A DNA stretch of 64,000 bases from Rhizomicrobium sp. (GTDB taxonomy: Bacteria > Pseudomonadota > Alphaproteobacteria > Micropepsales > Micropepsaceae), in the NCBI GenBank assembly GCA_050728995.1, contig JBOHKH010000012.1:1152-65151 (forward strand). Direction: 5' to 3'. A program made the position numbers and the translations under genes. The notes below the pieces were generated by a model. That model was given only the letters and a program-made list of their open reading frames with translations, ran no database searches and was not told the DNA's origin. Shown piece by piece: positions 1 through 64,000 of this stretch; position 1 is the first letter of the stretch; each line of letters begins with the position of its first letter.

Positions 1-319
1 GGAAAGTGATATCGCCCCAGGGAAGATCGGATTGCCAGTACCAGCCGTAATCGTCGGTGTAGACCCAGTGGCCATCCGAGAAATACGGGTGGAAGTCGTA
101 GGAAACCTGACCCGGCTGCCACACCAGGCCCCAGCGATCGCTGTAGAACCAGTAGCCGTAAGGTGCGAGCTGGCTGGTGAAGGCGTCGAGGCCGATGGCG
201 GAATTCGCCTCGTCGGTCGCGTACATCTCGCCCTGGGCCAAAGCTGGGCCGCCGGCAATGGCCAGGACGCCGGCCAGAACGGTGCCCGTCAGCAAACTCG
301 CATGCAGGATTCGGCGCAT
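1..319 (-). CDS. secreted hypothetical protein, N-terminal part (runs off left window edge)
   Basis: Hand translation of the minus strand from ATG (319-317) gives MRRILHASLLTGTVLAGVLAIAGGPALAQGEMY..., a signal peptide. A W/Y/D-rich mature part follows (YGYWFYSDRWGLVW, HWVYTDDYGWYW). The frame is open to the window edge, so it is absent from the ORF track. Track ORF 32..409(+) is its antisense shadow. Confidence 0.6.
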   Translation of the reverse strand, partial: MRRILHASLLTGTVLAGVLAIAGGPALAQGEMYATDEANSAIGLDAFTSQLAPYGYWFYSDRWGLVWQPGQVSYDFHPYFSDGHWVYTDDYGWYWQSDLPWGDITF

Positions 320-548
320 TTCCCTCTCCTTGGTGCTTCGCCGGACCCGAATCCGGCCGCACCAATGGCCGCACGAAAGCGGCGTTTTGAGGGCGTGCGC
401 GTTCAGTAGCCAAGAGACGGCAGCCGGGATTGCGGATTCCGCGGGTTGCGTTGGCAGCAGGCCGCCCCTGCGAACCGGCTCTTAACCTTTGCTGCGGCGT
501 GCCTATCTGATAGCTGAAGCAAGAGCCCGAACGGGTTCGGGGAGCAGA

Positions 549-1703
549 ATGTTCGGAATATACGATCTCGCAGGCGTCGCGTTCTGCGCGCTTTCGCTCA
601 TCGCCATCGGTTTCACGCTCGCCGCAGCCGCGAGCGTGGCGCTGCGGTCGGGGCGCGCGCGCAAAGCGCAGCCGGGCCGCGGCTCGGTGAGTCTTCTGAA
701 GCCCCTTCATCTGGCCGAGGCAGGCCTCGAGGACAATTTGCGGAGTTTCTTCGAGCAGGAATATTCCGGATCTGTACAGATCGTGTTTGGCGCCGAATCC
801 CGGAAAGACCCGGCGCTCGCCGTGGTGGAGAAACTCGTCCGCGAGTTTCCGCAAGCCGATGTGGCAATCGTGACCGATCCAGCGTTCGGCGGCTCCAATC
901 CCAAGGTTGCCAATCTGATCAACATGGCCGCTCACGCCAGACACGAAGTGCTGGTGTTGAGCGACAGTGACATCCGCGTCGGCCGCAATTACCTGTGCGA
1001 AGTGGTTGCCGCTCTGGACGAGCCCGGCATCGGCGCGGTGTCCTGCCTCTATTCGGGAAAGCCCATCGGGTCTGTCTGGGCAAAGCTCGCGGCGATGGGC
1101 ATCGACTATCACTTCCTGCCCAACGTCTGCCTCGGCATCGCGCTGCGATTGACGGAGCCGTGTTTCGGTTCGACGATCGCGCTCAAGAGATCGATCCTCG
1201 AAGAGATCGGAGGCCTCGAGTCGCTGGCGAACGTTCTCGCGGACGACTACGAACTGGGCCGGGCGGTGCGCGAGAAAGGCTATCGCGTGCGTATTCCCAT
1301 GGGTCTCGCCGTCGAACACGTCTGCAGCGAGGACTCGCTTAAGTCCCTGTTTCACCAGGAGCTGCGCTGGGCAAGAACCAATCTTCTGCTGGCGAAAGCC
1401 GGCTACGCCGGTACGCTTCTGACCTATCCGCTGCCGCTGGCACTCCTCGCGGTTCTGTTCGGCGGATTCTCCGTGCTGTCGCTCGCCATTCTCGGATCCG
1501 CTCTTGCGTCGCGCCTCTATCTCGTATTTCAAAGCGGGCGGTTTACAGGCGTGCGCGTCGGATCTCTCTGGCTGTTACCCCTGCGCGACGTTCTGTCTTT
1601 CGCCATTTTCGTGGTTTCGTTTTTTGGGCACACCGTCGAGTGGCGCGGAACGCGCTATGTCGCCGCTCCCGACGGGGCGCTCGCGCAATTCAGAGGCGCT
1701 TGA
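549..1703 (+). CDS. hpnI: hopanoid-associated family-2 glycosyltransferase HpnI (bacteriohopanetetrol N-acetylglucosaminyltransferase type)
   Basis: Ceramide-glucosyltransferase-like GT2 sequence (VSLLKPL, LSDSDIRV, QELRWART = QxxRW) with C-terminal TM helices, directly followed by hpnJ. Start moved from track TTG 489 to ATG 549, which has GGGGAGCAG upstream. Confidence 0.85.
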   Translation: MFGIYDLAGVAFCALSLIAIGFTLAAAASVALRSGRARKAQPGRGSVSLLKPLHLAEAGLEDNLRSFFEQEYSGSVQIVFGAESRKDPALAVVEKLVREFPQADVAIVTDPAFGGSNPKVANLINMAAHARHEVLVLSDSDIRVGRNYLCEVVAALDEPGIGAVSCLYSGKPIGSVWAKLAAMGIDYHFLPNVCLGIALRLTEPCFGSTIALKRSILEEIGGLESLANVLADDYELGRAVREKGYRVRIPMGLAVEHVCSEDSLKSLFHQELRWARTNLLLAKAGYAGTLLTYPLPLALLAVLFGGFSVLSLAILGSALASRLYLVFQSGRFTGVRVGSLWLLPLRDVLSFAIFVVSFFGHTVEWRGTRYVAAPDGALAQFRGA

Positions 1704-1704
1704 G

Positions 1705-3135
1705 ATGCTGAGAACGCTGTTTTTGCAGGGCCCGTCCTTCGACGGTTTCGACGGCGGGGCCGGTTCGCGTTACCAGGCGAAGCGCGAAATACGATCCTTC
1801 TGGTATCCCACCTGGCTCGCCCAGCCGGCCGCGCTCGTCGAAGGCAGTCGTCTCATCGACGCGCCGCCGCATGGACTGGGCCTCGAAGACGTCGTGACCG
1901 TCGCCCGGGATTACGATCTCGTCGTTCTGCACACCTCGATGCCGTCCTTCGGATCCGACCGGCGGACGGTGCGGGCACTCAAGGATGCCAATCCGGCGCT
2001 CAAGGCGGGCTTCATCGGCGCGAAGGTCGCGGTGGATCCCGAAGGAAGCCTGAAGGACGCGCCCGAAATCGATTTTGTGGCGCGCAACGAATTCGATTTC
2101 ACCATTCTCGATGTCGCCCGCGATCTTCCGTGGGAGAGGATCGATGGGCTGAGTTATCGCGGCGCGAACGGCGCGATCGTTCATAACGCGGAGCGGGCGA
2201 TCCTCGAGAACATGGATTCGCTGCCGTTCGTCACGCCTGTTTACAAGCGCGACCTTCACATCGAGAACTACTTCATCGGCTATCTGAAGCATCCGTACAT
2301 CTCGATATATACGGGGCGCGGCTGCAAATCGCGCTGCACCTTCTGCCTGTGGCCGCAGACCGTGGGCGGACATCGCTACCGGACCCGCAGCGTCGGACAT
2401 GTTGTCGAAGAAATCGCGTGGGCGAAGGAGGCTTTTCCGCAGGTGAAGGAATTCTTCTTCGACGACGATACCTTTACCGACAATCTGCCGCGCGCGGAAG
2501 CGATCGGAAAGGAGTTGGGCCGGCTCGGCGTCGAATGGTCGTGCAACGCCAAGGCCAATGTGCCGAGGCAGTCGCTAAAGGTCATGCGCGACAACGGGCT
2601 CCGGCTTTTGCTCGTCGGTTACGAATCGGGAAACCAGCAGATTCTCCACAACATCAAGAAGGGCATGCGCATCGACGTGGCGGAAAAGTTCACGCGCGAT
2701 TGCCACGATCTCGGCATTACCATCCACGGGACGTTCATTCTGGGGCTGCCCGGCGAGACGATGGAAACGATCGAGGAAACGGTGCGCTTCGCCAATCGCA
2801 TCAATCCCCATACCATCCAGGTGTCGCTTGCGGCGCCCTATCCCGGAACGTTCCTGCACAAGCAGGCGGTGGAGAACGGCTGGCTGGATGCGGCCAACGC
2901 CGAACTGGTGGACGAGCGTGGAATTCAGATCGCGCCGTTGCACTATCCGCATCTGAGCCACAGACAGATTCACGATTCGCTCGAGGATTTTTACAGACGG
3001 TTCTATTTTCGCTGGAACAAGATCGGCGAAATCGCGGCGGAGATGCTGCGCAGCCCGCAGATGATGAAACGGCGCCTGCGCGAAGGTGCCGAGTTCTTTC
3101 AGTTCCTGCGGGCGCGCCGCGAACATCCGGCATGA
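1705..3135 (+). CDS. hpnJ: hopanoid-associated radical SAM protein HpnJ
   Basis: Radical SAM CxxxCxxC motif (GRGCKSRCTFCLWP) after a B12-binding-like N-domain. ATG 1705 lies 1 nt after the hpnI stop. The track's 5' extension from 1504 overlaps hpnI and is rejected. Confidence 0.9.
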   Translation: MLRTLFLQGPSFDGFDGGAGSRYQAKREIRSFWYPTWLAQPAALVEGSRLIDAPPHGLGLEDVVTVARDYDLVVLHTSMPSFGSDRRTVRALKDANPALKAGFIGAKVAVDPEGSLKDAPEIDFVARNEFDFTILDVARDLPWERIDGLSYRGANGAIVHNAERAILENMDSLPFVTPVYKRDLHIENYFIGYLKHPYISIYTGRGCKSRCTFCLWPQTVGGHRYRTRSVGHVVEEIAWAKEAFPQVKEFFFDDDTFTDNLPRAEAIGKELGRLGVEWSCNAKANVPRQSLKVMRDNGLRLLLVGYESGNQQILHNIKKGMRIDVAEKFTRDCHDLGITIHGTFILGLPGETMETIEETVRFANRINPHTIQVSLAAPYPGTFLHKQAVENGWLDAANAELVDERGIQIAPLHYPHLSHRQIHDSLEDFYRRFYFRWNKIGEIAAEMLRSPQMMKRRLREGAEFFQFLRARREHPA

Positions 3136-4040
3136 ACGGCTGCGCACTCGCCTTTTCCGAGCGGACCTATCGCAGGGCGCGCACAGCGCCCGATGCTCGC
3201 CTGGCGATCGGCAGCGAAGCGCACAAGAGGCTTTTCTGCCGCGCGCTGCTCGACACGTTCGATCCGTATCATCCGCCAGTTCTTGATTGGCCGCCGCCGG
3301 ATGAAGAGACGCGCGACAGGCTGGTGCGGCTTCCCATCTGGGATATCGCCGCGCAGACCGAGGGCAAGGCAGGTCTGCGCGTAAAGACCTACGGCGAGAC
3401 GATTTCCGATCCGCTGCTCGCCAGGGCCGTGGCGCTGAACGCGTTCGAGGAAGGCCGCCACAAACATGTGCTCGCCAATCTCGTGGAGGCTTGCGCAATC
3501 GCGCTGGCGCCCAAACCGGAGTTTGTGAAGCCTCGCGATCCGGAATGGGCCTTCATGGTCACCGGCTACACCGAGTGCGTCGACAGTTTCTTCGCCTTCG
3601 GTCTGTTCGAGACGGCCCGGCGCTCCGGCTTCTTCCCGCCCCAACTCGTCGATACATTCGAACCGGTGATGCAGGAAGAAGGCCGCCATATCCTCTTCTT
3701 CGTGAATTGGGCCGCCTGGCACCGGCGCAACCTGTCGTTCTGGCGCAGGACATTGTTCGATCTGAAACGGCTGGCCGTGTGGGCGTTCCTCGTCTTCGAA
3801 CGGCTGTCGCTCGCGCGCGACGTAAACGGCAATACACACGACCACAATTTCACCGTCTCCGGTGCGAACCAGATCGGTGTGGATATTTCGATCCGCGAAT
3901 TGCTGGACATCTGTCTTGCGGAGAACGACCGCAGGCTCGGCATCTACGACCGGCGCCTGTTGCGTCCCCGTGCGGTGCCGGGCATCGTGCGGCTTGCACG
4001 CCGCTTTCTGCGCCGATCGCCTCCCTTCGCGCGCGCCTGA
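3132..4040 (+). CDS. ferritin-like di-iron carboxylate protein (oxygenase/desaturase-type), function unknown, embedded in hpn operon
   Basis: ATG 3132 overlaps the hpnJ stop (ATGA). The 302-aa product carries E77, EEGRH(106-110), E148 and EEGRH(182-186), i.e. an E/ExxH/E/ExxH pattern. The track ORF 2349..4040 5' part is a frame shadow of hpnJ. Confidence 0.8.
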   Translation: MNGCALAFSERTYRRARTAPDARLAIGSEAHKRLFCRALLDTFDPYHPPVLDWPPPDEETRDRLVRLPIWDIAAQTEGKAGLRVKTYGETISDPLLARAVALNAFEEGRHKHVLANLVEACAIALAPKPEFVKPRDPEWAFMVTGYTECVDSFFAFGLFETARRSGFFPPQLVDTFEPVMQEEGRHILFFVNWAAWHRRNLSFWRRTLFDLKRLAVWAFLVFERLSLARDVNGNTHDHNFTVSGANQIGVDISIRELLDICLAENDRRLGIYDRRLLRPRAVPGIVRLARRFLRRSPPFARA

Positions 4041-4047
4041 ACGTCCG

Positions 4048-5046
4048 GTGCGGATCGGCGTCATCCTCGCCGCGCTGATGGGTCTCGCGCTCGCGGCCTA
4101 TCTGGTGTTCTACGTCGGAATCGGCCAGGTCGTCGCGGCGGTCGCCTCCGCCGGCTGGGGGGGCTTCGTTCTTCTCTGCCTTTATGGAGCGGCGCTGTTC
4201 GCGCTTCTGGGGACGGCCTGGTTCGTGCTGGTACCGTCGCGTGCAAAGCCGAATCCCGCGACCTTCATATGGGGTCGTGCCGTGCGCGATTGTGCCGGCG
4301 AAGTGTTGCCGTTTTCGCAGGTCGGCGGAATAGTGATCGGCGCACGCGCGGTGATGCTGCGGCATGTGAGTGGTCCGCTCGCCTTTGCCTCGACTCTCGT
4401 CGACGTCACCGTGGAGACGGTGGCGCAGATCGCTTTCGTACTGGCGGGTTTCGCCATTCTCATGACGCGCGTTCCGCCCTCGGCCGCGAGCAGCGGACTC
4501 GCGAGGGGGATCGCCATCGGCCTGTCGGCGGCGGCGGTCGGCGCCGCCCTGTTTGTCGTGCTCCAGCGGAAGAGTTTCTCGCGAATCGTTGGCTGGATGT
4601 CGCGCCTGCTGCCGGAAACCGCGGCCAAAGCTGGCGCGGTGCAGCGCAGCTTCGCGACGATCTACAGCGCCCCCTTGCGCCTTCTTCTGGCGCTCGCGAT
4701 CCATCTCGCCGCCTGGGTCGCCACGGCGCTCTGGGCCTGGCTCGCCATCCGGTTCATCGGACGCAGCCTGTCGTTTCCTTCGGTCCTTGCCATCGAGGCG
4801 ATCCTTTATGGCATTCGCAGCGTCGCGGTGTTCATTCCCGCGGCAATCGGCGTGCAGGAAGCCGCCTATGCTCTGCTCGGACCGCTGTTCGGTCTTCCCG
4901 CGTCCGCCGCGCTCGCCGTCTCGCTTCTCAAGCGTGCGCGCGACATCGCGCTCTCCGTCCCCGTCCTTCTGAGCTGGCAGATCGCCGAGGGCGGCCATGC
5001 GCTCAGAGCCAGCCGTGAAGCCGCGCGAACGATGGCGGACGAATGA
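4048..5046 (+). CDS. hpnL: hopanoid-associated membrane protein HpnL (lysyl-phosphatidylglycerol-synthase-TM-like family)
   Basis: Polytopic membrane protein starting VRIGVILAALMGLALAAYLVFY, in the HpnL position between the hpnJ region and hpnA. GTG 4048 lies 7 nt after the preceding stop; ATG 4078 is an alternative. The track start 3862 overlaps the previous gene. Confidence 0.75.
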   Translation: MRIGVILAALMGLALAAYLVFYVGIGQVVAAVASAGWGGFVLLCLYGAALFALLGTAWFVLVPSRAKPNPATFIWGRAVRDCAGEVLPFSQVGGIVIGARAVMLRHVSGPLAFASTLVDVTVETVAQIAFVLAGFAILMTRVPPSAASSGLARGIAIGLSAAAVGAALFVVLQRKSFSRIVGWMSRLLPETAAKAGAVQRSFATIYSAPLRLLLALAIHLAAWVATALWAWLAIRFIGRSLSFPSVLAIEAILYGIRSVAVFIPAAIGVQEAAYALLGPLFGLPASAALAVSLLKRARDIALSVPVLLSWQIAEGGHALRASREAARTMADE

Positions 5047-5134
5047 GCGCGTTTGCGCTATCCGTAACGAGAATTGGTGCGCCTCCCGGGATGCCGAATC
5101 CTCATTGCCGTTCTGACCCTGGCTGATCGGCCCT

Positions 5135-6139
5135 ATGCCAACAACCAGCGATACCACCCTCGTTACAGGCGCGTCCGGGTTCGTCGGCTCGGCGGTGGCG
5201 CGGCTGCTTGGCGAGCGGGGGTTCAAGGTACGGGCGCTTGCGCGCGCGACCAGCCCGCGCGGCAATCTTGAAGGATTTGCCGGCGAGATCGTCGAAGGCG
5301 ATATGCGCGAGCCGGCCGACATGCGCCGCGCCATGCGCAACGTACGCTATCTGTTTCATGTCGCCGCGGATTACCGGCTGTGGGCGCGCGACGCGGAAGA
5401 GATCGTACGCAACAATGTCCGGGGCACCCGCGCCGTCATGGAAGCGGCGTCGGAAGCGGGCGTCGAACGCATCGTTTACACGAGCAGCGTCGCCACGCTG
5501 AAACCCGGGACTGCCGACGACCCCGCCGACGAAACGCGCCGGCTGAGCGAAGTGCAGGCGATTGGCGCCTACAAGCGCAGCAAGGTCGCGGCTGAACGCG
5601 TTGTCGAAAAGATGATCTCGGAAAAGGGACTGCCGGCGGTGATCGTCAATCCCTCGACGCCGATCGGTCCGCGCGACATCAAGCCGACGCCGACCGGCCG
5701 CATCATCGTGGAAACCGCCACGGGACGCATGCCGGCCTATGTGGAGACAGGACTCAATCTCGCGCATGTCGAGGACGTCGCCGAAGGGCATCTGCTCGCG
5801 CTCGAGAAGGGCGAAATCGGACGCTCCTACATTCTCGGCGGACAGAATGTGAGCCTGCGGGAGATGCTCGCAATCATCGCGGAGCTCGCAGGCCGCAGGT
5901 CGCCGCGCATAAGATTACCGCGCGGGCCGCTCTTTCCGCTCGCGTTGGCGGCCGAAACTGTGGCGCAGGTGACCGGCAAGGAACCGTTCCTGACGCGCGA
6001 CGCGCTCAAAATGGCGGGCCATCACATGTTCTTCACGTCCGCCCGTGCGGAACGCGAACTCGGCTACCGAGCGCGTCCGCACCGCACGGCACTCGCGGAC
6101 GCACTCGCCTGGTATCGTCAGGCCGGTTATCTGCGATGA
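5135..6139 (+). CDS. hpnA: hopanoid-associated sugar epimerase (NAD-dependent epimerase/dehydratase) HpnA
   Basis: N-terminal Rossmann motif TGASGFVGSAV and a YKRSK catalytic-type motif. Position immediately upstream of hpnB-hpnC. Confidence 0.9.
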   Translation: MPTTSDTTLVTGASGFVGSAVARLLGERGFKVRALARATSPRGNLEGFAGEIVEGDMREPADMRRAMRNVRYLFHVAADYRLWARDAEEIVRNNVRGTRAVMEAASEAGVERIVYTSSVATLKPGTADDPADETRRLSEVQAIGAYKRSKVAAERVVEKMISEKGLPAVIVNPSTPIGPRDIKPTPTGRIIVETATGRMPAYVETGLNLAHVEDVAEGHLLALEKGEIGRSYILGGQNVSLREMLAIIAELAGRRSPRIRLPRGPLFPLALAAETVAQVTGKEPFLTRDALKMAGHHMFFTSARAERELGYRARPHRTALADALAWYRQAGYLR

Positions 6140-7281
6140 TCTGGCTCGCGGCACTGCCGCTGATCGTCTGGATCTATTTTCTTTGTGCGCGCGGGCTGTT
6201 TTGGCTGATGCGCGAACGCGACGATCGCGCGGTGGTGCTGCGCTCTCCCGAAACCTGGCCGTCCGTTACAGCCGTCGTTCCCGCCCGCAACGAAGCCGAC
6301 GTGATCGCGCGCGTCGTCGAAAGCCTGCTGAAGCAGGATTATCCGGGCGCCTTCCACATTATACTTGTCGACGACGGAAGCTCGGACGGAACGGCGCAGA
6401 CAGCCCGCATCGCCGCGCTCGCCTGCGGGTCGTCCGACCGGCTGGAAGTCGTCCCGGGTCGGGAGCGGTTGGGGCGATGGACAGGCAAGGTGTGGGCGAT
6501 GCACCAGGGATTCGCGCGCGCGCTCGAGGCCGGTGCTCCTGCCTATCTCCTGTTTACCGACGCGGACATCGCGCATGCCCCCGACAATCTGCGCAGGCTC
6601 GTGAGTCTCGCCGAGGAACGCCGGCTCGTCCTTGTTTCGCTGATGGCAAGGCTTCATTGCGAGAGGCCTGCGGAAAAGCTTCTTATCCCGGCTTTCGTAT
6701 TCTTCTTTGCGATGTTGTTTCCGTTTGGCTGGGTCGACGACCGGCGGCGAAAAACTGCGGCTGCCGCGGGCGGCTGCATGCTTGTCGGGCGCGATGCGCT
6801 GCTTGCGGCCGGAGGTTTGGAGCCCATCGCCGGTGCGATCATCGACGATTGTGCGCTCGCCCGTCTCCTGAAACCGCACGGCGGGATTTGGCTCGGACTC
6901 AGCAGACGCGCCGTGAGTCTTCGCCCCTACGACGGGCTTGCCGGCATCGCCGCAATGGTTGCGCGGTCGGCTTATTCCCAACTGGGCTACTCGCTGTTAC
7001 TTCTTTGTGGCACTGTGGCGGGCATGGCGATCGTTTACGCCGCGCCGCCGCTGCTCGCGATTTTCGCTCCCGGTCCGGCGCGGTTTGTCGGTGCGGCCGC
7101 GTGGGTTCTCATGGCGCTTCTGTTCCAGCCCGTGCTGCGATTTTACCGGCTCTCGCCGGTCTGGGGACTTCTGTTGCCCGTGGCCGGTCTTTGTTATGCC
7201 GCGTTTACGGTACAATCGGCCGTTCAATATTGGCGCGGGCGCGGCGGCATGTGGAAGGGCCGCGCCCAGGCGATGGCGTGA
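6136..7281 (+). CDS. hpnB: hopene-associated family-2 glycosyltransferase HpnB
   Basis: GT2 motifs (VTAVVPARNE, ILVDDGSSDGT, FTDADIAH) plus flanking TM segments. ATGA overlap with the hpnA stop. Confidence 0.9.
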   Translation: MIWLAALPLIVWIYFLCARGLFWLMRERDDRAVVLRSPETWPSVTAVVPARNEADVIARVVESLLKQDYPGAFHIILVDDGSSDGTAQTARIAALACGSSDRLEVVPGRERLGRWTGKVWAMHQGFARALEAGAPAYLLFTDADIAHAPDNLRRLVSLAEERRLVLVSLMARLHCERPAEKLLIPAFVFFFAMLFPFGWVDDRRRKTAAAAGGCMLVGRDALLAAGGLEPIAGAIIDDCALARLLKPHGGIWLGLSRRAVSLRPYDGLAGIAAMVARSAYSQLGYSLLLLCGTVAGMAIVYAAPPLLAIFAPGPARFVGAAAWVLMALLFQPVLRFYRLSPVWGLLLPVAGLCYAAFTVQSAVQYWRGRGGMWKGRAQAMA

Positions 7282-7288
7282 GCATCCC

Positions 7289-8185
7289 ATGGAACAGGTG
7301 GCATCGCTTTCCTCCGGCAAGGGGCACCGGGACGAAAATTTTCCCGTCGCTTCCTTTCTCATTCGCGCGCGACATCGCCCCGTCGTTCTCGCCTTTTACC
7401 GATTCGCCAGGAGCGCCGACGACGTAGCCGACCACCCGACTGCCGAACCGGCGGGAAAGCTCCGCCTTCTCGCGGCGATGCGGCAGGGACTTCTCGGCGA
7501 AGGTAGCAGCGCGCCGGAATCGACCGCGCTGCGGCGCATTTTGCTGGAAAGGAATCTGCCGGAGCAGCACCCGCTCGATCTGCTCGAGGCTTTCCGCCGC
7601 GACGTGACGAAGCTGCGCTACACCGACTGGGACGACCTGATGGATTATTGCCGGTATTCGGCGATGCCGGTCGGCCGTTTCGTGCTCGATGTCCACGGCG
7701 AATCGCGATCGACATGGCCTGCGTCCGATGCGCTTTGTTCGGCGCTGCAGGTGATCAACCACCTGCAGGATTGCGCGAAGGATTATCGAAATCTCGACCG
7801 TGTCTATCTCCCGCTCGACGCCATGCATCGGCACGGCCTCGAGCCGGACGCGCTCGCAGAAGGGGCGGCAAGTCCCGCGTTGCGAAAGGTGCTCGACGAG
7901 CTGCTCGACCGCGTGTCACTGCTGCTCGACGAGGCGAGGCCCTTTGCGCGGCAGATAACAGACGGGCGCCTCGCGCTCGAAGTCGCAGTCATTCAGAAGC
8001 TTGCGGAAGATCTGACGCGCCGGCTCCGTGCTCGCGATCCGCTTTCCGGGCGTGTTCACCATCGCGGCACCGAAGCGTCGGCGATTGCCGTCGGGGCCGC
8101 CGTTTCGTTTCTTGCGAGCCGCGCATTCCGGAAACCGTCTGCGACCGAATCCGGCAAAGCGCACGAGCCTCTCCATGGCCGCTGA
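7289..8185 (+). CDS. hpnC: squalene synthase HpnC (hydroxysqualene synthase)
   Basis: Squalene/phytoene synthase motifs (NFPVASFL, YRFARSADDVADH, DCAKDYRNLDRVYLP). ATG 7289 lies 8 nt after the hpnB stop. The track 5' extension from 6938 is rejected. Confidence 0.9.
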   Translation: MEQVASLSSGKGHRDENFPVASFLIRARHRPVVLAFYRFARSADDVADHPTAEPAGKLRLLAAMRQGLLGEGSSAPESTALRRILLERNLPEQHPLDLLEAFRRDVTKLRYTDWDDLMDYCRYSAMPVGRFVLDVHGESRSTWPASDALCSALQVINHLQDCAKDYRNLDRVYLPLDAMHRHGLEPDALAEGAASPALRKVLDELLDRVSLLLDEARPFARQITDGRLALEVAVIQKLAEDLTRRLRARDPLSGRVHHRGTEASAIAVGAAVSFLASRAFRKPSATESGKAHEPLHGR

Positions 8186-9014
8186 ACCGGAAAGCGAGCT
8201 CGCCGCGCGCGCGGCTTCGGGCAGCTCCTTTTATTTCGCCATGCGGCTCCTGCCGAAAGAGCCGCGGGAGGCGATGTACGCCATCTATCGCTTCTGTCGG
8301 GCCGTCGATGACATCGCCGACGATACCGCGCGACCGCGGAGCGAGCGGCTCGATGCGCTTGAGCGGTGGCGGCACAACATCGATGCGCTTTTTTCCGGCA
8401 CTCCGAACTGTTCCGCGGGCTTCCTGGAGGAAGCGCTGCGGCGCTACCGCTTCCGCCGCGAGGATTTTCTGGCGGTAATCGACGGCATGGCCATGGATGT
8501 CGAGGACGATATCTGCGCGCCGGAATTCGCGACCCTCGACCTCTATTGCGACCGCGTGGCGAGCGCGGTGGGGCGTCTGTCGATCAAGGCATTCGGGATG
8601 GACGAGGAGCCCGGATTCCGGCTCGCGCATCACCTCGGACGGGCGCTTCAACTCACCAACATCCTGCGCGACCTCGATGAGGATGCTGTCCTTGGCCGGC
8701 TCTATCTGCCGCGCGAACTTCTCGAAGGTGCGTATGTCGCGATGGCAGATCCTTTCTCCGCGCTCGCGGCGCCGCAGATTTCTTCGGTATGCCGTGCGCT
8801 CTCCGGCGTCGCCAGACAGCACTATCGCGACGCGAACGCCATCTTCCGGGCGCGACCCCGCGGCGATCTTCGCCCGCCGAAACTGATGTCCGCGGTGTAT
8901 TCCTCCATCCTCTCCGACCTGGAAAAACAGGGATGGCTACCGCCTCGCCGGCGCGTGCGCCCGCCGAAGGCGCGGCTCGTCTGGATGCTGCTTCGTCACA
9001 GTCTCGCCGCATGA
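8175..9014 (+). CDS. hpnD: presqualene diphosphate synthase HpnD
   Basis: Phytoene/squalene synthase family (SSFYFAMRLLP, YRFCRAVDDIADD, NILRDLDEDAVLGRLYLP). ATG 8175 overlaps the hpnC end by 11 nt. Confidence 0.9.
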   Translation: MAAEPESELAARAASGSSFYFAMRLLPKEPREAMYAIYRFCRAVDDIADDTARPRSERLDALERWRHNIDALFSGTPNCSAGFLEEALRRYRFRREDFLAVIDGMAMDVEDDICAPEFATLDLYCDRVASAVGRLSIKAFGMDEEPGFRLAHHLGRALQLTNILRDLDEDAVLGRLYLPRELLEGAYVAMADPFSALAAPQISSVCRALSGVARQHYRDANAIFRARPRGDLRPPKLMSAVYSSILSDLEKQGWLPPRRRVRPPKARLVWMLLRHSLAA

Positions 9015-10270
9015 CCGCGCGCAAAGTCTACATCGCCGGCGCCGGACTTTCCGGTCTCGCCGCCGCCGTCGCGCTTTCTCGCGCGGGGATCGCCTGCGAG
9101 CTTTTCGAAGCATCGCCCCAGGCGGGCGGGCGCTGCCGCTCCTGGTTCGATGCGCAATTCGAAGGCACGATCGACAACGGCAATCACCTCGTGCTCAGCG
9201 GCAATCGGGCGACGTTCGCCTACCTCCGCACGATCGGCGCGGAGGACCGTCTCATCGGTCCGGACGACGCACGCTTCGCCTTCTGCGACATCAGGAGCGG
9301 CACGCACTGGACGATCGTGCCGAACATGGGCCGGCTACCGTGGTGGGTCCTCTCTTCGGCGCGGCGCGTACCCGGCACCGCCGCACGCGACTATGCGCGC
9401 TATGTGCGCCTGCTCTTTCACCGGCGCGATGCGCGCGTGCGCGATGTCATCACCTGCGAGGACCCCGCGTGGGAAAAGTTGATGCGGCCGCTGCTGCTCG
9501 CGGCACTCAACACCGCACCCGAAGACGCATCGGCAGTGCTTGCTTCGGCAGTTCTGGGGGAGACGCTCGCGCGTGGCGGACGCTTCTGCCTTCCCCGCAT
9601 TGCGTCCCCGAATCTTGGGGCCACGTTCGTCGAGCCCGCCCTCGCCTGGCTCGCGCGCACGGGCGGCGCCGTTCGCCTCGGCGCGCGCGTGCGCGCTGTG
9701 GCCCTCAACGAGACGGCCGCATCGGCGCTCGACCTCGGCGACTCGCGGATTGCGCTCGTGCCCGAAGACAAGGTGATCCTCGCAGTCCCACCGTCTGTCG
9801 CGGCAGCACTTCTTCCCGGCCTCGTCGTTCCCGATCAAAGTTCCGCCATAGTCAATGGTCATTTCCGCGCCGCCGCGCCCGCGAGCGCGCCCAGAATGAT
9901 TGGAGTGATTGGCGGGACGGCGGAATGGCTATTCGCGTTTTCCGACCGCATCTCCGTAACCGTCAGCGGGGCGGATGCCATCGTCGATCGCGACAGAGAG
10001 GAACTGGCCAGGTCGCTCTGGAAAGATGTGGCCGTGGCATATGGCCTTGGGCCGGAACTGCCGCCCTGGCAGATCGTCAAGGAGAAGCGCGCGACGTTCC
10101 GCGCCACCCCTGAACAATGCATCAGACGGCCGCCTGCACGCACACAGTGGAGCAACGTCTTTCTCGCCGGCGACTGGACGGCAACAGGGCTCCCCGCCAC
10201 CATCGAAGGAGCAATCCGCTCGGGGCAGAAAGCGGCCGCTCTCGCACTCGAAGACTGGCGTCGACAGTGA
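9011..10270 (+). CDS. hpnE: squalene-associated FAD-dependent desaturase (hydroxysqualene dehydroxylase) HpnE
   Basis: N-terminal dinucleotide fold VYIAGAGLSGLAAAVAL and amine-oxidase-like C-terminus (FLAGDWT). ATGA overlap with the hpnD stop. Confidence 0.9.
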   Translation: MTARKVYIAGAGLSGLAAAVALSRAGIACELFEASPQAGGRCRSWFDAQFEGTIDNGNHLVLSGNRATFAYLRTIGAEDRLIGPDDARFAFCDIRSGTHWTIVPNMGRLPWWVLSSARRVPGTAARDYARYVRLLFHRRDARVRDVITCEDPAWEKLMRPLLLAALNTAPEDASAVLASAVLGETLARGGRFCLPRIASPNLGATFVEPALAWLARTGGAVRLGARVRAVALNETAASALDLGDSRIALVPEDKVILAVPPSVAAALLPGLVVPDQSSAIVNGHFRAAAPASAPRMIGVIGGTAEWLFAFSDRISVTVSGADAIVDRDREELARSLWKDVAVAYGLGPELPPWQIVKEKRATFRATPEQCIRRPPARTQWSNVFLAGDWTATGLPATIEGAIRSGQKAAALALEDWRRQ

Positions 10271-10383
10271 TTGGGTCGCACGCGCGAATGAGATGATTTT
10301 GTGGCGTCGGCCGACATTCACGCCGGCGCGCGGGAATGTTATCGGATGCCGATCCGGCCCGGTCAGGACCTTGCGGAGAATCG

Positions 10384-12336
10384 ATGAGCGACACGGCAGC
10401 CGCCTTGCGGGACACGGACGCGCTCGACGACACGATCGCGCGTGCGAGCCGGGCGCTGCTCGCCCAGCAACGCGAGGATGGGCACTTCGTTTTCGAACTC
10501 GAGGCGGACGCAACGATTCCGGCCGAATATATTCTGCTCGTGCATTACCTCGGCGAGACGGCCGATCCGGAGCTCGAGCGGAAATTGGGGAATTACCTGC
10601 GCCGCGTCCAGGGGGATCACGGCGGCTGGCCGCTCTATTACGGCGGTGCGTTCGATATCAGCGCCACGGTCAAAGCCTACTTCGCGCTGAAGATGATCGG
10701 CGATTCGCCCGCTGCAACGCATATGCGGCGCGCTCGCGAGGCGGTGCTTGCGCGGGGCGGCGCAATCCGGACGAGCGTCTTCACGCGCATTCTGCTCGCG
10801 CTATACGGCGAGACGTCGTGGCGCAGCATTCCTGCAATTCCGGCCGAACTCATTCTCGCGCCGCGCTGGTTTCCCATTCGGCTTGCCAAGATGTCGTACT
10901 GGGCGCGCACGGTGCTCGTGCCGCTGCTCGTGCTAGCCGCGCTGCGACCGATTGCGCGAAATCCGCGCGGGATCCATGTGAGCGAACTGTTTGTTCCAGA
11001 CGTCGCGCCGGCGCATTGGCGGGCGCCGCATCAAAGCCGCTTCTGGGCCATCGTGTTTCATCTTCTCGATGATCTGCTGAAGCTCGTCGAGCCACTTTGG
11101 CCTCGCGCACTGCGCCGGCGCGCCATCGCACGCTGCGAAGAGTTCGTGACCGGGCGCCTGAATGGCGAAGACGGTCTCGGGGCGATTTATCCGGCGATGG
11201 CAAACAGCGTGATGATGTATGCCGCGCTGGGCTATCCGCCGGATCACCCGCGCCGTGCTCTGGCGCGCCGCTCCGTCGACCGGCTGCTCGTGTTACGAAG
11301 CGAAGAAGCCTATTGCCAGCCCTGCGTATCGCCGGTTTGGGATTCCGCGCTCGCGGCCCTCGCGCTGCTCGAGGCGGATGCCGAAGGCGGCAGTGACGCG
11401 ATCGGCAGAGTTTGCGATTGGCTCGTGGCGCGCCAGGTGCTCGACACCAGGGGAGATTGGACGGAGATGCGGCCCAACGTGCGCCCCGGCGGCTGGGCCT
11501 TTCAGTATAACAATGCCCACTATCCCGATCTCGACGACACAGCGGCCGTCGTCCTGGCGCTCGATCGCGCAGCCAAAAGCGTCGCATCCGCCGTCTGCCA
11601 TGCCGAGGCCATCGCCCGCGGGCGTGAATGGATCGAAGGCTTGCAGAGCCACAACGGCGGCTGGGCATCGTTTGATGCGGACAACATGTATTATTATCTT
11701 AATAACATTCCCTTCGCCGATCACGGCGCATTGCTCGATCCGCCGACTGCCGATGTCACGGCACGCTGTATCGGAATGCTCGCGCAACTTGGCGAAGCGC
11801 CGGACAGTCCGCGCATCAAGGCGGCCGTGGATTACCTGCAGCGAATCCAGGAGAAGGACGGCAGCTGGTTCGGCCGGTGGGGTGTGAATTACATCTACGG
11901 AACCTGGTCGGCGCTCGCAGGGCTCAACGCCGCCGGACTTGATTTGGATTCGCCGTCGATCCGCCGTGCGACGGACTGGCTGGTGTCGATTCAGAACCCG
12001 GATGGCGGCTGGGGGGAAAGCTGCGACAGCTACAAGCTCGACTACAAAGGCTACGAACCCGCACCCTCTGTTCCCTCGCAAACGGCCTGGGCGCTCCTGG
12101 GACTAATGGCCGCAGGGGAGGTTAATCGTGCCGCCGTCGGCCGCGGCATCCGGTGGCTACAGGAAAGCCAGCAGGATCAGGGGCTTTGGAGCGAGGAGAG
12201 CTACACGGGCGGGGGCTTCCCGCGCGTGTTCTACCTGCGCTATCATGGCTATGCGAAGTTCTTCCCGTTGTGGGCGGTTGCGCGATACCGCAATCTCCGG
12301 GCTGGGCACACCAATCGCGTATCACACGGGATTTGA
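10384..12336 (+). CDS. shc: squalene-hopene cyclase
   Basis: Catalytic DxDDTA motif (YPDLDDTAAVVLAL) and repeated QW-type motifs (QxxDGGW/GSW: QGDHGGWP, QSHNGGWA, QEKDGSWF, QNPDGGWG). ATG 10384 with GGAG 7 nt upstream is preferred over track ATG 10336. Confidence 0.95.
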   Translation: MSDTAAALRDTDALDDTIARASRALLAQQREDGHFVFELEADATIPAEYILLVHYLGETADPELERKLGNYLRRVQGDHGGWPLYYGGAFDISATVKAYFALKMIGDSPAATHMRRAREAVLARGGAIRTSVFTRILLALYGETSWRSIPAIPAELILAPRWFPIRLAKMSYWARTVLVPLLVLAALRPIARNPRGIHVSELFVPDVAPAHWRAPHQSRFWAIVFHLLDDLLKLVEPLWPRALRRRAIARCEEFVTGRLNGEDGLGAIYPAMANSVMMYAALGYPPDHPRRALARRSVDRLLVLRSEEAYCQPCVSPVWDSALAALALLEADAEGGSDAIGRVCDWLVARQVLDTRGDWTEMRPNVRPGGWAFQYNNAHYPDLDDTAAVVLALDRAAKSVASAVCHAEAIARGREWIEGLQSHNGGWASFDADNMYYYLNNIPFADHGALLDPPTADVTARCIGMLAQLGEAPDSPRIKAAVDYLQRIQEKDGSWFGRWGVNYIYGTWSALAGLNAAGLDLDSPSIRRATDWLVSIQNPDGGWGESCDSYKLDYKGYEPAPSVPSQTAWALLGLMAAGEVNRAAVGRGIRWLQESQQDQGLWSEESYTGGGFPRVFYLRYHGYAKFFPLWAVARYRNLRAGHTNRVSHGI

Positions 12337-13022
12337 TGATCGTTGCGGTCACCGGCCTCGCACGCGAGGCACGTCTCATTGAAGGCCCCGACATCCGGCT
12401 GGTCGTCGGAGGCGGCGATGCCGTGGCGCTCGAACGCCGCCTGGTCGAACAACTGGCGGGTGGTGCAAGGCGCGTGCTTAGCATCGGTATTTGCGGTGCG
12501 CTGGCTCCCCATCTGCGTGTCGGTGACACGATCATCGCCTCGGAAATCGTCGATGCCGAGGGTACTCATCCGACGGATGGCGCCTGGTCGCGAGCGCTGG
12601 CCTCGCAACTGCCCGAGGCGGTTCTGGCACCCCTTGCCGGAACCGATGAGATGTCCGCGGACCGCGAGAGCAAGGCGCGGTTGCGCGATCGTACCCGCGC
12701 GTCGGCCGTGGATATGGAATCCCATATCGCCGCACGGGTGGCCCGCAAACATGGCCTTCCCTTCGCCGCCCTTCGCATCGTCTCCGATGCCGCGCACCGC
12801 ACTCTGCCCACGGCCGCTAGGGTCGCCGTGCACCCGTCCGGTCGGATCGACCTGCCGGCCGTGCTGCGCTCGATTGTCCGCGCGCCGCGCCAGCTGCCGG
12901 CGCTGGCCCGCACGGCCTGGGAAGCCGAACTGGCCTTTGCCGCTCTGCTCCGCTGCCGCCACGTTCTTCACGGCGGGTTTGCGGCCGCGGAGGTCGGTCA
13001 ACTGGCGCTGGACGCCGCTTAA
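12336..13022 (+). CDS. hpnG: hopanoid-associated phosphorylase/nucleosidase HpnG (adenosylhopane nucleosidase type)
   Basis: PNP/MTA-nucleosidase-like sequence (SIGICGAL, SAVDMESH, LRIVSD). ATG overlaps the shc stop (TGATG). The track start 12153 lies inside shc. Confidence 0.85.
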   Translation: MIVAVTGLAREARLIEGPDIRLVVGGGDAVALERRLVEQLAGGARRVLSIGICGALAPHLRVGDTIIASEIVDAEGTHPTDGAWSRALASQLPEAVLAPLAGTDEMSADRESKARLRDRTRASAVDMESHIAARVARKHGLPFAALRIVSDAAHRTLPTAARVAVHPSGRIDLPAVLRSIVRAPRQLPALARTAWEAELAFAALLRCRHVLHGGFAAAEVGQLALDAA

Positions 13023-13210
13023 GAGTCATCCCCGCCGTCGGTTGACACAGCTACCGGTTTGGTTGTAAAACCGAGGCTTGGAATGCCGGGCGCGGACCAG
13101 CCGCGGGAGGGCGATAATCTCCCTGCTTCAGGGAGAAAAGCAGGGAGCTTCCCGGTATTATGGCGCAAACGCCACAAGAAAAGCGGGGCCACGCGCCCTA
13201 GCTTTGGGGC
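13023..13210. other. left junction of accessory insertion (non-coding)
   Basis: Contains a 10-bp-stem hairpin, ctccctgctt(13119-13128)/aagcagggag(13138-13147), directly followed by the left 24-bp inverted repeat. Confidence 0.5.
13152..13175. repeat. left copy of 24-bp perfect inverted repeat CCGGTATTATGGCGCAAACGCCAC
   Basis: The reverse complement is found exactly at 17347-17370. Identity stops at both ends when extended by one base. Confidence 0.9.
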
Positions 13211-13645
13211 ATGGCTGAGCATGTCCTAACCGTTCTCCGGGCCAAGCGCCTCGAAATCGCGGCCCAGGTACACGATACCGAGAAGAAGCTGGCGAAGATG
13301 CGGGCGGCGCTGGCAAACCTAGACGCGGCCATGGGCATCCTCTCGCCCGACCATCCAGACTATCTTCCCGACCGCCGTCGCCGGAGCCGGTACTTTGCCG
13401 TAAACGAGTTGGCCCGGCTGGTCCGAGAGGCGCTGAGGGACGCCAGCAAGCCTCTGACGGCTGCCGAGGTGGCCGCCGCGATCATGGCGGCCAAAGGCCT
13501 CACGCCAGCCCATCATCTGGCGGTCACGAAGATGGTCATTGCCCGGCTTGGAGCCTTCGCGACGACCGGCGCGGTCACGAAGCTCGGCAAGACCAAGGGT
13601 GCGCGGTGGGCCGTTTCCCCGGGCGGGGAGCGGCACTTGCTCTAA
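13211..13645 (+). CDS. hypothetical protein (coiled-coil N-terminus, basic C-terminal half)
   Basis: 144-aa ORF with plausible composition (MAEHVLTVLRAKRLEIAAQVHDTEKKLAKMRAALANLDAA...). No family recognised. Confidence 0.55.
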   Translation: MAEHVLTVLRAKRLEIAAQVHDTEKKLAKMRAALANLDAAMGILSPDHPDYLPDRRRRSRYFAVNELARLVREALRDASKPLTAAEVAAAIMAAKGLTPAHHLAVTKMVIARLGAFATTGAVTKLGKTKGARWAVSPGGERHLL

Positions 13646-13772
13646 CAGTGGACTGGATTCATCTTGGAAGCGATTCGCAAGGGCTGCAACCCGCGCGGAT
13701 CATGCGTTGCTGCCTGCTCGCCGCAACGTCTGAGCGTATCCAATCGATTCGCCTCACAAGAGGAGAATCGAA

Positions 13773-14054
13773 ATGGAAGCCGCTGTCCAGCCCCAAGGCA
13801 ACGCTTTTTACGGCTGGTTTGATGATCCTGACCAAACCGAACCGACTTATGAGCCGCCTCGTGACGCGCCTTGCCCGTTCTGCGGCTTCGCCGTCCATGC
13901 GGAGGATGTTCGGACGCATAGCGTCCTGTATCGGGGCCAATACGCCGCGCGGACTTATTTCTACCGGACGCATCGCACGTGCGCGCAGCGGGACTCGACG
14001 CACGCGGCGGCAGACGGGTTTATTCTGGACATGATCGCACGCAACGGGGACTGA
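13773..14054 (+). CDS. hypothetical small protein with CPFCG motif
   Basis: 93-aa ORF with strong RBS GAGGAG 7 nt upstream of the ATG. Contains CxxC plus downstream H/C residues. A hairpin follows at 14063-14085. Confidence 0.55.
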   Translation: MEAAVQPQGNAFYGWFDDPDQTEPTYEPPRDAPCPFCGFAVHAEDVRTHSVLYRGQYAARTYFYRTHRTCAQRDSTHAAADGFILDMIARNGD

Positions 14055-14062
14055 AAAGCAAA

Positions 14063-14085
14063 CTGCCGGAGTCACCCCCCGGCAG
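14063..14085. terminator. hairpin between convergent genes (ctgccgg-N9-ccggcag)
   Basis: 7-bp GC stem located between the stops at 14054(+) and 14109(-). No clear U tract on either side. Confidence 0.35.
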
Positions 14086-14108
14086 TCGCTTACACATGCC
14101 GACTGCGA

Positions 14109-14390
14109 TTACCCCTTAGGGCATTCGTCCAGCGCCAGAAGGTTGTCCGGGCGATAGTCGTCGGACTCGGTCTTGAGGTACTCGCGGCCATTGTGCTTTG
14201 CCACGACTACCCAGACCGTGCGGCCATTGACGGACACGTAATAGCTGGTGGAGTCACGTTTGACGTTGGCGATCGCCTCGTCTTCCGTGTCTTTCCAGCG
14301 GTAGCCGCCGTGAACGCCACCAATCGCCTGAATCCGCTCGTGCGGGTCATAGTGGCTGCCGCGCTTATTGATGCACATTACCTGTTTCAT
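14109..14390 (-). CDS. DUF3892-like small protein
   Basis: 93 aa: MKQVMCINKRGSHYDPHERIQAIGG..WKDTEDEAIANVKRDSTSYYVSVNGRTVWVVVAK..YLKTESDDYRPDNLLALDEC. The pattern matches my memory of the DUF3892 family; not verified by search. Confidence 0.65.
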   Translation of the reverse strand: MKQVMCINKRGSHYDPHERIQAIGGVHGGYRWKDTEDEAIANVKRDSTSYYVSVNGRTVWVVVAKHNGREYLKTESDDYRPDNLLALDECPKG

Positions 14391-14444
14391 GACATACCTC
14401 TTCTGTTCCCGCAGGAGGGATTCCGGCGGGTTGAAGGGTGCCGC

Positions 14445-14473
14445 TTGACTGCCATGGTCGCTTGGGATTTAAT
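14445..14473 (+). promoter_or_regulatory. sigma70-like promoter TTGACT-N17-TTTAAT with no downstream ORF
   Basis: -35 TTGACT at 14445-14450, an exact 17-nt spacer, -10 TTTAAT at 14468-14473. It points away from the DUF3892 gene towards the terminator at 14524-14551. Confidence 0.4.
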
Positions 14474-14479
14474 CCCCGC

Positions 14480-14551
14480 CATCTGATTTGCCCCACGGCG
14501 ACACCCGCTGTGGGACCAAGACTAGGCGGCGCGCTAACGCCGCCTTTTTTC
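14480..14551 (+). ncRNA. candidate ~70-nt small RNA (orphan promoter + 9-bp hairpin + intrinsic terminator)
   Basis: The predicted transcript contains a hairpin at 14492-14514 (cccacggcg/cgctgtggg, one G-U pair). It also contains the terminator stem 14524-14545 followed by TTTTTT. There is no ORF longer than 10 codons. Confidence 0.35.
14524..14551 (+). terminator. rho-independent terminator (aggcggcg-cgctaa-cgccgcct-TTTTTT)
   Basis: 8-bp GC-rich stem, 6-nt loop, and a T6 run on the plus strand only. No plus-strand CDS lies upstream. Confidence 0.7.
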
Positions 14552-14599
14552 TTGGCCGTCGAATCCAGATGATTCCAGACAATGGGCAAAGTGTCAATA

Positions 14600-15790
14600 A
14601 ATCTTGGGGATCACCGCAAGAATTTGTGGAGACTAACTTATTAGCTACAAGTAACGGGATGCAGATATCAGGATATCTTTATTTGCTGATATTGTCGGAT
14701 GTCACGCCGCCTTCACGTGCCGCTGCCAGTAACCGCTGAAATCCACTGACGGGCCGCGCCGCATGGCGAGGGCCGCGACGTTGCGTGTCTGCTCGCCATT
14801 GGAGACGCGGCGGTTATCTTCCCTCCAGCTCGCCTCTTGCGCGTACCGGAGCAAATAAGCGCCAGCGATATGGTGATGGTGACCGATTTCCGCGCGGCGC
14901 AGCCTCGAAAAATATTCCTCCGCCATGTTTGTGCAGGCACCATCGGCCGAATAGCATTGTTCGTGGTTTATCCGGCGCATTTCAAAGCGGGAATGGTGGT
15001 CGTTCCATCCCTTGCCTTCGTCGGCATTCACAACCGTTCCCTTGGCGATCCGTGAACGGACCCAAGACAGCGCCGCGCCTTCCGAGCGGAACACGGCCGG
15101 AAGCGACTTGCCGTCGCGCTCGCGCACGATCACAACGCATTGGCGCTTGCCGGATTGATTGATTGCGAGGCGGCGATCACGGCGGTTCTCGACATGGTTT
15201 GCGGGCTTGACGTATCCGCCGAAGTAACCACCATCGATTTCTGCCGTTTTCCCTTCGCCGCCGATGGTCCGACCTTTCATTTCTTCGGCCATGGCTTCCC
15301 GCATCTTGTGCGCGAGAACGAAGGCGCTCTTGTACGCCAGCCCTAGATCACGGGACAGCGCCAGCGCGCTCTTGCCCTTCACCTCGTTGCAGAATATCGC
15401 GACGGCGGCCAGGTACGTCCTGAGTGGAAGCTTGTGGCTGGCAAAGAGCGTCCCGTTGGTGACGCTGAAATCCTTGCGGCAAGCCTTGCAACGGAAGCGG
15501 GGAGCGCCCTTCGGACGGCGGCAATCGTAAGCGTCCAGACCGCCGCAGACGGGACAGACCGGCTCGCCAGCCGTATCCTGCCAACGGAACTTGCGGAAGG
15601 CGGTCTCCGCCTCGGCATCCGAAAGCCGCAGAACGTCCGCGAGGCGGAGCGTCTTGGCCTTGGAGGAGAGGAGGAAATGTTGGCTCATTGGTCTTGCTCA
15701 CGTCCTGTAAGTCTCATATACGAGACTACAAGGCCACTTGCAAGACCTAAAACGCTCGTTTATAGTCCATAGGTCGCATATCCGATACGC
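14600..15790 (-). mobile_element. IS1595-family insertion sequence (boundaries approximate)
   Basis: Single transposase ORF of the IS1595 type. I could not identify convincing terminal inverted repeats or a target duplication by eye, so the ends are only bracketed by neighbouring features. Confidence 0.5.
14702..15688 (-). CDS. IS1595-family transposase
   Basis: N-terminal zinc-ribbon (CPVCGGLDAYDC...RFRCKACRKDF), HTH-like segment, then an ISXO2-like DDE domain (EIDGGYFGG..., VNADEGKGWN, INHEQCYS). Confidence 0.85.
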   Translation of the reverse strand: MSQHFLLSSKAKTLRLADVLRLSDAEAETAFRKFRWQDTAGEPVCPVCGGLDAYDCRRPKGAPRFRCKACRKDFSVTNGTLFASHKLPLRTYLAAVAIFCNEVKGKSALALSRDLGLAYKSAFVLAHKMREAMAEEMKGRTIGGEGKTAEIDGGYFGGYVKPANHVENRRDRRLAINQSGKRQCVVIVRERDGKSLPAVFRSEGAALSWVRSRIAKGTVVNADEGKGWNDHHSRFEMRRINHEQCYSADGACTNMAEEYFSRLRRAEIGHHHHIAGAYLLRYAQEASWREDNRRVSNGEQTRNVAALAMRRGPSVDFSGYWQRHVKAA

Positions 15791-15799
15791 GAGGAACGC

Positions 15800-16045
15800 A
15801 TGGCTGCTTTTGCCCGGAACGAAGACGAAATTGCCGACCGCATCTCCCGGTTCTTGAAGGCTGAATTGAAGCGGAAAGGCCTAACCTATGCCGATCATGC
15901 CGACCGCCTCGGCAGGCATGGCGTGAGAGGCGAGACGGAGGCATCCATCAAGAATAAGCTCGCGCGCGGGACGTTCCCGGCAACCTTTTTCGTCGCGAGT
16001 CTCGCGGCGCTGGAGCGGGAAGGCGTACGTTTGGAAGACCTCTAG
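15800..16045 (+). CDS. small HTH-like protein (DUF6471-like, tentative)
   Basis: 81 aa: ...RISRFLKAELKRKGLTYADHADRLGRHGVRGETEASIKNKLARGTFPATFFVASLAAL. Family assignment is from memory only. Confidence 0.55.
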   Translation: MAAFARNEDEIADRISRFLKAELKRKGLTYADHADRLGRHGVRGETEASIKNKLARGTFPATFFVASLAALEREGVRLEDL

Positions 16046-17178
16046 ATATACCCTAATGACTCCAAGTGGAGCGTTTTCGTGTCATCTGTCCAGATGCGGA
16101 AAGAGGCGCTTCGCTGTAACTCGATCGCTTGTACGCGGATCACGATTTCTCGCGCCGGGGCATCATCAACATAATTCAACCCTTCCGCCCACGCCGATGG
16201 CGGACTGTTAAAGCGAAAGCGATTTTGGGAGCCCCACTGCGTTGCAATATCAACAAAATGCTCAGGATCGTCGGTTCGCATCGTGAATCCACCCCCCGAC
16301 AACTGGATGGGAAAGAACACATGCGGCGATGGTGGGGCTGGCAACGCTTGGTCAACATACACTTGACAATTCGAAAGAGGCGAGCCAGTGAAATTGCGGA
16401 TGCCGACGCGCACCGTGCTGAGAGCTTGCCCGTGTGAGGTCTCCGTGACCTCGTACGGTTTACGCTTTTCAAAACGTATTTCGACTATTGGTGGCAGGGC
16501 GATTTTAGTCGTCGAATCGAGGTTCTGATTCTTTACGTACCGAAGTCCGGCGTCAGTAATAGCCACGACGTAAGGATCGCCGAGTCTACCTTCTGGCAGA
16601 AGTCGGAGATACTCGGTCGGAATGCTATACATCAATTCTTCAAGTCTCCGCTCACCGTCTGGTGCATTCTCACCAAACATTTCGGCGATAATCAAAATCC
16701 CCTTACCGCGTTCTCGGTCTTCGTCGAAATAGAGCCGCCCAATCTTCCTGTCTATGATTAGCTTCTTAGCCGCAAATTGGCGCTGATGCCCCGCTATAAC
16801 AGACAACAGCTTTTCTTGCGCAGGGGACACAATAGGCGTACCTATTGCATCATTAGCAACGCCAGCGTGTTGCATGCGACTTAGGCGATAAGGAGCGACC
16901 AAGAGCGCACAAAATAGAAATGTCGCAGCGAAAATGACCATGGTTGCAGCGGCGACCAGTCCGACCCATACAAGGGTTTCCGTTCCGAGTGAGTCGTTCT
17001 GTGGCAGAGCATGCATCTTTTCCAGCGCAAGCTTTTCCACCGCCAGCGCATACAGTGCCACCGCGAGTATCACGAAATCCCGAGAAAGGGCTTTGAGGCT
17101 CCGGTCGATCACGACAGACCACGCAAGCTGCCATGCTTCCGTGAGCACGCTGCCCCAATATGAAAGGTAGTCCCGCAT
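16042..17178 (-). CDS. orphan membrane-anchored protein, unknown function
   Basis: 378-aa ORF in the most AT-rich part of the window. It has N-terminal hydrophobic helices (FVILAVALYALAV, LVWVGLVAAATMVIFAATFLFCALLVA) and a ~260-aa soluble C-terminal region. No motif recognised. Confidence 0.7.
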   Translation of the reverse strand: MRDYLSYWGSVLTEAWQLAWSVVIDRSLKALSRDFVILAVALYALAVEKLALEKMHALPQNDSLGTETLVWVGLVAAATMVIFAATFLFCALLVAPYRLSRMQHAGVANDAIGTPIVSPAQEKLLSVIAGHQRQFAAKKLIIDRKIGRLYFDEDRERGKGILIIAEMFGENAPDGERRLEELMYSIPTEYLRLLPEGRLGDPYVVAITDAGLRYVKNQNLDSTTKIALPPIVEIRFEKRKPYEVTETSHGQALSTVRVGIRNFTGSPLSNCQVYVDQALPAPPSPHVFFPIQLSGGGFTMRTDDPEHFVDIATQWGSQNRFRFNSPPSAWAEGLNYVDDAPAREIVIRVQAIELQRSASFRIWTDDTKTLHLESLGYI

Positions 17179-17215
17179 GTTAGACTCCTAGCATGGCGCC
17201 GGGCGGCCTGTTTCC

Positions 17216-17250
17216 CGTTTGCGCCATAATCCAGACGGGGATTCCCCCGT
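17216..17250. repeat. third, degenerate copy of the junction repeat (core CGTTTGCGCCATAAT + hairpin)
   Basis: The 15-nt core at 17216-17230 is identical to 17351-17365. It is followed by hairpin acgggg-attc-ccccgt (17235-17250). Copy B is followed by ccgg-agatt-ccgg, and the left copy by the hairpin at 13119-13147. Confidence 0.7.
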
Positions 17251-17346
17251 ATCAGGGGCGGAGTCCTGTGGTCTTGAAAGAAAATTGCGCGGGACATAAC
17301 CGACCGTCCTAGCCAGCTATGTCAGTGCTCTACCGGGGAACTCCCG

Positions 17347-17370
17347 GTGGCGTTTGCGCCATAATACCGG
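17347..17370. repeat. right copy of 24-bp perfect inverted repeat (GTGGCGTTTGCGCCATAATACCGG)
   Basis: Exact reverse complement of 13152-13175. Confidence 0.9.
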
Positions 17371-17413
17371 AGATTCCGGAAAAAGAATTCTGCAACCCAA
17401 TCCCAGACCGGGG

Positions 17414-18562
17414 CTATTTCGCCGCGGCCACCCGTTCGGGTGAGGATTTACGGGCGCGAATCTCGGCGAGCTTCTTTTCGACGTGAGCCGAGAACACATA
17501 ATTCGCCGGCCGCTGGCGATCGAGGGGGATCTCCGGCGCCATCGGTCCTTGCGTCTTCACACCCTTCAGCATGACGCCGAGGGCCTTTAGCGGCCGCTGC
17601 ACGCTGTCGATGACGGCCGTGGCCTCAAATCCGCAATGCACCATGCAGTTGGCACACTTCTCGTAATTGCCGACGCCATACGAATCCCAATCGGTTTCCT
17701 CCATCAGCTCCCGAAAGCTATGCACATAACCTTCGCCCAGCAGATAGCAGGGCCGCTGCCAGCCGAAGACGGTGCGCGTGGGATTGCCCCACGGCGTGCA
17801 GCGGTAGGTCTGATTGCCGGCGAGGAAATCGAGGAACATGGCGGACTGGCTGAACGGCCAGTTCTTCCCGCCGTTCCCCCGCGCGAAAATGCCGCGGAAG
17901 AGGTTCTTGGTGCGCTCGCGGCTCAGGAAGTGTTCCTGGTCCGGCGCCCGCTCGTACGCGTAACCGGGCGACACGGTAATGCCGTCGAGCCCGATGGCCT
18001 TCATCTCGTCGAAGAAGGTCGCGACGCGCGCCGGGTCGGCCCCGCTGAACAGCGTGCAATTGATGGTGACGCGGAAGCCCTTCGACTTCGCGAGCCGGAT
18101 CGCCTCGACGGCTTTTTCATACGTTCCTTCGAGGCAGACGGATTTGTCGTGCATCCCCTTGTCGCCATCGAGGTGGATCGACCAGTTGAAATCCGGATGG
18201 GGCCGGAACTGATCGATCTTCTTCGCGAGCAGGAGCGCGTTCGTGCACAAGATCACAAACTTCTTGCGCGCGAGAAATCCTTCGACGATCTGTGGCAGCT
18301 CGCGGTGCAGCAGCGGTTCGCCGCCGGCGATCGAGACCACAGGCGCGCCGCACTCGTCGATGGCCTGCATGCATTCGTCGTAGCTTAGCCGCTGGTTCAG
18401 GATCTCGTCGGGATAATCGATCTTTCCGCAGCCGGCGCAGGCGAGATTGCAACGAAAGAGCGGCTCGAGCATCAGCACCAGCGGATAGCGTTTGCGCCCG
18501 CTAAGATGCTGCTTCATCACATAGGCGCCGACCCGGGCGGCCTGTCTTAGCGGAATACCCAA
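17414..18562 (-). CDS. hpnH: adenosylhopane synthase, radical SAM protein HpnH
   Basis: MGIPLRQAARVGAYVMKQHLSGRKRYPLVLMLEPLFRCNLACAGCGKIDYP contains the radical SAM CxxxCxxC motif and a typical HpnH N-terminus. TTG start lies 3 nt after the ispH stop. Confidence 0.9.
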   Translation of the reverse strand: MGIPLRQAARVGAYVMKQHLSGRKRYPLVLMLEPLFRCNLACAGCGKIDYPDEILNQRLSYDECMQAIDECGAPVVSIAGGEPLLHRELPQIVEGFLARKKFVILCTNALLLAKKIDQFRPHPDFNWSIHLDGDKGMHDKSVCLEGTYEKAVEAIRLAKSKGFRVTINCTLFSGADPARVATFFDEMKAIGLDGITVSPGYAYERAPDQEHFLSRERTKNLFRGIFARGNGGKNWPFSQSAMFLDFLAGNQTYRCTPWGNPTRTVFGWQRPCYLLGEGYVHSFRELMEETDWDSYGVGNYEKCANCMVHCGFEATAVIDSVQRPLKALGVMLKGVKTQGPMAPEIPLDRQRPANYVFSAHVEKKLAEIRARKSSPERVAAAK

Positions 18563-18565
18563 ATC

Positions 18566-19531
18566 CTACTCCACGGTGACGGATTGGCGCTTGCGATTTC
18601 GAAGTTCCGCCGGCAGGCGGAACTCGATCTTTTCTTCCACGCCGTCCATTTCGGAAACCTGGACATCGCCCAGCCGGCAAAGCGCGTCGATCACGTTGCG
18701 CACCAGTGTTTCGGGTGCGGAAGCACCGGCGGTCAGGCCTATGGTCTGCTTGTTTTCGACCCATGCGGGATCGAGTTCGCTGCCGTCGGCGATGAGATAG
18801 CTCGGAACGCCTTCCTCGAGTCCGATCTCGCGCAGGCGGTTCGAATTGGAACTGTTCTTCGCGCCGACCACGAGAATCACTTCGGCGACTTTGCAGAGTT
18901 CGCGCACCGCCGATTGCCGGTTCTGCGTGGCGTAGCAGATGTCGGAGGTGTCGGGGCCCACAATGTCATTGAAGCGCCGCTTGAGCGCGGCGATCACTCC
19001 GCGCGTATCGTCGATGCTGAGCGTCGTCTGGGTCACATAGGCAAGCGGCGCATTGTCGGCGATTGCGAGCGCCTGCACGTCCGCCTCGGACGATACGAGG
19101 TGGACCGGAGCACCGACCTGACCCATCGTACCCTCGACTTCGGGATGCCCGGCATGCCCGATCAGGATCAGGGTACGTCCCTTCGAGACGTAGCGCTTGC
19201 CCTGCGCGTGAACCTTGGAAACCAGCGGGCAGGTTGCATCGAGGACCGGCAATTCGCGTTTCGCGGCCTCGCGAACGATCGCCTGCGGCACTCCATGTGC
19301 GCTGAAGACCGTCACGGCGCCCTGGGGGACCTCGTCGAGTTCCTCGACGAAGCGGGCGCCTTTGCGTTTGAGCGCATCGACAACGTGACGGTTGTGCACG
19401 ATTTCGTGGCGGACATAGACGGGCTCTCCGTATTTCTCGAGCGCATGCTCCACGATGTCGATTGCGCGCACGACCCCGGCGCAGAAACCGCGCGGCTGGG
19501 CAAGGATGACCCGAATTTTCGCTTCTGCCAT
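18566..19531 (-). CDS. ispH: 4-hydroxy-3-methylbut-2-enyl diphosphate reductase
   Basis: LytB/IspH motifs ([45 protein letters not shown]). ATG 19531 is preferred over track TTG 19555. Confidence 0.92.
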
Positions 19532-19705
19532 GTCGTTTATGTCCAGCTCCGCCAAGCCCCGCCGCAGTCGCTTGCCAAAGCGGGCGACCGGCTATAGCCG
19601 AAAAGCCCGAGGCGGCAAAACCCACGTGCTTTATGTAAAGCCGGGAATGGGTCCAATCGATCCCGCTTCGGGGGCAAACGCAGCGCGCACCAGCGGAAGG
19701 CAGGG

Positions 19706-21352
19706 ATGGAGACTGCGGCAATCTATCCTGAAGGGTATGAGAAAGCGCGCACCTTGCCCGCCAAGCCGGGGCACGGGCCCGGGCAGCCAGCGAGCCGCAT
19801 CGCGAGACTGGCGGCCCGATGGCCGGCCGCAGCGATAGCGTTGTGCGCCGTCATTTTCGCGCTGCCCGTCTTTATCGCGCCGATGCCCGCGATGCCGGAT
19901 TATCCCGCGCATCTCGCAACTTTCTATCTCCTGGGCGGCGGTGCGAAACTGCCGCTTCTCGCGCATTTCTACCGTGTCGATTGGGCGTTCGTGCCCAATC
20001 TCGCAGCCGAGGCGACAATTCCGTTCCTTGCCCCTCTGTTGGGGATCGGTCGTGCAACCGCGCTCTTTCTGGGCATCACCGTGTGGCTCTGGATCGCCGG
20101 TGCTGCAGCGGTCCAGTGGGCCTTGTTCCGGCGGGTGGGAATCGCTCCGCTGTTCGCGGGCTTCTTCGCTTACAACGCGAACTTCATGTGGGGCTTTTTC
20201 AATTACTGCTTTGGAGCGGGGCTCGCGCTGCTCGCCTTTGCCGCCTGGATCGCCGGCGAAAACAGACGGCGAGTCTGGCATGTTCCAGCGCTCGCGGCCG
20301 CGGTCCTCGTCATTTATTTCTGCCATGCTTTCGCTGCGGCCACGCTCCTGTTCCTCATTGGCTGCTACGAGATCACGGCGTTGGGCTTCAGGCCTTCCCC
20401 GATACCTGTGCTGCGTCGCCTCGGGCCCGTCGCGCTGGCGTCTGTTCCCGCGGCTGTCGCCTTTATCGTTCTAAAGCCGAAAGGGGGCAGCGGCGTTATC
20501 GGATTCAATCTGCTCGACACCTGGGACGACCGTCTGAGCGCGGCCGTGCAGTTCTGTTTCGACCGGCCGGCGTGGTTGCTGCTCGGCGCGCTGGTCGTGC
20601 TGTTTGCGTCCGGTGTCTGGACGAAGCGCATTTTCATTCATCCACGCCTGCGCTTTCTGCTCGTTGCGCTTCTGTTCGCCTGCGCCTTCGCGCCAGAGTG
20701 GGCGATGGGAGGGTGGGGCGTTGATCTCAGGCTGCCGGCCGTTCTTGGAACGCTGGCCTTCGCGGCGGCAGAATTTCGTTTCGGGCCGCCCACGACGGCC
20801 GGACTCACGGTGGGCGCCGTCGCAATCGCGATTTATTGTTCGGCCACGCTGACCGGCAACTGGCTATACTACGATGCGAGGTTTGCGGAGTTTCGCGCGG
20901 CCACTCGCGCGCTTCCGTCCGGCTCCAAAATCGTCACCGTGCTCGACGGCGACGCGATGGGAATGGCATCCGATCAGCCATACTGGCACATGGCGGAATA
21001 TGCGATCATCGACCGTCAGGCGTTTACACCACTTCTGTTCACGACGGTGGGACAGCACGTCATCCGTCTTCAGCCCGCCGTCGAGCGCATCGCGGCGCGC
21101 TCCGCCGAGCAGGGGTCACCGCCCGACATCACCGAACTCGACGATCTGTCCGCGGGCAACGCGAACGACGACCCGGACATTTCGAGGGTCTTTCCCTATC
21201 TGATCCGCTTTCAGTGCCACTTCGACACCGCCGTCGTCATTCATCTGGGGGGAAAGAGAAGTCCGGTTCCCGACATGCTCGAACTCGAACACGCCGGCAG
21301 TTTCTTCTCGCTTTATCGCGTTCGACCCGACGAGAATTGCACGAAATCATGA
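19706..21352 (+). CDS. polytopic membrane protein with soluble C-terminal domain, unknown function
   Basis: 548-aa ORF with about 10 or more hydrophobic segments and a ~150-aa non-hydrophobic tail. Its stop overlaps the next gene's ATG (ATGA). Confidence 0.7.
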   Translation: METAAIYPEGYEKARTLPAKPGHGPGQPASRIARLAARWPAAAIALCAVIFALPVFIAPMPAMPDYPAHLATFYLLGGGAKLPLLAHFYRVDWAFVPNLAAEATIPFLAPLLGIGRATALFLGITVWLWIAGAAAVQWALFRRVGIAPLFAGFFAYNANFMWGFFNYCFGAGLALLAFAAWIAGENRRRVWHVPALAAAVLVIYFCHAFAAATLLFLIGCYEITALGFRPSPIPVLRRLGPVALASVPAAVAFIVLKPKGGSGVIGFNLLDTWDDRLSAAVQFCFDRPAWLLLGALVVLFASGVWTKRIFIHPRLRFLLVALLFACAFAPEWAMGGWGVDLRLPAVLGTLAFAAAEFRFGPPTTAGLTVGAVAIAIYCSATLTGNWLYYDARFAEFRAATRALPSGSKIVTVLDGDAMGMASDQPYWHMAEYAIIDRQAFTPLLFTTVGQHVIRLQPAVERIAARSAEQGSPPDITELDDLSAGNANDDPDISRVFPYLIRFQCHFDTAVVIHLGGKRSPVPDMLELEHAGSFFSLYRVRPDENCTKS

Positions 21353-22815
21353 GCATGGCGGAAGGCGCGCGCGCAGGCCGCGCAAACGCGTTCGAGCACG
21401 GGCTGGCGCCCCTGCTGCCGGTCTTTCTGGGCGTTGTGGCGCTGGCCTGTCTGGCGGGTGTCATCCGCGCGGCGGCCATCGCTTCCCTGCACGTGTCGCT
21501 CGATCCGAACGAAGGCTGGAACGCCTATCATGCTGCAGCCGCAGTGGCTGGACGTGGACTCTACCCGCCCCCCGGGAATCTCATGTTCAACAATTATCCG
21601 CCGCTCTCGTTCTTTCTGATCGGGTCGCTCGGTACGCTTGTCGGCGACCAGATCGTAGCGGGCCGCATCGTCTCGCTGCTCTCCTTCGTCTTGGTGTGCG
21701 CTTTTGCGGCGGCGATTTTGCGTTCGCTCCGGACCGGCCGCCAGCCCGCATTGTTTTCGGCACTGCTTTTTGCAGGCATTCTTCTGATCGCATCCGACTA
21801 TGTCGGCATGGACGATCCGCAGCTCCTCGGCCACGCGGTTCAGCTCGCAGCCGCATATCTCGTGCTGCGCGAACCGAGAACACGAGCACGGCTATGTGCC
21901 GCAGCGGTGCTGTTCGTTGCCGGCGGCTTTGTCAAACATAATCTGTTCAGTTTGCCGCTCGCCTCTCTGCTCTGGCTCGCCGTATTCGATCTTCGCGCAT
22001 GCAAGCGTCTCGCTCTTTGGAGCGTCGCCCTTGTTCTGGCCGGACTGGTCGTTTTTCGCGCGGGCTTCGGATTCGAGCTCCTCGACCGCCTGAACTCCGC
22101 GCGCAGCTGGTCGGTCTCGCAAATGTGGAGCGGTCTTGGCTATTGGCTGCCGCTTGCCGCGGTTCCGTTGTGCGGGCTTGGCGTTCTCGTGGCGCGAAAT
22201 CCGAGAGATCCGCGAGTTGTCTTTGTCGCGATCTACGCGGGGATTGCCATTCTGGCGGGCGCGGTGTTGCTGGGCGGCGCGGGCGTCGACGTCAATGCAA
22301 TGTTCGATGCGGACATGGCGGTTGCACTGGCGGCCGGACTTGCGCTGGATGGCCTTCTGGGGCAACGCCAACCGCTCCTGCGTGCCGCTGCACCGCTTTT
22401 CGCGATCGCCTGTTTTCTGCCGTCGCCAGTGCTGGCGGCTTCGGATGCCGATTGGCGCGAGGCGGCCTTCTGGCTTCATCCAATGCACAACGAAGCGGCG
22501 CGGGCCGCGCGCGATATCGAATTCCTGCGGGCGCATCCGGGGCCCGCGATCTGCGAGAGCCTCGCCTATTGTTATTGGGCCGGGAAGCCTGCCGGCGTCG
22601 ACGTCTTCAATCTCGACCAGCAGCTTCGGAGCGGGAAAAGAAGTTCTGCACCATTCCTGCTGCTCATCCGCTCGCGGCGGTTCGCGGCGATCGAGCTCGA
22701 CGAAACGAATCCTTTTCCGTTGCCGCAATCGATTGCAACAGCGATTTCGCGGAATTACCGCATCGATCACGCCGACGATGAGGGCACGTTCTTCGTGCCA
22801 CGCCGAAGCCCTTAG
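21349..22815 (+). CDS. polytopic membrane protein, GT-C-like (ArnT/PMT-type fold suspected)
   Basis: Starts MSMAEGARAG... at ATG 21349 (ATGA coupling). An early loop reads LDPNEGWNAYHA and is followed by many TM helices. The track start 20836 lies inside the previous gene. Confidence 0.7.
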   Translation: MSMAEGARAGRANAFEHGLAPLLPVFLGVVALACLAGVIRAAAIASLHVSLDPNEGWNAYHAAAAVAGRGLYPPPGNLMFNNYPPLSFFLIGSLGTLVGDQIVAGRIVSLLSFVLVCAFAAAILRSLRTGRQPALFSALLFAGILLIASDYVGMDDPQLLGHAVQLAAAYLVLREPRTRARLCAAAVLFVAGGFVKHNLFSLPLASLLWLAVFDLRACKRLALWSVALVLAGLVVFRAGFGFELLDRLNSARSWSVSQMWSGLGYWLPLAAVPLCGLGVLVARNPRDPRVVFVAIYAGIAILAGAVLLGGAGVDVNAMFDADMAVALAAGLALDGLLGQRQPLLRAAAPLFAIACFLPSPVLAASDADWREAAFWLHPMHNEAARAARDIEFLRAHPGPAICESLAYCYWAGKPAGVDVFNLDQQLRSGKRSSAPFLLLIRSRRFAAIELDETNPFPLPQSIATAISRNYRIDHADDEGTFFVPRRSP

Positions 22816-25800
22816 TGCGCCGGCATTTTGCGGGGATAAGTCACTTTCACCGTACCCGTCCGCTCGAGCTTGGACCAGCCGACGAAACGGCCGCGCAGCG
22901 CCGTCGTAATGGAGCGCACCAGCACATAATACATGATCTGCCGATAGCCGAAGCGCTGGAGCATCAGCCACCAGGTGAGGTTCCAGTCCTCGCGCCGCTC
23001 CATGCAGAAACCGAACAGGGCGGCCAGAAGATCGACCACCATAAAGACGGCATAGTAGATCGCGACCGTGACCAGGTTCTTGTTGCTGAATTCCGAGCCG
23101 TGTTCGAGATAGGCGATCGTTTGCGACAGGATCTGCCAGATCAGCATGAGATCGGCGAGGGGTGCGAGCGCCGTCAGGAATATCTGGAACATCCAGGCCT
23201 GCGGCAGCGCGACGAGGCCGAGCGCGCCGTAGCGCGGATTGAAGGTCAGTGCGCGGTATTTCCACAGGCACTGCAAGGTTCCAAATGCCCAGCGAAATCG
23301 CTGTTTGGCAAAACCGCGGACACTTGAGGGAGCCTCCGTCCAGGCGATCGCACTCGCATCGAACAGAACGCGATGACCCGCGCGCTGTACGGCGATCGTG
23401 AGATCCTGGTCCTCGGCCAGCGTGCTGGCCGTGAAGCCGCCCAGCTGCTCGAGCACGCTGCGGCGCCAGGCACCGACGGCTCCGGGAACGACAGTGAGCG
23501 TGTCGAGCGCCGCCAGCGCACGCCGTTCGAGATTCTGCGAAACGATGTATTCGAGCGCCTGCCAGCGGGTGATGGTATTGATGCGGTTGCCGACTTTCGC
23601 ATTTCCCGCGACCGCGCCGACCCTCGAATCGTCAAACCAGCGTACCAGGCGCGAGATCGTATCCGTGTCGAACTGCGTGTCGGCATCGAGCGCCACGACG
23701 ACATCGCCGTGTGCGCGCGACAGTCCGAGATTGAGGGCGCCGGCCTTGCCGCCATTGGGGATGCGCAACAGCTGGACGCGCGGATCGGCGCCGAAGTCGC
23801 GTGTCACGATGCCCGCCGTATCGTCGTGGGAACCGTCGTCGATCACAATGACTTCGAGATTGGGGTGATCGCTTGCCAGGATGCGCTCCACCGTCGCCGC
23901 GATCACCTTTTCCTCGTTGTAAGCGGGAATGATAACGGAAACTGCGCGGGAGAAGCCCGATCCGGGCGGCGCGGATTGGCCGGCCTCGCGCGGGCGATTG
24001 CAAAGAGCCAATACGCACCAGACGACGAGACGTGCGATCCCCAGGAAAATTGCCGCAAGGAAACAGTAGTAGATGATCAGCCCGGTCCAGCTCAGGGTGA
24101 GGAAGACCAGCCTGTCCATGATCAGCGTCGCCGTGACAGGGAGCCGGGGCATCGCCTGCGCGCGCGTCAATCCCGCAAGCTGCGCGACGGAAACGAAGCG
24201 GTAGCCCTCTGCACGCAGCGTATCGATCACTTTCGGCAAGGCCGCCACCGTCTGCGAGCGGTCACCACCGGCATCGTGAAACAGGATTATGTTGCCGCGA
24301 ATGTCCGGGTTCTTCGAGTGAACGGCCTCCAGGGTTCGCTGCAGAATGGCTTTGGTCCCCGGCAATTCCCAATCGACGGGATCCACGTGCATGCCGACCG
24401 TGATGTAACCCAGTCCCTGCGCCAGCTCGACCGGCTGCAGATCGGATTCATCCGACGGTTCGGCGTCACCGAGATAGGGCGGACGGAAGAGGCGTAGCGA
24501 GCGCCCGGTCAGCGCCTGGAACAGGCGCTGCGTCGCGTTGAGTTCCAGCTCCACGGCGGGTCCGGGCGTATCGGCAAGGTTTGGATGGGTGAAGGTGTGA
24601 TTGCCCACGTCGTGACCCTCGGCCACGATGCGCTGGACAAGTTGGGGGTAGGCCTCTGCATTCTCGCCAATTATGAAGAACGTTGCCTTGACGTGCTTGG
24701 CTTTCAGGATGTCGAGAATTTGCGGCGTCCATTCGGGATCCGGCCCGTCGTCGAAGGTGATTGCGAGCTCCTTGCCGCGCGCTCCGAGCTGCCGGACGAC
24801 GTAGGGCGTGGGCAGTTTCGTATAGTCCTCGTCGTCGACGTCTCCAGTATCCTTGTCGATGTCGAGCGACCGGGCTCCGGGCGTCGGGTGCGCCTCCACC
24901 TGGAGAATCTCGCCCTGGCCCTCGAAGTCGACGTCCTGGCTTGTCGGGATATTGCGCAGACCCGCCGGCGCCGTCGCACCGTAGCGTCGGCCCAGTACCG
25001 TCCAGGTCGAGGGATCCTCGCTACCGAGTTTCCAGAGTGCATAACCGGCCGGCTGATAGGGATCGGCGGCGTGAATTTCGTTGTAGGCGGTTACGCCGTC
25101 CAGAAACCAGACCTGATGCTTGCTGTTGTCATCCTCCAGATAGGAGAAGTGCGGGTTGTTGGTGGCATCGTCGAAAAGGATCCGCGCCTGCGAATCGCGA
25201 GAGGCGACAATGGCATCCTGGAAACTGATGGCATCGGCCGATCCGTCGGACCAGTCGTAGCCGTAATTTCCGATCCCGATGATGGTGCGGGCCGGAGACA
25301 GCACGGCCATCCGCTTGTCGAGGTTTTCCTCGTACCAGGCCTGGCCCGCGATGCTGCCAGGACCCGCCGAATCGTCGTGCTCGTCATAGGCCATAAGGAG
25401 CGTGTAATCGACCAGCTTCGCGGATTCGGCATAGGGCCAGCTGTCATCATCGAAGGGCGAGGCAAGAACGAGCAGCCAGCCGTGCGGGGCGAACGCTGCC
25501 TTCGTTTCGCTCAGGAAGCTCACGAGATCGGGATAGGCGCTTTGCGGCAGGCTCTCAAAATCGACCACCGCACCCTGGAATTTGTTCGCGGCAAGGTATG
25601 AAACGATACCCTCGAGCAGAATGCGCCGGCGCAGCGGATCGGCCAGCAGAGCGGCCATTCCGGGGCCGTCCCAGACAGCGTTGGAAGCGTTCTGGACGAG
25701 CGGCAGAATGGCGACGTTCGGCTTGCCGTGAGCGATCGCCGCAACCGCCTGTCTGTCGACGCTGTGGGCGAGTTTGAGACCCGGGCCCTCGAGGTTCATC

Positions 25801-26246
25801 CATGCCGGCACGAACCAGTCGAGCTTCGACAGTTCGCGTTTGAGATCGGGATAGCTGAGTTCGTCGGTGCTCAGGTAAAATCCGACCGTGAGCGGACGGT
25901 CGGGGAAGGGACGCAATGCGGTGCGCGAAACATGGGCATGAGCTACTCTCGCGCGTTGGGCCCGCCAAGCGCGAACGAGCTTGGCCCGCTCGGCGCGCGC
26001 TTCCTGGGCGAGCTTGGCGGCGGCGTTCATCATCGCCGGATCGAAGGCTCGGCGCACCAGTTCGGCGGGATTGATCGGGCTCAGCCTTCCGGGAAGATTG
26101 AGCTGGGCGACATGAGGCTCCGCGAACAGGCTGCCAATGAACACAATGCCGATAATGGTCGTCAGCACGGCGGCTACGCGACCGACCATCGACATGCGCG
26201 AGGCGCGACGCCCGCTGGCATCGAAAAAGACTGGTTTGTCGATCAT
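22812..26246 (-). CDS. triple-fusion polysaccharide enzyme: GH18-like domain + NodB/CE4 polysaccharide deacetylase + GT2 processive synthase (PgaC/IcaA-like)
   Basis: 1144 aa with an N-terminal TM. GH18-type motifs FQGAVVDFE and LLMAYDEH lie at aa ~225-290. NodB motifs ITFDDGPDPEWT and HDVGNHTFTHP lie at aa ~495-555. TM helices follow, then GT2 motifs VSVIIPAYNEE, VIDDGSHDDT, VALDADTQ and QRFRWAFG (QxxRW). C-terminal TM helices close the protein. Confidence 0.9.
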   Translation of the reverse strand: MIDKPVFFDASGRRASRMSMVGRVAAVLTTIIGIVFIGSLFAEPHVAQLNLPGRLSPINPAELVRRAFDPAMMNAAAKLAQEARAERAKLVRAWRAQRARVAHAHVSRTALRPFPDRPLTVGFYLSTDELSYPDLKRELSKLDWFVPAWMNLEGPGLKLAHSVDRQAVAAIAHGKPNVAILPLVQNASNAVWDGPGMAALLADPLRRRILLEGIVSYLAANKFQGAVVDFESLPQSAYPDLVSFLSETKAAFAPHGWLLVLASPFDDDSWPYAESAKLVDYTLLMAYDEHDDSAGPGSIAGQAWYEENLDKRMAVLSPARTIIGIGNYGYDWSDGSADAISFQDAIVASRDSQARILFDDATNNPHFSYLEDDNSKHQVWFLDGVTAYNEIHAADPYQPAGYALWKLGSEDPSTWTVLGRRYGATAPAGLRNIPTSQDVDFEGQGEILQVEAHPTPGARSLDIDKDTGDVDDEDYTKLPTPYVVRQLGARGKELAITFDDGPDPEWTPQILDILKAKHVKATFFIIGENAEAYPQLVQRIVAEGHDVGNHTFTHPNLADTPGPAVELELNATQRLFQALTGRSLRLFRPPYLGDAEPSDESDLQPVELAQGLGYITVGMHVDPVDWELPGTKAILQRTLEAVHSKNPDIRGNIILFHDAGGDRSQTVAALPKVIDTLRAEGYRFVSVAQLAGLTRAQAMPRLPVTATLIMDRLVFLTLSWTGLIIYYCFLAAIFLGIARLVVWCVLALCNRPREAGQSAPPGSGFSRAVSVIIPAYNEEKVIAATVERILASDHPNLEVIVIDDGSHDDTAGIVTRDFGADPRVQLLRIPNGGKAGALNLGLSRAHGDVVVALDADTQFDTDTISRLVRWFDDSRVGAVAGNAKVGNRINTITRWQALEYIVSQNLERRALAALDTLTVVPGAVGAWRRSVLEQLGGFTASTLAEDQDLTIAVQRAGHRVLFDASAIAWTEAPSSVRGFAKQRFRWAFGTLQCLWKYRALTFNPRYGALGLVALPQAWMFQIFLTALAPLADLMLIWQILSQTIAYLEHGSEFSNKNLVTVAIYYAVFMVVDLLAALFGFCMERREDWNLTWWLMLQRFGYRQIMYYVLVRSITTALRGRFVGWSKLERTGTVKVTYPRKMPAH

Positions 26247-26376
26247 CTCAGGCCAGTTGCCGCCGGCGATTCGCCCGGCGCGTGCGATGCGCGGGGGCCG
26301 TCAAGTTCGGAACCGCGGCGCGCTTGGGCAAGTAAAACCGGTGTAATCCCCCGTCCGACAGCGAGGTAATGCCCGA

Positions 26377-27879
26377 TTGCCGACGATTTCAAGACCGAAA
26401 TCCATTCTTCCGGCGGCAATCCTTCGCATCGTGTCGCCCGCGGGTGACAGACGCATTCGTCTGCCGGCTGCAGCCGGGCCGCAAACGGCGGCGGCCGGGC
26501 CCCCTTTCTTTGGCGCGCGTTCATTGGCCCTCGCAATTCTGCTGGTGGGCTGTGCCATTTCGCTCGCCCTCAACTGGCCGGGCCAGCTGTCTTACGATTC
26601 GGTCGTGCAACTGCACGACGGGCGAACCGGCCATTACAATGCGTGGCACCCGCCCGTCATGGCGTGGATGTTGGGCGTCGCCGATTCGCTCCTGCGCGGA
26701 ACCGGACTCTTCATACTTTTCGACACGCTGGTTTTTTTCGCGAGCATCGGGTCGCTCCTGTGGGTGACGCGGCGCCCGTCACGGGCCGTGGCGGGTCTCG
26801 CGATCCTGTGCGCAGCGCTTCCGCAAGTGGTGCTCTATCAGGGGATCGTCTGGAAGGACGTTCTCTTTGCCGATGCTGCAGTCGCCGGGTTCGTCCTCCT
26901 CACCCATTCGGTTGTTGCGTGGCGTAGTACCGGCTGGCGCCGGACATTTCTCACGGGAGCGTTTGTCTGCTTCGCGCTTGCGACGCTGGTGCGCCAGAAC
27001 GGCTTTGTGGTGCTTCCGTTCGGAGGGATCGCGGCCCTGCTGGCGGCGCGAAGTTGCGGGCTGAGCTGGAAGCGCGCCATCGCGATGGCGGCCGGCGCGA
27101 CCGCAGCGACGGCGGGCGTCGCCGTTCTTGCGAGCGCCGCGCTCACAACCCGCACCGTGGGCGCCCCCCAACCCGCAGGACAAATACGGCTTCTGCAGCT
27201 CTATGATCTGGCCGGAGAAGTCAAAACCGATCCGGCGCTGAAGCTCGAATTGCTCGCGCAGACCGACCCCCGTCTTTCATCGCTGATCCGCACCGACGGC
27301 GTGCGTCTTTACACGCCGGTGCGCAACGACACGCTTTTTGCGTCCGCGCGCCTGCAGCAGGCTCTTGCCGATGCGAGCCCGGCTGCCGTCTGGTCGCAAT
27401 GGAAAGGCGTGCTTCTGGCGCATCCCGGGGACTATCTGCAGACGCGAACGCGAGACTTTTCCTGGGTTTTTGCAACGCCGCAACTCGGGCAATGCATGCC
27501 CTACTACACCGGCGTAACGGGGCCGCCGGCGGACTTGCGCGATCTCGGTCTGCGGACGCGATTCCGGCCGCAGGACAGGGCGCTCGCCGGCTATGCCGCA
27601 TTGTTCGCCCCGACGCCCCTGTTCTCGCACGTGCTTTACGCGTTCCTTGCGCTCGCAGTTCTCGCATTCCTTCTTTGGAGGCGTCGGCCCCCCGACATCC
27701 CGGTGGCATGTCTGCTCGGCGCCGCTCTCGCTTTCACGCTGAGTTTCTTTGTCATTTCGATCGCCTGCGACTACCGATATCTGTTGTTCCTGGATCTCTC
27801 GGCGCTGGTGGGCCTTTTTTACTGCGCGGCTAGTGCCGGCGGAGCGGCCGAGGATCGGTCGAGCTTTACAGCACCGTGA
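26377..27879 (+). CDS. polytopic membrane protein, unknown function (start uncertain)
   Basis: ~12 hydrophobic segments and an early loop SYDSVVQLHDGRTGHYNAWHPP. Divergent from the fusion synthase. Start is TTG 26377 or GTG 26431. Confidence 0.65.
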   Translation: MPTISRPKSILPAAILRIVSPAGDRRIRLPAAAGPQTAAAGPPFFGARSLALAILLVGCAISLALNWPGQLSYDSVVQLHDGRTGHYNAWHPPVMAWMLGVADSLLRGTGLFILFDTLVFFASIGSLLWVTRRPSRAVAGLAILCAALPQVVLYQGIVWKDVLFADAAVAGFVLLTHSVVAWRSTGWRRTFLTGAFVCFALATLVRQNGFVVLPFGGIAALLAARSCGLSWKRAIAMAAGATAATAGVAVLASAALTTRTVGAPQPAGQIRLLQLYDLAGEVKTDPALKLELLAQTDPRLSSLIRTDGVRLYTPVRNDTLFASARLQQALADASPAAVWSQWKGVLLAHPGDYLQTRTRDFSWVFATPQLGQCMPYYTGVTGPPADLRDLGLRTRFRPQDRALAGYAALFAPTPLFSHVLYAFLALAVLAFLLWRRRPPDIPVACLLGAALAFTLSFFVISIACDYRYLLFLDLSALVGLFYCAASAGGAAEDRSSFTAP

Positions 27880-27983
27880 TTCTTCCTTAAGCGAAGTTGG
27901 ACCCCACGGCCGACGCGTTGGGATTTTGTTCACTATCGTCGTGTGAAATCGCGCGCTTGCCCCCGGGACGCCGAGGAGATCAC

Positions 27984-29114
27984 ATGTCCGTTCGCGCGTT
28001 CGTCGCCCCGCCGCCCGTTGCCGATGCACAGCCGGCGTTGCTGAGCGTCATCGTTCCCACCTTCAACGAAGCCGGAAATGTTCGCGAAATCGTAACCCGG
28101 CTCGATCGCGTGCTCTCCGGCATCGCCTGGGAAGTGATTTTTGTCGACGACGATTCGCCCGACGGCACGGCGCGCACCGTGAAATCCCTGGCCGCCGAAG
28201 ATCCGCGCGTGCGCTGCCTCAAGCGGCTCGGACGCAGGGGTCTCGCCGGCGCCTGCACCGAGGGCATGCTGGCGTCGAGCGCGCCCTTCGTTGCGGTGAT
28301 GGATGCAGACCTGCAGCACGACGAAACCATTCTGCCCCGCATGCTGGCTGCGCTGACGGCCGGCTCGGCGGACCTCGCAGTCGGCAGCCGATACGTCGAC
28401 GGCGGCAGTGCCGTCACGTTTTCGGCCGACCGGGCACGCTTCAGCCGCGCCGCGACCGGCCTTGCCCGCCGGCTCCTCGGTGTCGAGCTCGCAGATCCGA
28501 TGAGCGGCTTTTTCATGCTGAAACGCGAATCGCTCGACGAGATGGCGGGCGATCTGTCTCCCGTTGGCTTCAAAATTCTCCTCGACATCGTGCTCACTGC
28601 AAAGCGCCGGCTCCGGGTCGTGGAAATCCCTTACGAATTTCGCGCGCGCCGGCACGGGCAAAGCAAATTCGACGCCGCAATCGGCTTCGAATTCGTTGGG
28701 CTGGCACTTGCGAAGATGACCGGCGGAGTCATCGGCCCCCGTTTCATCTCCTTCGGACTGGTCGGCACGACGGGACTTGCCGTTCATCTTCTTGTCTTGC
28801 GGCTCGCCCTGGCCGCGTTCGCGCTCGGTTTTCCAGTGGCGCAAAGCGTGGCGACGTTCGTCGCCCTGCTCAGCAACTTCCTGCTGAACAATTTTCTCAC
28901 CTATCACGATCGCCGGCTCACCGGAAAAGGGCTGATCTTTGGTTTTGCGGGGTTCTGCCTGATCGGCTCGGTGGGTGCCCTCACCAATGTCGGCCTCGCA
29001 TCCTGGCTTTATTCGCGCGAGCCCACCTGGTGGCTGGCGGGAGCTGCCGGCGCCATCATGGGCGTGCTTTGGAACTACTCGATGTCGAGCCAGTTCGTCT
29101 GGCGCACGCGCTGA
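27984..29114 (+). CDS. polyprenyl-phosphate glycosyltransferase (GT2, Dpm1/ArnC-like) fused to a C-terminal GtrA-like domain
   Basis: GT2 motifs SVIVPTFNEAGN, FVDDDSPDGT and VMDADLQHD, then four TM helices ending FLLNNFLTY...WNYSMSSQFVW, typical of GtrA. ATG 27984 chosen. Confidence 0.85.
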   Translation: MSVRAFVAPPPVADAQPALLSVIVPTFNEAGNVREIVTRLDRVLSGIAWEVIFVDDDSPDGTARTVKSLAAEDPRVRCLKRLGRRGLAGACTEGMLASSAPFVAVMDADLQHDETILPRMLAALTAGSADLAVGSRYVDGGSAVTFSADRARFSRAATGLARRLLGVELADPMSGFFMLKRESLDEMAGDLSPVGFKILLDIVLTAKRRLRVVEIPYEFRARRHGQSKFDAAIGFEFVGLALAKMTGGVIGPRFISFGLVGTTGLAVHLLVLRLALAAFALGFPVAQSVATFVALLSNFLLNNFLTYHDRRLTGKGLIFGFAGFCLIGSVGALTNVGLASWLYSREPTWWLAGAAGAIMGVLWNYSMSSQFVWRTR

Positions 29115-29148
29115 GCGTCCATTATCGTCCCGCGGCGTTCGCGGAGTG

Positions 29149-29922
29149 ATGGGGCGCGTGACCCCACGACATATTTTGATTACGGGCGCCAGCAGCGGTA
29201 TTGGCGCTGCGCTGGCACTGGCCTATGCGGGCGATGGGATGCGATTGTCGCTCACGGCCCGCAATGCGGCGAGGCTCGAAGAGGTCGCGGCCCGGTGTCG
29301 CGCCGCAGGCTCCGATGTGTGCTTGCAGACGCTCGATATTGGCGACGGGGCGACAGTATCGGCCTGGATCCGACAATGCGACGCGCGCGCACCCATCGAT
29401 CTCGTCATTGCGAACGCGGGCGTGGGAGGCGAACGTGTGATTGCCACCGCAGCAGGCGAGCCGCTATCAGTGGCGCATGACATCTTCACGACAAACATTC
29501 TCGGAGTGGCCAACACGATCATTCCGCTGCTGCCCTGTTTCGTGGCACGGAAGAATGGCCACATCGCAATCATGAGTTCGCTCGCCGCCTTCGTCGGCCT
29601 GCCGCAGGCGCCGCTCTATTCCGCCTCCAAGGCCGCCGCTCGCACTTACGGCCACGGGCTTCGCCGCCTCCTCGCGCCGAACGGCGTTATCGTCACCGTG
29701 ATCTGCCCTGGATTTGTCGAAACCCCGATGAGTGCGACGGTCCCTGGCGGCCGGCCGTTTCTTTGGGACGCGGAGCGCGCTGCCCATCACATCGTGAACG
29801 GACTTGCGAAAGGAAGACGTGAAATAATTTTTCCCTGGCCGCTGGCCGCGCTCGCCGGGCTTGCGCACGTCCTGCCGCCGGTGTTTGTCGATTGGCTTCT
29901 CGCACGCAGGATGCACGCATGA
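29149..29922 (+). CDS. short-chain dehydrogenase/reductase (SDR)
   Basis: ITGASSGIGAAL cofactor motif and YSASKAA catalytic motif. ATG 29149 follows GCGGAG. Confidence 0.85.
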   Translation: MGRVTPRHILITGASSGIGAALALAYAGDGMRLSLTARNAARLEEVAARCRAAGSDVCLQTLDIGDGATVSAWIRQCDARAPIDLVIANAGVGGERVIATAAGEPLSVAHDIFTTNILGVANTIIPLLPCFVARKNGHIAIMSSLAAFVGLPQAPLYSASKAAARTYGHGLRRLLAPNGVIVTVICPGFVETPMSATVPGGRPFLWDAERAAHHIVNGLAKGRREIIFPWPLAALAGLAHVLPPVFVDWLLARRMHA

Positions 29923-31064
29923 ATCATTCCGGCGCGCTGCGCCTTTGCCAGCTCGCAATCCCGAAGCAGGCCAATGAGTGGCTGGCGGTTCCACACGCCG
30001 TCTATGCCGGCGATCCGAACTGGATTCCGCAGCTCAATCTACTCGAGAAGCAGCGCATCTCGCCGAAGCACGCGCCGTTCTTCACCTTCGCGGAAGCGGC
30101 GTTCTTCGTTGCCTCGCGCGGCGGCAGGCCCGTCGGCCGCATCACGGCGCAAGTCAATCATCGTCATCTCGAGACACATCGCGACAACACCGGCCATTTC
30201 GGGTTTTTCGAATGTGCCGACGATCCGGAGGCGGCCCACGCGCTGGTGGATGCCGCGACGCGATGGCTGAAGGATCATGGGCTTGCGCGGATCATGGGGC
30301 CGCTGAGCTTTTCCATCAACGAAGAGTGCGGCTGCCTCGTCGAGGGGTTCGATTCGCCTCCGGCCATGCTCATGCCCCACGGCAAGCCCTGGATGGGTCC
30401 GTTGCTCGAACAGACGGGACTTGCCAAGGAAATCGATGTCTTCGCCTACCGGACGCAACCAAGGCAGCTACCGCCGCGCATTGCCGAGCTGGCGGGCAGG
30501 GCCGAGCGCTTCCGCAACGTCAAGCTTCGGCACTTCGACATGCGCCGGTATAGGGCCGAAATCGATCTGCTCGTGGACATCTATAACGACGCGTGGAGCG
30601 ACAGCTGGGGATTTGTCCCCTTCAGCACGGCTGAGATCGATGCTTTGGCACGAGAGCTGCGCCCGTTCTTTCGCAACGAGTACGGCCGTTTCCTCCTGAT
30701 CGACGGGAAAGAAGTGGGTTTCGCGGTCGGGTTGCCCGACCTGAACGGCATCATCGCGCCCTATCGGGGGCGACTGTTTCCGGTCAATTGGGCACGGCTG
30801 ATCTGGACAATGAAACGCGAGAGCTGGCGCACCGCGCGTATCCCTTTCCTCGGTATCCGCCGCGCCTGGCGCACCACGCCGCGCGGCAGCGCCCTGGTCG
30901 TGCTGCTGGTAAAGGATCTCGTGTTGCAGGCGGCAGCGCGCTACGGGCTCGACTGGGCCGAATATTCGTGGGTGCGCGAAACCGATGCGCGCATGGTGTC
31001 GCTCGGCGAAGCCATCGCGGGTCCGCCGGCGAAAACCTACCGGATTTACGCCAAGGCGATCTGA
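29919..31064 (+). CDS. conserved hypothetical protein, GNAT-like N-acyltransferase suspected
   Basis: 381-aa ORF, ATGA-coupled to the SDR gene. Composition is globular. The GNAT assignment is a recollection of similarly starting alphaproteobacterial proteins, not a motif-level call. Confidence 0.7.
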   Translation: MNHSGALRLCQLAIPKQANEWLAVPHAVYAGDPNWIPQLNLLEKQRISPKHAPFFTFAEAAFFVASRGGRPVGRITAQVNHRHLETHRDNTGHFGFFECADDPEAAHALVDAATRWLKDHGLARIMGPLSFSINEECGCLVEGFDSPPAMLMPHGKPWMGPLLEQTGLAKEIDVFAYRTQPRQLPPRIAELAGRAERFRNVKLRHFDMRRYRAEIDLLVDIYNDAWSDSWGFVPFSTAEIDALARELRPFFRNEYGRFLLIDGKEVGFAVGLPDLNGIIAPYRGRLFPVNWARLIWTMKRESWRTARIPFLGIRRAWRTTPRGSALVVLLVKDLVLQAAARYGLDWAEYSWVRETDARMVSLGEAIAGPPAKTYRIYAKAI

Positions 31065-31165
31065 TCGTCTGTTGTTCCAGAGCCGGCCCGACGAAGGAGC
31101 GGGAGCGGACCGAAACGCGCGATACGCGCAGTAGTATTCGGACTACACCTACTCGCCCGAGCTGT

Positions 31166-32350
31166 TCAGATTTTCACGATCCAGCGGCGGCGCCGCAGGA
31201 ATTCCAGCGGAATCCACAACATCACGATAAACGCCAGCACGGGAATATTGGCCATGACCGCTGGCAGGTCCGCTTTCAGGCTCGCCTCTCCGATCGCATG
31301 CATATCCCCGGTCGCCGGCAAGAGTTGCGCCAGCCCCTGAAGAACGTAGGCGAGGAGCGCGTTGAAGCCGAATGCCTCAAGAAAAGTAACGGCCGGAGAG
31401 CGCAGGCGCCTCCGATCGACCGCCCAGTAGAAAAGGGCAAGAAGCATCAACGCGAGGCCGGTCGAGAACAGCACGTAACTACTGGTCCAGATGTTCTTTA
31501 TGATGGGAAAGAACGGACTCCAGGCGAGCCCCAATGCGGCCGACGCAACCCCCGCCAAAGCGAGCTGCAACGGCGCATTCGGCTTGTCGCGGTTTCTGAG
31601 CAGCCACTGGCCGGCTGCGGCGCCGAGCAGGCACTGGGCCATTGCGGGCAACGTGCTCAACAGGCCTTCGGGATCGTAACCTTGAGGGCCGGTCGTGAAG
31701 ATGTGAGGGCCGAGAATTGTCCTGTCGAACCACGAAACGAAATTGGCGCCTTGCACCATGAGATCTGTGGAGTGGTGCCCAACGGGCAGGAGTGTCAGCG
31801 GCCAATAAACGAGGAGCACAAGCGCCGCCAAAATCAGCCGCATGCGCATTCCGCACGACACGAACAGCAGCGCGGTCGCAAAATAACAAAGTCCGATGCG
31901 CTGGAGTACTCCCGGCAGACGCCACTCGCCGCGATCCATGTGACTGAACCAGCTAATATTCGTCAGCAGAAATCCGATCGCGAGCAGCGCCAGGGTCCGG
32001 CCGGCAATGCGCCGGAGGAGAGCGCCGTCGATCGCCGTGCGGTGCTGCAGGGATATGGCGACCGAAAATCCGGCCATGAAAATGAACGCGGGGAATACAA
32101 AATCGGCAAAGGTGAATCCCGCCCACGGCGAATGGGCGAGAAACGCAAAGTCCGGGCGGTAGCCGTAGGCATCGCGCGAAAATGCGAGAGTGTTGACGAC
32201 GATCATGCCGAGCACGGCGAACCCGCGCATCGCATCCAGAGATATTAGTCGGGGGCGTGGAATTCGGGTGGAGACGTTCGCACCCGCCGAGGCTGCCGGA
32301 AGCGGCAAAGTTACGGCATCTAGCGTGACGATCGGTTCTACAAGTTCCAT
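31166..32350 (-). CDS. membrane acyltransferase-like protein (DUF1624/DUF5009, heparan-alpha-glucosaminide N-acetyltransferase-like)
   Basis: RLISLDAMRGFAVLGMIVVN N-terminal signature followed by ~10 TM helices. Confidence 0.75.
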   Translation of the reverse strand: MELVEPIVTLDAVTLPLPAASAGANVSTRIPRPRLISLDAMRGFAVLGMIVVNTLAFSRDAYGYRPDFAFLAHSPWAGFTFADFVFPAFIFMAGFSVAISLQHRTAIDGALLRRIAGRTLALLAIGFLLTNISWFSHMDRGEWRLPGVLQRIGLCYFATALLFVSCGMRMRLILAALVLLVYWPLTLLPVGHHSTDLMVQGANFVSWFDRTILGPHIFTTGPQGYDPEGLLSTLPAMAQCLLGAAAGQWLLRNRDKPNAPLQLALAGVASAALGLAWSPFFPIIKNIWTSSYVLFSTGLALMLLALFYWAVDRRRLRSPAVTFLEAFGFNALLAYVLQGLAQLLPATGDMHAIGEASLKADLPAVMANIPVLAFIVMLWIPLEFLRRRRWIVKI

Positions 32351-32676
32351 CGGCCTCTCTCGGCGGCGGCTTCGCGACTTCCGACGCGCCGCCGACCGGA
32401 GACGATGCTACGCTGCGAAGCAATCGCCGTATTGTCGGGCGCAATCGTACGCGGCATTGTAGCGGTCATGGCTTAACGAAAGTCGACCTGGCGCCCCGAA
32501 CATCCGCCGGACAGCAAGGATCCGTGCGAATCCGAAGCACGGCGATTGTAGCCCGGTTTCGGTTTTCGCGTGCGAAATCCAACTTTTGTATAAAGTAGGA
32601 TCGAGCGCGAGCGCATTCGACCGCGAAGCGATCTGGACACCATTTTCAGATCCCGCGCAAGGCGAAAAGGGGGCAC

Positions 32677-33363
32677 ATGCTGGTACTCTCGGGCATCCTG
32701 GTGGTGGTTGCAGGATTTGTTATTCGTGCGAACCCCCTTTTCGTCGTGGCGGCGGCGGCCATTGTGACGGGGCTGGCGGCCGGGCTTCACCCGCTCGACG
32801 TACTCGCCGCCTTTGGAAAGGCGTTCAACGAGAACCGCTATGTCAGTCTGGTCTTCGTCGTGCTGCCCGTCATCGGGCTGCTGGAACGCTACGGATTGCA
32901 GGAGAGGGCGCGGATTTTGATCGCGCGTCTGCGCGCCGCGAGCCCGGGCCGCCTGCTTCTTGCCTATCTTGCACTGCGGCAGGCTTTCGCTTCTGTCGGG
33001 CTCACCGCGATCGGCGGTCACGCGCAGATGGTAAGGCCGCTCGTCGCCCCGATGGCGGAAGCGGCGGGGGAGCGGTTCGTGACCTTGGACGAGGGCGAGC
33101 GCCGGCGCATCCGCGCGCTTGCCGCATCAGCCGACAATGTGGGCGCCTTCTTTGGCGAAGACATTTTCGTGGCCGTCAGTTCCATTCTGCTCATCAAGGG
33201 ATTTCTGCAGCAGAGCGGCATAATGGTGCAGCCGCTCGAGCTGTCGCTCTGGGCCATCCCGACCGCGCTGCTGGCGCTTGGAATCCATGGAGCGCGGCTC
33301 CTGCTGTTCGACCGCAGGCTCTTGGCGGAGAGACGCGCGCGCCAAGGCGGACCCACCCGGTGA
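32677..33363 (+). CDS. DUF969 family membrane protein
   Basis: MLVLSGILVVVAGFVIRANPLFVV...NENRYVSLVFVVLPVIGLLERYGLQERA. Paired with a DUF979-like gene through a GTGA overlap. Confidence 0.75.
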   Translation: MLVLSGILVVVAGFVIRANPLFVVAAAAIVTGLAAGLHPLDVLAAFGKAFNENRYVSLVFVVLPVIGLLERYGLQERARILIARLRAASPGRLLLAYLALRQAFASVGLTAIGGHAQMVRPLVAPMAEAAGERFVTLDEGERRRIRALAASADNVGAFFGEDIFVAVSSILLIKGFLQQSGIMVQPLELSLWAIPTALLALGIHGARLLLFDRRLLAERRARQGGPTR

Positions 33364-34328
33364 TCACGCTCGAGACGGCCTATGTCTTTGCGGGCCTGAT
33401 ATTTGCGGCGTTTGCCATTCTCGATGCGCACGACCGTACCAATCCCAAACGCGCAGGAAATGCGCTGTTCTGGGCCCTCGTCGCGGCAAGCTTTCTCTTC
33501 GGCTCGCACCTCACGAATCTTGAAAACGGGATTCTGGCGATTGCGCTTGCCGTCCTTGGCGCGTCCGGGCTCCTCGGCGCGGCGCCTGACCGCTGCGAGG
33601 GCGACGCGGACAGGGCAAGGAGCGCGAAGCGTTTCGGCGATTGGATCTTTGTTCCGGCGCTGATCGTGCCGCTCACTGCGCTTCTCGGCAGTGTCGGTCT
33701 CAAGAATATCGTCATCGCCGGTAAACCGCTGATCGCAGCGCAACAGGCGACGGTAATCTCTCTGGCGCTCGGAGTCCTGATCGCCGGAATCGCAGCCATG
33801 TGGTGGCTGCGTCCCCGTCCGCTCGTTCCCTTCGAAGAAGGCCGGCGACTGATGGATGCGGTCGGCTGGGCGGCGGTCCTGCCGCAAATGCTGGCCTCTC
33901 TCGGCGCCGTCTTTGCGCTGGCCGGCGTGGGCCGCGAAGTAGGAAAGCTCGTCGCCGATTATGTGCCGCTGACCTATCCCGTCGCTGCCGTCGCCGCCTA
34001 TTGTTTCGGCATGGCTCTGTTCACCGCGATCATGGGCAGCGCATTCGCGGCATTTCCGGTGATGACGGCGGCGATCGGATTGCCGCTGATTGTGCGCAAA
34101 TTCGGCGGCGATCCGGCAATCATGAGCGCCATCGGCATGCTCTCCGGATTCTGCGGTACGCTCACCACGCCCATGGCCGCCAATTTCAATATTGTCCCGG
34201 CGGCGCTGCTCGGTCTCGACCGCAATGCCGTGATCCGGGTGCAACTCCCGACCGCTTTCCTGCTTTTGCCGTGCAACGTGATTCTGATGTATGTGCTCGT
34301 CTTCCGCTTCGGCGCGCATCTGACATGA
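33360..34328 (+). CDS. DUF979 family membrane protein
   Basis: GTG 33360 overlaps the DUF969 stop. A 322-aa polytopic protein (VITLETAYVFAGLIFAAFAILDAHDRTNPKRAGNALFW...). Confidence 0.75.
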   Translation: MITLETAYVFAGLIFAAFAILDAHDRTNPKRAGNALFWALVAASFLFGSHLTNLENGILAIALAVLGASGLLGAAPDRCEGDADRARSAKRFGDWIFVPALIVPLTALLGSVGLKNIVIAGKPLIAAQQATVISLALGVLIAGIAAMWWLRPRPLVPFEEGRRLMDAVGWAAVLPQMLASLGAVFALAGVGREVGKLVADYVPLTYPVAAVAAYCFGMALFTAIMGSAFAAFPVMTAAIGLPLIVRKFGGDPAIMSAIGMLSGFCGTLTTPMAANFNIVPAALLGLDRNAVIRVQLPTAFLLLPCNVILMYVLVFRFGAHLT

Positions 34329-35335
34329 GTTTGCTGACCGAACAGCTTGCCTCGCGGTTCGCGCAAACCGCGCTCGGCCATGTGGGCAGAGAATGGCCGA
34401 ACAAGCTCGACCATGTGCTGGCGGGCCCCGAGGACGTGCAGAGCCCGCGCGCGCTGCACCCCGTGTTTTTCGGGAGTTTCGACTGGCATTCCTGCGTGCA
34501 CGGCTACTGGCTGCTTGCGCGGCTCTATCGCCGGTTTCCGAATCTCCCCGAAGCGGCGAGCATCCGCGCGCTATTCGACACGCAACTCGCGCCTGACAAG
34601 GTCGCGGCGGAGGTGGCGTACGCGACCACACCGCAATCGCGCGGTTTCGAGCGCCCCTATGGCTGGGCGTGGGCGCTGATGCTTGCGGGCGAGTTCGCGC
34701 GTCACGAACGCGCGGAGGGGAAGACGTGGTACGCATCGTACGAGCCCATCGCCCATGCTTTCGCAGAGAAATTCAAGGCCTGGCTGCCGCTCGCGACCTA
34801 CCCGATCCGCGCCGGCGTACACGCAAACACTGCGTTCGCGCTTCTTCTCGCGCACGAGTATGGGACTGCGGCAGGCGACAATGCCCTTTCCGCATTGCTG
34901 CGCGAAAAGGCGGTTGCGTGGTATCAGAACGACGCCGATTCCCAGGTGTGGGAACCTTGCGGCGACGATTTTCTATCTTCCGCCTTGATCGAAGCCGCCT
35001 GCATGCGCGCACTGCTGGGGCGCGATACCTTCGCGCCCTGGTTCGCCGGGTTTTTGCCGGATCTGGTGCGCGGCGAGCCGGCGGCGCTTTTCAATCCGGC
35101 CTTCGTGAGCGACCGCAGTGACGGCAAGATTGCCCATCTCGACGGGCTGAATCTTTCGCGCGCCTGGTGCTGGCGCCTGATCGCCGATGCGATTGAAGAC
35201 GTCCCCACCCGCGGACGAATCGAAGAGACAATCACGCGCCATCTCGATGCCGCGCTTCCTCACGTCACCGGCGACTACATGGGCGAACACTGGCTCGCGA
35301 CTTTCGCGCTGCTGGCGCTGGATCACATAGCTTGA
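34325..35335 (+). CDS. DUF2891 family protein
   Basis: ATGA overlap with the DUF979 stop. A soluble 336-aa protein (MSLLTEQLASRFAQTALGHVGREWPNKLDHVL...FGSFDWHSCVHGYW). Confidence 0.75.
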   Translation: MSLLTEQLASRFAQTALGHVGREWPNKLDHVLAGPEDVQSPRALHPVFFGSFDWHSCVHGYWLLARLYRRFPNLPEAASIRALFDTQLAPDKVAAEVAYATTPQSRGFERPYGWAWALMLAGEFARHERAEGKTWYASYEPIAHAFAEKFKAWLPLATYPIRAGVHANTAFALLLAHEYGTAAGDNALSALLREKAVAWYQNDADSQVWEPCGDDFLSSALIEAACMRALLGRDTFAPWFAGFLPDLVRGEPAALFNPAFVSDRSDGKIAHLDGLNLSRAWCWRLIADAIEDVPTRGRIEETITRHLDAALPHVTGDYMGEHWLATFALLALDHIA

Positions 35336-36970
35336 TTACGCGCGCGGCGTCGTTGCGTCACTCTCCTCCAGCATCCGCTCCAGTGTTGCGAGTTCGTCGG
35401 CCTCGCGGGCGGGTTTGTCCCAGCGGATGCGGCTGATGCGGGGAAAGCGCATGGCGACGCCGGATTTGTGCCGGGAAGAGCGCTGCAGGCCCTCGAAGGC
35501 GATCTCGAGCACGAGGCCGAAATCCCTGTCGGCGCGCACCGCGCGAACCGGGCCAAAACGCTCGACCGTGTTGTCACGCACGAACTTGTCGAGCGTTCTG
35601 AGCTCCTCGTCGGTGAAGCCGAAATAGGCCTTGCCGACGGGCGTCAGCGCACGATCGCCATTCGCATCCTCGCGCCACACGCCGAACGTATAGTCGGAGT
35701 AATAACTGGAGCGCTTTCCGTGACCGCGCTGCGCATACAGAAGCACGGCATCGATCAGATGCGGATCGCGTTTCCATTTGAACCAGCGGCCTTTTGGCCG
35801 GCCGGCTTCGTAGATCGAATTCCAGTGTTTCAGCATGAGGCCTTCGGCGAGCCGCGGATCGCCAGGCGGCGGATCGGTTCGCATTTGGGCCAGTGTTTCC
35901 CAACTCTCGAACGTTATCAGCGGCGAAAGGTCGATGCGTGGAGCATTTGCCCGCGCAACGAAGGCTTCGAGCCGCTTGCGCCGTTCGCGGAAGGACAGGG
36001 GACGAAGGTCTGTTCCGCCTTCCAACAGGAGATCGTAGGCGCGGATACCGACGGGGTAATTCGCGATTGTTTTAGCGTCCGGCGATTTGCGGTTGAGCCG
36101 TTGCTGCAGTTCAGAGAAGGGTGCGAGAACGCCGCCGCGAATGACGAGCAGTTCGCCGTCGACCACTCCTTCGTAATTGAGCCCGGCGATCGCGTCCGGG
36201 AAGGAGCGACCGATATCGTCACCGGTGCGGCTGAAGATCCGGCGCGCGCCGCCCTCGCTCACAGCCTGCACGCGGATGCCATCCCATTTCCATTCGGCCG
36301 CGTAATCGTGCGGGGCAAGTTTTGCGAGGTCGGCCGTCTCGTCTAGCGCCTGGGCGAGCATCACCGGACGAAATCGTCCGGGCGCAGCGCGCGACGGCTT
36401 TTCGCTGCGGCCCTCCAGCCACGCAAACAGGTCTTCGTACGGGGGATGTTGCGAATGCCAGAGTTCCTCGATTTCGCTTACATCCTTTTCGCCGAGCGCC
36501 GCCAGCGCCTGTTTGGTGAGCCGCGCGGAGACGCCGACGCGCAAGCCCCCGGTCAAGAGCTTGAGAAGCGCCCAGCGGCCGTCGGAATCGAGGGCGTCAA
36601 GCCATGTCTCGAGAAGGCGCTGCACATCCTTCCGTAGGGCGCCTTGCAGCGTATCGACGACTTCCGACAGTTCTGGTTCGGGAGTGCCTCCGATTGCGCG
36701 CCGCGGCCAAACCAGCGCGGCCGTTTCGGCAAGATCGCCCACATAATCGTACGAAAGCGCGAACAGCGTCGCGTCCATCCTTGCTTCAACTGTCTTGCGG
36801 ATAAGGGCGGGCTTGGCCACGCCGAACGAGAGCGCGCCGGATAGCGCTGCGAGCGCCCAGCCCCGTTCGGGATCGGGTGTTTTGCCGAAATAATCGCGCA
36901 TCAGCACGAGCTTGGCGTTGCGCGAGGGCGTGAATGCGAGCCGGTCGAGGAGACTCGCGAAGGCGCGCAT
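35336..36970 (-). CDS. ATP-dependent DNA ligase (ligase-associated DNA damage response type)
   Basis: Adenylation motif I EWKWDGIR (KxDG) plus an OB-fold C-terminal region. The start abuts the stop of the upstream MBL exonuclease gene with a 0-nt gap. Confidence 0.88.
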   Translation of the reverse strand: MRAFASLLDRLAFTPSRNAKLVLMRDYFGKTPDPERGWALAALSGALSFGVAKPALIRKTVEARMDATLFALSYDYVGDLAETAALVWPRRAIGGTPEPELSEVVDTLQGALRKDVQRLLETWLDALDSDGRWALLKLLTGGLRVGVSARLTKQALAALGEKDVSEIEELWHSQHPPYEDLFAWLEGRSEKPSRAAPGRFRPVMLAQALDETADLAKLAPHDYAAEWKWDGIRVQAVSEGGARRIFSRTGDDIGRSFPDAIAGLNYEGVVDGELLVIRGGVLAPFSELQQRLNRKSPDAKTIANYPVGIRAYDLLLEGGTDLRPLSFRERRKRLEAFVARANAPRIDLSPLITFESWETLAQMRTDPPPGDPRLAEGLMLKHWNSIYEAGRPKGRWFKWKRDPHLIDAVLLYAQRGHGKRSSYYSDYTFGVWREDANGDRALTPVGKAYFGFTDEELRTLDKFVRDNTVERFGPVRAVRADRDFGLVLEIAFEGLQRSSRHKSGVAMRFPRISRIRWDKPAREADELATLERMLEESDATTPRA

Positions 36971-37981
36971 CTATTCGCCCTCCTCTTCTCCATAACCCGA
37001 GAGCGACAGCGCGCGTGCATCCACGCCATTGATCTGTGCCCAGCGCAGCAGCGCGTCGTCCTCGCCATGGGTGAGCCACAGCTGCTCGGGATGAATCTCC
37101 CGGAACGTGTCTGTCAATTCGTCCCAATCGGCATGATCGGAAATGACCAGCGGCAGTTCAACTTGCCGCTGCCGCGCCCGCGCCCGAACGCCCATCCAGC
37201 CCGAGGCAAACGCCGGCAGCGGATCGGCGAAGCGCCGCGACCAGCGCTCGCCAATCGCATCGGGCGGCGCGAGGACGATCTCTCCGGCAAAGTCGTTGTT
37301 TGAATCCACGGTTGCCGGTGCCAAGTGGCCCAGCTTCACGCCATGCCTTTCGTAGAGCGCATTCAGATTTGCGAGCGCGCCGTGAACGAAGATCGTCCGG
37401 TCGTAACCGGCTTCGCGCAACAGGCAGATGACGCGCTGAGCCTTGCCCAGGGCATAGACGCCCACGAGATGTGCGCGGTCGGGAAACTGGCCGAGCGATT
37501 TCAGCAGTTTTCCGACCTCGCCGGCATCGCCGGGATGACGGAACACGGGTAGTCCGAACGTCGCCTCCGAGACGAACACGTCGCAGGCCACGGGCTCGAA
37601 AGGCGTGCAGGTCGGATCGCGCCGGCGCTTGTAGTCTCCGGATACGACGATCGTGAGTCCCTTCCAGCGGAGCGCGATCTGCGCCGAGCCGAGCACATGA
37701 CCCGCAGGTACGAAAGTGACGTCCACACCACCGAATGTTACGGTTTCGCCATAGCGGGCGACCTGCGCCGTTCCCGCGAAGGCATCGCCGTAGCGCGCTG
37801 CCATGATGGCAATCGTCTCGGCGGTCGCGAGCACGGCATCGTGTCCTGGTCGTGCGTGATCCCCATGGCCATGCGTGATGACCGCCCTGGATACCGGCCG
37901 CACCGGATCGATGACGAATTCGCCGGGGAGGCAGCGAAGGCCAGAATCCGTCGGACGTATGAGATCAGTGGCTTTGATCAC
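36971..37981 (-). CDS. ligase-associated DNA damage response exonuclease (metallo-beta-lactamase/beta-CASP fold)
   Basis: HGHGDHARPG (HxHxDH) motif, ~336 aa, immediately upstream of the ligase gene. Confidence 0.85.
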   Translation of the reverse strand: MIKATDLIRPTDSGLRCLPGEFVIDPVRPVSRAVITHGHGDHARPGHDAVLATAETIAIMAARYGDAFAGTAQVARYGETVTFGGVDVTFVPAGHVLGSAQIALRWKGLTIVVSGDYKRRRDPTCTPFEPVACDVFVSEATFGLPVFRHPGDAGEVGKLLKSLGQFPDRAHLVGVYALGKAQRVICLLREAGYDRTIFVHGALANLNALYERHGVKLGHLAPATVDSNNDFAGEIVLAPPDAIGERWSRRFADPLPAFASGWMGVRARARQRQVELPLVISDHADWDELTDTFREIHPEQLWLTHGEDDALLRWAQINGVDARALSLSGYGEEEGE

Positions 37982-38110
37982 GGAACGCTACACACGGGAA
38001 AGTGGTCCAGTCGTATCGGGCGGCTATCAAACGACTTTGAATTCCGAACGATTGGTCTACAAGAGAGTATCCGTCCGCCCAAGCCGCCCTGTCTGCCGGA
38101 GATCCCGCCG

Positions 38111-40300
38111 ATGACACGACTTCTCCCCTGCATTTCGGCTCTTGCCCTGTTTGCCATCGCGGGAGGCGGCCTCGCTGCCACCATTCCGCCGCCGCCGGCC
38201 ACGCCTGCGGGCAACACCGTCGATGTGATCCAGGGGACGAAAGTCGCCGATCCGTATCGCTGGCTCGAGAATGCCGCTGATCCCAAAGTGCAGGCCTGGA
38301 GCGATGCGCAGAATGCGCGCACGCGGACGTACCTTGACGCCTTGCCGGCAGCAGACGGGATCAAGTCCAGGCTCACGAAGCTGATAACGGCGACGTCCCC
38401 GGCCTATTACCGGCTGGAAGCGCGCGGGCGGCTGGTTTTCGCAATGTACAGCGATCCGAGAAGACAGCAGCCCATGCTGGTGACCCTCGATGCGAAAGCG
38501 GATCCGGCAAGCCGCAGGACTGTCCTTGATCCGAATGCGCTCGACGCCAGGGGACTCACCTCCATCGACTGGTTTGTGTCTTCGCCCGATGGAAAGCTTG
38601 TCGCGCTGTCTCTGTCGAAGAACGGAAGCGAGGACGGCACGCTGCATGTTTATGACGTCGCGAGTGGCCAGGAGATCGGCGAGCCGATTCCGCGTGTGCA
38701 ATATCCGACGGCTGGCGGAGACCTCGCTTGGGCCCAGGACGGCAAGGGCTTCTGGTACACGCGCTATCCGGGCGCGCATGCGCCGGCGGCCGACCAGCAT
38801 TTCAACATGCAAGTCTATTTTCATCGACTGGGAGAAAATTGGAAAGGCGACGCGCTGACGCTGGGAAAGAAGGATGGACTCGAGCGCGTCTCGGAAGTGT
38901 TTCTCGACAACCGATATGATCGCCCGGCAATTCTTGCTTCGGTGCAGCGCGGCGACGGCGGCGAGTGGGCATTCTATGTCCTCCGCCAGGGACAGCCGGC
39001 CGTCGAGGTCGCCAATTATCCCGACCGTATTGTCTATGCCGCAATCGGTCCGGACGATGCGATCTACGGGATCAGCCGCGCCGGCGCATCGAACGGAAAA
39101 ATCGTTCGGCTGAGCGCACCATACCAGCCAGGGGCGCTCGCGAAGGCAGCAACCATCGTTCCCGAAAGCAAAGTTGCCATTCTTTCGGGCGGCGCCGAGC
39201 AGCACGTGCAGGACCTCACGCTCTCGTCGGACCGCCTTTTCGTACGCGACATTGTGGGTGGCCCCAACCAGGTGCGCATATTCGATTTCAACGGGCATCC
39301 GGAAGGACGGCTGCCGCTTCCCGAGATCGCCGCCAATTCGGAGATCGAGCCGCTCGTCGGCGGCGACGTACTGTTTGACGTCTCGACCTACCTTCGCCCG
39401 CGTTACTACGCGTCGTGGAATCCCTCGTCCGGCGTAGCGACGGAGACGGCGCTCAAGATCACTTCCCCAATATCTTTCGACGATGCGCAAGTGAGACGCG
39501 AATTTGCGACATCGAAAGACGGCACAAAGGTGCCGGTCAACATCATCGAACGTAAAGGCACGACGCGCGACGGTAACAACCCGACGCTGCTTTACGGTTA
39601 TGGCGGCTACGGCATCAGCATGACCCCGTCCTTCATCGGCGCCATGCGGAGGCTTTGGCTCGACCGTGGCGGCATCTACGCGATCGCGAATATCCGCGGG
39701 GGCGCCGAATACGGCGAGCGTTGGCACCAGGAAGGCATGCTGACAAAGAAGCAGAATGTCTTCGACGATTTTGCGGCCGCGGGCGAGTACCTCATCGCGC
39801 AACGTTACACCTCGCACGAGAAGCTTGCGCTGATGGGCGGCTCCAACGGCGGATTGCTCATGGGCGCCACGCTGACGCAGCACCCGGAGCTCGCGCGGGC
39901 GGTGGTTTCCGCGGTTGGGATTTACGACATGGTGCGCGTCGAACTCGACCCCAATGGTTCGTTCAACACCACCGAATTCGGCACGGTGAAGAATCCGGAG
40001 CAGTTCAAGGCGCTGTACGCCTATTCGCCCTATCACCATGTGCGGAAGGGCGCGGCCTATCCGGCCGTTCTTATGCTCACCGGCGCCACCGACGGCCGCG
40101 TCAATCCGATGCAATCGCGCAAGTTTACCGCGGCGTTGCAGGCGACGACCGGGTCCGATCGCCCGATCCTTCTGCGCACGAGCGCCAATTCGGGGCACGG
40201 CATCGGCAGCTCGCTGTCAGAGCGCATCGCGGAGCAGACTGACATGCTGGCTTTCCTGTTCGACCAGCTTGGCATGACGAAGCAGGTGGCCATGCATTAG
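38111..40300 (+). CDS. prolyl oligopeptidase family serine peptidase (S9A), secreted
   Basis: Signal peptide MTRLLPCISALALFAIAGGGLAA, ADPYRWLE N-terminal motif and GGSNGGLLMG nucleophile elbow. ATG 38111 chosen; the track start 37697 overlaps the divergent gene. Confidence 0.9.
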   Translation: MTRLLPCISALALFAIAGGGLAATIPPPPATPAGNTVDVIQGTKVADPYRWLENAADPKVQAWSDAQNARTRTYLDALPAADGIKSRLTKLITATSPAYYRLEARGRLVFAMYSDPRRQQPMLVTLDAKADPASRRTVLDPNALDARGLTSIDWFVSSPDGKLVALSLSKNGSEDGTLHVYDVASGQEIGEPIPRVQYPTAGGDLAWAQDGKGFWYTRYPGAHAPAADQHFNMQVYFHRLGENWKGDALTLGKKDGLERVSEVFLDNRYDRPAILASVQRGDGGEWAFYVLRQGQPAVEVANYPDRIVYAAIGPDDAIYGISRAGASNGKIVRLSAPYQPGALAKAATIVPESKVAILSGGAEQHVQDLTLSSDRLFVRDIVGGPNQVRIFDFNGHPEGRLPLPEIAANSEIEPLVGGDVLFDVSTYLRPRYYASWNPSSGVATETALKITSPISFDDAQVRREFATSKDGTKVPVNIIERKGTTRDGNNPTLLYGYGGYGISMTPSFIGAMRRLWLDRGGIYAIANIRGGAEYGERWHQEGMLTKKQNVFDDFAAAGEYLIAQRYTSHEKLALMGGSNGGLLMGATLTQHPELARAVVSAVGIYDMVRVELDPNGSFNTTEFGTVKNPEQFKALYAYSPYHHVRKGAAYPAVLMLTGATDGRVNPMQSRKFTAALQATTGSDRPILLRTSANSGHGIGSSLSERIAEQTDMLAFLFDQLGMTKQVAMH

Positions 40301-40522
40301 GCGCCCGCGGCGGCTCATTGCGGCGGGATCGCGACCAACAATTCACAAGCAATTTCCTGCGCTTAGTGCCGCAGCAAAATGCGGAACTCTCGGCATCCAG
40401 GCTCATTAGCTTAGGGCGATGCGGCATCGCCGCGGCCGGCAACGCGGATGCGAAACGCGCGACATTCCGCATCAATTGGCAACGTCCAGCGGAGGGTGGA
40501 CAGCAAAACGCAGGAGAGAGAG

Positions 40523-40840
40523 ATGCTAGCAAATGCGTTGAAGTTGACCGCCGCCGCCGCCGTGTTGGGGTTGGCAGCAGTCGCGGTGACGGGTACCCCC
40601 GCTGCAGCGGATACTTTCCAGACACGCTGCTACGGCGCCGACTGCGTACGGCTGCAATGCGACGACTGGGGACGGGACTGTTTCCGAATCGGACGTTTCG
40701 ACCAGTATGATTACGACCGCCCCGCTCCGTACGGATACACGGAAAGCTACAGCGTATACCCCGACCGGTACTACGCACCGGACTACGATTACGACTACAA
40801 TTACGTGCCCGATTACGACTACGACTACTATCCGGGCTGA
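40523..40840 (+). CDS. small secreted Cys-containing protein with Asp/Tyr-repeat C-terminus
   Basis: RBS GGAGAGAGAG precedes ATG 40523. Signal peptide MLANALKLTAAAAVLGLAAVAVTGTPAAA, four Cys, tail PDYDYDYNYVPDYDYDYYPG. An intrinsic terminator follows. Confidence 0.7.
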   Translation: MLANALKLTAAAAVLGLAAVAVTGTPAAADTFQTRCYGADCVRLQCDDWGRDCFRIGRFDQYDYDRPAPYGYTESYSVYPDRYYAPDYDYDYNYVPDYDYDYYPG

Positions 40841-40865
40841 TGTCGGCCGAGAGGCTTCGCCGAAA

Positions 40866-40891
40866 GACCGCGGATTGCCGCGGCCTTTTTT
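40866..40891 (+). terminator. rho-independent terminator
   Basis: ccgcgg-attg-ccgcgg stem followed by a T6 run, 26 nt after the stop at 40840. Confidence 0.65.
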
Positions 40892-40948
40892 CCGGTCCGT
40901 GACTGCGACGATCATTGCGGGACCCGAGGCTGCGCACGACGATCCTTC

Positions 40949-41458
40949 TTACGCGTGCTGGTCGCGCAGGAGGATGAACGTCGCCATGTCCCAGGTGTTG
41001 CGTATTCCGACGACCAGAATCGCCACGAGGGCGACAGCCAGGATGTCGAGCGCCAGGGCTGCGGCCGAGAGTCCCAAAAAGGCGGCCGCTGCAATCGCGG
41101 CATAGGCAGAAATCGGGATGATTGCATAGCCGGCGCGATCGGCTGTATCGAGCCGCATGGCCCAGATGCGCGTGGCTACCACGATTCCATACGCGACGCC
41201 TGCGAGGCCGCCGGATCCGAGCAAAACCGAGAGGGCGAGCGGTGTCAGCGTTGGCGCGGTTAGAATCGCTGAGCCGATGAGCACACTGCCGAGATGGACA
41301 ATGGTAGGGGCAATGAAGCCGCGCAGGCCGGTCGCCCTCCTTTCCTTTAGGTTGCCAGCGAGGGTGGCAACGATGAACGAGGCTCCGACGATGGCGCCGG
41401 AAGCCGTTCCAATCATTACATAGAAATCGCGCCATTCGGCGAGAGGCAGCGCGGCCAT
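40949..41458 (-). CDS. hypothetical membrane protein (5 TM)
   Basis: 169-aa ORF made almost entirely of hydrophobic helices. Confidence 0.55.
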   Translation of the reverse strand: MAALPLAEWRDFYVMIGTASGAIVGASFIVATLAGNLKERRATGLRGFIAPTIVHLGSVLIGSAILTAPTLTPLALSVLLGSGGLAGVAYGIVVATRIWAMRLDTADRAGYAIIPISAYAAIAAAAFLGLSAAALALDILAVALVAILVVGIRNTWDMATFILLRDQHA

Positions 41459-41663
41459 CTGGTGTCTCCTTTGCGATTTGTTGTGGGCTTCCGGGCAGCA
41501 GCAGTCGGATCATGCCGTAGGCTCATTACCAAAACGAAAGGTGTAGATAACGTAATTCGGAACGGGGAAGACATCCTGTCGCAAGCATGCGTCGCCAAAT
41601 GCTCTTCACCTGAAACCGGAGCGGACTAAATTGTGGCTCGTCATCCGAACTGTGGGAGGTACG

Positions 41664-42293
41664 ATGCGAACATTGCAAAACGCCGTTCTCGCGGGCGCGG
41701 CGGCCGTGCTGCTTTGCGGCGCCTTCAGCGTTGCTGCGGCGAACGATCGAGCATCTCATGTCATGAGCTTCCGATTGCCCGGTGGCGCTGTGGAGCTAAT
41801 CCGCTACACGGGCGACGTGGCGCCGAAAGTTGTCATTGATCCGAAATCCGTACATTTCGCGTTCGACTGGCCGGTCGCGTTCGGTGATCGCGGACCCTTC
41901 GCCGCGCTGGACCGCATCTCGGCGGAAATCGACCGCCAGACGACGCAGATGATGCGGCAGGCAAATGCACTGGTGCCGTTGCCCGATGCGCAGCGACTGA
42001 CCGAAATCGCGTCCGGCAAACTTCCGGCCGGCTCCGAAGGTTATTCTTTCGTTTCGACGACTGGCGGCAATGTGTTTTGTGCCCGCAGTGTGCAGATCAC
42101 GTCCCGGGGGAAGGCGCGAAAGCCCCGGGTCGTCTCTCGCACCTACGGCAATTGCGCAGGCGCCGGCGCATCCGTCGGATCGGGCGCACGCAGCGGGGCG
42201 GAACCGGCCGACCGGCAGGATCGTGCGCGTTCGATCGATTACGTGGAGCCGTCCTCGGGCGGAATGCTGCACGAAGCAAGCGCCGTTCAGTAG
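41664..42293 (+). CDS. hypothetical secreted protein
   Basis: ATG 41664 with GGGAGG upstream. Signal peptide MRTLQNAVLAGAAAVLLCGAFSVAAA. Confidence 0.55.
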   Translation: MRTLQNAVLAGAAAVLLCGAFSVAAANDRASHVMSFRLPGGAVELIRYTGDVAPKVVIDPKSVHFAFDWPVAFGDRGPFAALDRISAEIDRQTTQMMRQANALVPLPDAQRLTEIASGKLPAGSEGYSFVSTTGGNVFCARSVQITSRGKARKPRVVSRTYGNCAGAGASVGSGARSGAEPADRQDRARSIDYVEPSSGGMLHEASAVQ

Positions 42294-42298
42294 CAAAC

Positions 42299-42604
42299 CT
42301 AAAGGACCTGACGGAGGAACTCGCGCTTCTCCCGCAAGACGAACCGCTCGCGCTCGGCGAAGGCAAAATTCGCCAGACCTTCGGCGTCGCTTCGCAATTT
42401 CGCCCGATAGGCTTCGTAGGCTGCAAGGCTTTCGAAGCCTATCAAAGCGCGGGCGATATCGTTTGTGCCCTCGTGCGGCATGAAGTAGCCGAAAAGATTG
42501 CCGCCGCAGCGCGGAATGATTCCGCTCCAGTTTCTGGCGTAATCCTCGAATGCTGCGCGTTTGGGGGAATCGATCTGATAGCGGATATGGCAGACGATGC
42601 TCAT
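42299..42604 (-). CDS. NIPSNAP family protein
   Basis: 101 aa: [26 protein letters not shown]...[32 protein letters not shown]. The track ORF extends upstream to 42838 without support. Confidence 0.7.
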
Positions 42605-42678
42605 GGCGGTTGCTCTGGTTGGGCGGCACCGCAGGATATGTCTTGCGGCGCCCCTCATGGTTCGATTAGCATCGAAGC

Positions 42679-43356
42679 ATGAAAGACGGCCCCAGCATCG
42701 CTCCGGTAGCGGCACTGGTCGGTGAGCCGGCCCGCGCGAACATGCTGGCCGCGCTCTCCGGCGGCACGGCGCTGACCGCGAGCGAGCTGGCAGGCGAAGC
42801 AGGGGTGACGCTTCAAACGGCAAGCTCCCATCTTGCAAAGATGGAAACGGCCGGACTCATTGCCGCGACCCGGCAGGGACGGCACCGGTATTTCCGGATT
42901 GCTCATGACGACGTCGCGGGTTTGCTCGAAGCGCTCATGGGTGTTGCTGCGCGTACCGGCCAGATGCGAACCCGCCCGGGCCCCAGCGACCCGGCATTGC
43001 GGGCGGCCCGCGTCTGTTACGATCACCTCGCCGGAGAGATGGGAGTTCGCCTGCTCGACGGTCTGGTCCACAGGTGCCGGATTGCGCGCGAGGGCGAAAC
43101 GTTGCACCTGACGCGGGCAGGCGCAGACTTCATGAAGAGATTCCAGGTCGATCTCGACGGGCTGGCGAAAGCGCGCCGTCCGCTCTGCCGCGCGTGTCTG
43201 GACTGGAGTATACGCCGCCATCATCTCGGAGGCGCGCTCGGTGCCGCACTCCTGGAGCGTTTCGAGGCGTTGAATTGGATCCGGCGGGAGGAAAAAGGCC
43301 GCGCTGTCCGCTTCACCGCGACGGGAGAGCTTCAGTTCGCGCACTTTCTCTGCTGA
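42679..43356 (+). CDS. ArsR/SmtB-family winged-helix transcriptional regulator with C-terminal extension
   Basis: HTH region [54 protein letters not shown], plus a ~120-aa C-terminal domain with Cys pairs (VCYDH, CRACLDW). Confidence 0.8.
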
Positions 43357-43484
43357 GGCGGCTCCGTACGCGGCCCTGCGCCAGGGCGCACGGAAACCGG
43401 CGGGGGCTGATGTTCGTTCTCTAATCACGTCGAAATCGGAGGTTCTGGCGAGGTTTGGGCGTGGCCAAGGAAAGGAGATCGAAG

Positions 43485-43922
43485 ATGCTGAGACTCTCGA
43501 AGAAACTGACGACCCTCGCGAAAGGCGCTGCTCTGGCCGGCTTCGTCGGATTTGCCGGCGCGGCTCTGTCCGTTGCGCCTGCGGCGGCCCAAATGCGTGG
43601 CGGCGGAGGCTTCCATGGCGGAGGCTTTCACGGCGGAGGTTTCCACGGTGGAGGTTTCCACGGTGGCCCCACTGTTTCCAACCGTGGCTTCGGCTTCCGC
43701 GGCGGATTTACCCGCGGCGGCTTCCGCGGCCGCCCCACTGTTTCCAACCGTGGCTTCGGCTTCCGCGGCCGCGGCGGCTGGTGGCGGGGCCGCTGGTATG
43801 GCCCGGGCTGGGGCGGATGGTGGGGAGTCGGCCTCTACGGTTACCCTTACGGGGGTTATCCGGCTTATGGGTACCCGTATTGCAGCTATTACGACTACTA
43901 CTACGGGTACTGCGCCTATTGA
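43485..43922 (+). CDS. secreted Gly/His/Tyr repeat protein
   Basis: RBS AAGGAAAGGAG. Signal peptide, then (GGFH)x4, a duplicated PTVSNRGFGFRG unit, W/G-rich and Y-rich segments, and a tail ending CSYYDYYYGYCAY. A terminator follows. Confidence 0.75.
   Translation: MLRLSKKLTTLAKGAALAGFVGFAGAALSVAPAAAQMRGGGGFHGGGFHGGGFHGGGFHGGPTVSNRGFGFRGGFTRGGFRGRPTVSNRGFGFRGRGGWWRGRWYGPGWGGWWGVGLYGYPYGGYPAYGYPYCSYYDYYYGYCAY
43606..43769 (+). repeat. intragenic tandem repeats (12-nt GGNGGNTTYCAY x4; 37-nt exact direct repeat at 43667-43703 and 43733-43769)
   Basis: Read directly from the sequence. The 37-mer ccccactgtttccaaccgtggcttcggcttccgcggc occurs twice, 66 nt apart. Confidence 0.85.
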
Positions 43923-43927
43923 ACGGA

Positions 43928-43965
43928 AAGGCACCGGCTTCCGCGGCAGCCGGCGCCTTGTTTTC
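43928..43965 (+). terminator. rho-independent terminator
   Basis: aaggcaccggc / gccggcgcctt stem (one mismatch) followed by GTTTT, 6 nt after the stop. Confidence 0.55.
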
Positions 43966-44034
43966 CTCTCACCGACTTGAGACGGACCGCGTGCATCTTT
44001 ATAGGAGCCCCGCTTTAGCTCGCTGGAGGGGCAG

Positions 44035-44589
44035 GTGCACGATCCCGCGCTCGACGCGCACGAGCATACCGAACATGCCCAACACGCTGCGCACGATCCC
44101 ATCATTGCGCGGGTCTCGATCACGGTTGCGGTGCTTGCCGTCCTTGCCGCCGTGGCGGGAAGTCTTGAGACGGTCGAGGGCGGGCGGGCGCTGACTGCGT
44201 CGAGCGAAGCGGTGTTGCGGCAGGATCAGGCCACCGACGCCTGGAACGAATTCCAGTCCGACGGGCTGAAGAAGTTCATGTACGCGATAGCCGCCGATTC
44301 GATGTCTGCCCACGCCGACGATTACAAAGCACAGGCGAAAAGGAGGGCGGCAAACCAGGACCTGGATCGGAAGAAAGCGGTCGCGGACGAAGCGGAACGC
44401 GACCGATTGGTTGTTGCAAGCCAGGCCTATGAAGGACGTCATCACTGGCTGACGGGCGCCGCGACGCTTTTCGAGATCGGCATCGCGATGTCCACGGTTG
44501 CGATTATTACCCGGAGATCCTGGCTGTGGTACGCCGCCACGGTTTTCGGTATCGGGGGGATTGCGCTGCTGGCCGCGACCTACACATGA
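44035..44589 (+). CDS. DUF4337-like membrane protein
   Basis: GTG start. His-rich N-terminus (HEHTEHAQHAAH), a TM helix, a helical region (DAWNEFQSDGLKKFMY) and C-terminal TMs. Family assignment from memory. Confidence 0.65.
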   Translation: MHDPALDAHEHTEHAQHAAHDPIIARVSITVAVLAVLAAVAGSLETVEGGRALTASSEAVLRQDQATDAWNEFQSDGLKKFMYAIAADSMSAHADDYKAQAKRRAANQDLDRKKAVADEAERDRLVVASQAYEGRHHWLTGAATLFEIGIAMSTVAIITRRSWLWYAATVFGIGGIALLAATYT

Positions 44590-44665
44590 GGGCTGAGCTT
44601 TGAGCAGCCGCAGGCCGGGCCAGCCTCGGCTTGACCGGGTGGGGAGGCTCCCCTATCTCCGCTTT

Positions 44666-45184
44666 ATGGCTCCTCGAGCTGTCCTGATTGCGCCAGATCC
44701 GCGCCTCAACATCGTCTCGCGGACGATTGAGACGGTGGATGCGGGCGCCCGCAAGCTCGCCGACGACATGCTGGAGACCATGTATGCCGCAGACGGCATA
44801 GGCCTGGCGGCAATTCAGCTGGGTGTCCCCACACGCATGCTGGTCATGGATACCGCGCGCAAGGATGGCCGCAAGGATCCCCGGGTTTTCATCAACCCGA
44901 AAATTGTCTGGGCGTCCGAAGAAACGGCTCTGTATGAGGAGGGGTGTCTCTCCGTGCCCGACATTTGGGAGGAGGTCGAACGTCCGGTCCGCATCAGGGC
45001 CGAATATGTGAACCTCGACGGCAGGCTTCAAAACCTGGAAGCGGAAGGGTTGCTCGCGACCTGTCTCCAACATGAGATCGATCATCTCGAAGGCATTTTG
45101 TTCCTCGATCATCTGTCGCGCCTCAAGCGCGCCATGGCTCTGCGCAAGCTTGCCAAGGCCCAGCGGCTGAAAGAGGCCGGCTGA
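44666..45184 (+). CDS. def: peptide deformylase
   Basis: Motifs GIGLAAIQLG, EGCLSVP and HEIDHLEG. ATG 44666 chosen. Confidence 0.92.
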   Translation: MAPRAVLIAPDPRLNIVSRTIETVDAGARKLADDMLETMYAADGIGLAAIQLGVPTRMLVMDTARKDGRKDPRVFINPKIVWASEETALYEEGCLSVPDIWEEVERPVRIRAEYVNLDGRLQNLEAEGLLATCLQHEIDHLEGILFLDHLSRLKRAMALRKLAKAQRLKEAG

Positions 45185-45193
45185 CGGCGCGGC

Positions 45194-46108
45194 ATGAGCC
45201 TGCGCCTCGTTTTCCTGGGAACGCCCGATTTTGCCGTGCCGACCCTCGCCGAACTGAACGGCCAAGGGCATTGCGTCGCCGCCGTCTACACGCAGCCGGC
45301 GCGTCCGCGCGGACGCGGACTCGCATCGGAACCTACGCCTGTCGCCCGTTTTGCCGCTCTGCTGGGCATTCCGGTCCTCACCCCCCCAAGTCTACGGGAC
45401 CACGAGGCGCAAGAGGCTTTCGAAGCTCTCGGCTGCGAAGCGGCCGTGGTGGTCGCTTATGGATTGCTGCTGCCCCGGCGCGTTCTGGCGGCACCGAAAT
45501 TCGGCTGCTTCAATCTGCATGCGTCCCTGCTGCCACGCTGGCGAGGTGCCGCGCCCATCCAGCGTGCGATTATGGCCGGCGACACCGAAACCGGGGCTAT
45601 GGTCATGCGTATGGAGGAGGGTTTGGATACAGGTCCTATCCTTCTGGCCGAGCGCATCCCGGTCGGCAGGAAAACGTATGGCGAGTTGCACGACGAGCTC
45701 GCCAGCCATGGCGCCGGACTCGTGGCGCGGGCGCTGTCGGCCATCGAGCGCGGAAGCACCGAAGAATGTGCGCAGTCGGCGCAAGGCGCCACCTACGCGA
45801 AGAAAATTGCCAACAACGAAACCTGCATCGACTGGCGCAAGTCGGCCAGAGAGATCGATTGCCTTGTGCGCGGACTTTCACCCCGACCGGGCGCTTGGTG
45901 CGAGGTGCGCGGCGAGCGCCTGAAAGTCCTGTATGCTGTCCCCGCAGAAGGTGCAGGAGACCCGGGTGAGGTTTTGGACGAACGGCTGACGGTTGCGTGT
46001 GGCGAAGATGCGCTTCGGCTCGTGCGCGTTCAGCGTGCCGGTCGCACTCCGGCCGAGGCGGGGGAATTTCTGCGCGGTTTTCCGGTCCACCGGGGAGATC
46101 GATTGTGA
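45194..46108 (+). CDS. fmt: methionyl-tRNA formyltransferase
   Basis: MSLRLVFLGTPDFAVPTL, NLHASLLPRWRGAAPIQRAI and a C-terminal Fmt domain. Directly downstream of def. Confidence 0.92.
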   Translation: MSLRLVFLGTPDFAVPTLAELNGQGHCVAAVYTQPARPRGRGLASEPTPVARFAALLGIPVLTPPSLRDHEAQEAFEALGCEAAVVVAYGLLLPRRVLAAPKFGCFNLHASLLPRWRGAAPIQRAIMAGDTETGAMVMRMEEGLDTGPILLAERIPVGRKTYGELHDELASHGAGLVARALSAIERGSTEECAQSAQGATYAKKIANNETCIDWRKSAREIDCLVRGLSPRPGAWCEVRGERLKVLYAVPAEGAGDPGEVLDERLTVACGEDALRLVRVQRAGRTPAEAGEFLRGFPVHRGDRL

Positions 46109-46476
46109 GCGCAGTTCCGAAGCCGTCCCTGTGGCGGCGGATAGGAAACTCGTGGCGCGCGCGGCGGCGCAAGAGCGCTGCCATCGATCTTTTGGCGGAT
46201 GGATTCGTCATCACGCGGGCCGGCCGCAGCCAGCAAATCTGCTGGGACGACGTCGCGCAGATCGATTGCGGCACGCGCGACACGATCTCCATCGATCTAT
46301 TTTTCGCGGTGTTCCGCACCGCCCGCGGGGCTTTCGCGATCGACGAATATGACGACGGCTTTCATCCGCTCGAAAATGCGGTGTTCGGCCGCTGGCCGCA
46401 AATTCGCGAGCGCTGGATCGCCCTGCAATGCGGACCGTTGCACCAGCCGCAATCCGAAACGCTCTGGCGCCGATAA
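46105..46476 (+). CDS. hypothetical protein
   Basis: GTG 46105 overlaps the fmt stop (GTGA). 123 aa with ordinary composition. No family recognised. Confidence 0.45.
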   Translation: MSAVPKPSLWRRIGNSWRARRRKSAAIDLLADGFVITRAGRSQQICWDDVAQIDCGTRDTISIDLFFAVFRTARGAFAIDEYDDGFHPLENAVFGRWPQIRERWIALQCGPLHQPQSETLWRR

Positions 46477-46486
46477 GGCGGCGCCA

Positions 46487-47272
46487 ATGCCGCGCTACAG
46501 ACTTACCCTGGAATATGACGGCGGCGGCTTCGCCGGCTGGCAGAGGCAGGAAAACGCCCCTTCGGTCCAGGCTTCCCTGGAAGAGTCCGTCTGGAGATTG
46601 TCCGCCGAGCGGGTGACGGTCACGGGTGCCGGACGCACCGACGCCGGCGTCCACGCTCTTGCACAGGTTGCCCATTTCGATCTGGGGAAGAGCTTCGAGC
46701 CCGAAAAGCTGCGAGACGCACTCAACTACCATTTGCGGCCCCATCCCGTCGCGGTCATCGAGGCACAAATCGCGACACCGGACTTTCATGCCCGCTTTTC
46801 GGCTGTCGGCCGGACGTATCTTTACCGGATACTCAATCGACGTGCCGCTCCTGCACTTCAGCGCGGGCGCGTCTGGCACGTTGCACGCAAACTCGATTCC
46901 GATCGCATGCAGGCCGCCACGCGATATCTGCTTGGGCAACATGATTTCACCACCTTCCGGGCTGCGGAATGCCAAGCGCGGTCGCCGGTCAAGACGCTCG
47001 ACGTTCTGAGTGTCCACAGCGAAAATGGCGAGTTGCACATCGTGGCTCGGGCGCGCTCCTTCTTGCATCGCCAGATTCGCTCGATCGCAGGGACGCTGAA
47101 GCTGGTGGGCGAAGGCAAGTGGCGACCGGAGGACGTCGGGGAAGCGCTGGCGGCGCGCGACAGATCCCGCTGCGGAGCGGTGGCGCCGCCGGAAGGACTT
47201 TATCTGGTCAGCGTCGACTACGAAGCAGCGGACGGAGGCGCAGCAAAATACGCGTCGAGAATGGATTCATAG
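46487..47272 (+). CDS. truA: tRNA pseudouridine(38-40) synthase
   Basis: [21 protein letters not shown] and [11 protein letters not shown] (catalytic Asp). Confidence 0.9.
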
Positions 47273-48411
47273 ATGGCCGCGAGCGATTCGATTTCGGAGA
47301 TCGCCACGCACTCGTCGGTTTTGTGCATCGTCGCGCCGGCGAGCCCGATCTCGGCCACAGGGCAGTAGCGCGTCACGAAGCGCGCGTCGGAAGTTCCACC
47401 CGTTGTCGAGAGCTTCGGTTTGTTGCCCGTCACGGATTCGATCGCGCCGGCGAGAAAATCCGTGAATGGTCCGGGCCTGGTAAGGAACGGCAATGCGCCG
47501 ACGTCGGTGGTGACTTCGATTTTGCTGCCGCATTCGCGGATGATGTCATCCGCCACGTGCCCGATACGCTGCAAGAGCCCGTCGGGCGAATGCAGGTCGT
47601 TGAAGCGGATGTTCGCCGAAGCCCGTGCAAGGGCGGGGGACACATTGGACGCGGGATTTCCTACGTCGAACGTCGTGAACGCGAGTGTGGACGGCTCGAA
47701 ATGCGGCGTACCTTTGTCGAGTGGTTCTCGTGTCATCCGCGAAACAAGCTCGGCAAGAATGGGAATGGGATTGATCGCCTTGTGGGGATAGGCCGTGTGT
47801 CCCTGCACGCCGCGCACTGTAAGATTGACGCGCATGCTGCCGCGGCGGCCGATCTTGATGGTGTCTCCGGCCCGCGTCGCAGCCGTCGGTTCGCCTACGA
47901 TGCAATGGTCGATGCCTTCCCCTTTGGCAGCCAGCCACTCCAGCACCTTTGCGGTGCCGTTCACGGCCGGGCCTTCCTCGTCGCCCGTAATGAGCAAGCT
48001 GATCGAACCGCGCAGCTGCTTTCTCAGGTGACCCGCGACGGCGGCGACAAAGGCGGCAATGGCCGATTTCATGTCGGCGGCCCCGCGCCCGAACAGAAAT
48101 CCGTCGCTGATTTCGGCCGCAAAAGGATCCCTTCGCCACAAAGAGCTGTCGCCGGGCGGAACGACGTCCGTATGGCCTGCAAAACAGATGTTCGGAGGCA
48201 CGGTGCCAATGCGCGCATAGAGGTTTTCGACAGGTGGCGTACCGGGAGTTTCGAAGCGAAGACGGCTGCAGGCAAAACCGAGAGGCGTCAGCGCCCGCTC
48301 GAGAACGCTCAGGGCGCCAGCATCGTGGGGCGTGACGGACGGACAGCGGATGAGCGCCTGTGCCAGAGTGAGCGGATCGGCCATGTCGCCATTTAGGGAC
48401 ACGACGTCCAT
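47218..48411 (-). CDS. dapE: succinyl-diaminopimelate desuccinylase
   Basis: M20 peptidase motifs ([18 protein letters not shown], ..TGGTSDARF). The start could instead be ATG 48384. The 3' end overlaps the truA 3' end by 55 nt (convergent). Confidence 0.9.
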
Positions 48412-48439
48412 CCAGAATCAATGCTCGGCACACGGTACC

Positions 48440-48475
48440 AAAAAAGAGCCGCCGCCCGTTTCGGGGGCGGCGGCT
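48440..48475 (-). terminator. rho-independent terminator
   Basis: 11-bp GC stem (agccgccgccc/gggcggcggct) with a U6 tract on the minus strand, 19 nt after the stop at 48494. Confidence 0.75.
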
Positions 48476-48493
48476 GCTTGGCAATATTCGACC

Positions 48494-49180
48494 TTAAAGC
48501 GGCGCGCTCTCGACGGTGGCGCCTGGCATTGTCCATAGCTGCCCGCGGTCCAGATCCGTGTAGAGGATGCCCTCGGACGGGTCGAAGCGCAGGTCGCCGG
48601 GCCGCACCCAGACCGATACGCGTCGGTTTAGCGCGATTTCGACTCGCTGCGGTCGCCCATCGGGGGCGGTTTCGACATTGCGGACGCGGCCGACCCACCG
48701 ACCGCCCGGCGCTTCGACCGGCACCTGCCACAACTGCTGACTGGGCTCGGCCATCAGGTAGAGCGGCTGCAATCCATATTCTTCGCCGTAGCGATATACG
48801 AAAGGAGCAGGATAGCGCCAGGCGTACTGCGCGAGATCGTAATCTCTCACGTCCTGCGCGTAGCGTTCCCGCTGGTAGCGATATTGCGCCTGCTGACCGC
48901 GGTATTGCTGCATTTGGTTCTGATATCGCTGGTCCTGTTCGTGATACTGAGACTGTTGCGGCGGAGGTCCCGTCTCCTCGCTTGCCGGCCCGCTTTCATC
49001 GCCCTGGTTCGTGCCGTTCAGGGATTGCTGGTTCAGCTGCTGCGTTTGCTGCATTTCAGCAGGCGTGGATTGGGGCGGGCCGTTGCCATAGCGCGAGTAG
49101 CCGTAATCTTGCGCGAAGCACGCGGTAGAAAGCGCGACCACTGCAGCGCCCGATAGGATCGCCGCTGTACGGATGCTCAT
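48494..49180 (-). CDS. secreted Gln-rich protein with C-terminal PRC-barrel-like domain
   Basis: Signal peptide MSIRTAAILSGAAVVALSTACFA and a Q/Y/R low-complexity middle. The C-terminus (VEAPGGRWVGRVRNVETAPDGRPQRVEIALNRRVSVWVRPGDLRFD) resembles a PRC barrel. RBS AAGGAGACGCAG. Confidence 0.7.
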   Translation of the reverse strand: MSIRTAAILSGAAVVALSTACFAQDYGYSRYGNGPPQSTPAEMQQTQQLNQQSLNGTNQGDESGPASEETGPPPQQSQYHEQDQRYQNQMQQYRGQQAQYRYQRERYAQDVRDYDLAQYAWRYPAPFVYRYGEEYGLQPLYLMAEPSQQLWQVPVEAPGGRWVGRVRNVETAPDGRPQRVEIALNRRVSVWVRPGDLRFDPSEGILYTDLDRGQLWTMPGATVESAPL

Positions 49181-49226
49181 CTGCGTCTCCTTTTCTCCCT
49201 ATCTTCCAGCACCCTGCGGCAATCGA

Positions 49227-49252
49227 AACGGGGCGCCGCAGCCGAGAGTTCC
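49227..49252 (-). promoter_or_regulatory. EcfG-type (general stress ECF sigma) promoter motif GGAAC-N17-CGTT
   Basis: Minus strand reads GGAAC tctcggctgcggcgccc CGTT. The -10 element lies 47 nt upstream of ATG 49180, in the 74-nt intergenic gap. Confidence 0.55.
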
Positions 49253-49254
49253 GC

Positions 49255-49701
49255 TTATTGCGGCGTGCTTGTCCCCGGGCTCAACGGGTACGCCGTCTCC
49301 GGGGGTGTGGTGATACCGTTCGTCGTGGTCGTGCCCGGTGCACAACCCGCGGCCGATCCGACGGCCGGCGCGCAACTCGTTGTACCGAGAGGCGCCGGCG
49401 TCGCGCCCGGGGTCGCATTCGTGGGCGTAGTGGACAGGGCTCCTGGCGTTGGGGTCGTTGTCACGCCCGTTGTGCCGGTCGGAGAATTTAGGGTTGGCGC
49501 GGTCGTCTGGTACGGCACCGACCCGCCAGGGAGTGTTGTGTTGCCCGGCGTGATACCGGGCGTTCCAGCCGTCGTCGGCACGCCCGGCGCGCTGCCTACG
49601 CCGGAACTTCCTGGTGCTGCAGCCTGGGCTATAGCGGGCCCCGCGGTCATCAGGGCCGCCGCCAAGGCGCCGGCAACGCCTATTTTGCAAATCATCTTCA
49701 T
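49255..49701 (-). CDS. secreted Thr/Pro/Gly-rich low-complexity protein
   Basis: Signal peptide MKMICKIGVAGALAAALMTAGPAIAQA. RBS GGGAGAG. Confidence 0.6.
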   Translation of the reverse strand: MKMICKIGVAGALAAALMTAGPAIAQAAAPGSSGVGSAPGVPTTAGTPGITPGNTTLPGGSVPYQTTAPTLNSPTGTTGVTTTPTPGALSTTPTNATPGATPAPLGTTSCAPAVGSAAGCAPGTTTTNGITTPPETAYPLSPGTSTPQ

Positions 49702-49798
49702 CGGTTCTCTCCCGAATTCGGGTTTGCGTCACTGCCGCCAGTCGCCCACACCATTTGGAAACGAACTTCACCGGCACGGGTTTCTGCCGAGACTCCCT

Positions 49799-49832
49799 CA
49801 AAAAGCAGGACGCGCGCCGGTGGCGCGCGTCC
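49799..49832 (-). terminator. rho-independent terminator
   Basis: 11-bp stem ggacgcgcgcc/ggcgcgcgtcc followed on the minus strand by TGCTTTTT, 25 nt after the stop at 49857. Confidence 0.7.
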
Positions 49833-49856
49833 CGATGACAGATCTTCGTCGGCTAA

Positions 49857-50555
49857 TTAGCTGCTTGGACCGGGCTGACTGCCGGATTGCGGCGTGCTCG
49901 TCGACGGTCCGTTCTGGTCGGCCGGTGTCGTCGGATTGCCAGACGTCCCGACAGGGCCGTTGGCGCCGGGCGCGCTCATATAGGATGGTCCCGGTTCGCC
50001 GCCTCCGTTCTGCGGCTGCTGATAATAGGGACCCGCATTGCCGGGCTGCGAACCTGATGACCGTGGCGTTCCCGTCGCGGGCTGCGTGTTCGGAGTGCCG
50101 CCCGGCTGACTGTAAGCGGCATTACCTGGTTCGGTTCCGGGCGCAGCACCCTGCGGCCGCCGATATGTGCCCGATTTCATTTCGCCCTGCCGCGACGTGC
50201 CTTGGGGCCGGGTGTAGCTCGCGGGAGTTCCGGCCGGCTGAGAGGCAGCGGCCTGCGCGGCCTGGAGTTGCTGATGGTTGAGATCGAATGTCTGCCGCTT
50301 TTCCGCGGGCGTCGAAGGGGCGTGGAGCGAAGCGGTCCGCGCCCGGTGGCGAGCACGATGATGCCTTGCATGGTGCGCCGCATGTTTGGTCGTGGTCGAG
50401 GTTGATTCGGTACCCGACATATTGGACGTTTGCGCAGGAGTAGATTGCGTAGCTGCCGGAGCAGTGTTCGTGCTGGGCGTCGTTTGCTGTGCGCCTGCCG
50501 CGCCGGACAGCGCCAGAACCATCGCGCCGCCCAACAACATCAATTTGCATCGCAT
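49857..50555 (-). CDS. secreted low-complexity protein (T/S/Q/G/P-rich, HHARHHRARHRAR block)
   Basis: Signal peptide MRCKLMLLGGAMVLALSGAAGAQ. RBS AAGGAGACGCATCA. Confidence 0.6.
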   Translation of the reverse strand: MRCKLMLLGGAMVLALSGAAGAQQTTPSTNTAPAATQSTPAQTSNMSGTESTSTTTKHAAHHARHHRARHRARTASLHAPSTPAEKRQTFDLNHQQLQAAQAAASQPAGTPASYTRPQGTSRQGEMKSGTYRRPQGAAPGTEPGNAAYSQPGGTPNTQPATGTPRSSGSQPGNAGPYYQQPQNGGGEPGPSYMSAPGANGPVGTSGNPTTPADQNGPSTSTPQSGSQPGPSS

Positions 50556-50613
50556 TGATGCGTCTCCTTCTGTTGATCTGCCGCGAGGCGCGATGCCTCG
50601 GCATCAAATGATG

Positions 50614-50638
50614 AACGCCGCCCGTTGGGCGGCGTTCC
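50614..50638 (-). promoter_or_regulatory. EcfG-type promoter motif GGAAC-N16-CGTT (embedded in a 10-bp hairpin)
   Basis: Minus strand reads GGAAC gccgcccaacgggcgg CGTT, 59 nt upstream of ATG 50555. The same bases form the hairpin aacgccgccc-gtt-gggcggcgtt, so it could instead be a terminator-like stem for the upstream gene. Confidence 0.4.
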
Positions 50639-50662
50639 ATTTCGCAGCGAAGGCCGCCATGA

Positions 50663-51049
50663 TTAATTGTGCACGATGATCTTCTGGTGGTTCGTGTCGG
50701 GCCGCGCTCCCCTGCCCTTTGCACCGGTTGCGAAGGGGTTGGCATTGGTCAGCCTGCTTCTCGGGGTCAGTCCCGAATCGGGGCCGCCATCATCCTCGTC
50801 TGCATGGGACGAACATCGATCCGGGCACCCCAAGTCGTCTGGACACGGTAGCCGCTCCGGGTTTGCGGATACCGCCTGCATCCCGGGGGACCCGTATTCC
50901 GCGGGATTAACGGCTGGCTGCGCCGTTGGTCTGGCATAGGCTCTGCTTTGCGGCTGCGAAGTCTGGTACTGGGGAGTTCCATACGAGCCGCGCTGTGCGC
51001 TTGCCGACGCCGAAACAACCATCAGGGCGGTGGCCCCCGGCCAAATCAT
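50663..51049 (-). CDS. small secreted low-complexity protein
   Basis: 128 aa with short signal-like N-terminus MIWPGATALMVVSASASAQ. RBS GGGAGAGG. Confidence 0.5.
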   Translation of the reverse strand: MIWPGATALMVVSASASAQRGSYGTPQYQTSQPQSRAYARPTAQPAVNPAEYGSPGMQAVSANPERLPCPDDLGCPDRCSSHADEDDGGPDSGLTPRSRLTNANPFATGAKGRGARPDTNHQKIIVHN

Positions 51050-51262
51050 TTTGCTCGTGTTCCTCTCCCTTTGTTAGCTCTGTCTTTTGCTCCTTTCTTA
51101 GGGGATCGCCCGCCCGGGCATAGTCGCGCGAACATGGATTGCTAACACGGCGCTCTTCGCCCCGTTCCTGTCGGCGCATGCCAATTCCAGAGGCGGATTT
51201 CAATTGCGCGCGATGCGTTCAGGAAAATACCATACGATTGTCGTACGCGATCCGACGCACTG

Positions 51263-51709
51263 TCAGCCGGCGGCGATGTACTCTCGCAAAGAAGTCGCTT
51301 CGCGCACTGTTTCCGCGATCCGTGATTTCACCACATCGCCGATCGAGACAATCCCGCACAGCCGGTCATTCTCCACCACGGGCATGTGGCGGAACCGGCA
51401 ATGCGTCATGATCTCCATCAGATCGTCGATGGAATCCGATTCGGAACAGGTCGACACGGTACGCGTCATATGGCGGCCGATATCCTGCCCGAGTGCCCGA
51501 ACGCTGTGGTCTGCGACAGCGCGCACGATATCGCGTTCCGAAAGGATGCCGACGATGCCGCCCTGGCCGTCAGCTACAACAAGCGCTCCGATGCGGCGGC
51601 GTGCCAACAATCGTGCCGCTTCCGACAACGTCGAGTCGCTCGCTATTGTAACGACCTCTCGGCCTTTTTCGCGCAGGATATGTCTGACTTGCATGGCGGA
51701 TGCCTCCAT
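51263..51709 (-). CDS. CBS domain pair protein
   Basis: Two CBS-like repeats (VVTIASDSTLSEAARLLARRRIGALVV.. and VSTCSESDSIDDLMEIMTHCRFRHMPVV). Confidence 0.8.
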   Translation of the reverse strand: MEASAMQVRHILREKGREVVTIASDSTLSEAARLLARRRIGALVVADGQGGIVGILSERDIVRAVADHSVRALGQDIGRHMTRTVSTCSESDSIDDLMEIMTHCRFRHMPVVENDRLCGIVSIGDVVKSRIAETVREATSLREYIAAG

Positions 51710-51897
51710 TCAGCCCGGACCGATTGCCCTGCCGCCTGTGTTCCGCCAGCCCTCGTCGCAAGCTGCATTTCTGAGCTCGGCTCGGGAGGCGATGCTGCGC
51801 CCGCGGCGGTGGCACTGCAAGGGAAATTGGATATTCGCCCTCACACATTGCAACATTATTGCGCGGCGGGAACTGGCGGTTACCCCAAGCGATTGGC

Positions 51898-51923
51898 GGA
51901 ACATTCCTGCCCTGTTGTGGGTT
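51898..51923 (+). promoter_or_regulatory. near-consensus EcfG-type motif GGAAC-N17-GGTT
   Basis: 33 nt upstream of ATG 51956, with one mismatch in the -10 element. A second near-match, GGAAC-N16-CGAT, lies at 51869-51893. Confidence 0.35.
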
Positions 51924-51955
51924 GACCGGGAATGGCGGACACAGTGGAGATTCCC

Positions 51956-52516
51956 ATGTCCTTGAAGATTTGTCTGCTCGGTGCGGCTTTATTCGCAGCC
52001 GTGGCGATTTCACCGGCGCTTGGCCAGGCAGCGCCTCCCACGCCGAACGTCCCCGCTACCCGCGCGACGATTTCGAGTTCGGATTTCGTCACCAGGGCGG
52101 CCGTCACGGACAGATATGAAATTGCGGCGGCACGGATTGCCGAAAAGCGGTCGCACGACAGCGCGATCGATCGTTTTGCCGCCCGGATGATCGCCGAACA
52201 CGGTCGCAACTCGACCGAACTGAGATCGCTCGCGAAAAGAATTGGCGGTTTAAGGTTGCCTGCACGACTCGACGAACAGCACAAAGGCCTGATCGAGCAG
52301 CTCAAGGCGGTCGACCGCAAACAATTCGACACGACCTACGCGCAGCAGCAAATTCAGGGTCACCGCGATGCCATCGCGCTGTTCACAGGCTACAGCCGCC
52401 ACGGAGACAATCCGAAACTCAGGCAATTCGCGAACGCCACGCTTCCCGTTCTCGAGCATCACCTCCACATGGCGCAGGCACTTCCGGTCGGCCCGCGGGT
52501 TGCAGGGGGCCGCTGA
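51956..52516 (+). CDS. DUF4142 domain protein (secreted)
   Basis: Signal peptide MSLKICLLGAALFAAVAISPALGQA. DFVTRAAVTDRYEIAAARIA...FAARMIAEHGRNSTEL...FDTTYAQQQIQGHRDAIALF fits the DUF4142 pattern. Confidence 0.8.
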   Translation: MSLKICLLGAALFAAVAISPALGQAAPPTPNVPATRATISSSDFVTRAAVTDRYEIAAARIAEKRSHDSAIDRFAARMIAEHGRNSTELRSLAKRIGGLRLPARLDEQHKGLIEQLKAVDRKQFDTTYAQQQIQGHRDAIALFTGYSRHGDNPKLRQFANATLPVLEHHLHMAQALPVGPRVAGGR

Positions 52517-52628
52517 AGGCGAGATCGAAAACGTCCGGAGGAAACAGATGACCCAGGGCCGACGGCCTCGCGAGGCGCAACAAACCGCACCGACGTTGCG
52601 CCACTGAGAGACGCAGCAGCCCGCGCCC

Positions 52629-53759
52629 TCAGCGCGCGGGCGGGGTCGCAAAAAGTGCTGTCATATCGAGAACACGATGTGCGGTGTCGGCCGCATGGCC
52701 GAGATGCTCGGAGATTCCGAATGCATCCTCCGTGGTACGCAGCAGCGAATAATGGTTGTAGGGATTGAGATCGGTCAGTGCGCGAGGACCATGATTGGCG
52801 ATTACGATGGTCGGAATCCAGCCGCCACCCGGGTTGTCTGGATCCGTGGGCGATGATCCGCAACATCCAGCCGCGTGCCCGCCCGGGTGTGCCGGATCGC
52901 CTTCGTCGAACGTAATGACGATGGCGCTGTTATCGGGCCGCGACCAGAAGCGCGAGCGCTGGATTTCCGCAACGAGCCGGCCGGCCACCACGTCGCCGCG
53001 CGAAATCAGCTTGTCGCCGGCATCGTAGATGCAGTCGGCGGGAACGTTCGGACCCGCCGGTAGACCACGCATGTCGTCGCATTGATCGGGCACGATCTGC
53101 GCGTAGTTCGGGACGTTCCCGGAGGCGAGATCGCGGTCGAGGACGTCGAATCCGACGATTTTCTGGTTCAGTGCGGGATCCTTCTGCACGTCACGAAAAT
53201 TCATGAATCCGTTGTGCTTGGAGGCATAGAGCGCGGCGGGCTTTCCGCCCGAGGGCTGCTCGGGCCAGCGCGCGACGCGCGAGCCGCCGGATGGAATGTC
53301 TTCGAAATAGCCCTTCCAGGAGAGACCGTGTTGCGCGAGTTGGGTGGCCAGGCTCGGCGCAGCGACGGTGTGGGATACATATCCCGGGTCGGCCGAATGC
53401 GGACAGGCAACATCCTTCGAGTCGGGCTTGCACCAGAACGCGTCGTTGTCGCGGATCCCGAAGGTGTTGCCGCCCAGGATGGCGACATAATTCGGTTCGC
53501 CCGGATGGGTTTCGGCATAGAAACGCCATGCATAGCCATAGGATTGCGCAAAGCGGGTCAGGTTTGGCGCGGCCTTGCTGGGCACGATTTCGTCCGTTGT
53601 GTGGTTCTCCTCGATAATGACGAAGATGTGCGCGTAGTGCGGTACCACAGGCGGAGGCATGGTCGCCGCTGCGGCGGCTCCCTGCGCAAGAAGCAGCGTG
53701 GCCGCGGCGCCCGATAGCGTCCGCAAACTCCGGCCCAAGGTCAATTCAGTCGTGCTCAT
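52629..53759 (-). CDS. phosphoesterase-family protein (acid phosphatase/phospholipase C-like), secreted
   Basis: HIFVIIEENHTTDEI N-terminal motif after a signal sequence. ATG 53759 chosen; the track start 53981 has an implausible leader. Confidence 0.75.
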   Translation of the reverse strand: MSTTELTLGRSLRTLSGAAATLLLAQGAAAAATMPPPVVPHYAHIFVIIEENHTTDEIVPSKAAPNLTRFAQSYGYAWRFYAETHPGEPNYVAILGGNTFGIRDNDAFWCKPDSKDVACPHSADPGYVSHTVAAPSLATQLAQHGLSWKGYFEDIPSGGSRVARWPEQPSGGKPAALYASKHNGFMNFRDVQKDPALNQKIVGFDVLDRDLASGNVPNYAQIVPDQCDDMRGLPAGPNVPADCIYDAGDKLISRGDVVAGRLVAEIQRSRFWSRPDNSAIVITFDEGDPAHPGGHAAGCCGSSPTDPDNPGGGWIPTIVIANHGPRALTDLNPYNHYSLLRTTEDAFGISEHLGHAADTAHRVLDMTALFATPPAR

Positions 53760-54040
53760 TTCGCCCATCCTGCCCTTTTCCATTGGCGCACAGTATGCCG
53801 GCGCGCCGTGGAAGCGAACCCTCCATGAATCGGGGTGGCGAGAATTTGAATCGGCGCAACGCTTTTTTCCACCGCGTTCGCTGAGTTCGCGTCGGAAGTG
53901 TGATTCTCCTGCCGGCACTCCCGTCGTGGTTGCTGCACCAGCCGCCAGTTCGCGAGCGAGAGCTACGGCTATCCCTCGCAAATGCGAAACGCGCCGCTGG
54001 GCGCGGCGCGTTCCGCAGAATTGTTTGCTCGTTTCAGCTT

Positions 54041-54259
54041 CTAATGGCGCGACGTGCCGCGATGAACGGCGTCCGAAGCCCTGTCGATACCTTCCCGTGC
54101 GGCGTCGGCAGCCTTCCCGGCTGCATCCTTGATGTGGCCCTTTGCCTTGTCGGCCGCGCCTTCGGCCCGAAGTTTTTCGCTGCCAGTCATTTTCCCGGCG
54201 GTCTCCTTGAGGCTGCCCTTGGCCTTGTCGGCCGTTCCTTCAATACGGTTCTTGTCCAT
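54041..54259 (-). CDS. CsbD-family stress protein
   Basis: 72 aa: MDKNRIEGTADKAKGSLKETAGKMTGSEKLRAEGAADKAKGHIKDAAGKA. Confidence 0.85.
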   Translation of the reverse strand: MDKNRIEGTADKAKGSLKETAGKMTGSEKLRAEGAADKAKGHIKDAAGKAADAAREGIDRASDAVHRGTSRH

Positions 54260-54292
54260 CGATGTCTCTGCTTGGTGGGTTACAGGAGGAAA

Positions 54293-54318
54293 AACGAAGG
54301 GTTCGCGAACAAAGTTCC
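54293..54318 (-). promoter_or_regulatory. EcfG-type promoter motif GGAAC-N17-CGTT
   Basis: Minus strand reads GGAAC tttgttcgcgaaccctt CGTT, 34 nt upstream of the csbD-like ATG 54259. Confidence 0.6.
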
Positions 54319-54342
54319 TGTCCCTTTCGCCATACACAATCC

Positions 54343-54368
54343 AAAAAAAACACCGAGCGGCGCCCGGT
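54343..54368 (-). terminator. rho-independent terminator
   Basis: Minus strand accgggcgccgctcggt hairpin followed by GTTTTTTTT. It lies downstream of the hemerythrin-like gene and just upstream of the csbD promoter motif. Confidence 0.6.
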
Positions 54369-54476
54369 CTCTCTCAGGCCTGATCGTATCCTTATCGATA
54401 CGAAGAGCGGGGCGCCTGCTCGGCGTGCTTACCGGACAACAACGTGCGGCCGGCGCGGGTGTTCCCACGCCAGCTC

Positions 54477-55004
54477 TCAGGGGACGCGCACCGTTTTTTT
54501 GGCCGCTTCGAAGCGACGGGCCATTTCGTGGCGTTCTTCGTCGGAGAAGTGATCGCGGATGTCCGACCAGATGTTGCGTTCCTCTTCCTCGACATGGTGC
54601 TGCACAAGGTCTCTCAGCACTTTGGCTGCGGCACCGAATTCGGGCGTACGGGCATTGGCGATCGTGCCAAGCTTCGCAAGCATCTTGTCGCCCAGTTGGT
54701 GCTCCAGATAACCTTCCTCGCCGTCTTCACGGTTCTTTCCGCCTTTGACGCGCACGATCGCGTCGTAAACGGTCTTTTCTTCCGCGCGGAGGTGGGGAAC
54801 AAGCGCTGCCCTGATCTGCCTGAGCAGGCTTTTTCTTTCGCTACCGCTTTCACTTTCAACGAGCCGGGTGAGAAGCCCTTCGACTTCGTCGTGATCCTTG
54901 CCAAGCTTGTCGAGGATGTCGCTGTCCTCCCGCCCGGCTTTCGCGGTTGACAGCATCTTTCCGACGGTTCTACCGGCCTTTTTGGCGGTATGCTCAAGAT
55001 CCAT
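54477..55004 (-). CDS. hemerythrin-domain protein
   Basis: Hemerythrin-type His/Glu pattern (KDHDEVE, VPHLRAEEKTVY, EHQL, QHHVEEEERNIW). Confidence 0.75.
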   Translation of the reverse strand: MDLEHTAKKAGRTVGKMLSTAKAGREDSDILDKLGKDHDEVEGLLTRLVESESGSERKSLLRQIRAALVPHLRAEEKTVYDAIVRVKGGKNREDGEEGYLEHQLGDKMLAKLGTIANARTPEFGAAAKVLRDLVQHHVEEEERNIWSDIRDHFSDEERHEMARRFEAAKKTVRVP

Positions 55005-55037
55005 TGCGATTTTCCTCTGCTGCAGGTCTCGCCGCAG

Positions 55038-55062
55038 AACGCATCGTCGGGAAGGGGGTTCC
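55038..55062 (-). promoter_or_regulatory. EcfG-type promoter motif GGAAC-N16-CGTT
   Basis: Minus strand reads GGAAC ccccttcccgacgatg CGTT, 34 nt upstream of ATG 55004. Confidence 0.6.
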
Positions 55063-55232
55063 TCGCCCGGAACCCAAAAGCATTGCGGGCTTCAATTTCC
55101 GAACGAGCCGCCTGTCATTCCCGCGAAGTGCGGCGTGAAACCTGGTGCCCGGACTGCAGCCGGGAGGACCGCCATCCGGGCTGACGCATCGACCCGGTAG
55201 TGCTATCAGGCAGAATCTGTTTCGGATATCCC

Positions 55233-55436
55233 ATGATGAAAATCCCGGCGGCCCTTCTTTGTCTTTGCCTGTTTTTCCACTGCTCCGACACCGTGTTCGC
55301 TGCGGCTGCGACCCACGCGCCGATCGTCAATCCCGCCCGCATTGTCAAAAGTTCGGACGCACAGGCCGCGAAGAGCTACTCCTTGTGCGGCGCGCGCAGA
55401 ATTTTCGCGCGCTTCGGCTTCGCAACTACTCCCTGA
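55233..55436 (+). pseudogene. modA: internally deleted modA remnant (molybdate-binding protein N- and C-terminal ends only)
   Basis: The 67-aa ORF reads MMKIPAALLCLCLFFHCSDTVFAAA... and ends ...IVKSSDAQAAK..ARRIFARFGFATTP. The first part matches a signal peptide plus the ModA TVFAAAS motif. The end matches the ModA C-terminal ..A..IF.kyGF motif. About 190 central residues are missing. It sits 8 nt upstream of modB. Confidence 0.5.
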
Positions 55437-55443
55437 CCTTCCG

Positions 55444-56127
55444 TTGCTTACCTTTGCCGAAAGCCAAGCCCTGCTGCTCAGCCTGCGCGTCTCCGGCGTT
55501 GGGGTCGCAGGAGCGCTTCCGCTTGCCTTTGCTGCCGCCCTCCTGCTCTCGCGGCATTTTCCCGGCCGCGCGATCGCCGAGGCCCTGCTGCATCTCCCGC
55601 TCGCACTTCCGCCGGTGGTCGTGGGCTATCTTCTGCTTGTCCTTCTCGGACCACGCGAAGCAGCGGGTGCCTGGCTCATTGCCCATCTCGGCATTCGATT
55701 CGCCTTCAGCTGGAGCGGCGCGGCGCTTGCCTCCGGCCTGATCACCTTCCCCCTTCAGTACCGCGCGATCCGCCTTTCGCTTCAGGCCCAGGAACGCGGG
55801 CTCGCAGAAGCGGCGGCGACTCTGGGCGCAGGGGCATGGGATCGTCTCCTCAATCTCACGCTGCCCTTGGCGCTTCCGGGAATCGTCGCCGGCGCCGTAA
55901 CCGCATTTGCCGCCAGCCTCGGGGAATTCGGCGCGATCATCACCTTCGTGTCCAACATTCCCGGCGAAACACGCACGCTCCCGCTTGCGATCTACACCGC
56001 GCTGCAGGAGCCCGCCCAAGAGGCAGAGGCGGCGCGTCTGGCCGCAATTTCCATCGCGCTCGCGCTCGCCGGGATAATGCTCGCAGCGATCGCCGAGCGG
56101 CACCTGCGGGCGGCAATCGAATCGTGA
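55444..56127 (+). CDS. modB: molybdate ABC transporter permease
   Basis: MLTFAESQALLLSLRVSG..HLPLALPPVVVGYLLL and EAA-loop LAEAAATLGAGAWDRLLNLTLPLALPGI. TTG 55444 gives the canonical ModB N-terminus; the track ATG 55342 overlaps the modA remnant. Confidence 0.85.
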   Translation: MLTFAESQALLLSLRVSGVGVAGALPLAFAAALLLSRHFPGRAIAEALLHLPLALPPVVVGYLLLVLLGPREAAGAWLIAHLGIRFAFSWSGAALASGLITFPLQYRAIRLSLQAQERGLAEAAATLGAGAWDRLLNLTLPLALPGIVAGAVTAFAASLGEFGAIITFVSNIPGETRTLPLAIYTALQEPAQEAEAARLAAISIALALAGIMLAAIAERHLRAAIES

Positions 56128-57203
56128 GCATCGAAGTCCGACTTCGCCACAGCTTCGGCGATTTCTCGCTGGATGCGGCTTTTCGCGCCGAACGGCCGGG
56201 GGTCACGGCGCTGTTCGGCGCCTCCGGTTCGGGGAAGTCTACGATCGTCAATGCGATCGCCGGGCTGCTGCACCCCCAAACGGGCCGCGTGGTTCTCGAC
56301 GGACAAACCGTGACCGACACCGAGCGGCGCGTGTTCGTCCCCGCCAGACTGCGGCGTACACCCTGCGTGTTCCAGAATTCACGCCTGTTTCCGCATCTTT
56401 CGGTCGAGAAGAATCTTCTTTTCGGCTGGCGCAGAGTTGCGCAGCGCGCATCGAAGCGCGATTACGACGAAATTCTCGATCTGCTTGGGCTGGCGCCGCT
56501 GCTGGCGCGCAAGCCTGCGCGGCTTTCCGGCGGCGAGAAGGGTCGCGTCGCGCTCGGTCGCGCGCTCCTGGCCTCGCCGCGCCTTTTGCTGCTTGACGAA
56601 CCGTTAGCGGCGCTCGATGCCGCGCGAAAATCGGAAATTCTCCCTTATCTGGAGCGTCTGCGCGACCTGGCCCGCGTGCCGATGATCTATGTGACGCACT
56701 CGACCGAAGAAGTTGCACGCCTGGCGGACAATCTGATTGTCATCGACAGGGGCCAGGTCGCGGGGCAGGGAAGCGTGTTCGATCTCCTGTCGGACCCGGA
56801 GCTCGGGCCTCTCGTGCCCACCCGGGACGCGGTGTTTCCCGCAATTATCCTGAACCAACGGGCGGATCGGCTGACGGTTCTCGGTTTCGAAGGGGGCGAA
56901 CTGCTCGTTCCGCATCTCGAAAGGCCGGCCGGAACGCGTCTGCGTGTCCGGCTCCGGGCGGACGAGGTCATGCTGGCCCGGCGCGCGCCCGAGGAGATCA
57001 GCGCCAACAATGTACTTGCCGCGCAGATCGTCGCGGTCGAAACAGCGGACGGGGATCGGGCGGTCGTCCGGCTGCTTTGCGGAAACCTGAAATTTGCTTC
57101 GCGGATCACTCGGGCGTCTCGCGATCGGCTGGGCCTCGTCGCCGGCCAGCGCGTCTTTGCGATCGTCAAATCCGTCACTATCGAGCCGCAGCTCGGGCCC
57201 TGA
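56124..57203 (+). CDS. modC: molybdate ABC transporter ATP-binding protein
   Basis: Walker A GASGSGKST, signature LSGGEKGRVAL, Walker B LLLDEP and a C-terminal Mop/TOBE-like domain. GTGA overlap with the modB stop. Confidence 0.9.
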   Translation: MSIEVRLRHSFGDFSLDAAFRAERPGVTALFGASGSGKSTIVNAIAGLLHPQTGRVVLDGQTVTDTERRVFVPARLRRTPCVFQNSRLFPHLSVEKNLLFGWRRVAQRASKRDYDEILDLLGLAPLLARKPARLSGGEKGRVALGRALLASPRLLLLDEPLAALDAARKSEILPYLERLRDLARVPMIYVTHSTEEVARLADNLIVIDRGQVAGQGSVFDLLSDPELGPLVPTRDAVFPAIILNQRADRLTVLGFEGGELLVPHLERPAGTRLRVRLRADEVMLARRAPEEISANNVLAAQIVAVETADGDRAVVRLLCGNLKFASRITRASRDRLGLVAGQRVFAIVKSVTIEPQLGP

Positions 57204-57290
57204 CGGCGGGTTCATCGAATCCCGCGTCGGCGTTGCGAAAGACCAGTCCGTTGGTCATTGTGGTGCAGGCGACCCTCTTCGGAGCCCCGC

Positions 57291-57848
57291 ATGCCGCTGA
57301 TCCCTTATGCCGACCTGGACCATTCGCCCCAGGAAGTGCGGGAGGCGTTCGCGCGGATGCCCTGCAAGCTCAACGTCATGAAGATGCTCGCCAATGCCGC
57401 GTGCGATTTCGTGCCCTGCATGCGGCTCGGCGGCGCCATCCTCGGACGCCAGAAGCTGAAGCCGGTCCATCGCGAATTCGTCGTCCTGCTCGTCTCGCAT
57501 CTCGAGGGTGGGACGTACGAATGGGTACAGCACGTCCCGATTGCCGAATCGGTCGGTTGCCGCAAGGAACAGATCGCGGCCATCGAGGCTGGCCGCCTCG
57601 ACGATTCCGCTTTCGATGAAAGGGACAAGGCACTGCTGCAACTTGTTCGCGAGATCGTCGAGCACGTTCGGGCGGACGAGCAGACAGTGCTGACCGCTGC
57701 AAATCACTTCTCCCAGCAGGAGATCGTCGAGGTCATCGTCACCTGCGGGTTTTACATGATGCTCGCGCGCCTCACGGAAACCACCCGTACCGACACCGAT
57801 ACGCCTTCGGGCACAGCCGTGGTGGACGAGCTGGTCCGGCTCAGGTGA
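57291..57848 (+). CDS. carboxymuconolactone decarboxylase (AhpD-like) family protein
   Basis: MPLIPYADLDHSPQEVREAF...EFVVLLVSHLEGGTYEWVQH pattern. Confidence 0.75.
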   Translation: MPLIPYADLDHSPQEVREAFARMPCKLNVMKMLANAACDFVPCMRLGGAILGRQKLKPVHREFVVLLVSHLEGGTYEWVQHVPIAESVGCRKEQIAAIEAGRLDDSAFDERDKALLQLVREIVEHVRADEQTVLTAANHFSQQEIVEVIVTCGFYMMLARLTETTRTDTDTPSGTAVVDELVRLR

Positions 57849-58308
57849 ACGGGCCGGCGCGGGATTCAGCGGTATCCTTCGTCGCGGGAGCCCGGAATAC
57901 GAAGCGTGCCGACACCATGAAATTGAAGACGAGCCCGACGAGGGTGCCTGCCACGATCGCAACGAGTGGATTTCCGAGCGGCGGGGCGGCGAACGTCACG
58001 AACAGACAATAGACGGCGAAATTGGCGAGCGCGCCGAGACTGTTCCCGACAAGAAACGCGAACCATTCGCGGGCGATGCCCCGCGATGCGGCGCGGTCGC
58101 GGAAGGTGAGCGTGCGGTTGCCCCACCAGGTAAACGTGACCGCGACAAGGAAAGCCACCGGCCAGCCGCTGTACTTGTCGAGACCGGCGAGATGCAGCGC
58201 GAGATAAAGCGCGATCCAGTTGACGACGAACCCGACCGTTCCCACCAGCGCGAAACGCAGGAAGCGGATTTCGTGAACGCGCCGGATGCCGGCTAGAGCG
58301 GACTTCAC
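57841..58308 (-). CDS. GtrA-family membrane protein
   Basis: FLRFALVGTVGFVVNWIALYL and four TM helices. GTG 58308 overlaps the upstream GT2 stop (GTGA). Confidence 0.8.
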   Translation of the reverse strand: MKSALAGIRRVHEIRFLRFALVGTVGFVVNWIALYLALHLAGLDKYSGWPVAFLVAVTFTWWGNRTLTFRDRAASRGIAREWFAFLVGNSLGALANFAVYCLFVTFAAPPLGNPLVAIVAGTLVGLVFNFMVSARFVFRAPATKDTAESRAGPFT

Positions 58309-59288
58309 GGCAACCTCAGATCGTGCGGGCCGGGCATGCGCAGATAGGCCGTGCGCTTCACCTCCCAACGGCCGCGCGTCACCGTGTCCAGTATGAGACC
58401 GCTGGCGAGCGACAGGACACCGAGCGACATCAGCGCGGTCGCGAGAACCGCCGAAGGCAGCCGCGGCACGAGACCGGTCCGGAAGTACTCGACCACGACC
58501 GGCGTACCGAGAATGAGAGAACCGATCGCCAGGAGGACGAAGAGGCCGGTAAAAAAGGTGAGCGGCCGCTCTTCGCGGACGAGGCCGACAATGGTGAAGA
58601 GGATTCGAAATCCGTCGCCCCAGGTGCTCAGCTTGCTCACCGACCCGGCCGGGCGCTCCTTGTAGCGCGTTTCCACTTCTATCATCGGCATGAGGAGGCG
58701 CACCGCATGCACCGTCAGTTCCGTTTCGATGCCGAATCCTTCGGCGGTGAACGGAAACGATTTCACGAATCGGCGCGACATGACGCGATAGCCGGTCAGC
58801 AGGTCGGCGATCTCGACCCGGAACATGGCGGCAGTGAGACCGGTGAGCAGGTGGTTTCCGAAGAGGTGTCCGGTCCGGTAGGCGTGTTCGCCCACGGCCA
58901 GGCGGCGGCCTGACACGATGTCGTAGCCGCCTTCGACGAGCGTGCGCACCAGCGCGGGCGCCGCGGCCGAATCATAAGTATCGTCGCCGTCGACCAGCAC
59001 GTATATGTCGGCCTCGACGTCTGCGAACATCCGCCGGACCACATTGCCTTTCCCGCGGCGCTCCTCGAGGCGCACTACCGCGCCGGCATCGCGGGCCCGC
59101 GTCGCCGTCGAATCCTGGGAACAGTTGTCATAGACGTAGATGATGGCGGTCGGCAGCGAAGCGCGAAAATCGTGAACCACCTGGCCGATGGCCGCTTCCT
59201 CATTGTAACAGGGCACGAGCACCGCGATGCGCGCGTGCGTTTCGCCAGTGCGGGCGTAAGCCGGGCGCCCCGCCGGTGTCTCGTTCAT
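58305..59288 (-). CDS. family-2 glycosyltransferase (polyprenyl-phosphate sugar synthase-like)
   Basis: IAVLVPCYNEE, VYDNCSQDST and VLVDGDDTYD, with C-terminal TM helices. ATG 59288 overlaps the upstream stop (ATGA). Confidence 0.85.
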   Translation of the reverse strand: MNETPAGRPAYARTGETHARIAVLVPCYNEEAAIGQVVHDFRASLPTAIIYVYDNCSQDSTATRARDAGAVVRLEERRGKGNVVRRMFADVEADIYVLVDGDDTYDSAAAPALVRTLVEGGYDIVSGRRLAVGEHAYRTGHLFGNHLLTGLTAAMFRVEIADLLTGYRVMSRRFVKSFPFTAEGFGIETELTVHAVRLLMPMIEVETRYKERPAGSVSKLSTWGDGFRILFTIVGLVREERPLTFFTGLFVLLAIGSLILGTPVVVEYFRTGLVPRLPSAVLATALMSLGVLSLASGLILDTVTRGRWEVKRTAYLRMPGPHDLRLP

Positions 59289-60892
59289 GGCGTCGTGGTC
59301 CGTGCGCGCGAGAGTGGACAAAAAAGATAGGGTCCGGCGAGATTCGTCACGATATTTCGGCATTCCCCGGCCCGCATGGCAAGCCCGTAGGCGGCGAGCG
59401 CATCGCGGCTGCGCAGGATCTCGCCGGCATCGGCGATGACAAAAATGTCCCCGCGAAAGGATTCCACCCGTCGGCGGGCTTCTGCGGTCAGTCTCGATCC
59501 GTCCCGCGGCTGGATAAGCCAGCCGTCGATTCGAAGCACGGGAATCTGAGCCGGCAATGACGGCACCAGATAGCCGAGCGGCGCTTCACCGGTCATCAGG
59601 ACCATGGTCCGGGACGCATGGGGAATGGGCGGGAGCGAGACCTGCACATACGGGTCGCTGACGGGAGCGCGCCCCGATTCGTACATTCTCGTACAGGCCA
59701 GGACGCCGACCAGGATCAGCGCCGCCGAAACGATTCGCGCTCGCGCCGACACCGGCCACAGCCCCACCGCGGCCGCGATCAGGAGCGGGGCGAGCATTTC
59801 GAGCACCAGAATGTAACGGTAGATGGCGAAGACCTTGAGCCAGGCAATGTAGGAGACGGCGGCGAACGCCATGAGCGCGGCCGCGACATCGCCCGAGACA
59901 ACGCGGTTTTCCCGCCGCCGCGTCGCCAGCCAGACAGGAACGGTGGCGATGACGAGAACATAGGCGACGCCGACCCGGATGTCGCGGAACGGCAGATCGT
60001 CGGCCACGCGCCAGTCCAGCGAGAACAGCAGCGGAAAGAGAAGCTGGTGAACCAGGGTGTGCGGTATGAAGCGCATGTCGCGATAGGGCGCGGCGAGCGC
60101 CAGCGGCGAATGAAAGTACTGGTTGAAATACGGAAAGATCGGGTTGCCGGTCAGCCGGGTCATTTCCGCCATCCAGTACCCGTCGAACAGCGCAAATCCC
60201 GCGAGTCCGCCCAGCGCCGCCGCGCCAAGCCGCGCCATGCGCCGTCCAGCACTTCCCGGCAACACGGCGAGCGCCGCCGCCAGGCCGAGCGCAAACGGTG
60301 CTTCCGGCAATTTCAACCCCACCGAGGAGCCCACCAGAAAGGCGGCGCCGGCAGCCACGAACATGCTTTGGACGAAGCTTCCCTCCGCGAGTTTCGCGCG
60401 CTGTGCGACGACCAGCGCGAGACCGGAGAGCACCAGGAAACTCATCACGTTGTCGTAATAGGTCGCGCCGGCGAGATAGAGATTGAGACTTCCCAGCATG
60501 GAAAGAAGCGCCAGAACCGCGCAGACCCATCGGTGCCCCTCGATGCGCAGGAGCGAACGGCAGAGAAAATAGAGCGGCACGACGCTTGCGCCCTGCACCG
60601 CGCCGAGAATGCCAAGCGCGAGCCACGCTTTCAGGTGCGTCGCGAGCAGATAATAGGGAATGTCGAGGAACGGGTTGTAATAGGTCGCCTGGTGCGCGAC
60701 CGCGATGTCGAATCCGAGGCGCCCGTGAAGAAAGGCGTACGGAATGTACCAATGATAGTTGCGGAAGTCCCAGGACGCATCCTTTCCGCGCGCGACCACC
60801 ATCGCCGACCAGCCGAGAACCGTTGCCGCCAGGAAGGAGATTTCCCAGAACGCAAGTTTCGAGCGGCTGGCGAGGGTGACCGGAGAGCGCAT
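59285..60892 (-). CDS. polytopic GT-C-type glycosyltransferase (DUF2029/GT87-like)
   Basis: 535 aa. N-terminal loop KDASWDFRNYHWYIPYAFLHGRLGFD...YYNPFLDIPYY followed by more than 10 TM helices. Confidence 0.75.
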   Translation of the reverse strand: MRSPVTLASRSKLAFWEISFLAATVLGWSAMVVARGKDASWDFRNYHWYIPYAFLHGRLGFDIAVAHQATYYNPFLDIPYYLLATHLKAWLALGILGAVQGASVVPLYFLCRSLLRIEGHRWVCAVLALLSMLGSLNLYLAGATYYDNVMSFLVLSGLALVVAQRAKLAEGSFVQSMFVAAGAAFLVGSSVGLKLPEAPFALGLAAALAVLPGSAGRRMARLGAAALGGLAGFALFDGYWMAEMTRLTGNPIFPYFNQYFHSPLALAAPYRDMRFIPHTLVHQLLFPLLFSLDWRVADDLPFRDIRVGVAYVLVIATVPVWLATRRRENRVVSGDVAAALMAFAAVSYIAWLKVFAIYRYILVLEMLAPLLIAAAVGLWPVSARARIVSAALILVGVLACTRMYESGRAPVSDPYVQVSLPPIPHASRTMVLMTGEAPLGYLVPSLPAQIPVLRIDGWLIQPRDGSRLTAEARRRVESFRGDIFVIADAGEILRSRDALAAYGLAMRAGECRNIVTNLAGPYLFCPLSRARTTTP

Positions 60893-60926
60893 AAGACCGA
60901 AGGAATCGCGAAGCGCGCAAGCTAGC

Positions 60927-62033
60927 CTAACAGGCCGGCCGCGCGGAAATTACTTGTGCCCCCGGTCTCCCGGGCGCCTCGCCGACCGGCAGATTGGAAA
61001 GAAACTGGTCTGTGCAATTCTGCCAGGAGCGGGCGAGCGCGAACGCACGGGCATCTGCGCGCGGAATGTCCAATGCGCGCAGGCAGGCCCGGCGGAGATC
61101 CGCATCCAGTACCGCGATGGGCGCGTCGCCCAGCACGTCGCGGGGTCCCTGGACCGGAAATGCCGCGACGGGCACGCCGCAGGCGAGAGCCTCCAGGATG
61201 ACCAGCCCGAACGTATCGGTCAGGCTCGGAAACACGAACACGTCGCTCGCCGCGTAATGGCGGACGAGGTCTTCGTCCGCTTTCGAACCCAGAAACCGCA
61301 CCGCGGGATAGGTGCGGGCAAGGCGCGTTCGCGCAGGACCATCGCCGATGACGAGCTTGGTCCCCGGCAGGTCGAGACGGAGGAAGGCTTCGATATTCTT
61401 TTCGACGGCAATGCGTCCGACATAGAGCCAGATCGGGCGCGCAAACGGGAGCGACGCGCCGGAAATCGGCCGGAACAGATCCACGTCGACGCCGCGCGAC
61501 CAGACGCGCACATTGGAAAATCCGTTGGCCTCGAGTTCCGCACGCAGGGACTCGGTGGCGACCATCACAGCGCTCGCCGGCGCGTGGAACCAGCGCAGAA
61601 AAGCGTAAACTGCGGGCTTGGGAACGAACCGGAAGCGCGTATTCACATATTCGGGAAACCGGGTGTGAAACGAGGTGGTGAACGGCAGCGCGCGATCCCG
61701 GCAGATCGCGCGCGCGCTCATGCCGATCGTTCCTTCCGTGGCGATGTGGACCGCGTCGGGCGCGAATTCGTCCACCAGGCGCTCGAGTTTGCGGCGCGGC
61801 AGGACCGCCAGCCGGATTTCGGGATAGGTCGGAAGCGGCACCGTGAAGCGTCCCAGCGGCGTCGCATAGCGGACCTGGGACCCGCGCGCCTCCAGATCGC
61901 GTCCGAGCGTTTCGAGTGTGCGAACGACACCATTGACCTGGGGCGCCCAAGCGTCCGTGAAGATGAGAATCCGGCTCGGCGGCGGGAAGCGTTGCCCCTC
62001 CGACGCGTCGGCGGGATGCTCTTGAACGGCCAT
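60927..62033 (-). CDS. GT-B (family 4) glycosyltransferase
   Basis: RILIFTDAWAPQVNGVVRTL N-terminus and FPSLTDTFGLVILEALACGVPV (E-x7-E). ATG 62033 chosen; the track start 62339 spans an intergenic terminator. Confidence 0.85.
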   Translation of the reverse strand: MAVQEHPADASEGQRFPPPSRILIFTDAWAPQVNGVVRTLETLGRDLEARGSQVRYATPLGRFTVPLPTYPEIRLAVLPRRKLERLVDEFAPDAVHIATEGTIGMSARAICRDRALPFTTSFHTRFPEYVNTRFRFVPKPAVYAFLRWFHAPASAVMVATESLRAELEANGFSNVRVWSRGVDVDLFRPISGASLPFARPIWLYVGRIAVEKNIEAFLRLDLPGTKLVIGDGPARTRLARTYPAVRFLGSKADEDLVRHYAASDVFVFPSLTDTFGLVILEALACGVPVAAFPVQGPRDVLGDAPIAVLDADLRRACLRALDIPRADARAFALARSWQNCTDQFLSNLPVGEAPGRPGAQVISARPAC

Positions 62034-62156
62034 AACCCCGCTATTGCGCGAGCCGTGGCGGCCGTCAATGAGCCCCATCGCCAGTTTCCATCGCAGCCTT
62101 GCCGGCCTTGCATACCGGCTTTGAGCCCGATTTGGCCCCACCTGGGCGGAAACGTG

Positions 62157-62185
62157 TTGCAGCGCAACATGGCCATGGCCATAGT
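62157..62185 (+). promoter_or_regulatory. sigma70-like promoter TTGCAG-N17-CATAGT
   Basis: Exact 17-nt spacing. Both flanking genes are on the minus strand. Confidence 0.35.
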
Positions 62186-62191
62186 CGCGCC

Positions 62192-62283
62192 CGAGCGGTG
62201 TTGCCCACTTGCGCAATACCGCTGCCCTCCTGGGCGTTTCCTCCCTGAACTGGCCGCGCCGAAGGGCGCGGCCCCTTTTTTTC
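62192..62283 (+). ncRNA. candidate ~90-nt trans-acting sRNA with two CCUCC (anti-Shine-Dalgarno-like) loops and an intrinsic terminator
   Basis: Stem agcggt/accgct (62194-62222). Hairpin gccc-UCCU-gggc (62224-62235). Hairpin guu-UCCUCCCUG-aac (62236-62250). Terminator 62252-62273 plus a T run. Intergenic between two minus-strand genes. Confidence 0.4.
62252..62283 (+). terminator. rho-independent terminator (ggccgcgcc-gaag-ggcgcggcc-CCTTTTTTT)
   Basis: 9-bp GC stem, GAAG tetraloop, and a T7 run on the plus strand only. Confidence 0.7.
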
Positions 62284-62295
62284 ACCTTGCCGCTT

Positions 62296-63201
62296 TCATT
62301 CGGCCGCGAGACCGGCCGCCGAGGAAACTTCGGGTGCACTGAAGGCGATCAGTTCGCGCAGAGCCGCCGCGATTCGGAGGCGCGTGCTTTCGAAGCCGCA
62401 GCCCTTTTCCACGCGCTCCTCGTCGAGATAGAGCGCACGATTGATTTCGATCTGAAGAGCGTGAATGCCGGCGCCGGGCCGTCCGTAGAACTGGGTCGAA
62501 TGGCCACCCGCATAGGGCGTGTTTCGGCTGACGCGAAAACCCTGCCTGGAAAAGGCGTACTCGGCTGCGTAGGTAACGGAGGCGGCGGCGGCCAGGCCCA
62601 ACCTGTCGCCGAGCACGATGTCCGGCGCCGCGGTGCCCGACGGCATGGAATGGCAATCCACGAGCACCGCGATCCCGAAGCGCGTGCGCGTCTCGGCGAT
62701 CAGCCGCCCGAGCCGGCTGTGGTACGGCCGATAGAAGTTGCGGATTCGCTCTTCCGCTTCCCGCGCCGGCAGACGATGGCCATAGATCTCCACGCCCTCG
62801 CGCACGACCCTGGGAATGATGCCGAGACCGGCGTGTACGCGCGGGCTCTCGGTATCGACGGCGAGAGGCAGGCTGCCTTCGAACATGGAAGAATCGAGTT
62901 CGGTGGGGGCGCGATTGGCATCGAGATAGGCGCGCGGAAAACGGGCGAACAGCAGCGGCGCGCCGTATCCGGCGGCCGGACCGAAGAGTTCCTCGACAAA
63001 AGCATCTTCCGAGCGTCTGAGGCTCAGCGCGCCAAGCCGGCTGCGCGCCAGAAAGCTCGGAGGATAAAGCCGGCCGGAATGCGGCGAGGCGAAGACAAAC
63101 GGGACCATCTGCTGCAGCGGGCGCAGAACGCGGACCGGCTCGGCCAACAGGCTCTCGAGCACGGGATCCGTTTCACTGCTCTGGCCGACCGTCTGTCCCA
63201 T
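62296..63201 (-). CDS. N-formylglutamate amidohydrolase family protein
   Basis: FVFASPHSGRLYP and VLVDCHSMPS motifs. ATG 63201 chosen. Confidence 0.8.
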   Translation of the reverse strand: MGQTVGQSSETDPVLESLLAEPVRVLRPLQQMVPFVFASPHSGRLYPPSFLARSRLGALSLRRSEDAFVEELFGPAAGYGAPLLFARFPRAYLDANRAPTELDSSMFEGSLPLAVDTESPRVHAGLGIIPRVVREGVEIYGHRLPAREAEERIRNFYRPYHSRLGRLIAETRTRFGIAVLVDCHSMPSGTAAPDIVLGDRLGLAAAASVTYAAEYAFSRQGFRVSRNTPYAGGHSTQFYGRPGAGIHALQIEINRALYLDEERVEKGCGFESTRLRIAAALRELIAFSAPEVSSAAGLAAE

Positions 63202-63332
63202 CGTACCGGCGTTCTCGCTCACCCGACCGAATGCATCATCTGCAGCGGCTCCGCGCAAGCGCTCGGGCAGCGCGTTTGCCGCGTGCGTGCCGAAGAAGGC
63301 GTGATATAGGATCGGGGTGCGGAGGGGAACCC

Positions 63333-63692
63333 ATGGCGCGCATACTCTTGGCCGAAGACGACGAATCCCTCAGGCGGTTCCTGGCGGGCGCTCTCGTCAA
63401 GGCGGGCCACGAGGTCTCCGATTTCGGCGACGGCGAACAGGCCTGTGCGTGCCTCGCGCCGGACAGGTTCGATCTTCTCCTCACCGACATCGTGATGCCC
63501 GGCCTCGACGGGATCGAACTTGCCAAGCGCGCCGCCGAAATGGACGAACGTCTGAAGATCATGTTCATCACCGGCTTCGCGGCCGTAGCCCTCCACCCTT
63601 CGGCGAACGCGCCCAAGCGCGCCAAGGTCCTCTCCAAGCCTTTCCATCTGCGCGAGATCGTCTCGGAAATCGATCGCATGATCGCGGCGTGA
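63333..63692 (+). CDS. cpdR: single-domain response regulator CpdR
   Basis: MARILLAEDDESLRRFL...DLLLTDIVMPGLDGIELAKR...LKIMFITGFAAVAL...AKVLSKPFHLREIVSEIDRMIAA is near-colinear with Caulobacter CpdR as I remember it. Confidence 0.88.
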   Translation: MARILLAEDDESLRRFLAGALVKAGHEVSDFGDGEQACACLAPDRFDLLLTDIVMPGLDGIELAKRAAEMDERLKIMFITGFAAVALHPSANAPKRAKVLSKPFHLREIVSEIDRMIAA

Positions 63693-63759
63693 CGCCGGCT
63701 TCGGCGTTCGCCTTGCCAGTGCGCGCCCGCCGGCGCTATAGGGACCGTCCCCACGGCAC

Positions 63760-63834
<75 letters not shown>

Positions 63835-64000
63835 TTCAAGCGATTGTTCCGTCTAAACAATTTCAATTGGACGTCGTCACACGGAATTGAGTGCGACCGG
63901 AAGCAAACCGGAAGAAATCGAAACGAGTTCGGCTCGACTATATGCGAACGGTTCGTCCGCTTTCTTGTCTCACTTCGGAAAAACACTGAGGACATCTACA

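What the first reader, a model, noticed from the sequence alone, without database searches (positions are those of the whole stretch)
3132..4040. Di-iron oxygenase-type gene translationally coupled inside the hopanoid operon, in the slot normally held by hpnK
Seen in sequence:
- The ORF start overlaps the hpnJ stop (ATGA at 3132-3135) and it ends 7 nt before hpnL, so it is an integral operon member.
- Its product carries E77, E106/E107-G-R-H110, E148 and E182/E183-G-R-H186. This is the E/ExxH/E/ExxH ligand pattern of four-helix-bundle di-iron carboxylate enzymes (ferritin-like superfamily: desaturases, AurF-type N-oxygenases, hydroxylases).

Established knowledge: HpnI adds GlcNAc to bacteriohopanetetrol, HpnK (YdjC-type deacetylase) deacetylates it, and HpnJ makes the cyclitol ether. 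No YdjC-like gene is present anywhere in this window.

Inference: this protein is an unassigned O2-dependent hopanoid-tailoring enzyme. It might add side-chain hydroxyls or desaturate a ring, steps for which I know of no assigned genes. Alternatively it acts on the HpnI/HpnJ substrate.
Basis: partly seen in the sequence, partly recalled or inferred. Interest (0 to 1): 0.72.

Follow-up and report, generated by a model that had tools for sequence, protein, structure and literature searches.

The report
Unnamed di-iron oxygenase in hopanoid operons
This gene encodes a previously unnamed iron-dependent oxygenase found inside hopanoid (bacterial sterol-like lipid) operons in hundreds of species, and it is the first concrete candidate for the missing enzyme that adds extra hydroxyl groups to these widely used geochemical biomarkers.

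Summary
ORF 3132-4040 overlaps the hpnJ stop (ATGA) and ends 7 nt before hpnL. It carries E77, E106/E107-x-x-H110, E148 and E182/E183-x-x-H186. These residues are invariant in 87/87 orthologues and 97-99% conserved across 432 family members. An AlphaFold model (pLDDT 82.7) places them on four long helices. Its nearest solved folds are R2lox, RNR-R2 and aldehyde-deformylating oxygenase. No Pfam or NCBIfam family covers the protein, and I found no paper that mentions it.

Linkage to hopanoid genes is strong: 71 of 80 species loci have hpn genes within 10 kb. The usual order is hpnI-hpnJ-hpnK-FLP1-(FLP2)-hpnL.

hpnK co-occurs with it in 39 loci and lies immediately upstream in 33. The hpnK-less layout seen here is a derived minority.

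A paralogue, FLP2, follows FLP1 in 29 loci. It is fused to FLP1 in 10 or 11 of them.

Best reading (inferred, about 0.45): an O2-dependent side-chain hydroxylase that makes bacteriohopanepentol (cyclitol ether), with FLP2 giving hexols. This fits Stakelama, Burkholderia and Reyranellaceae chemotypes. Ring desaturation and head-group chemistry remain rivals. A deletion with LC-MS would decide.

The parts
3132..4040 (+). FLP1: 302-aa ferritin-like di-iron carboxylate protein, the subject of the finding.
   Evidence: Translation. It is 100% identical to P0001, 'ferritin-like domain-containing protein [Rhizomicrobium sp.]'. There is no Pfam or NCBIfam hit. The AF2 model has pLDDT 82.7 and pTM 0.84. 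Foldseek top hits are R2lox, RNR R2 and ADO.
3360..3362 (+). Codon for E77, the helix-1 carboxylate ligand candidate (helix 69-88).
3447..3461 (+). Codons for E106-E107-G-R-H110, the first ExxH motif (helix 94-121).
3573..3575 (+). Codon for E148, the helix-3 carboxylate ligand candidate (helix 137-165). It lies 35 residues before E183, the same spacing as in R2 and acyl-ACP desaturase.
   Evidence: E160, which aligns with the MiaE-like third ligand region, is not conserved.
3675..3689 (+). Codons for E182-E183-G-R-H186, the second ExxH motif (helix 170-199).
3972..4007 (+). Residues 281-292, a basic amphipathic C-terminal helix (muH 0.82). It is a possible in-plane membrane anchor. The protein has no transmembrane segment.
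   Evidence: inference
549..1703 (+). hpnI, the BHT N-acetylglucosaminyl transferase. The ORF is open from 489 and the likely ATG is at 549.
   Evidence: TIGR03472, 421 bits
1705..3135 (+). hpnJ, a B12-binding radical SAM enzyme that forms the cyclitol ether. Its stop overlaps the FLP1 start.
   Evidence: TIGR03471, 797 bits
4048..5046 (+). hpnL, a flippase-like membrane protein (LPG_synthase_TM) of unknown function. It is the most constant neighbour of FLP1.
   Evidence: TIGR03476, 268 bits
5135..13022 (+). Rest of the operon: hpnA 5135-6139, hpnB 6136-7281, hpnC 7289-8185, hpnD 8175-9014, hpnE 9011-10270, shc 10336-12336, hpnG about 12336-13022.
17414..19555 (-). hpnH (17414-18562) and ispH (18566-19555). 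An IS1595 transposase separates them from the operon.

Best explanation
SHOWN:
- ORF 3132-4040 encodes a soluble or peripheral ferritin-like protein, here called FLP1. It carries a complete, invariant E / ExxH / E / ExxH two-metal site on four long helices.
- It belongs to a compact, unnamed family. In most of the 80 proteobacterial species loci examined (of at least 577 species that encode a relative), this family sits inside the hopanoid side-chain-tailoring module hpnI-hpnJ-(hpnK)-FLP1-(FLP2)-hpnL.
- In this window it is translationally coupled to hpnJ and lies 7 nt from hpnL.

INFERRED:
- FLP1 binds two iron ions (or Mn/Fe), is reduced by a general cellular donor, and activates O2.
- It then hydroxylates an unactivated side-chain methylene (C-31) of an extended hopanoid. 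The likeliest substrate is bacteriohopanetetrol cyclitol ether or its glucosamine precursor, made by HpnI and HpnJ. The product would be bacteriohopanepentol (cyclitol ether).
- Where the paralogue FLP2 is present (not in this window), it probably pairs with FLP1 and adds the second hydroxyl (C-30), giving hexols.
- FLP1 is not a substitute for the deacetylase HpnK. This lineage has lost hpnK from the locus or moved it elsewhere.
For: Fold and metal site:
- The ligand residues are invariant or near-invariant.
- The AF2 model puts them on helices 69-88, 94-121, 137-165 and 170-199.
- The best structural matches are the lipid-binding di-metal proteins R2lox and aldehyde-deformylating oxygenase, plus RNR R2.
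- The best sequence-profile match in the PDB is a MiaE-like di-iron C-H hydroxylase, with the ExxH motifs aligned.

Gene linkage:
- 71 of 80 loci have hpn genes within 10 kb. hpnL or FLP2-hpnL lies immediately downstream in 56, and hpnK or hpnJ immediately upstream in 44.
- The same layout occurs in the isolates Stakelama sediminis and Vineibacter terrae.
- The gene lies next to hpnB/hpnA in Cupriavidus metallidurans.
- It lies next to an HpnN-like MMPL transporter in Reyranella.
- FLP1 and FLP2 are fused in 10 (possibly 11) of 29 loci and overlap by 1-4 nt in most others.

Chemotype matches:
- Stakelama sediminis has FLP1 only. It makes 19.5% BHpentol-CE and 0% unsaturated BHPs, and BHhexol-CE was reported only in Rhodospirillales species.
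- Burkholderia cenocepacia encodes an FLP1 homologue. It makes a compound annotated from MS data as BHpentol-CE (PMC8560942).
- Enhydrobacter aerosaccus (Reyranellaceae) is 77% pentol plus hexol and 1% unsaturated. A Reyranella genome carries FLP1 and FLP2.
- Zymomonas mobilis has adjacent hpnK and hpnL locus tags, so FLP1 is not in that slot there. That it makes no pentol is my own recollection, not checked here.
- In many strains BHpentol occurs only as the cyclitol ether and free pentol is near zero. This fits a hydroxylase embedded in the cyclitol-ether module.

Open question in the literature: the pentol/hexol genes are explicitly unknown, and a 2025 survey found no candidate near hpn clusters (PMC12583986).
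Against: - No biochemical or genetic data exist for any family member.
- The chemotype matches are few. Two are at family or genus level rather than for the strain analysed.
- I could not test presence or absence in the other pentol producers (Acetobacteraceae, Azospirillaceae, Azotobacter, Nostoc, methanotrophs). I also could not test cyclitol-ether producers that lack pentol, such as Novosphingobium rosa.
- Rhizomicrobium palustre, the closest cultured relative of the window organism, makes only about 1% BHpentol-CE. Whether it carries FLP1, and under what O2 regime it was grown, is unknown.
- 9 of 80 loci, and Burkholderia cenocepacia, have FLP1 in unrelated contexts.
- No reductase or ferredoxin partner is encoded in the operon.
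- Burkholderia also makes delta-6 unsaturated hopanoids, so that organism does not separate hydroxylation from desaturation.
- Structural similarity to solved di-iron enzymes is only moderate (TM about 0.5, E about 0.015).
Confidence: 0.45

Rival explanations
1. Ring desaturase. FLP1 (and FLP2) would introduce the delta-6 and/or delta-11 double bonds of unsaturated bacteriohopanepolyols, by analogy with the soluble di-iron acyl-ACP desaturases.
For: - It has the same ligand set and helix spacing as acyl-ACP desaturases.
- The genes for hopanoid unsaturation are unknown (PMC12583986; PMC6460317).
- Burkholderia cenocepacia has a homologue and makes unsaturated BHT-CE.
- Two paralogues could match two double-bond positions.
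Against: - Stakelama sediminis carries FLP1 in its hpn operon but has 0% unsaturated BHPs.
- Enhydrobacter (Reyranellaceae) has 1% unsaturated BHPs but 77% pentol plus hexol.
- The gene is embedded in the side-chain and head-group module, not next to shc or the ring methylases.
- There is no Pfam match to FA_desaturase_2.
Confidence: 0.15
2. Head-group chemistry coupled to HpnJ. FLP1 would act on the amino-sugar or cyclitol moiety. One form is an O2-dependent counterpart or helper of the radical-SAM ring contraction, as di-iron AcsF parallels radical-SAM BchE. Another is oxidation of the cyclitol or its amine. HpnL would handle the product.
For: - A bare hpnJ-FLP1-hpnL triad, without hpnI or hpnK nearby, occurs in four gammaproteobacterial MAGs.
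- FLP1 is translationally coupled to hpnJ in the window clade.
- HpnJ is BchE-like (88 bits).
- Family members give weak hits to the Rubrerythrin and AurF families.
- Many strains have BHT-glucosamine plus a +16 Da cyclitol ether but no BHT-CE.
Against: - 13 FLP1-FLP2-hpnL loci, the FLP1 loci that have only hpnA/shc nearby, and the Cupriavidus and Reyranella loci all lack hpnI/J/K within 10 kb.
- Enhydrobacter makes free pentol and hexol with no cyclitol ethers.
- From my own knowledge, not checked here: the extra OH of BHpentol-CE was placed on the side chain by NMR in Azotobacter.
- HpnJ and FLP1 co-occur rather than substitute for each other.
Confidence: 0.15
3. Functional replacement of HpnK (the reading implied by the first-stage reader). 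In hpnK-less operons FLP1 would remove or bypass the N-acetyl group oxidatively.
For: - The window and 10 of the 80 loci have hpnJ (and, outside the four gammaproteobacterial triads, hpnI) next to FLP1 and hpnL, with no hpnK within 10 kb.
Against: - hpnK and FLP1 co-occur in 39 of 80 loci, usually adjacent.
- FLP1 sequences from hpnK-less loci are nested among those from hpnK-containing loci, with no distinct subfamily.
- The fold and chemistry are unrelated to the YdjC deacetylase.
- The rest of the genome is unseen, so hpnK may lie elsewhere.
- A CE4 deacetylase domain exists at 22812-26246.
Confidence: 0.03
4. Not a catalyst on hopanoids. FLP1 would be a lipid- or metal-binding ferritin-like protein (R2lox-like, function unknown), or an enzyme for another membrane lipid that merely travels with hpnL.
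For: - Standalone copies exist in unrelated contexts.
- A distant relative sits next to a CMAS lipid methyltransferase in an Acidimicrobiales MAG, and others sit in unrelated contexts.
- R2lox, the best structural hit, itself has no known function.
Against: - Synteny with hpn genes is pervasive across three proteobacterial classes, with translational coupling.
- A complete catalytic-type ligand set is strictly conserved in both paralogues.
Confidence: 0.12

Closest known systems
R2-like ligand-binding oxidase (R2lox; PDB 6qk0, 5omj)
   Same: It is the best structural match (TM 0.50-0.51, probability 1.00). It has a similar size (about 290 aa), a ferritin-like bundle with an E/ExxH/E/ExxH di-metal site, and a bound long-chain lipid ligand.
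   Different: Sequence identity is only 13-14% and there is no sequence-level hit. The genomic context differs, R2lox function is unknown, and the R2lox Val-Tyr cross-link was not examined.
MiaE, the tRNA ms2io6A di-iron hydroxylase (MiaE-like PDB 5ux1)
   Same: It is the only characterised family reached by a sequence profile (E 0.004), with both ExxH motifs aligned. It is a di-iron monooxygenase that hydroxylates a C-H bond of an isoprenoid substituent.
   Different: The match is borderline and partial (query 72-192). There is no Pfam MiaE hit. MiaE is about 70 aa shorter, has a tRNA substrate, and the helix-3 ligand does not align with the conserved E148.
AurF/CmlI N-oxygenases (PF11583)
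   Same: They share the ferritin-like di-iron fold and a similar length. 9 of 54 family members give sub-threshold hits (best E 0.007).
   Different: All hits fall below the gathering score, and the window protein gives no hit at all. The third histidine ligand typical of AurF (from my own knowledge) is not evident in this protein's ligand pattern.
Soluble acyl-ACP desaturases
   Same: They have a four-helix di-iron site with E...ExxH spacings of about 30-38 residues and an O2-dependent lipid substrate.
   Different: There is no sequence or Pfam match. They are not among the top structural hits.
AcsF versus BchE (aerobic di-iron versus anaerobic radical-SAM cyclases of chlorophyll synthesis)
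   Same: This is a conceptual parallel. A BchE-like radical-SAM enzyme (HpnJ) is encoded next to a di-iron carboxylate protein with weak Rubrerythrin-family similarity.
   Different: No direct homology to AcsF was tested. HpnJ and FLP1 co-occur in one operon rather than alternate with each other.
HpnK (YdjC-type BHT-GlcNAc deacetylase, TIGR03473)
   Same: It occupies the same position between hpnJ and hpnL in model organisms.
   Different: There is no sequence or fold relationship. Genuine HpnK (364 bits) lies next to FLP1 in 33 loci.

Membership tests
Ferritin-like superfamily, di-iron carboxylate class | Two copies of a helix pair carrying E ... ExxH, six ligands in all | tested here: met
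   E77, E107-x-x-H110, E148 and E183-x-x-H186 are present. They are invariant in 87/87 orthologues and 97-99% conserved in 432 sequences.
Ferritin-like superfamily, di-iron carboxylate class | Four-helix-bundle core fold | tested here: met
   The AF2 model has pLDDT 82.7 and puts the ligands on four long helices. All of the 50 best Foldseek hits listed are ferritin-like di-metal proteins. Weak Pfam hits go only to families of the ferritin clan.
Ferritin-like superfamily, di-iron carboxylate class | Actual binding of two Fe (or Mn/Fe) ions and reactivity with O2 | not testable with these tools
   This needs purified protein, metal analysis and spectroscopy.
AurF-type N-oxygenase (PF11583) | A score at or above the Pfam gathering threshold | tested here: not met
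   The window protein gives no hit. 9 of 54 relatives hit at E of 0.007 or worse, below the cut-off.
Class I ribonucleotide reductase R2 | Sequence membership | tested here: not met
   There is no PDB sequence hit. The profile search finds only MiaE-like chains. The resemblance is structural only (TM 0.4-0.5).
Class I ribonucleotide reductase R2 | Radical-harbouring Tyr four residues after the first ExxH histidine | tested here: not met
   The residue at H110+4 is L114.
MiaE (di-iron tRNA hydroxylase) | A significant full-length match to the family | tested here: inconclusive
   The profile hit to the MiaE-like chain 5ux1 has E 0.004 over 120 positions. The hit to 8fhb has E 1.7. No Pfam MiaE hit appears.
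HpnK / YdjC deacetylase (TIGR03473, PF04794) | A match to the YdjC model | tested here: not met
   The window protein matches no NCBIfam or Pfam family. A true HpnK from L048 scores 364 bits. An HMM of 37 HpnK sequences finds nothing in the window.
Hopanoid-associated (hpn) gene set | Conserved synteny with shc/hpn genes across distant taxa | tested here: met
   71 of 80 species loci have hpn genes nearby, across Alpha-, Beta- and Gammaproteobacteria. Adjacency to hpnL, hpnK and hpnJ is common.
Hopanoid-associated (hpn) gene set | A hopanoid phenotype on deletion | not testable with these tools
   No mutant is reported in the searched literature.

The most novel reading that the evidence does not exclude
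FLP1 and FLP2 are the long-sought O2-dependent C-31 and C-30 hydroxylases that convert bacteriohopanetetrol derivatives into pentols and hexols. They would work as a homodimer (FLP1 alone) or as a heterodimer or fusion (FLP1-FLP2). If so, the soil and methanotroph-type 'extra-hydroxyl' hopanoid biomarkers would become gene-traceable and tied to oxygen availability.
Probability: 0.4. Interest if true: 0.85.

Novelty: new variant of a known kind. Interest (0 to 1): 0.72.

Why it matters
- Bacteriohopanepolyols and their fossil hopanes are among the most used molecular fossils.
- Pentol, hexol and unsaturated side-chain or ring variants serve as source and environment markers. Their biosynthetic genes are unknown, and a 54-strain survey in 2025 looked near hpn clusters and reported no candidate (PMC12583986).
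- Here a strictly conserved oxygenase-type gene, with no family name, sits inside the canonical hpn operon in most loci examined. A second paralogue is often fused to it.
- If it is the hydroxylase (or the desaturase), three things follow. Metagenomes could be screened for producers. The modification would be linked to O2. The hpnI-J-K-L module would gain a defined fifth and sixth member.
- It also narrows the search for HpnL's function, because hpnL is its most constant neighbour.

Tried and rejected
- **Family scans.** Pfam and NCBIfam scans of the protein gave no family at E < 0.01. Relaxed scans of 54 relatives gave only sub-threshold hits in the ferritin clan.
- **PDB sequence searches.** The single-sequence search found nothing. 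The profile search found only a borderline MiaE-like hit.
- **hpnK or FLP2 elsewhere in the window.** None was found by tblastn or by HMM.
- **Domain fusions in long family members.** I looked for a reductase or other partner domain. I found only FLP1-FLP2 fusions and apparent chimeras with transporters.
- **Naming more isolates.** Cluster look-ups returned almost only unnamed MAG proteins.
- **Plasmid collection.** It returned Burkholderiaceae chromids without annotation. The B. cenocepacia copy has no informative neighbours.
- **Distant family members (31-38% identity).** One lies next to lipid-related genes (a CMAS methyltransferase). Two lie in unrelated contexts. They say little about FLP1.
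- **Literature.** Searches for 'hopanoid' with 'ferritin-like' or 'diiron', for hpnL, and for pentol or desaturase genes found no description of this gene.
[quoted passage not shown] It is not discussed there, and I could not tie it to this protein.
- **Genomes of the 54 chemotyped strains.** I could not query them.
- **FLP1-FLP2 fusion structure.** I did not predict it. No complete fusion sequence was eligible for the tool.
Full report
**1. The observation**

The window comes from a Rhizomicrobium sp. MAG. The ORF product is 100% identical to an NCBI protein named only 'ferritin-like domain-containing protein'.

NCBIfam equivalog models identify the flanking genes. They are hpnI (421 bits), hpnJ (797 bits), hpnL (268 bits), hpnA, hpnB, hpnC, hpnD, hpnE and shc. 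Further on lie hpnG, then hpnH and ispH beyond an IS1595 transposase.

- The hpnJ stop TGA (3133-3135) overlaps the ATG at 3132.
- The ORF stops at 4038-4040.
- The first in-frame hpnL start, GTG, is at 4048, which leaves a 7-nt spacer.
- The whole operon is packed in this way. hpnI and hpnJ are 1 nt apart. hpnA/hpnB and hpnE overlap their neighbours.

**2. Is the di-iron motif real?**

- In 36 orthologues, and then in 54 sequences that include a paralogue at 31-35% identity, all eight residues are invariant: E77, E106, E107, H110, E148, E182, E183 and H186.
- They are invariant in 87/87 FLP1 sequences taken from genomic loci.
- They are 97-99% conserved across 432 family proteins, including distant cluster representatives.
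- An AlphaFold2 model (mean pLDDT 82.7, pTM 0.84) places them on four long helices: 69-88, 94-121, 137-165 and 170-199.
- The spacings E77 to E107 (30 residues) and E148 to E183 (35 residues) are those of R2 and desaturase-type sites.
- Foldseek against the PDB returns only ferritin-like di-metal proteins among its 50 best listed hits. R2-like ligand-binding oxidase is best (TM about 0.5). Class Ib, Ie and Ic RNR R2, cyanobacterial aldehyde-deformylating oxygenase and bacterioferritin follow.
- At sequence level there is no Pfam or NCBIfam family. Relatives give only sub-threshold hits to the Rubrerythrin, Ferritin_2, DUF2202 and AurF families.
- A profile search of PDB sequences finds only a MiaE-like di-iron hydroxylase, at E = 0.004, with the ExxH motifs aligned.
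- The protein has no transmembrane segment. It ends in a strongly amphipathic basic helix, which would suit an interfacial enzyme acting on a membrane lipid. That last point is inference.

**3. Family size and distribution**

- An exhaustive profile search of 50%-identity representatives gave 1,100 clusters at E <= 1e-3 and 262 at E <= 1e-30.
- A scan of one genome per GTDB species found relatives in at least 577 species. That list was also capped.
- tblastn against the plasmid and chromid collection found copies at 52-59% identity in Burkholderia cenocepacia, B. multivorans, B. stagnalis, B. arboris, Paraburkholderia phymatum, Caballeronia and Cupriavidus metallidurans CH34.

**4. Gene neighbourhood**

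I searched the 80 best species loci (10 kb on each side) with this window's Hpn proteins and with a verified HpnK (TIGR03473, 364 bits).

- 71 of 80 loci carry at least one hpn gene.
- Immediately downstream of the gene lies hpnL (31 loci), or a paralogue I call FLP2 followed by hpnL (25 loci).
- Immediately upstream lies hpnK (33 loci) or hpnJ (11 loci).

The main layouts are:

| Layout | Loci |
|---|---|
| hpnI-J-K-FLP1-hpnL | 25 |
| hpnI-J-K-FLP1-FLP2-hpnL | 10 |
| FLP1-FLP2-hpnL without hpnI/J/K nearby | 13 |
| hpnI/J-FLP1-hpnL without hpnK (the window type) | 10-11 |
| FLP1 with no hpn gene detected nearby | 9 |

Several of the nine loci with no hpn gene detected are on short contigs.

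- The cultured isolates Stakelama sediminis and Vineibacter terrae show hpnI-hpnJ-hpnK(YdjC)-FLP1-hpnL beside the core hpn genes.
- In C. metallidurans the gene abuts hpnB and hpnA.
- In a Reyranella genome FLP1 is co-oriented with an HpnN-like MMPL transporter, and FLP2 lies next door.
- In B. cenocepacia, and in a few MAGs, the gene stands alone among unrelated genes.

**5. The hpnK question**

- The window has no YdjC/HpnK gene. The best tblastn E is 2.7, and the best E from an HMM of 37 HpnK sequences is 0.49.
- Two further Rhizomicrobium-type contigs have the same hpnK-less layout.
- However, hpnK and FLP1 co-occur in 39 of 80 loci.
- In a neighbour-joining tree of FLP1, the hpnK-less loci form three small clades nested among hpnK-containing ones. 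The tree has no bootstrap support values, so this is suggestive only.
- The arrangement here is therefore best read as a loss or relocation of hpnK from an ancestral hpnK-FLP1 order. It is not a replacement of hpnK by FLP1.
- The only carbohydrate-deacetylase domain I saw in the window is a CE4 domain in a 1,144-aa GH18-CE4-GT2 protein at 22812-26246. That protein is probably an exopolysaccharide enzyme.

**6. The paralogue FLP2**

- FLP2 is about 282 aa and about 33% identical to FLP1. It keeps every ligand residue.
- It has at least 1,800 homologues.
- In 10 (possibly 11) of the 29 loci that have both genes, FLP1 and FLP2 form one open reading frame of about 560-580 aa. One of the fused calls (L032) rests on a contig that ends before any stop. 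In most other loci the two genes overlap by 1-4 nt. Database proteins P0026, P0044, P0309 and P0364 are fragments of such fusions.
- This is Rosetta-stone evidence that the two proteins work as a pair. Many ferritin-like di-iron enzymes are dimers (from my own knowledge).
- The window has FLP1 only.

**7. What it most likely does**

What is shown is a conserved oxygenase-type di-metal protein tied to the hopanoid side-chain and head-group module. The specific reaction is inference.

Two 2025-26 surveys leave the relevant chemistry unassigned:

- The genes for bacteriohopanepentols and hexols are unknown. A search near hpn clusters yielded 'no potential candidate genes' (PMC12583986).
- The genes for delta-6 and delta-11 unsaturation are also unknown.
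- The function of hpnL is unknown. The microsynteny analysis in the preprint was based on domain annotations, so a protein without a family-specific annotation could have been missed (10.1101/2025.07.29.667474).

I favour side-chain hydroxylation for these reasons:

- (a) Stakelama sediminis has FLP1 in its operon. It makes 19.5% BHpentol cyclitol ether and 0% unsaturated BHPs. BHhexol-CE was reported only in Rhodospirillales.
- (b) Enhydrobacter aerosaccus (Reyranellaceae) is 77% pentol plus hexol and 1% unsaturated. A Reyranella genome carries both FLP1 and FLP2.
- (c) B. cenocepacia encodes a homologue and produces a feature annotated as BHpentol cyclitol ether (PMC8560942).
- (d) Zymomonas mobilis has adjacent locus tags for hpnK and hpnL, so there is no FLP1 in that slot. 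That it is not known to make pentols is my own recollection.
- (e) In most producers pentol appears only as the cyclitol ether, often with no BHT-CE left and essentially no free pentol. That is what a hydroxylase embedded in the hpnI-J-K module would give.
- (f) The nearest characterised sequence relative is a C-H hydroxylase.

Under this reading FLP1 alone gives pentols and FLP1 plus FLP2 gives hexols.

**8. Weaknesses**

- The chemotype matches are few. Two of them are at genus or family level.
- I could not test Acetobacteraceae, Azospirillaceae, Azotobacter, cyanobacteria or methanotrophs. I also could not test cyclitol-ether producers that lack pentols.
- Rhizomicrobium palustre makes only about 1% BHpentol-CE. 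Its FLP1 status and its growth O2 regime are unknown.
- Burkholderia also makes unsaturated hopanoids, so it does not discriminate between the readings.
- No electron-transfer partner is encoded nearby. A cNMP-binding flavoprotein oxidoreductase follows hpnL in four gammaproteobacterial MAGs, but nothing shows that it is a partner.
- Distant family members occur in other contexts.

My confidence estimates are:

| Reading | Confidence |
|---|---|
| Side-chain hydroxylase | about 0.45 |
| Ring desaturase | 0.15 |
| Head-group or HpnJ-coupled chemistry | 0.15 |
| Not acting on hopanoids | about 0.12 |
| HpnK replacement | about 0.03 |

The remainder is unassigned.

**9. Comparison with known families**

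- It works like a soluble di-iron carboxylate oxygenase. It meets the superfamily's sequence and fold criteria.
- It fails membership of AurF (below the Pfam threshold), of RNR R2 (no sequence match, and L114 where the radical Tyr would be) and of HpnK.
- Membership of MiaE is inconclusive.
- It is therefore an unnamed family within a known superfamily, placed in a pathway where no oxygenase has been assigned. I rate that as a new variant of a known kind.

**10. Verdict**

The gene is an overlooked, widely conserved member of hopanoid operons, and it has a partner paralogue. The 'replaces hpnK' framing should be dropped. The finding turns a standing question in hopanoid biochemistry into a simple deletion-plus-LC-MS experiment in organisms that already have genetic tools.

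Noticed in passing
L048:10846-11694 (typical); fused ORF at L015:9995-11737; not present in the window: A second ferritin-like paralogue, FLP2, is about 33% identical to FLP1 and keeps all ligand residues. It lies between FLP1 and hpnL in 29 of 80 loci. It is fused to FLP1 in a single ORF in 10 (possibly 11) of them, and overlaps FLP1 by 1-4 nt in most others. This implies a heterodimeric enzyme.
   Followed up: yes
window 14702-15688 (-): An IS1595-family transposase is inserted between hpnG and hpnH/ispH and splits the hopanoid cluster. The adjacent 378-aa ORF at 16042-17178 (-) has no Pfam or NCBIfam match.
   Followed up: partly
window 22812-26246 (-): A 1,144-aa multidomain protein combines GH18, a CE4 polysaccharide deacetylase and a GT2 domain. 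It holds the only carbohydrate deacetylase domain seen in a window that lacks hpnK. It is probably an exopolysaccharide synthase/deacetylase and unrelated to hopanoids.
   Followed up: no
L010, L011, L012, L022 (e.g. L011:8489-11816): Four gammaproteobacterial MAGs carry a bare hpnJ-FLP1-hpnL triad downstream of pheS/pheT. No hpnI or hpnK lies within 10 kb. The triad is followed by a cNMP-binding Pyr_redox_2 oxidoreductase and a CrtC-like lipocalin protein.
   Followed up: partly
L085:10001-14808 (Reyranella sp.): FLP1 (352 aa, minus strand) lies directly upstream of, and is co-oriented with, an MMPL/HpnN-like transporter. FLP2 is convergent next to them. A 449-aa protein with no Pfam hit precedes FLP2.
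   Followed up: partly
L083:8537-10918 (Acidimicrobiales MAG): A distant family member (38% identity) sits directly after a CMAS-type lipid methyltransferase. A 776-aa LPG_synthase_TM protein lies about 5 kb away. This suggests the wider family modifies other membrane lipids too.
   Followed up: no
Table S6 of PMC12583986 (literature, not sequence): Many Sphingomonadales and Acetobacteraceae contain BHT-glucosamine and BHpentol cyclitol ether but no BHT cyclitol ether and almost no free BHpentol. This implies that the extra hydroxylation is coupled to the cyclitol-ether branch.
   Followed up: partly
window 1..64000 and loci L001-L006, L088, L089: The hpnK-less operon layout recurs in several Rhizomicrobium-type MAGs and in two other small clades. 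How these organisms deacetylate BHT-GlcNAc is unknown. hpnK could lie elsewhere in their genomes, or another esterase could do the job.
   Followed up: partly
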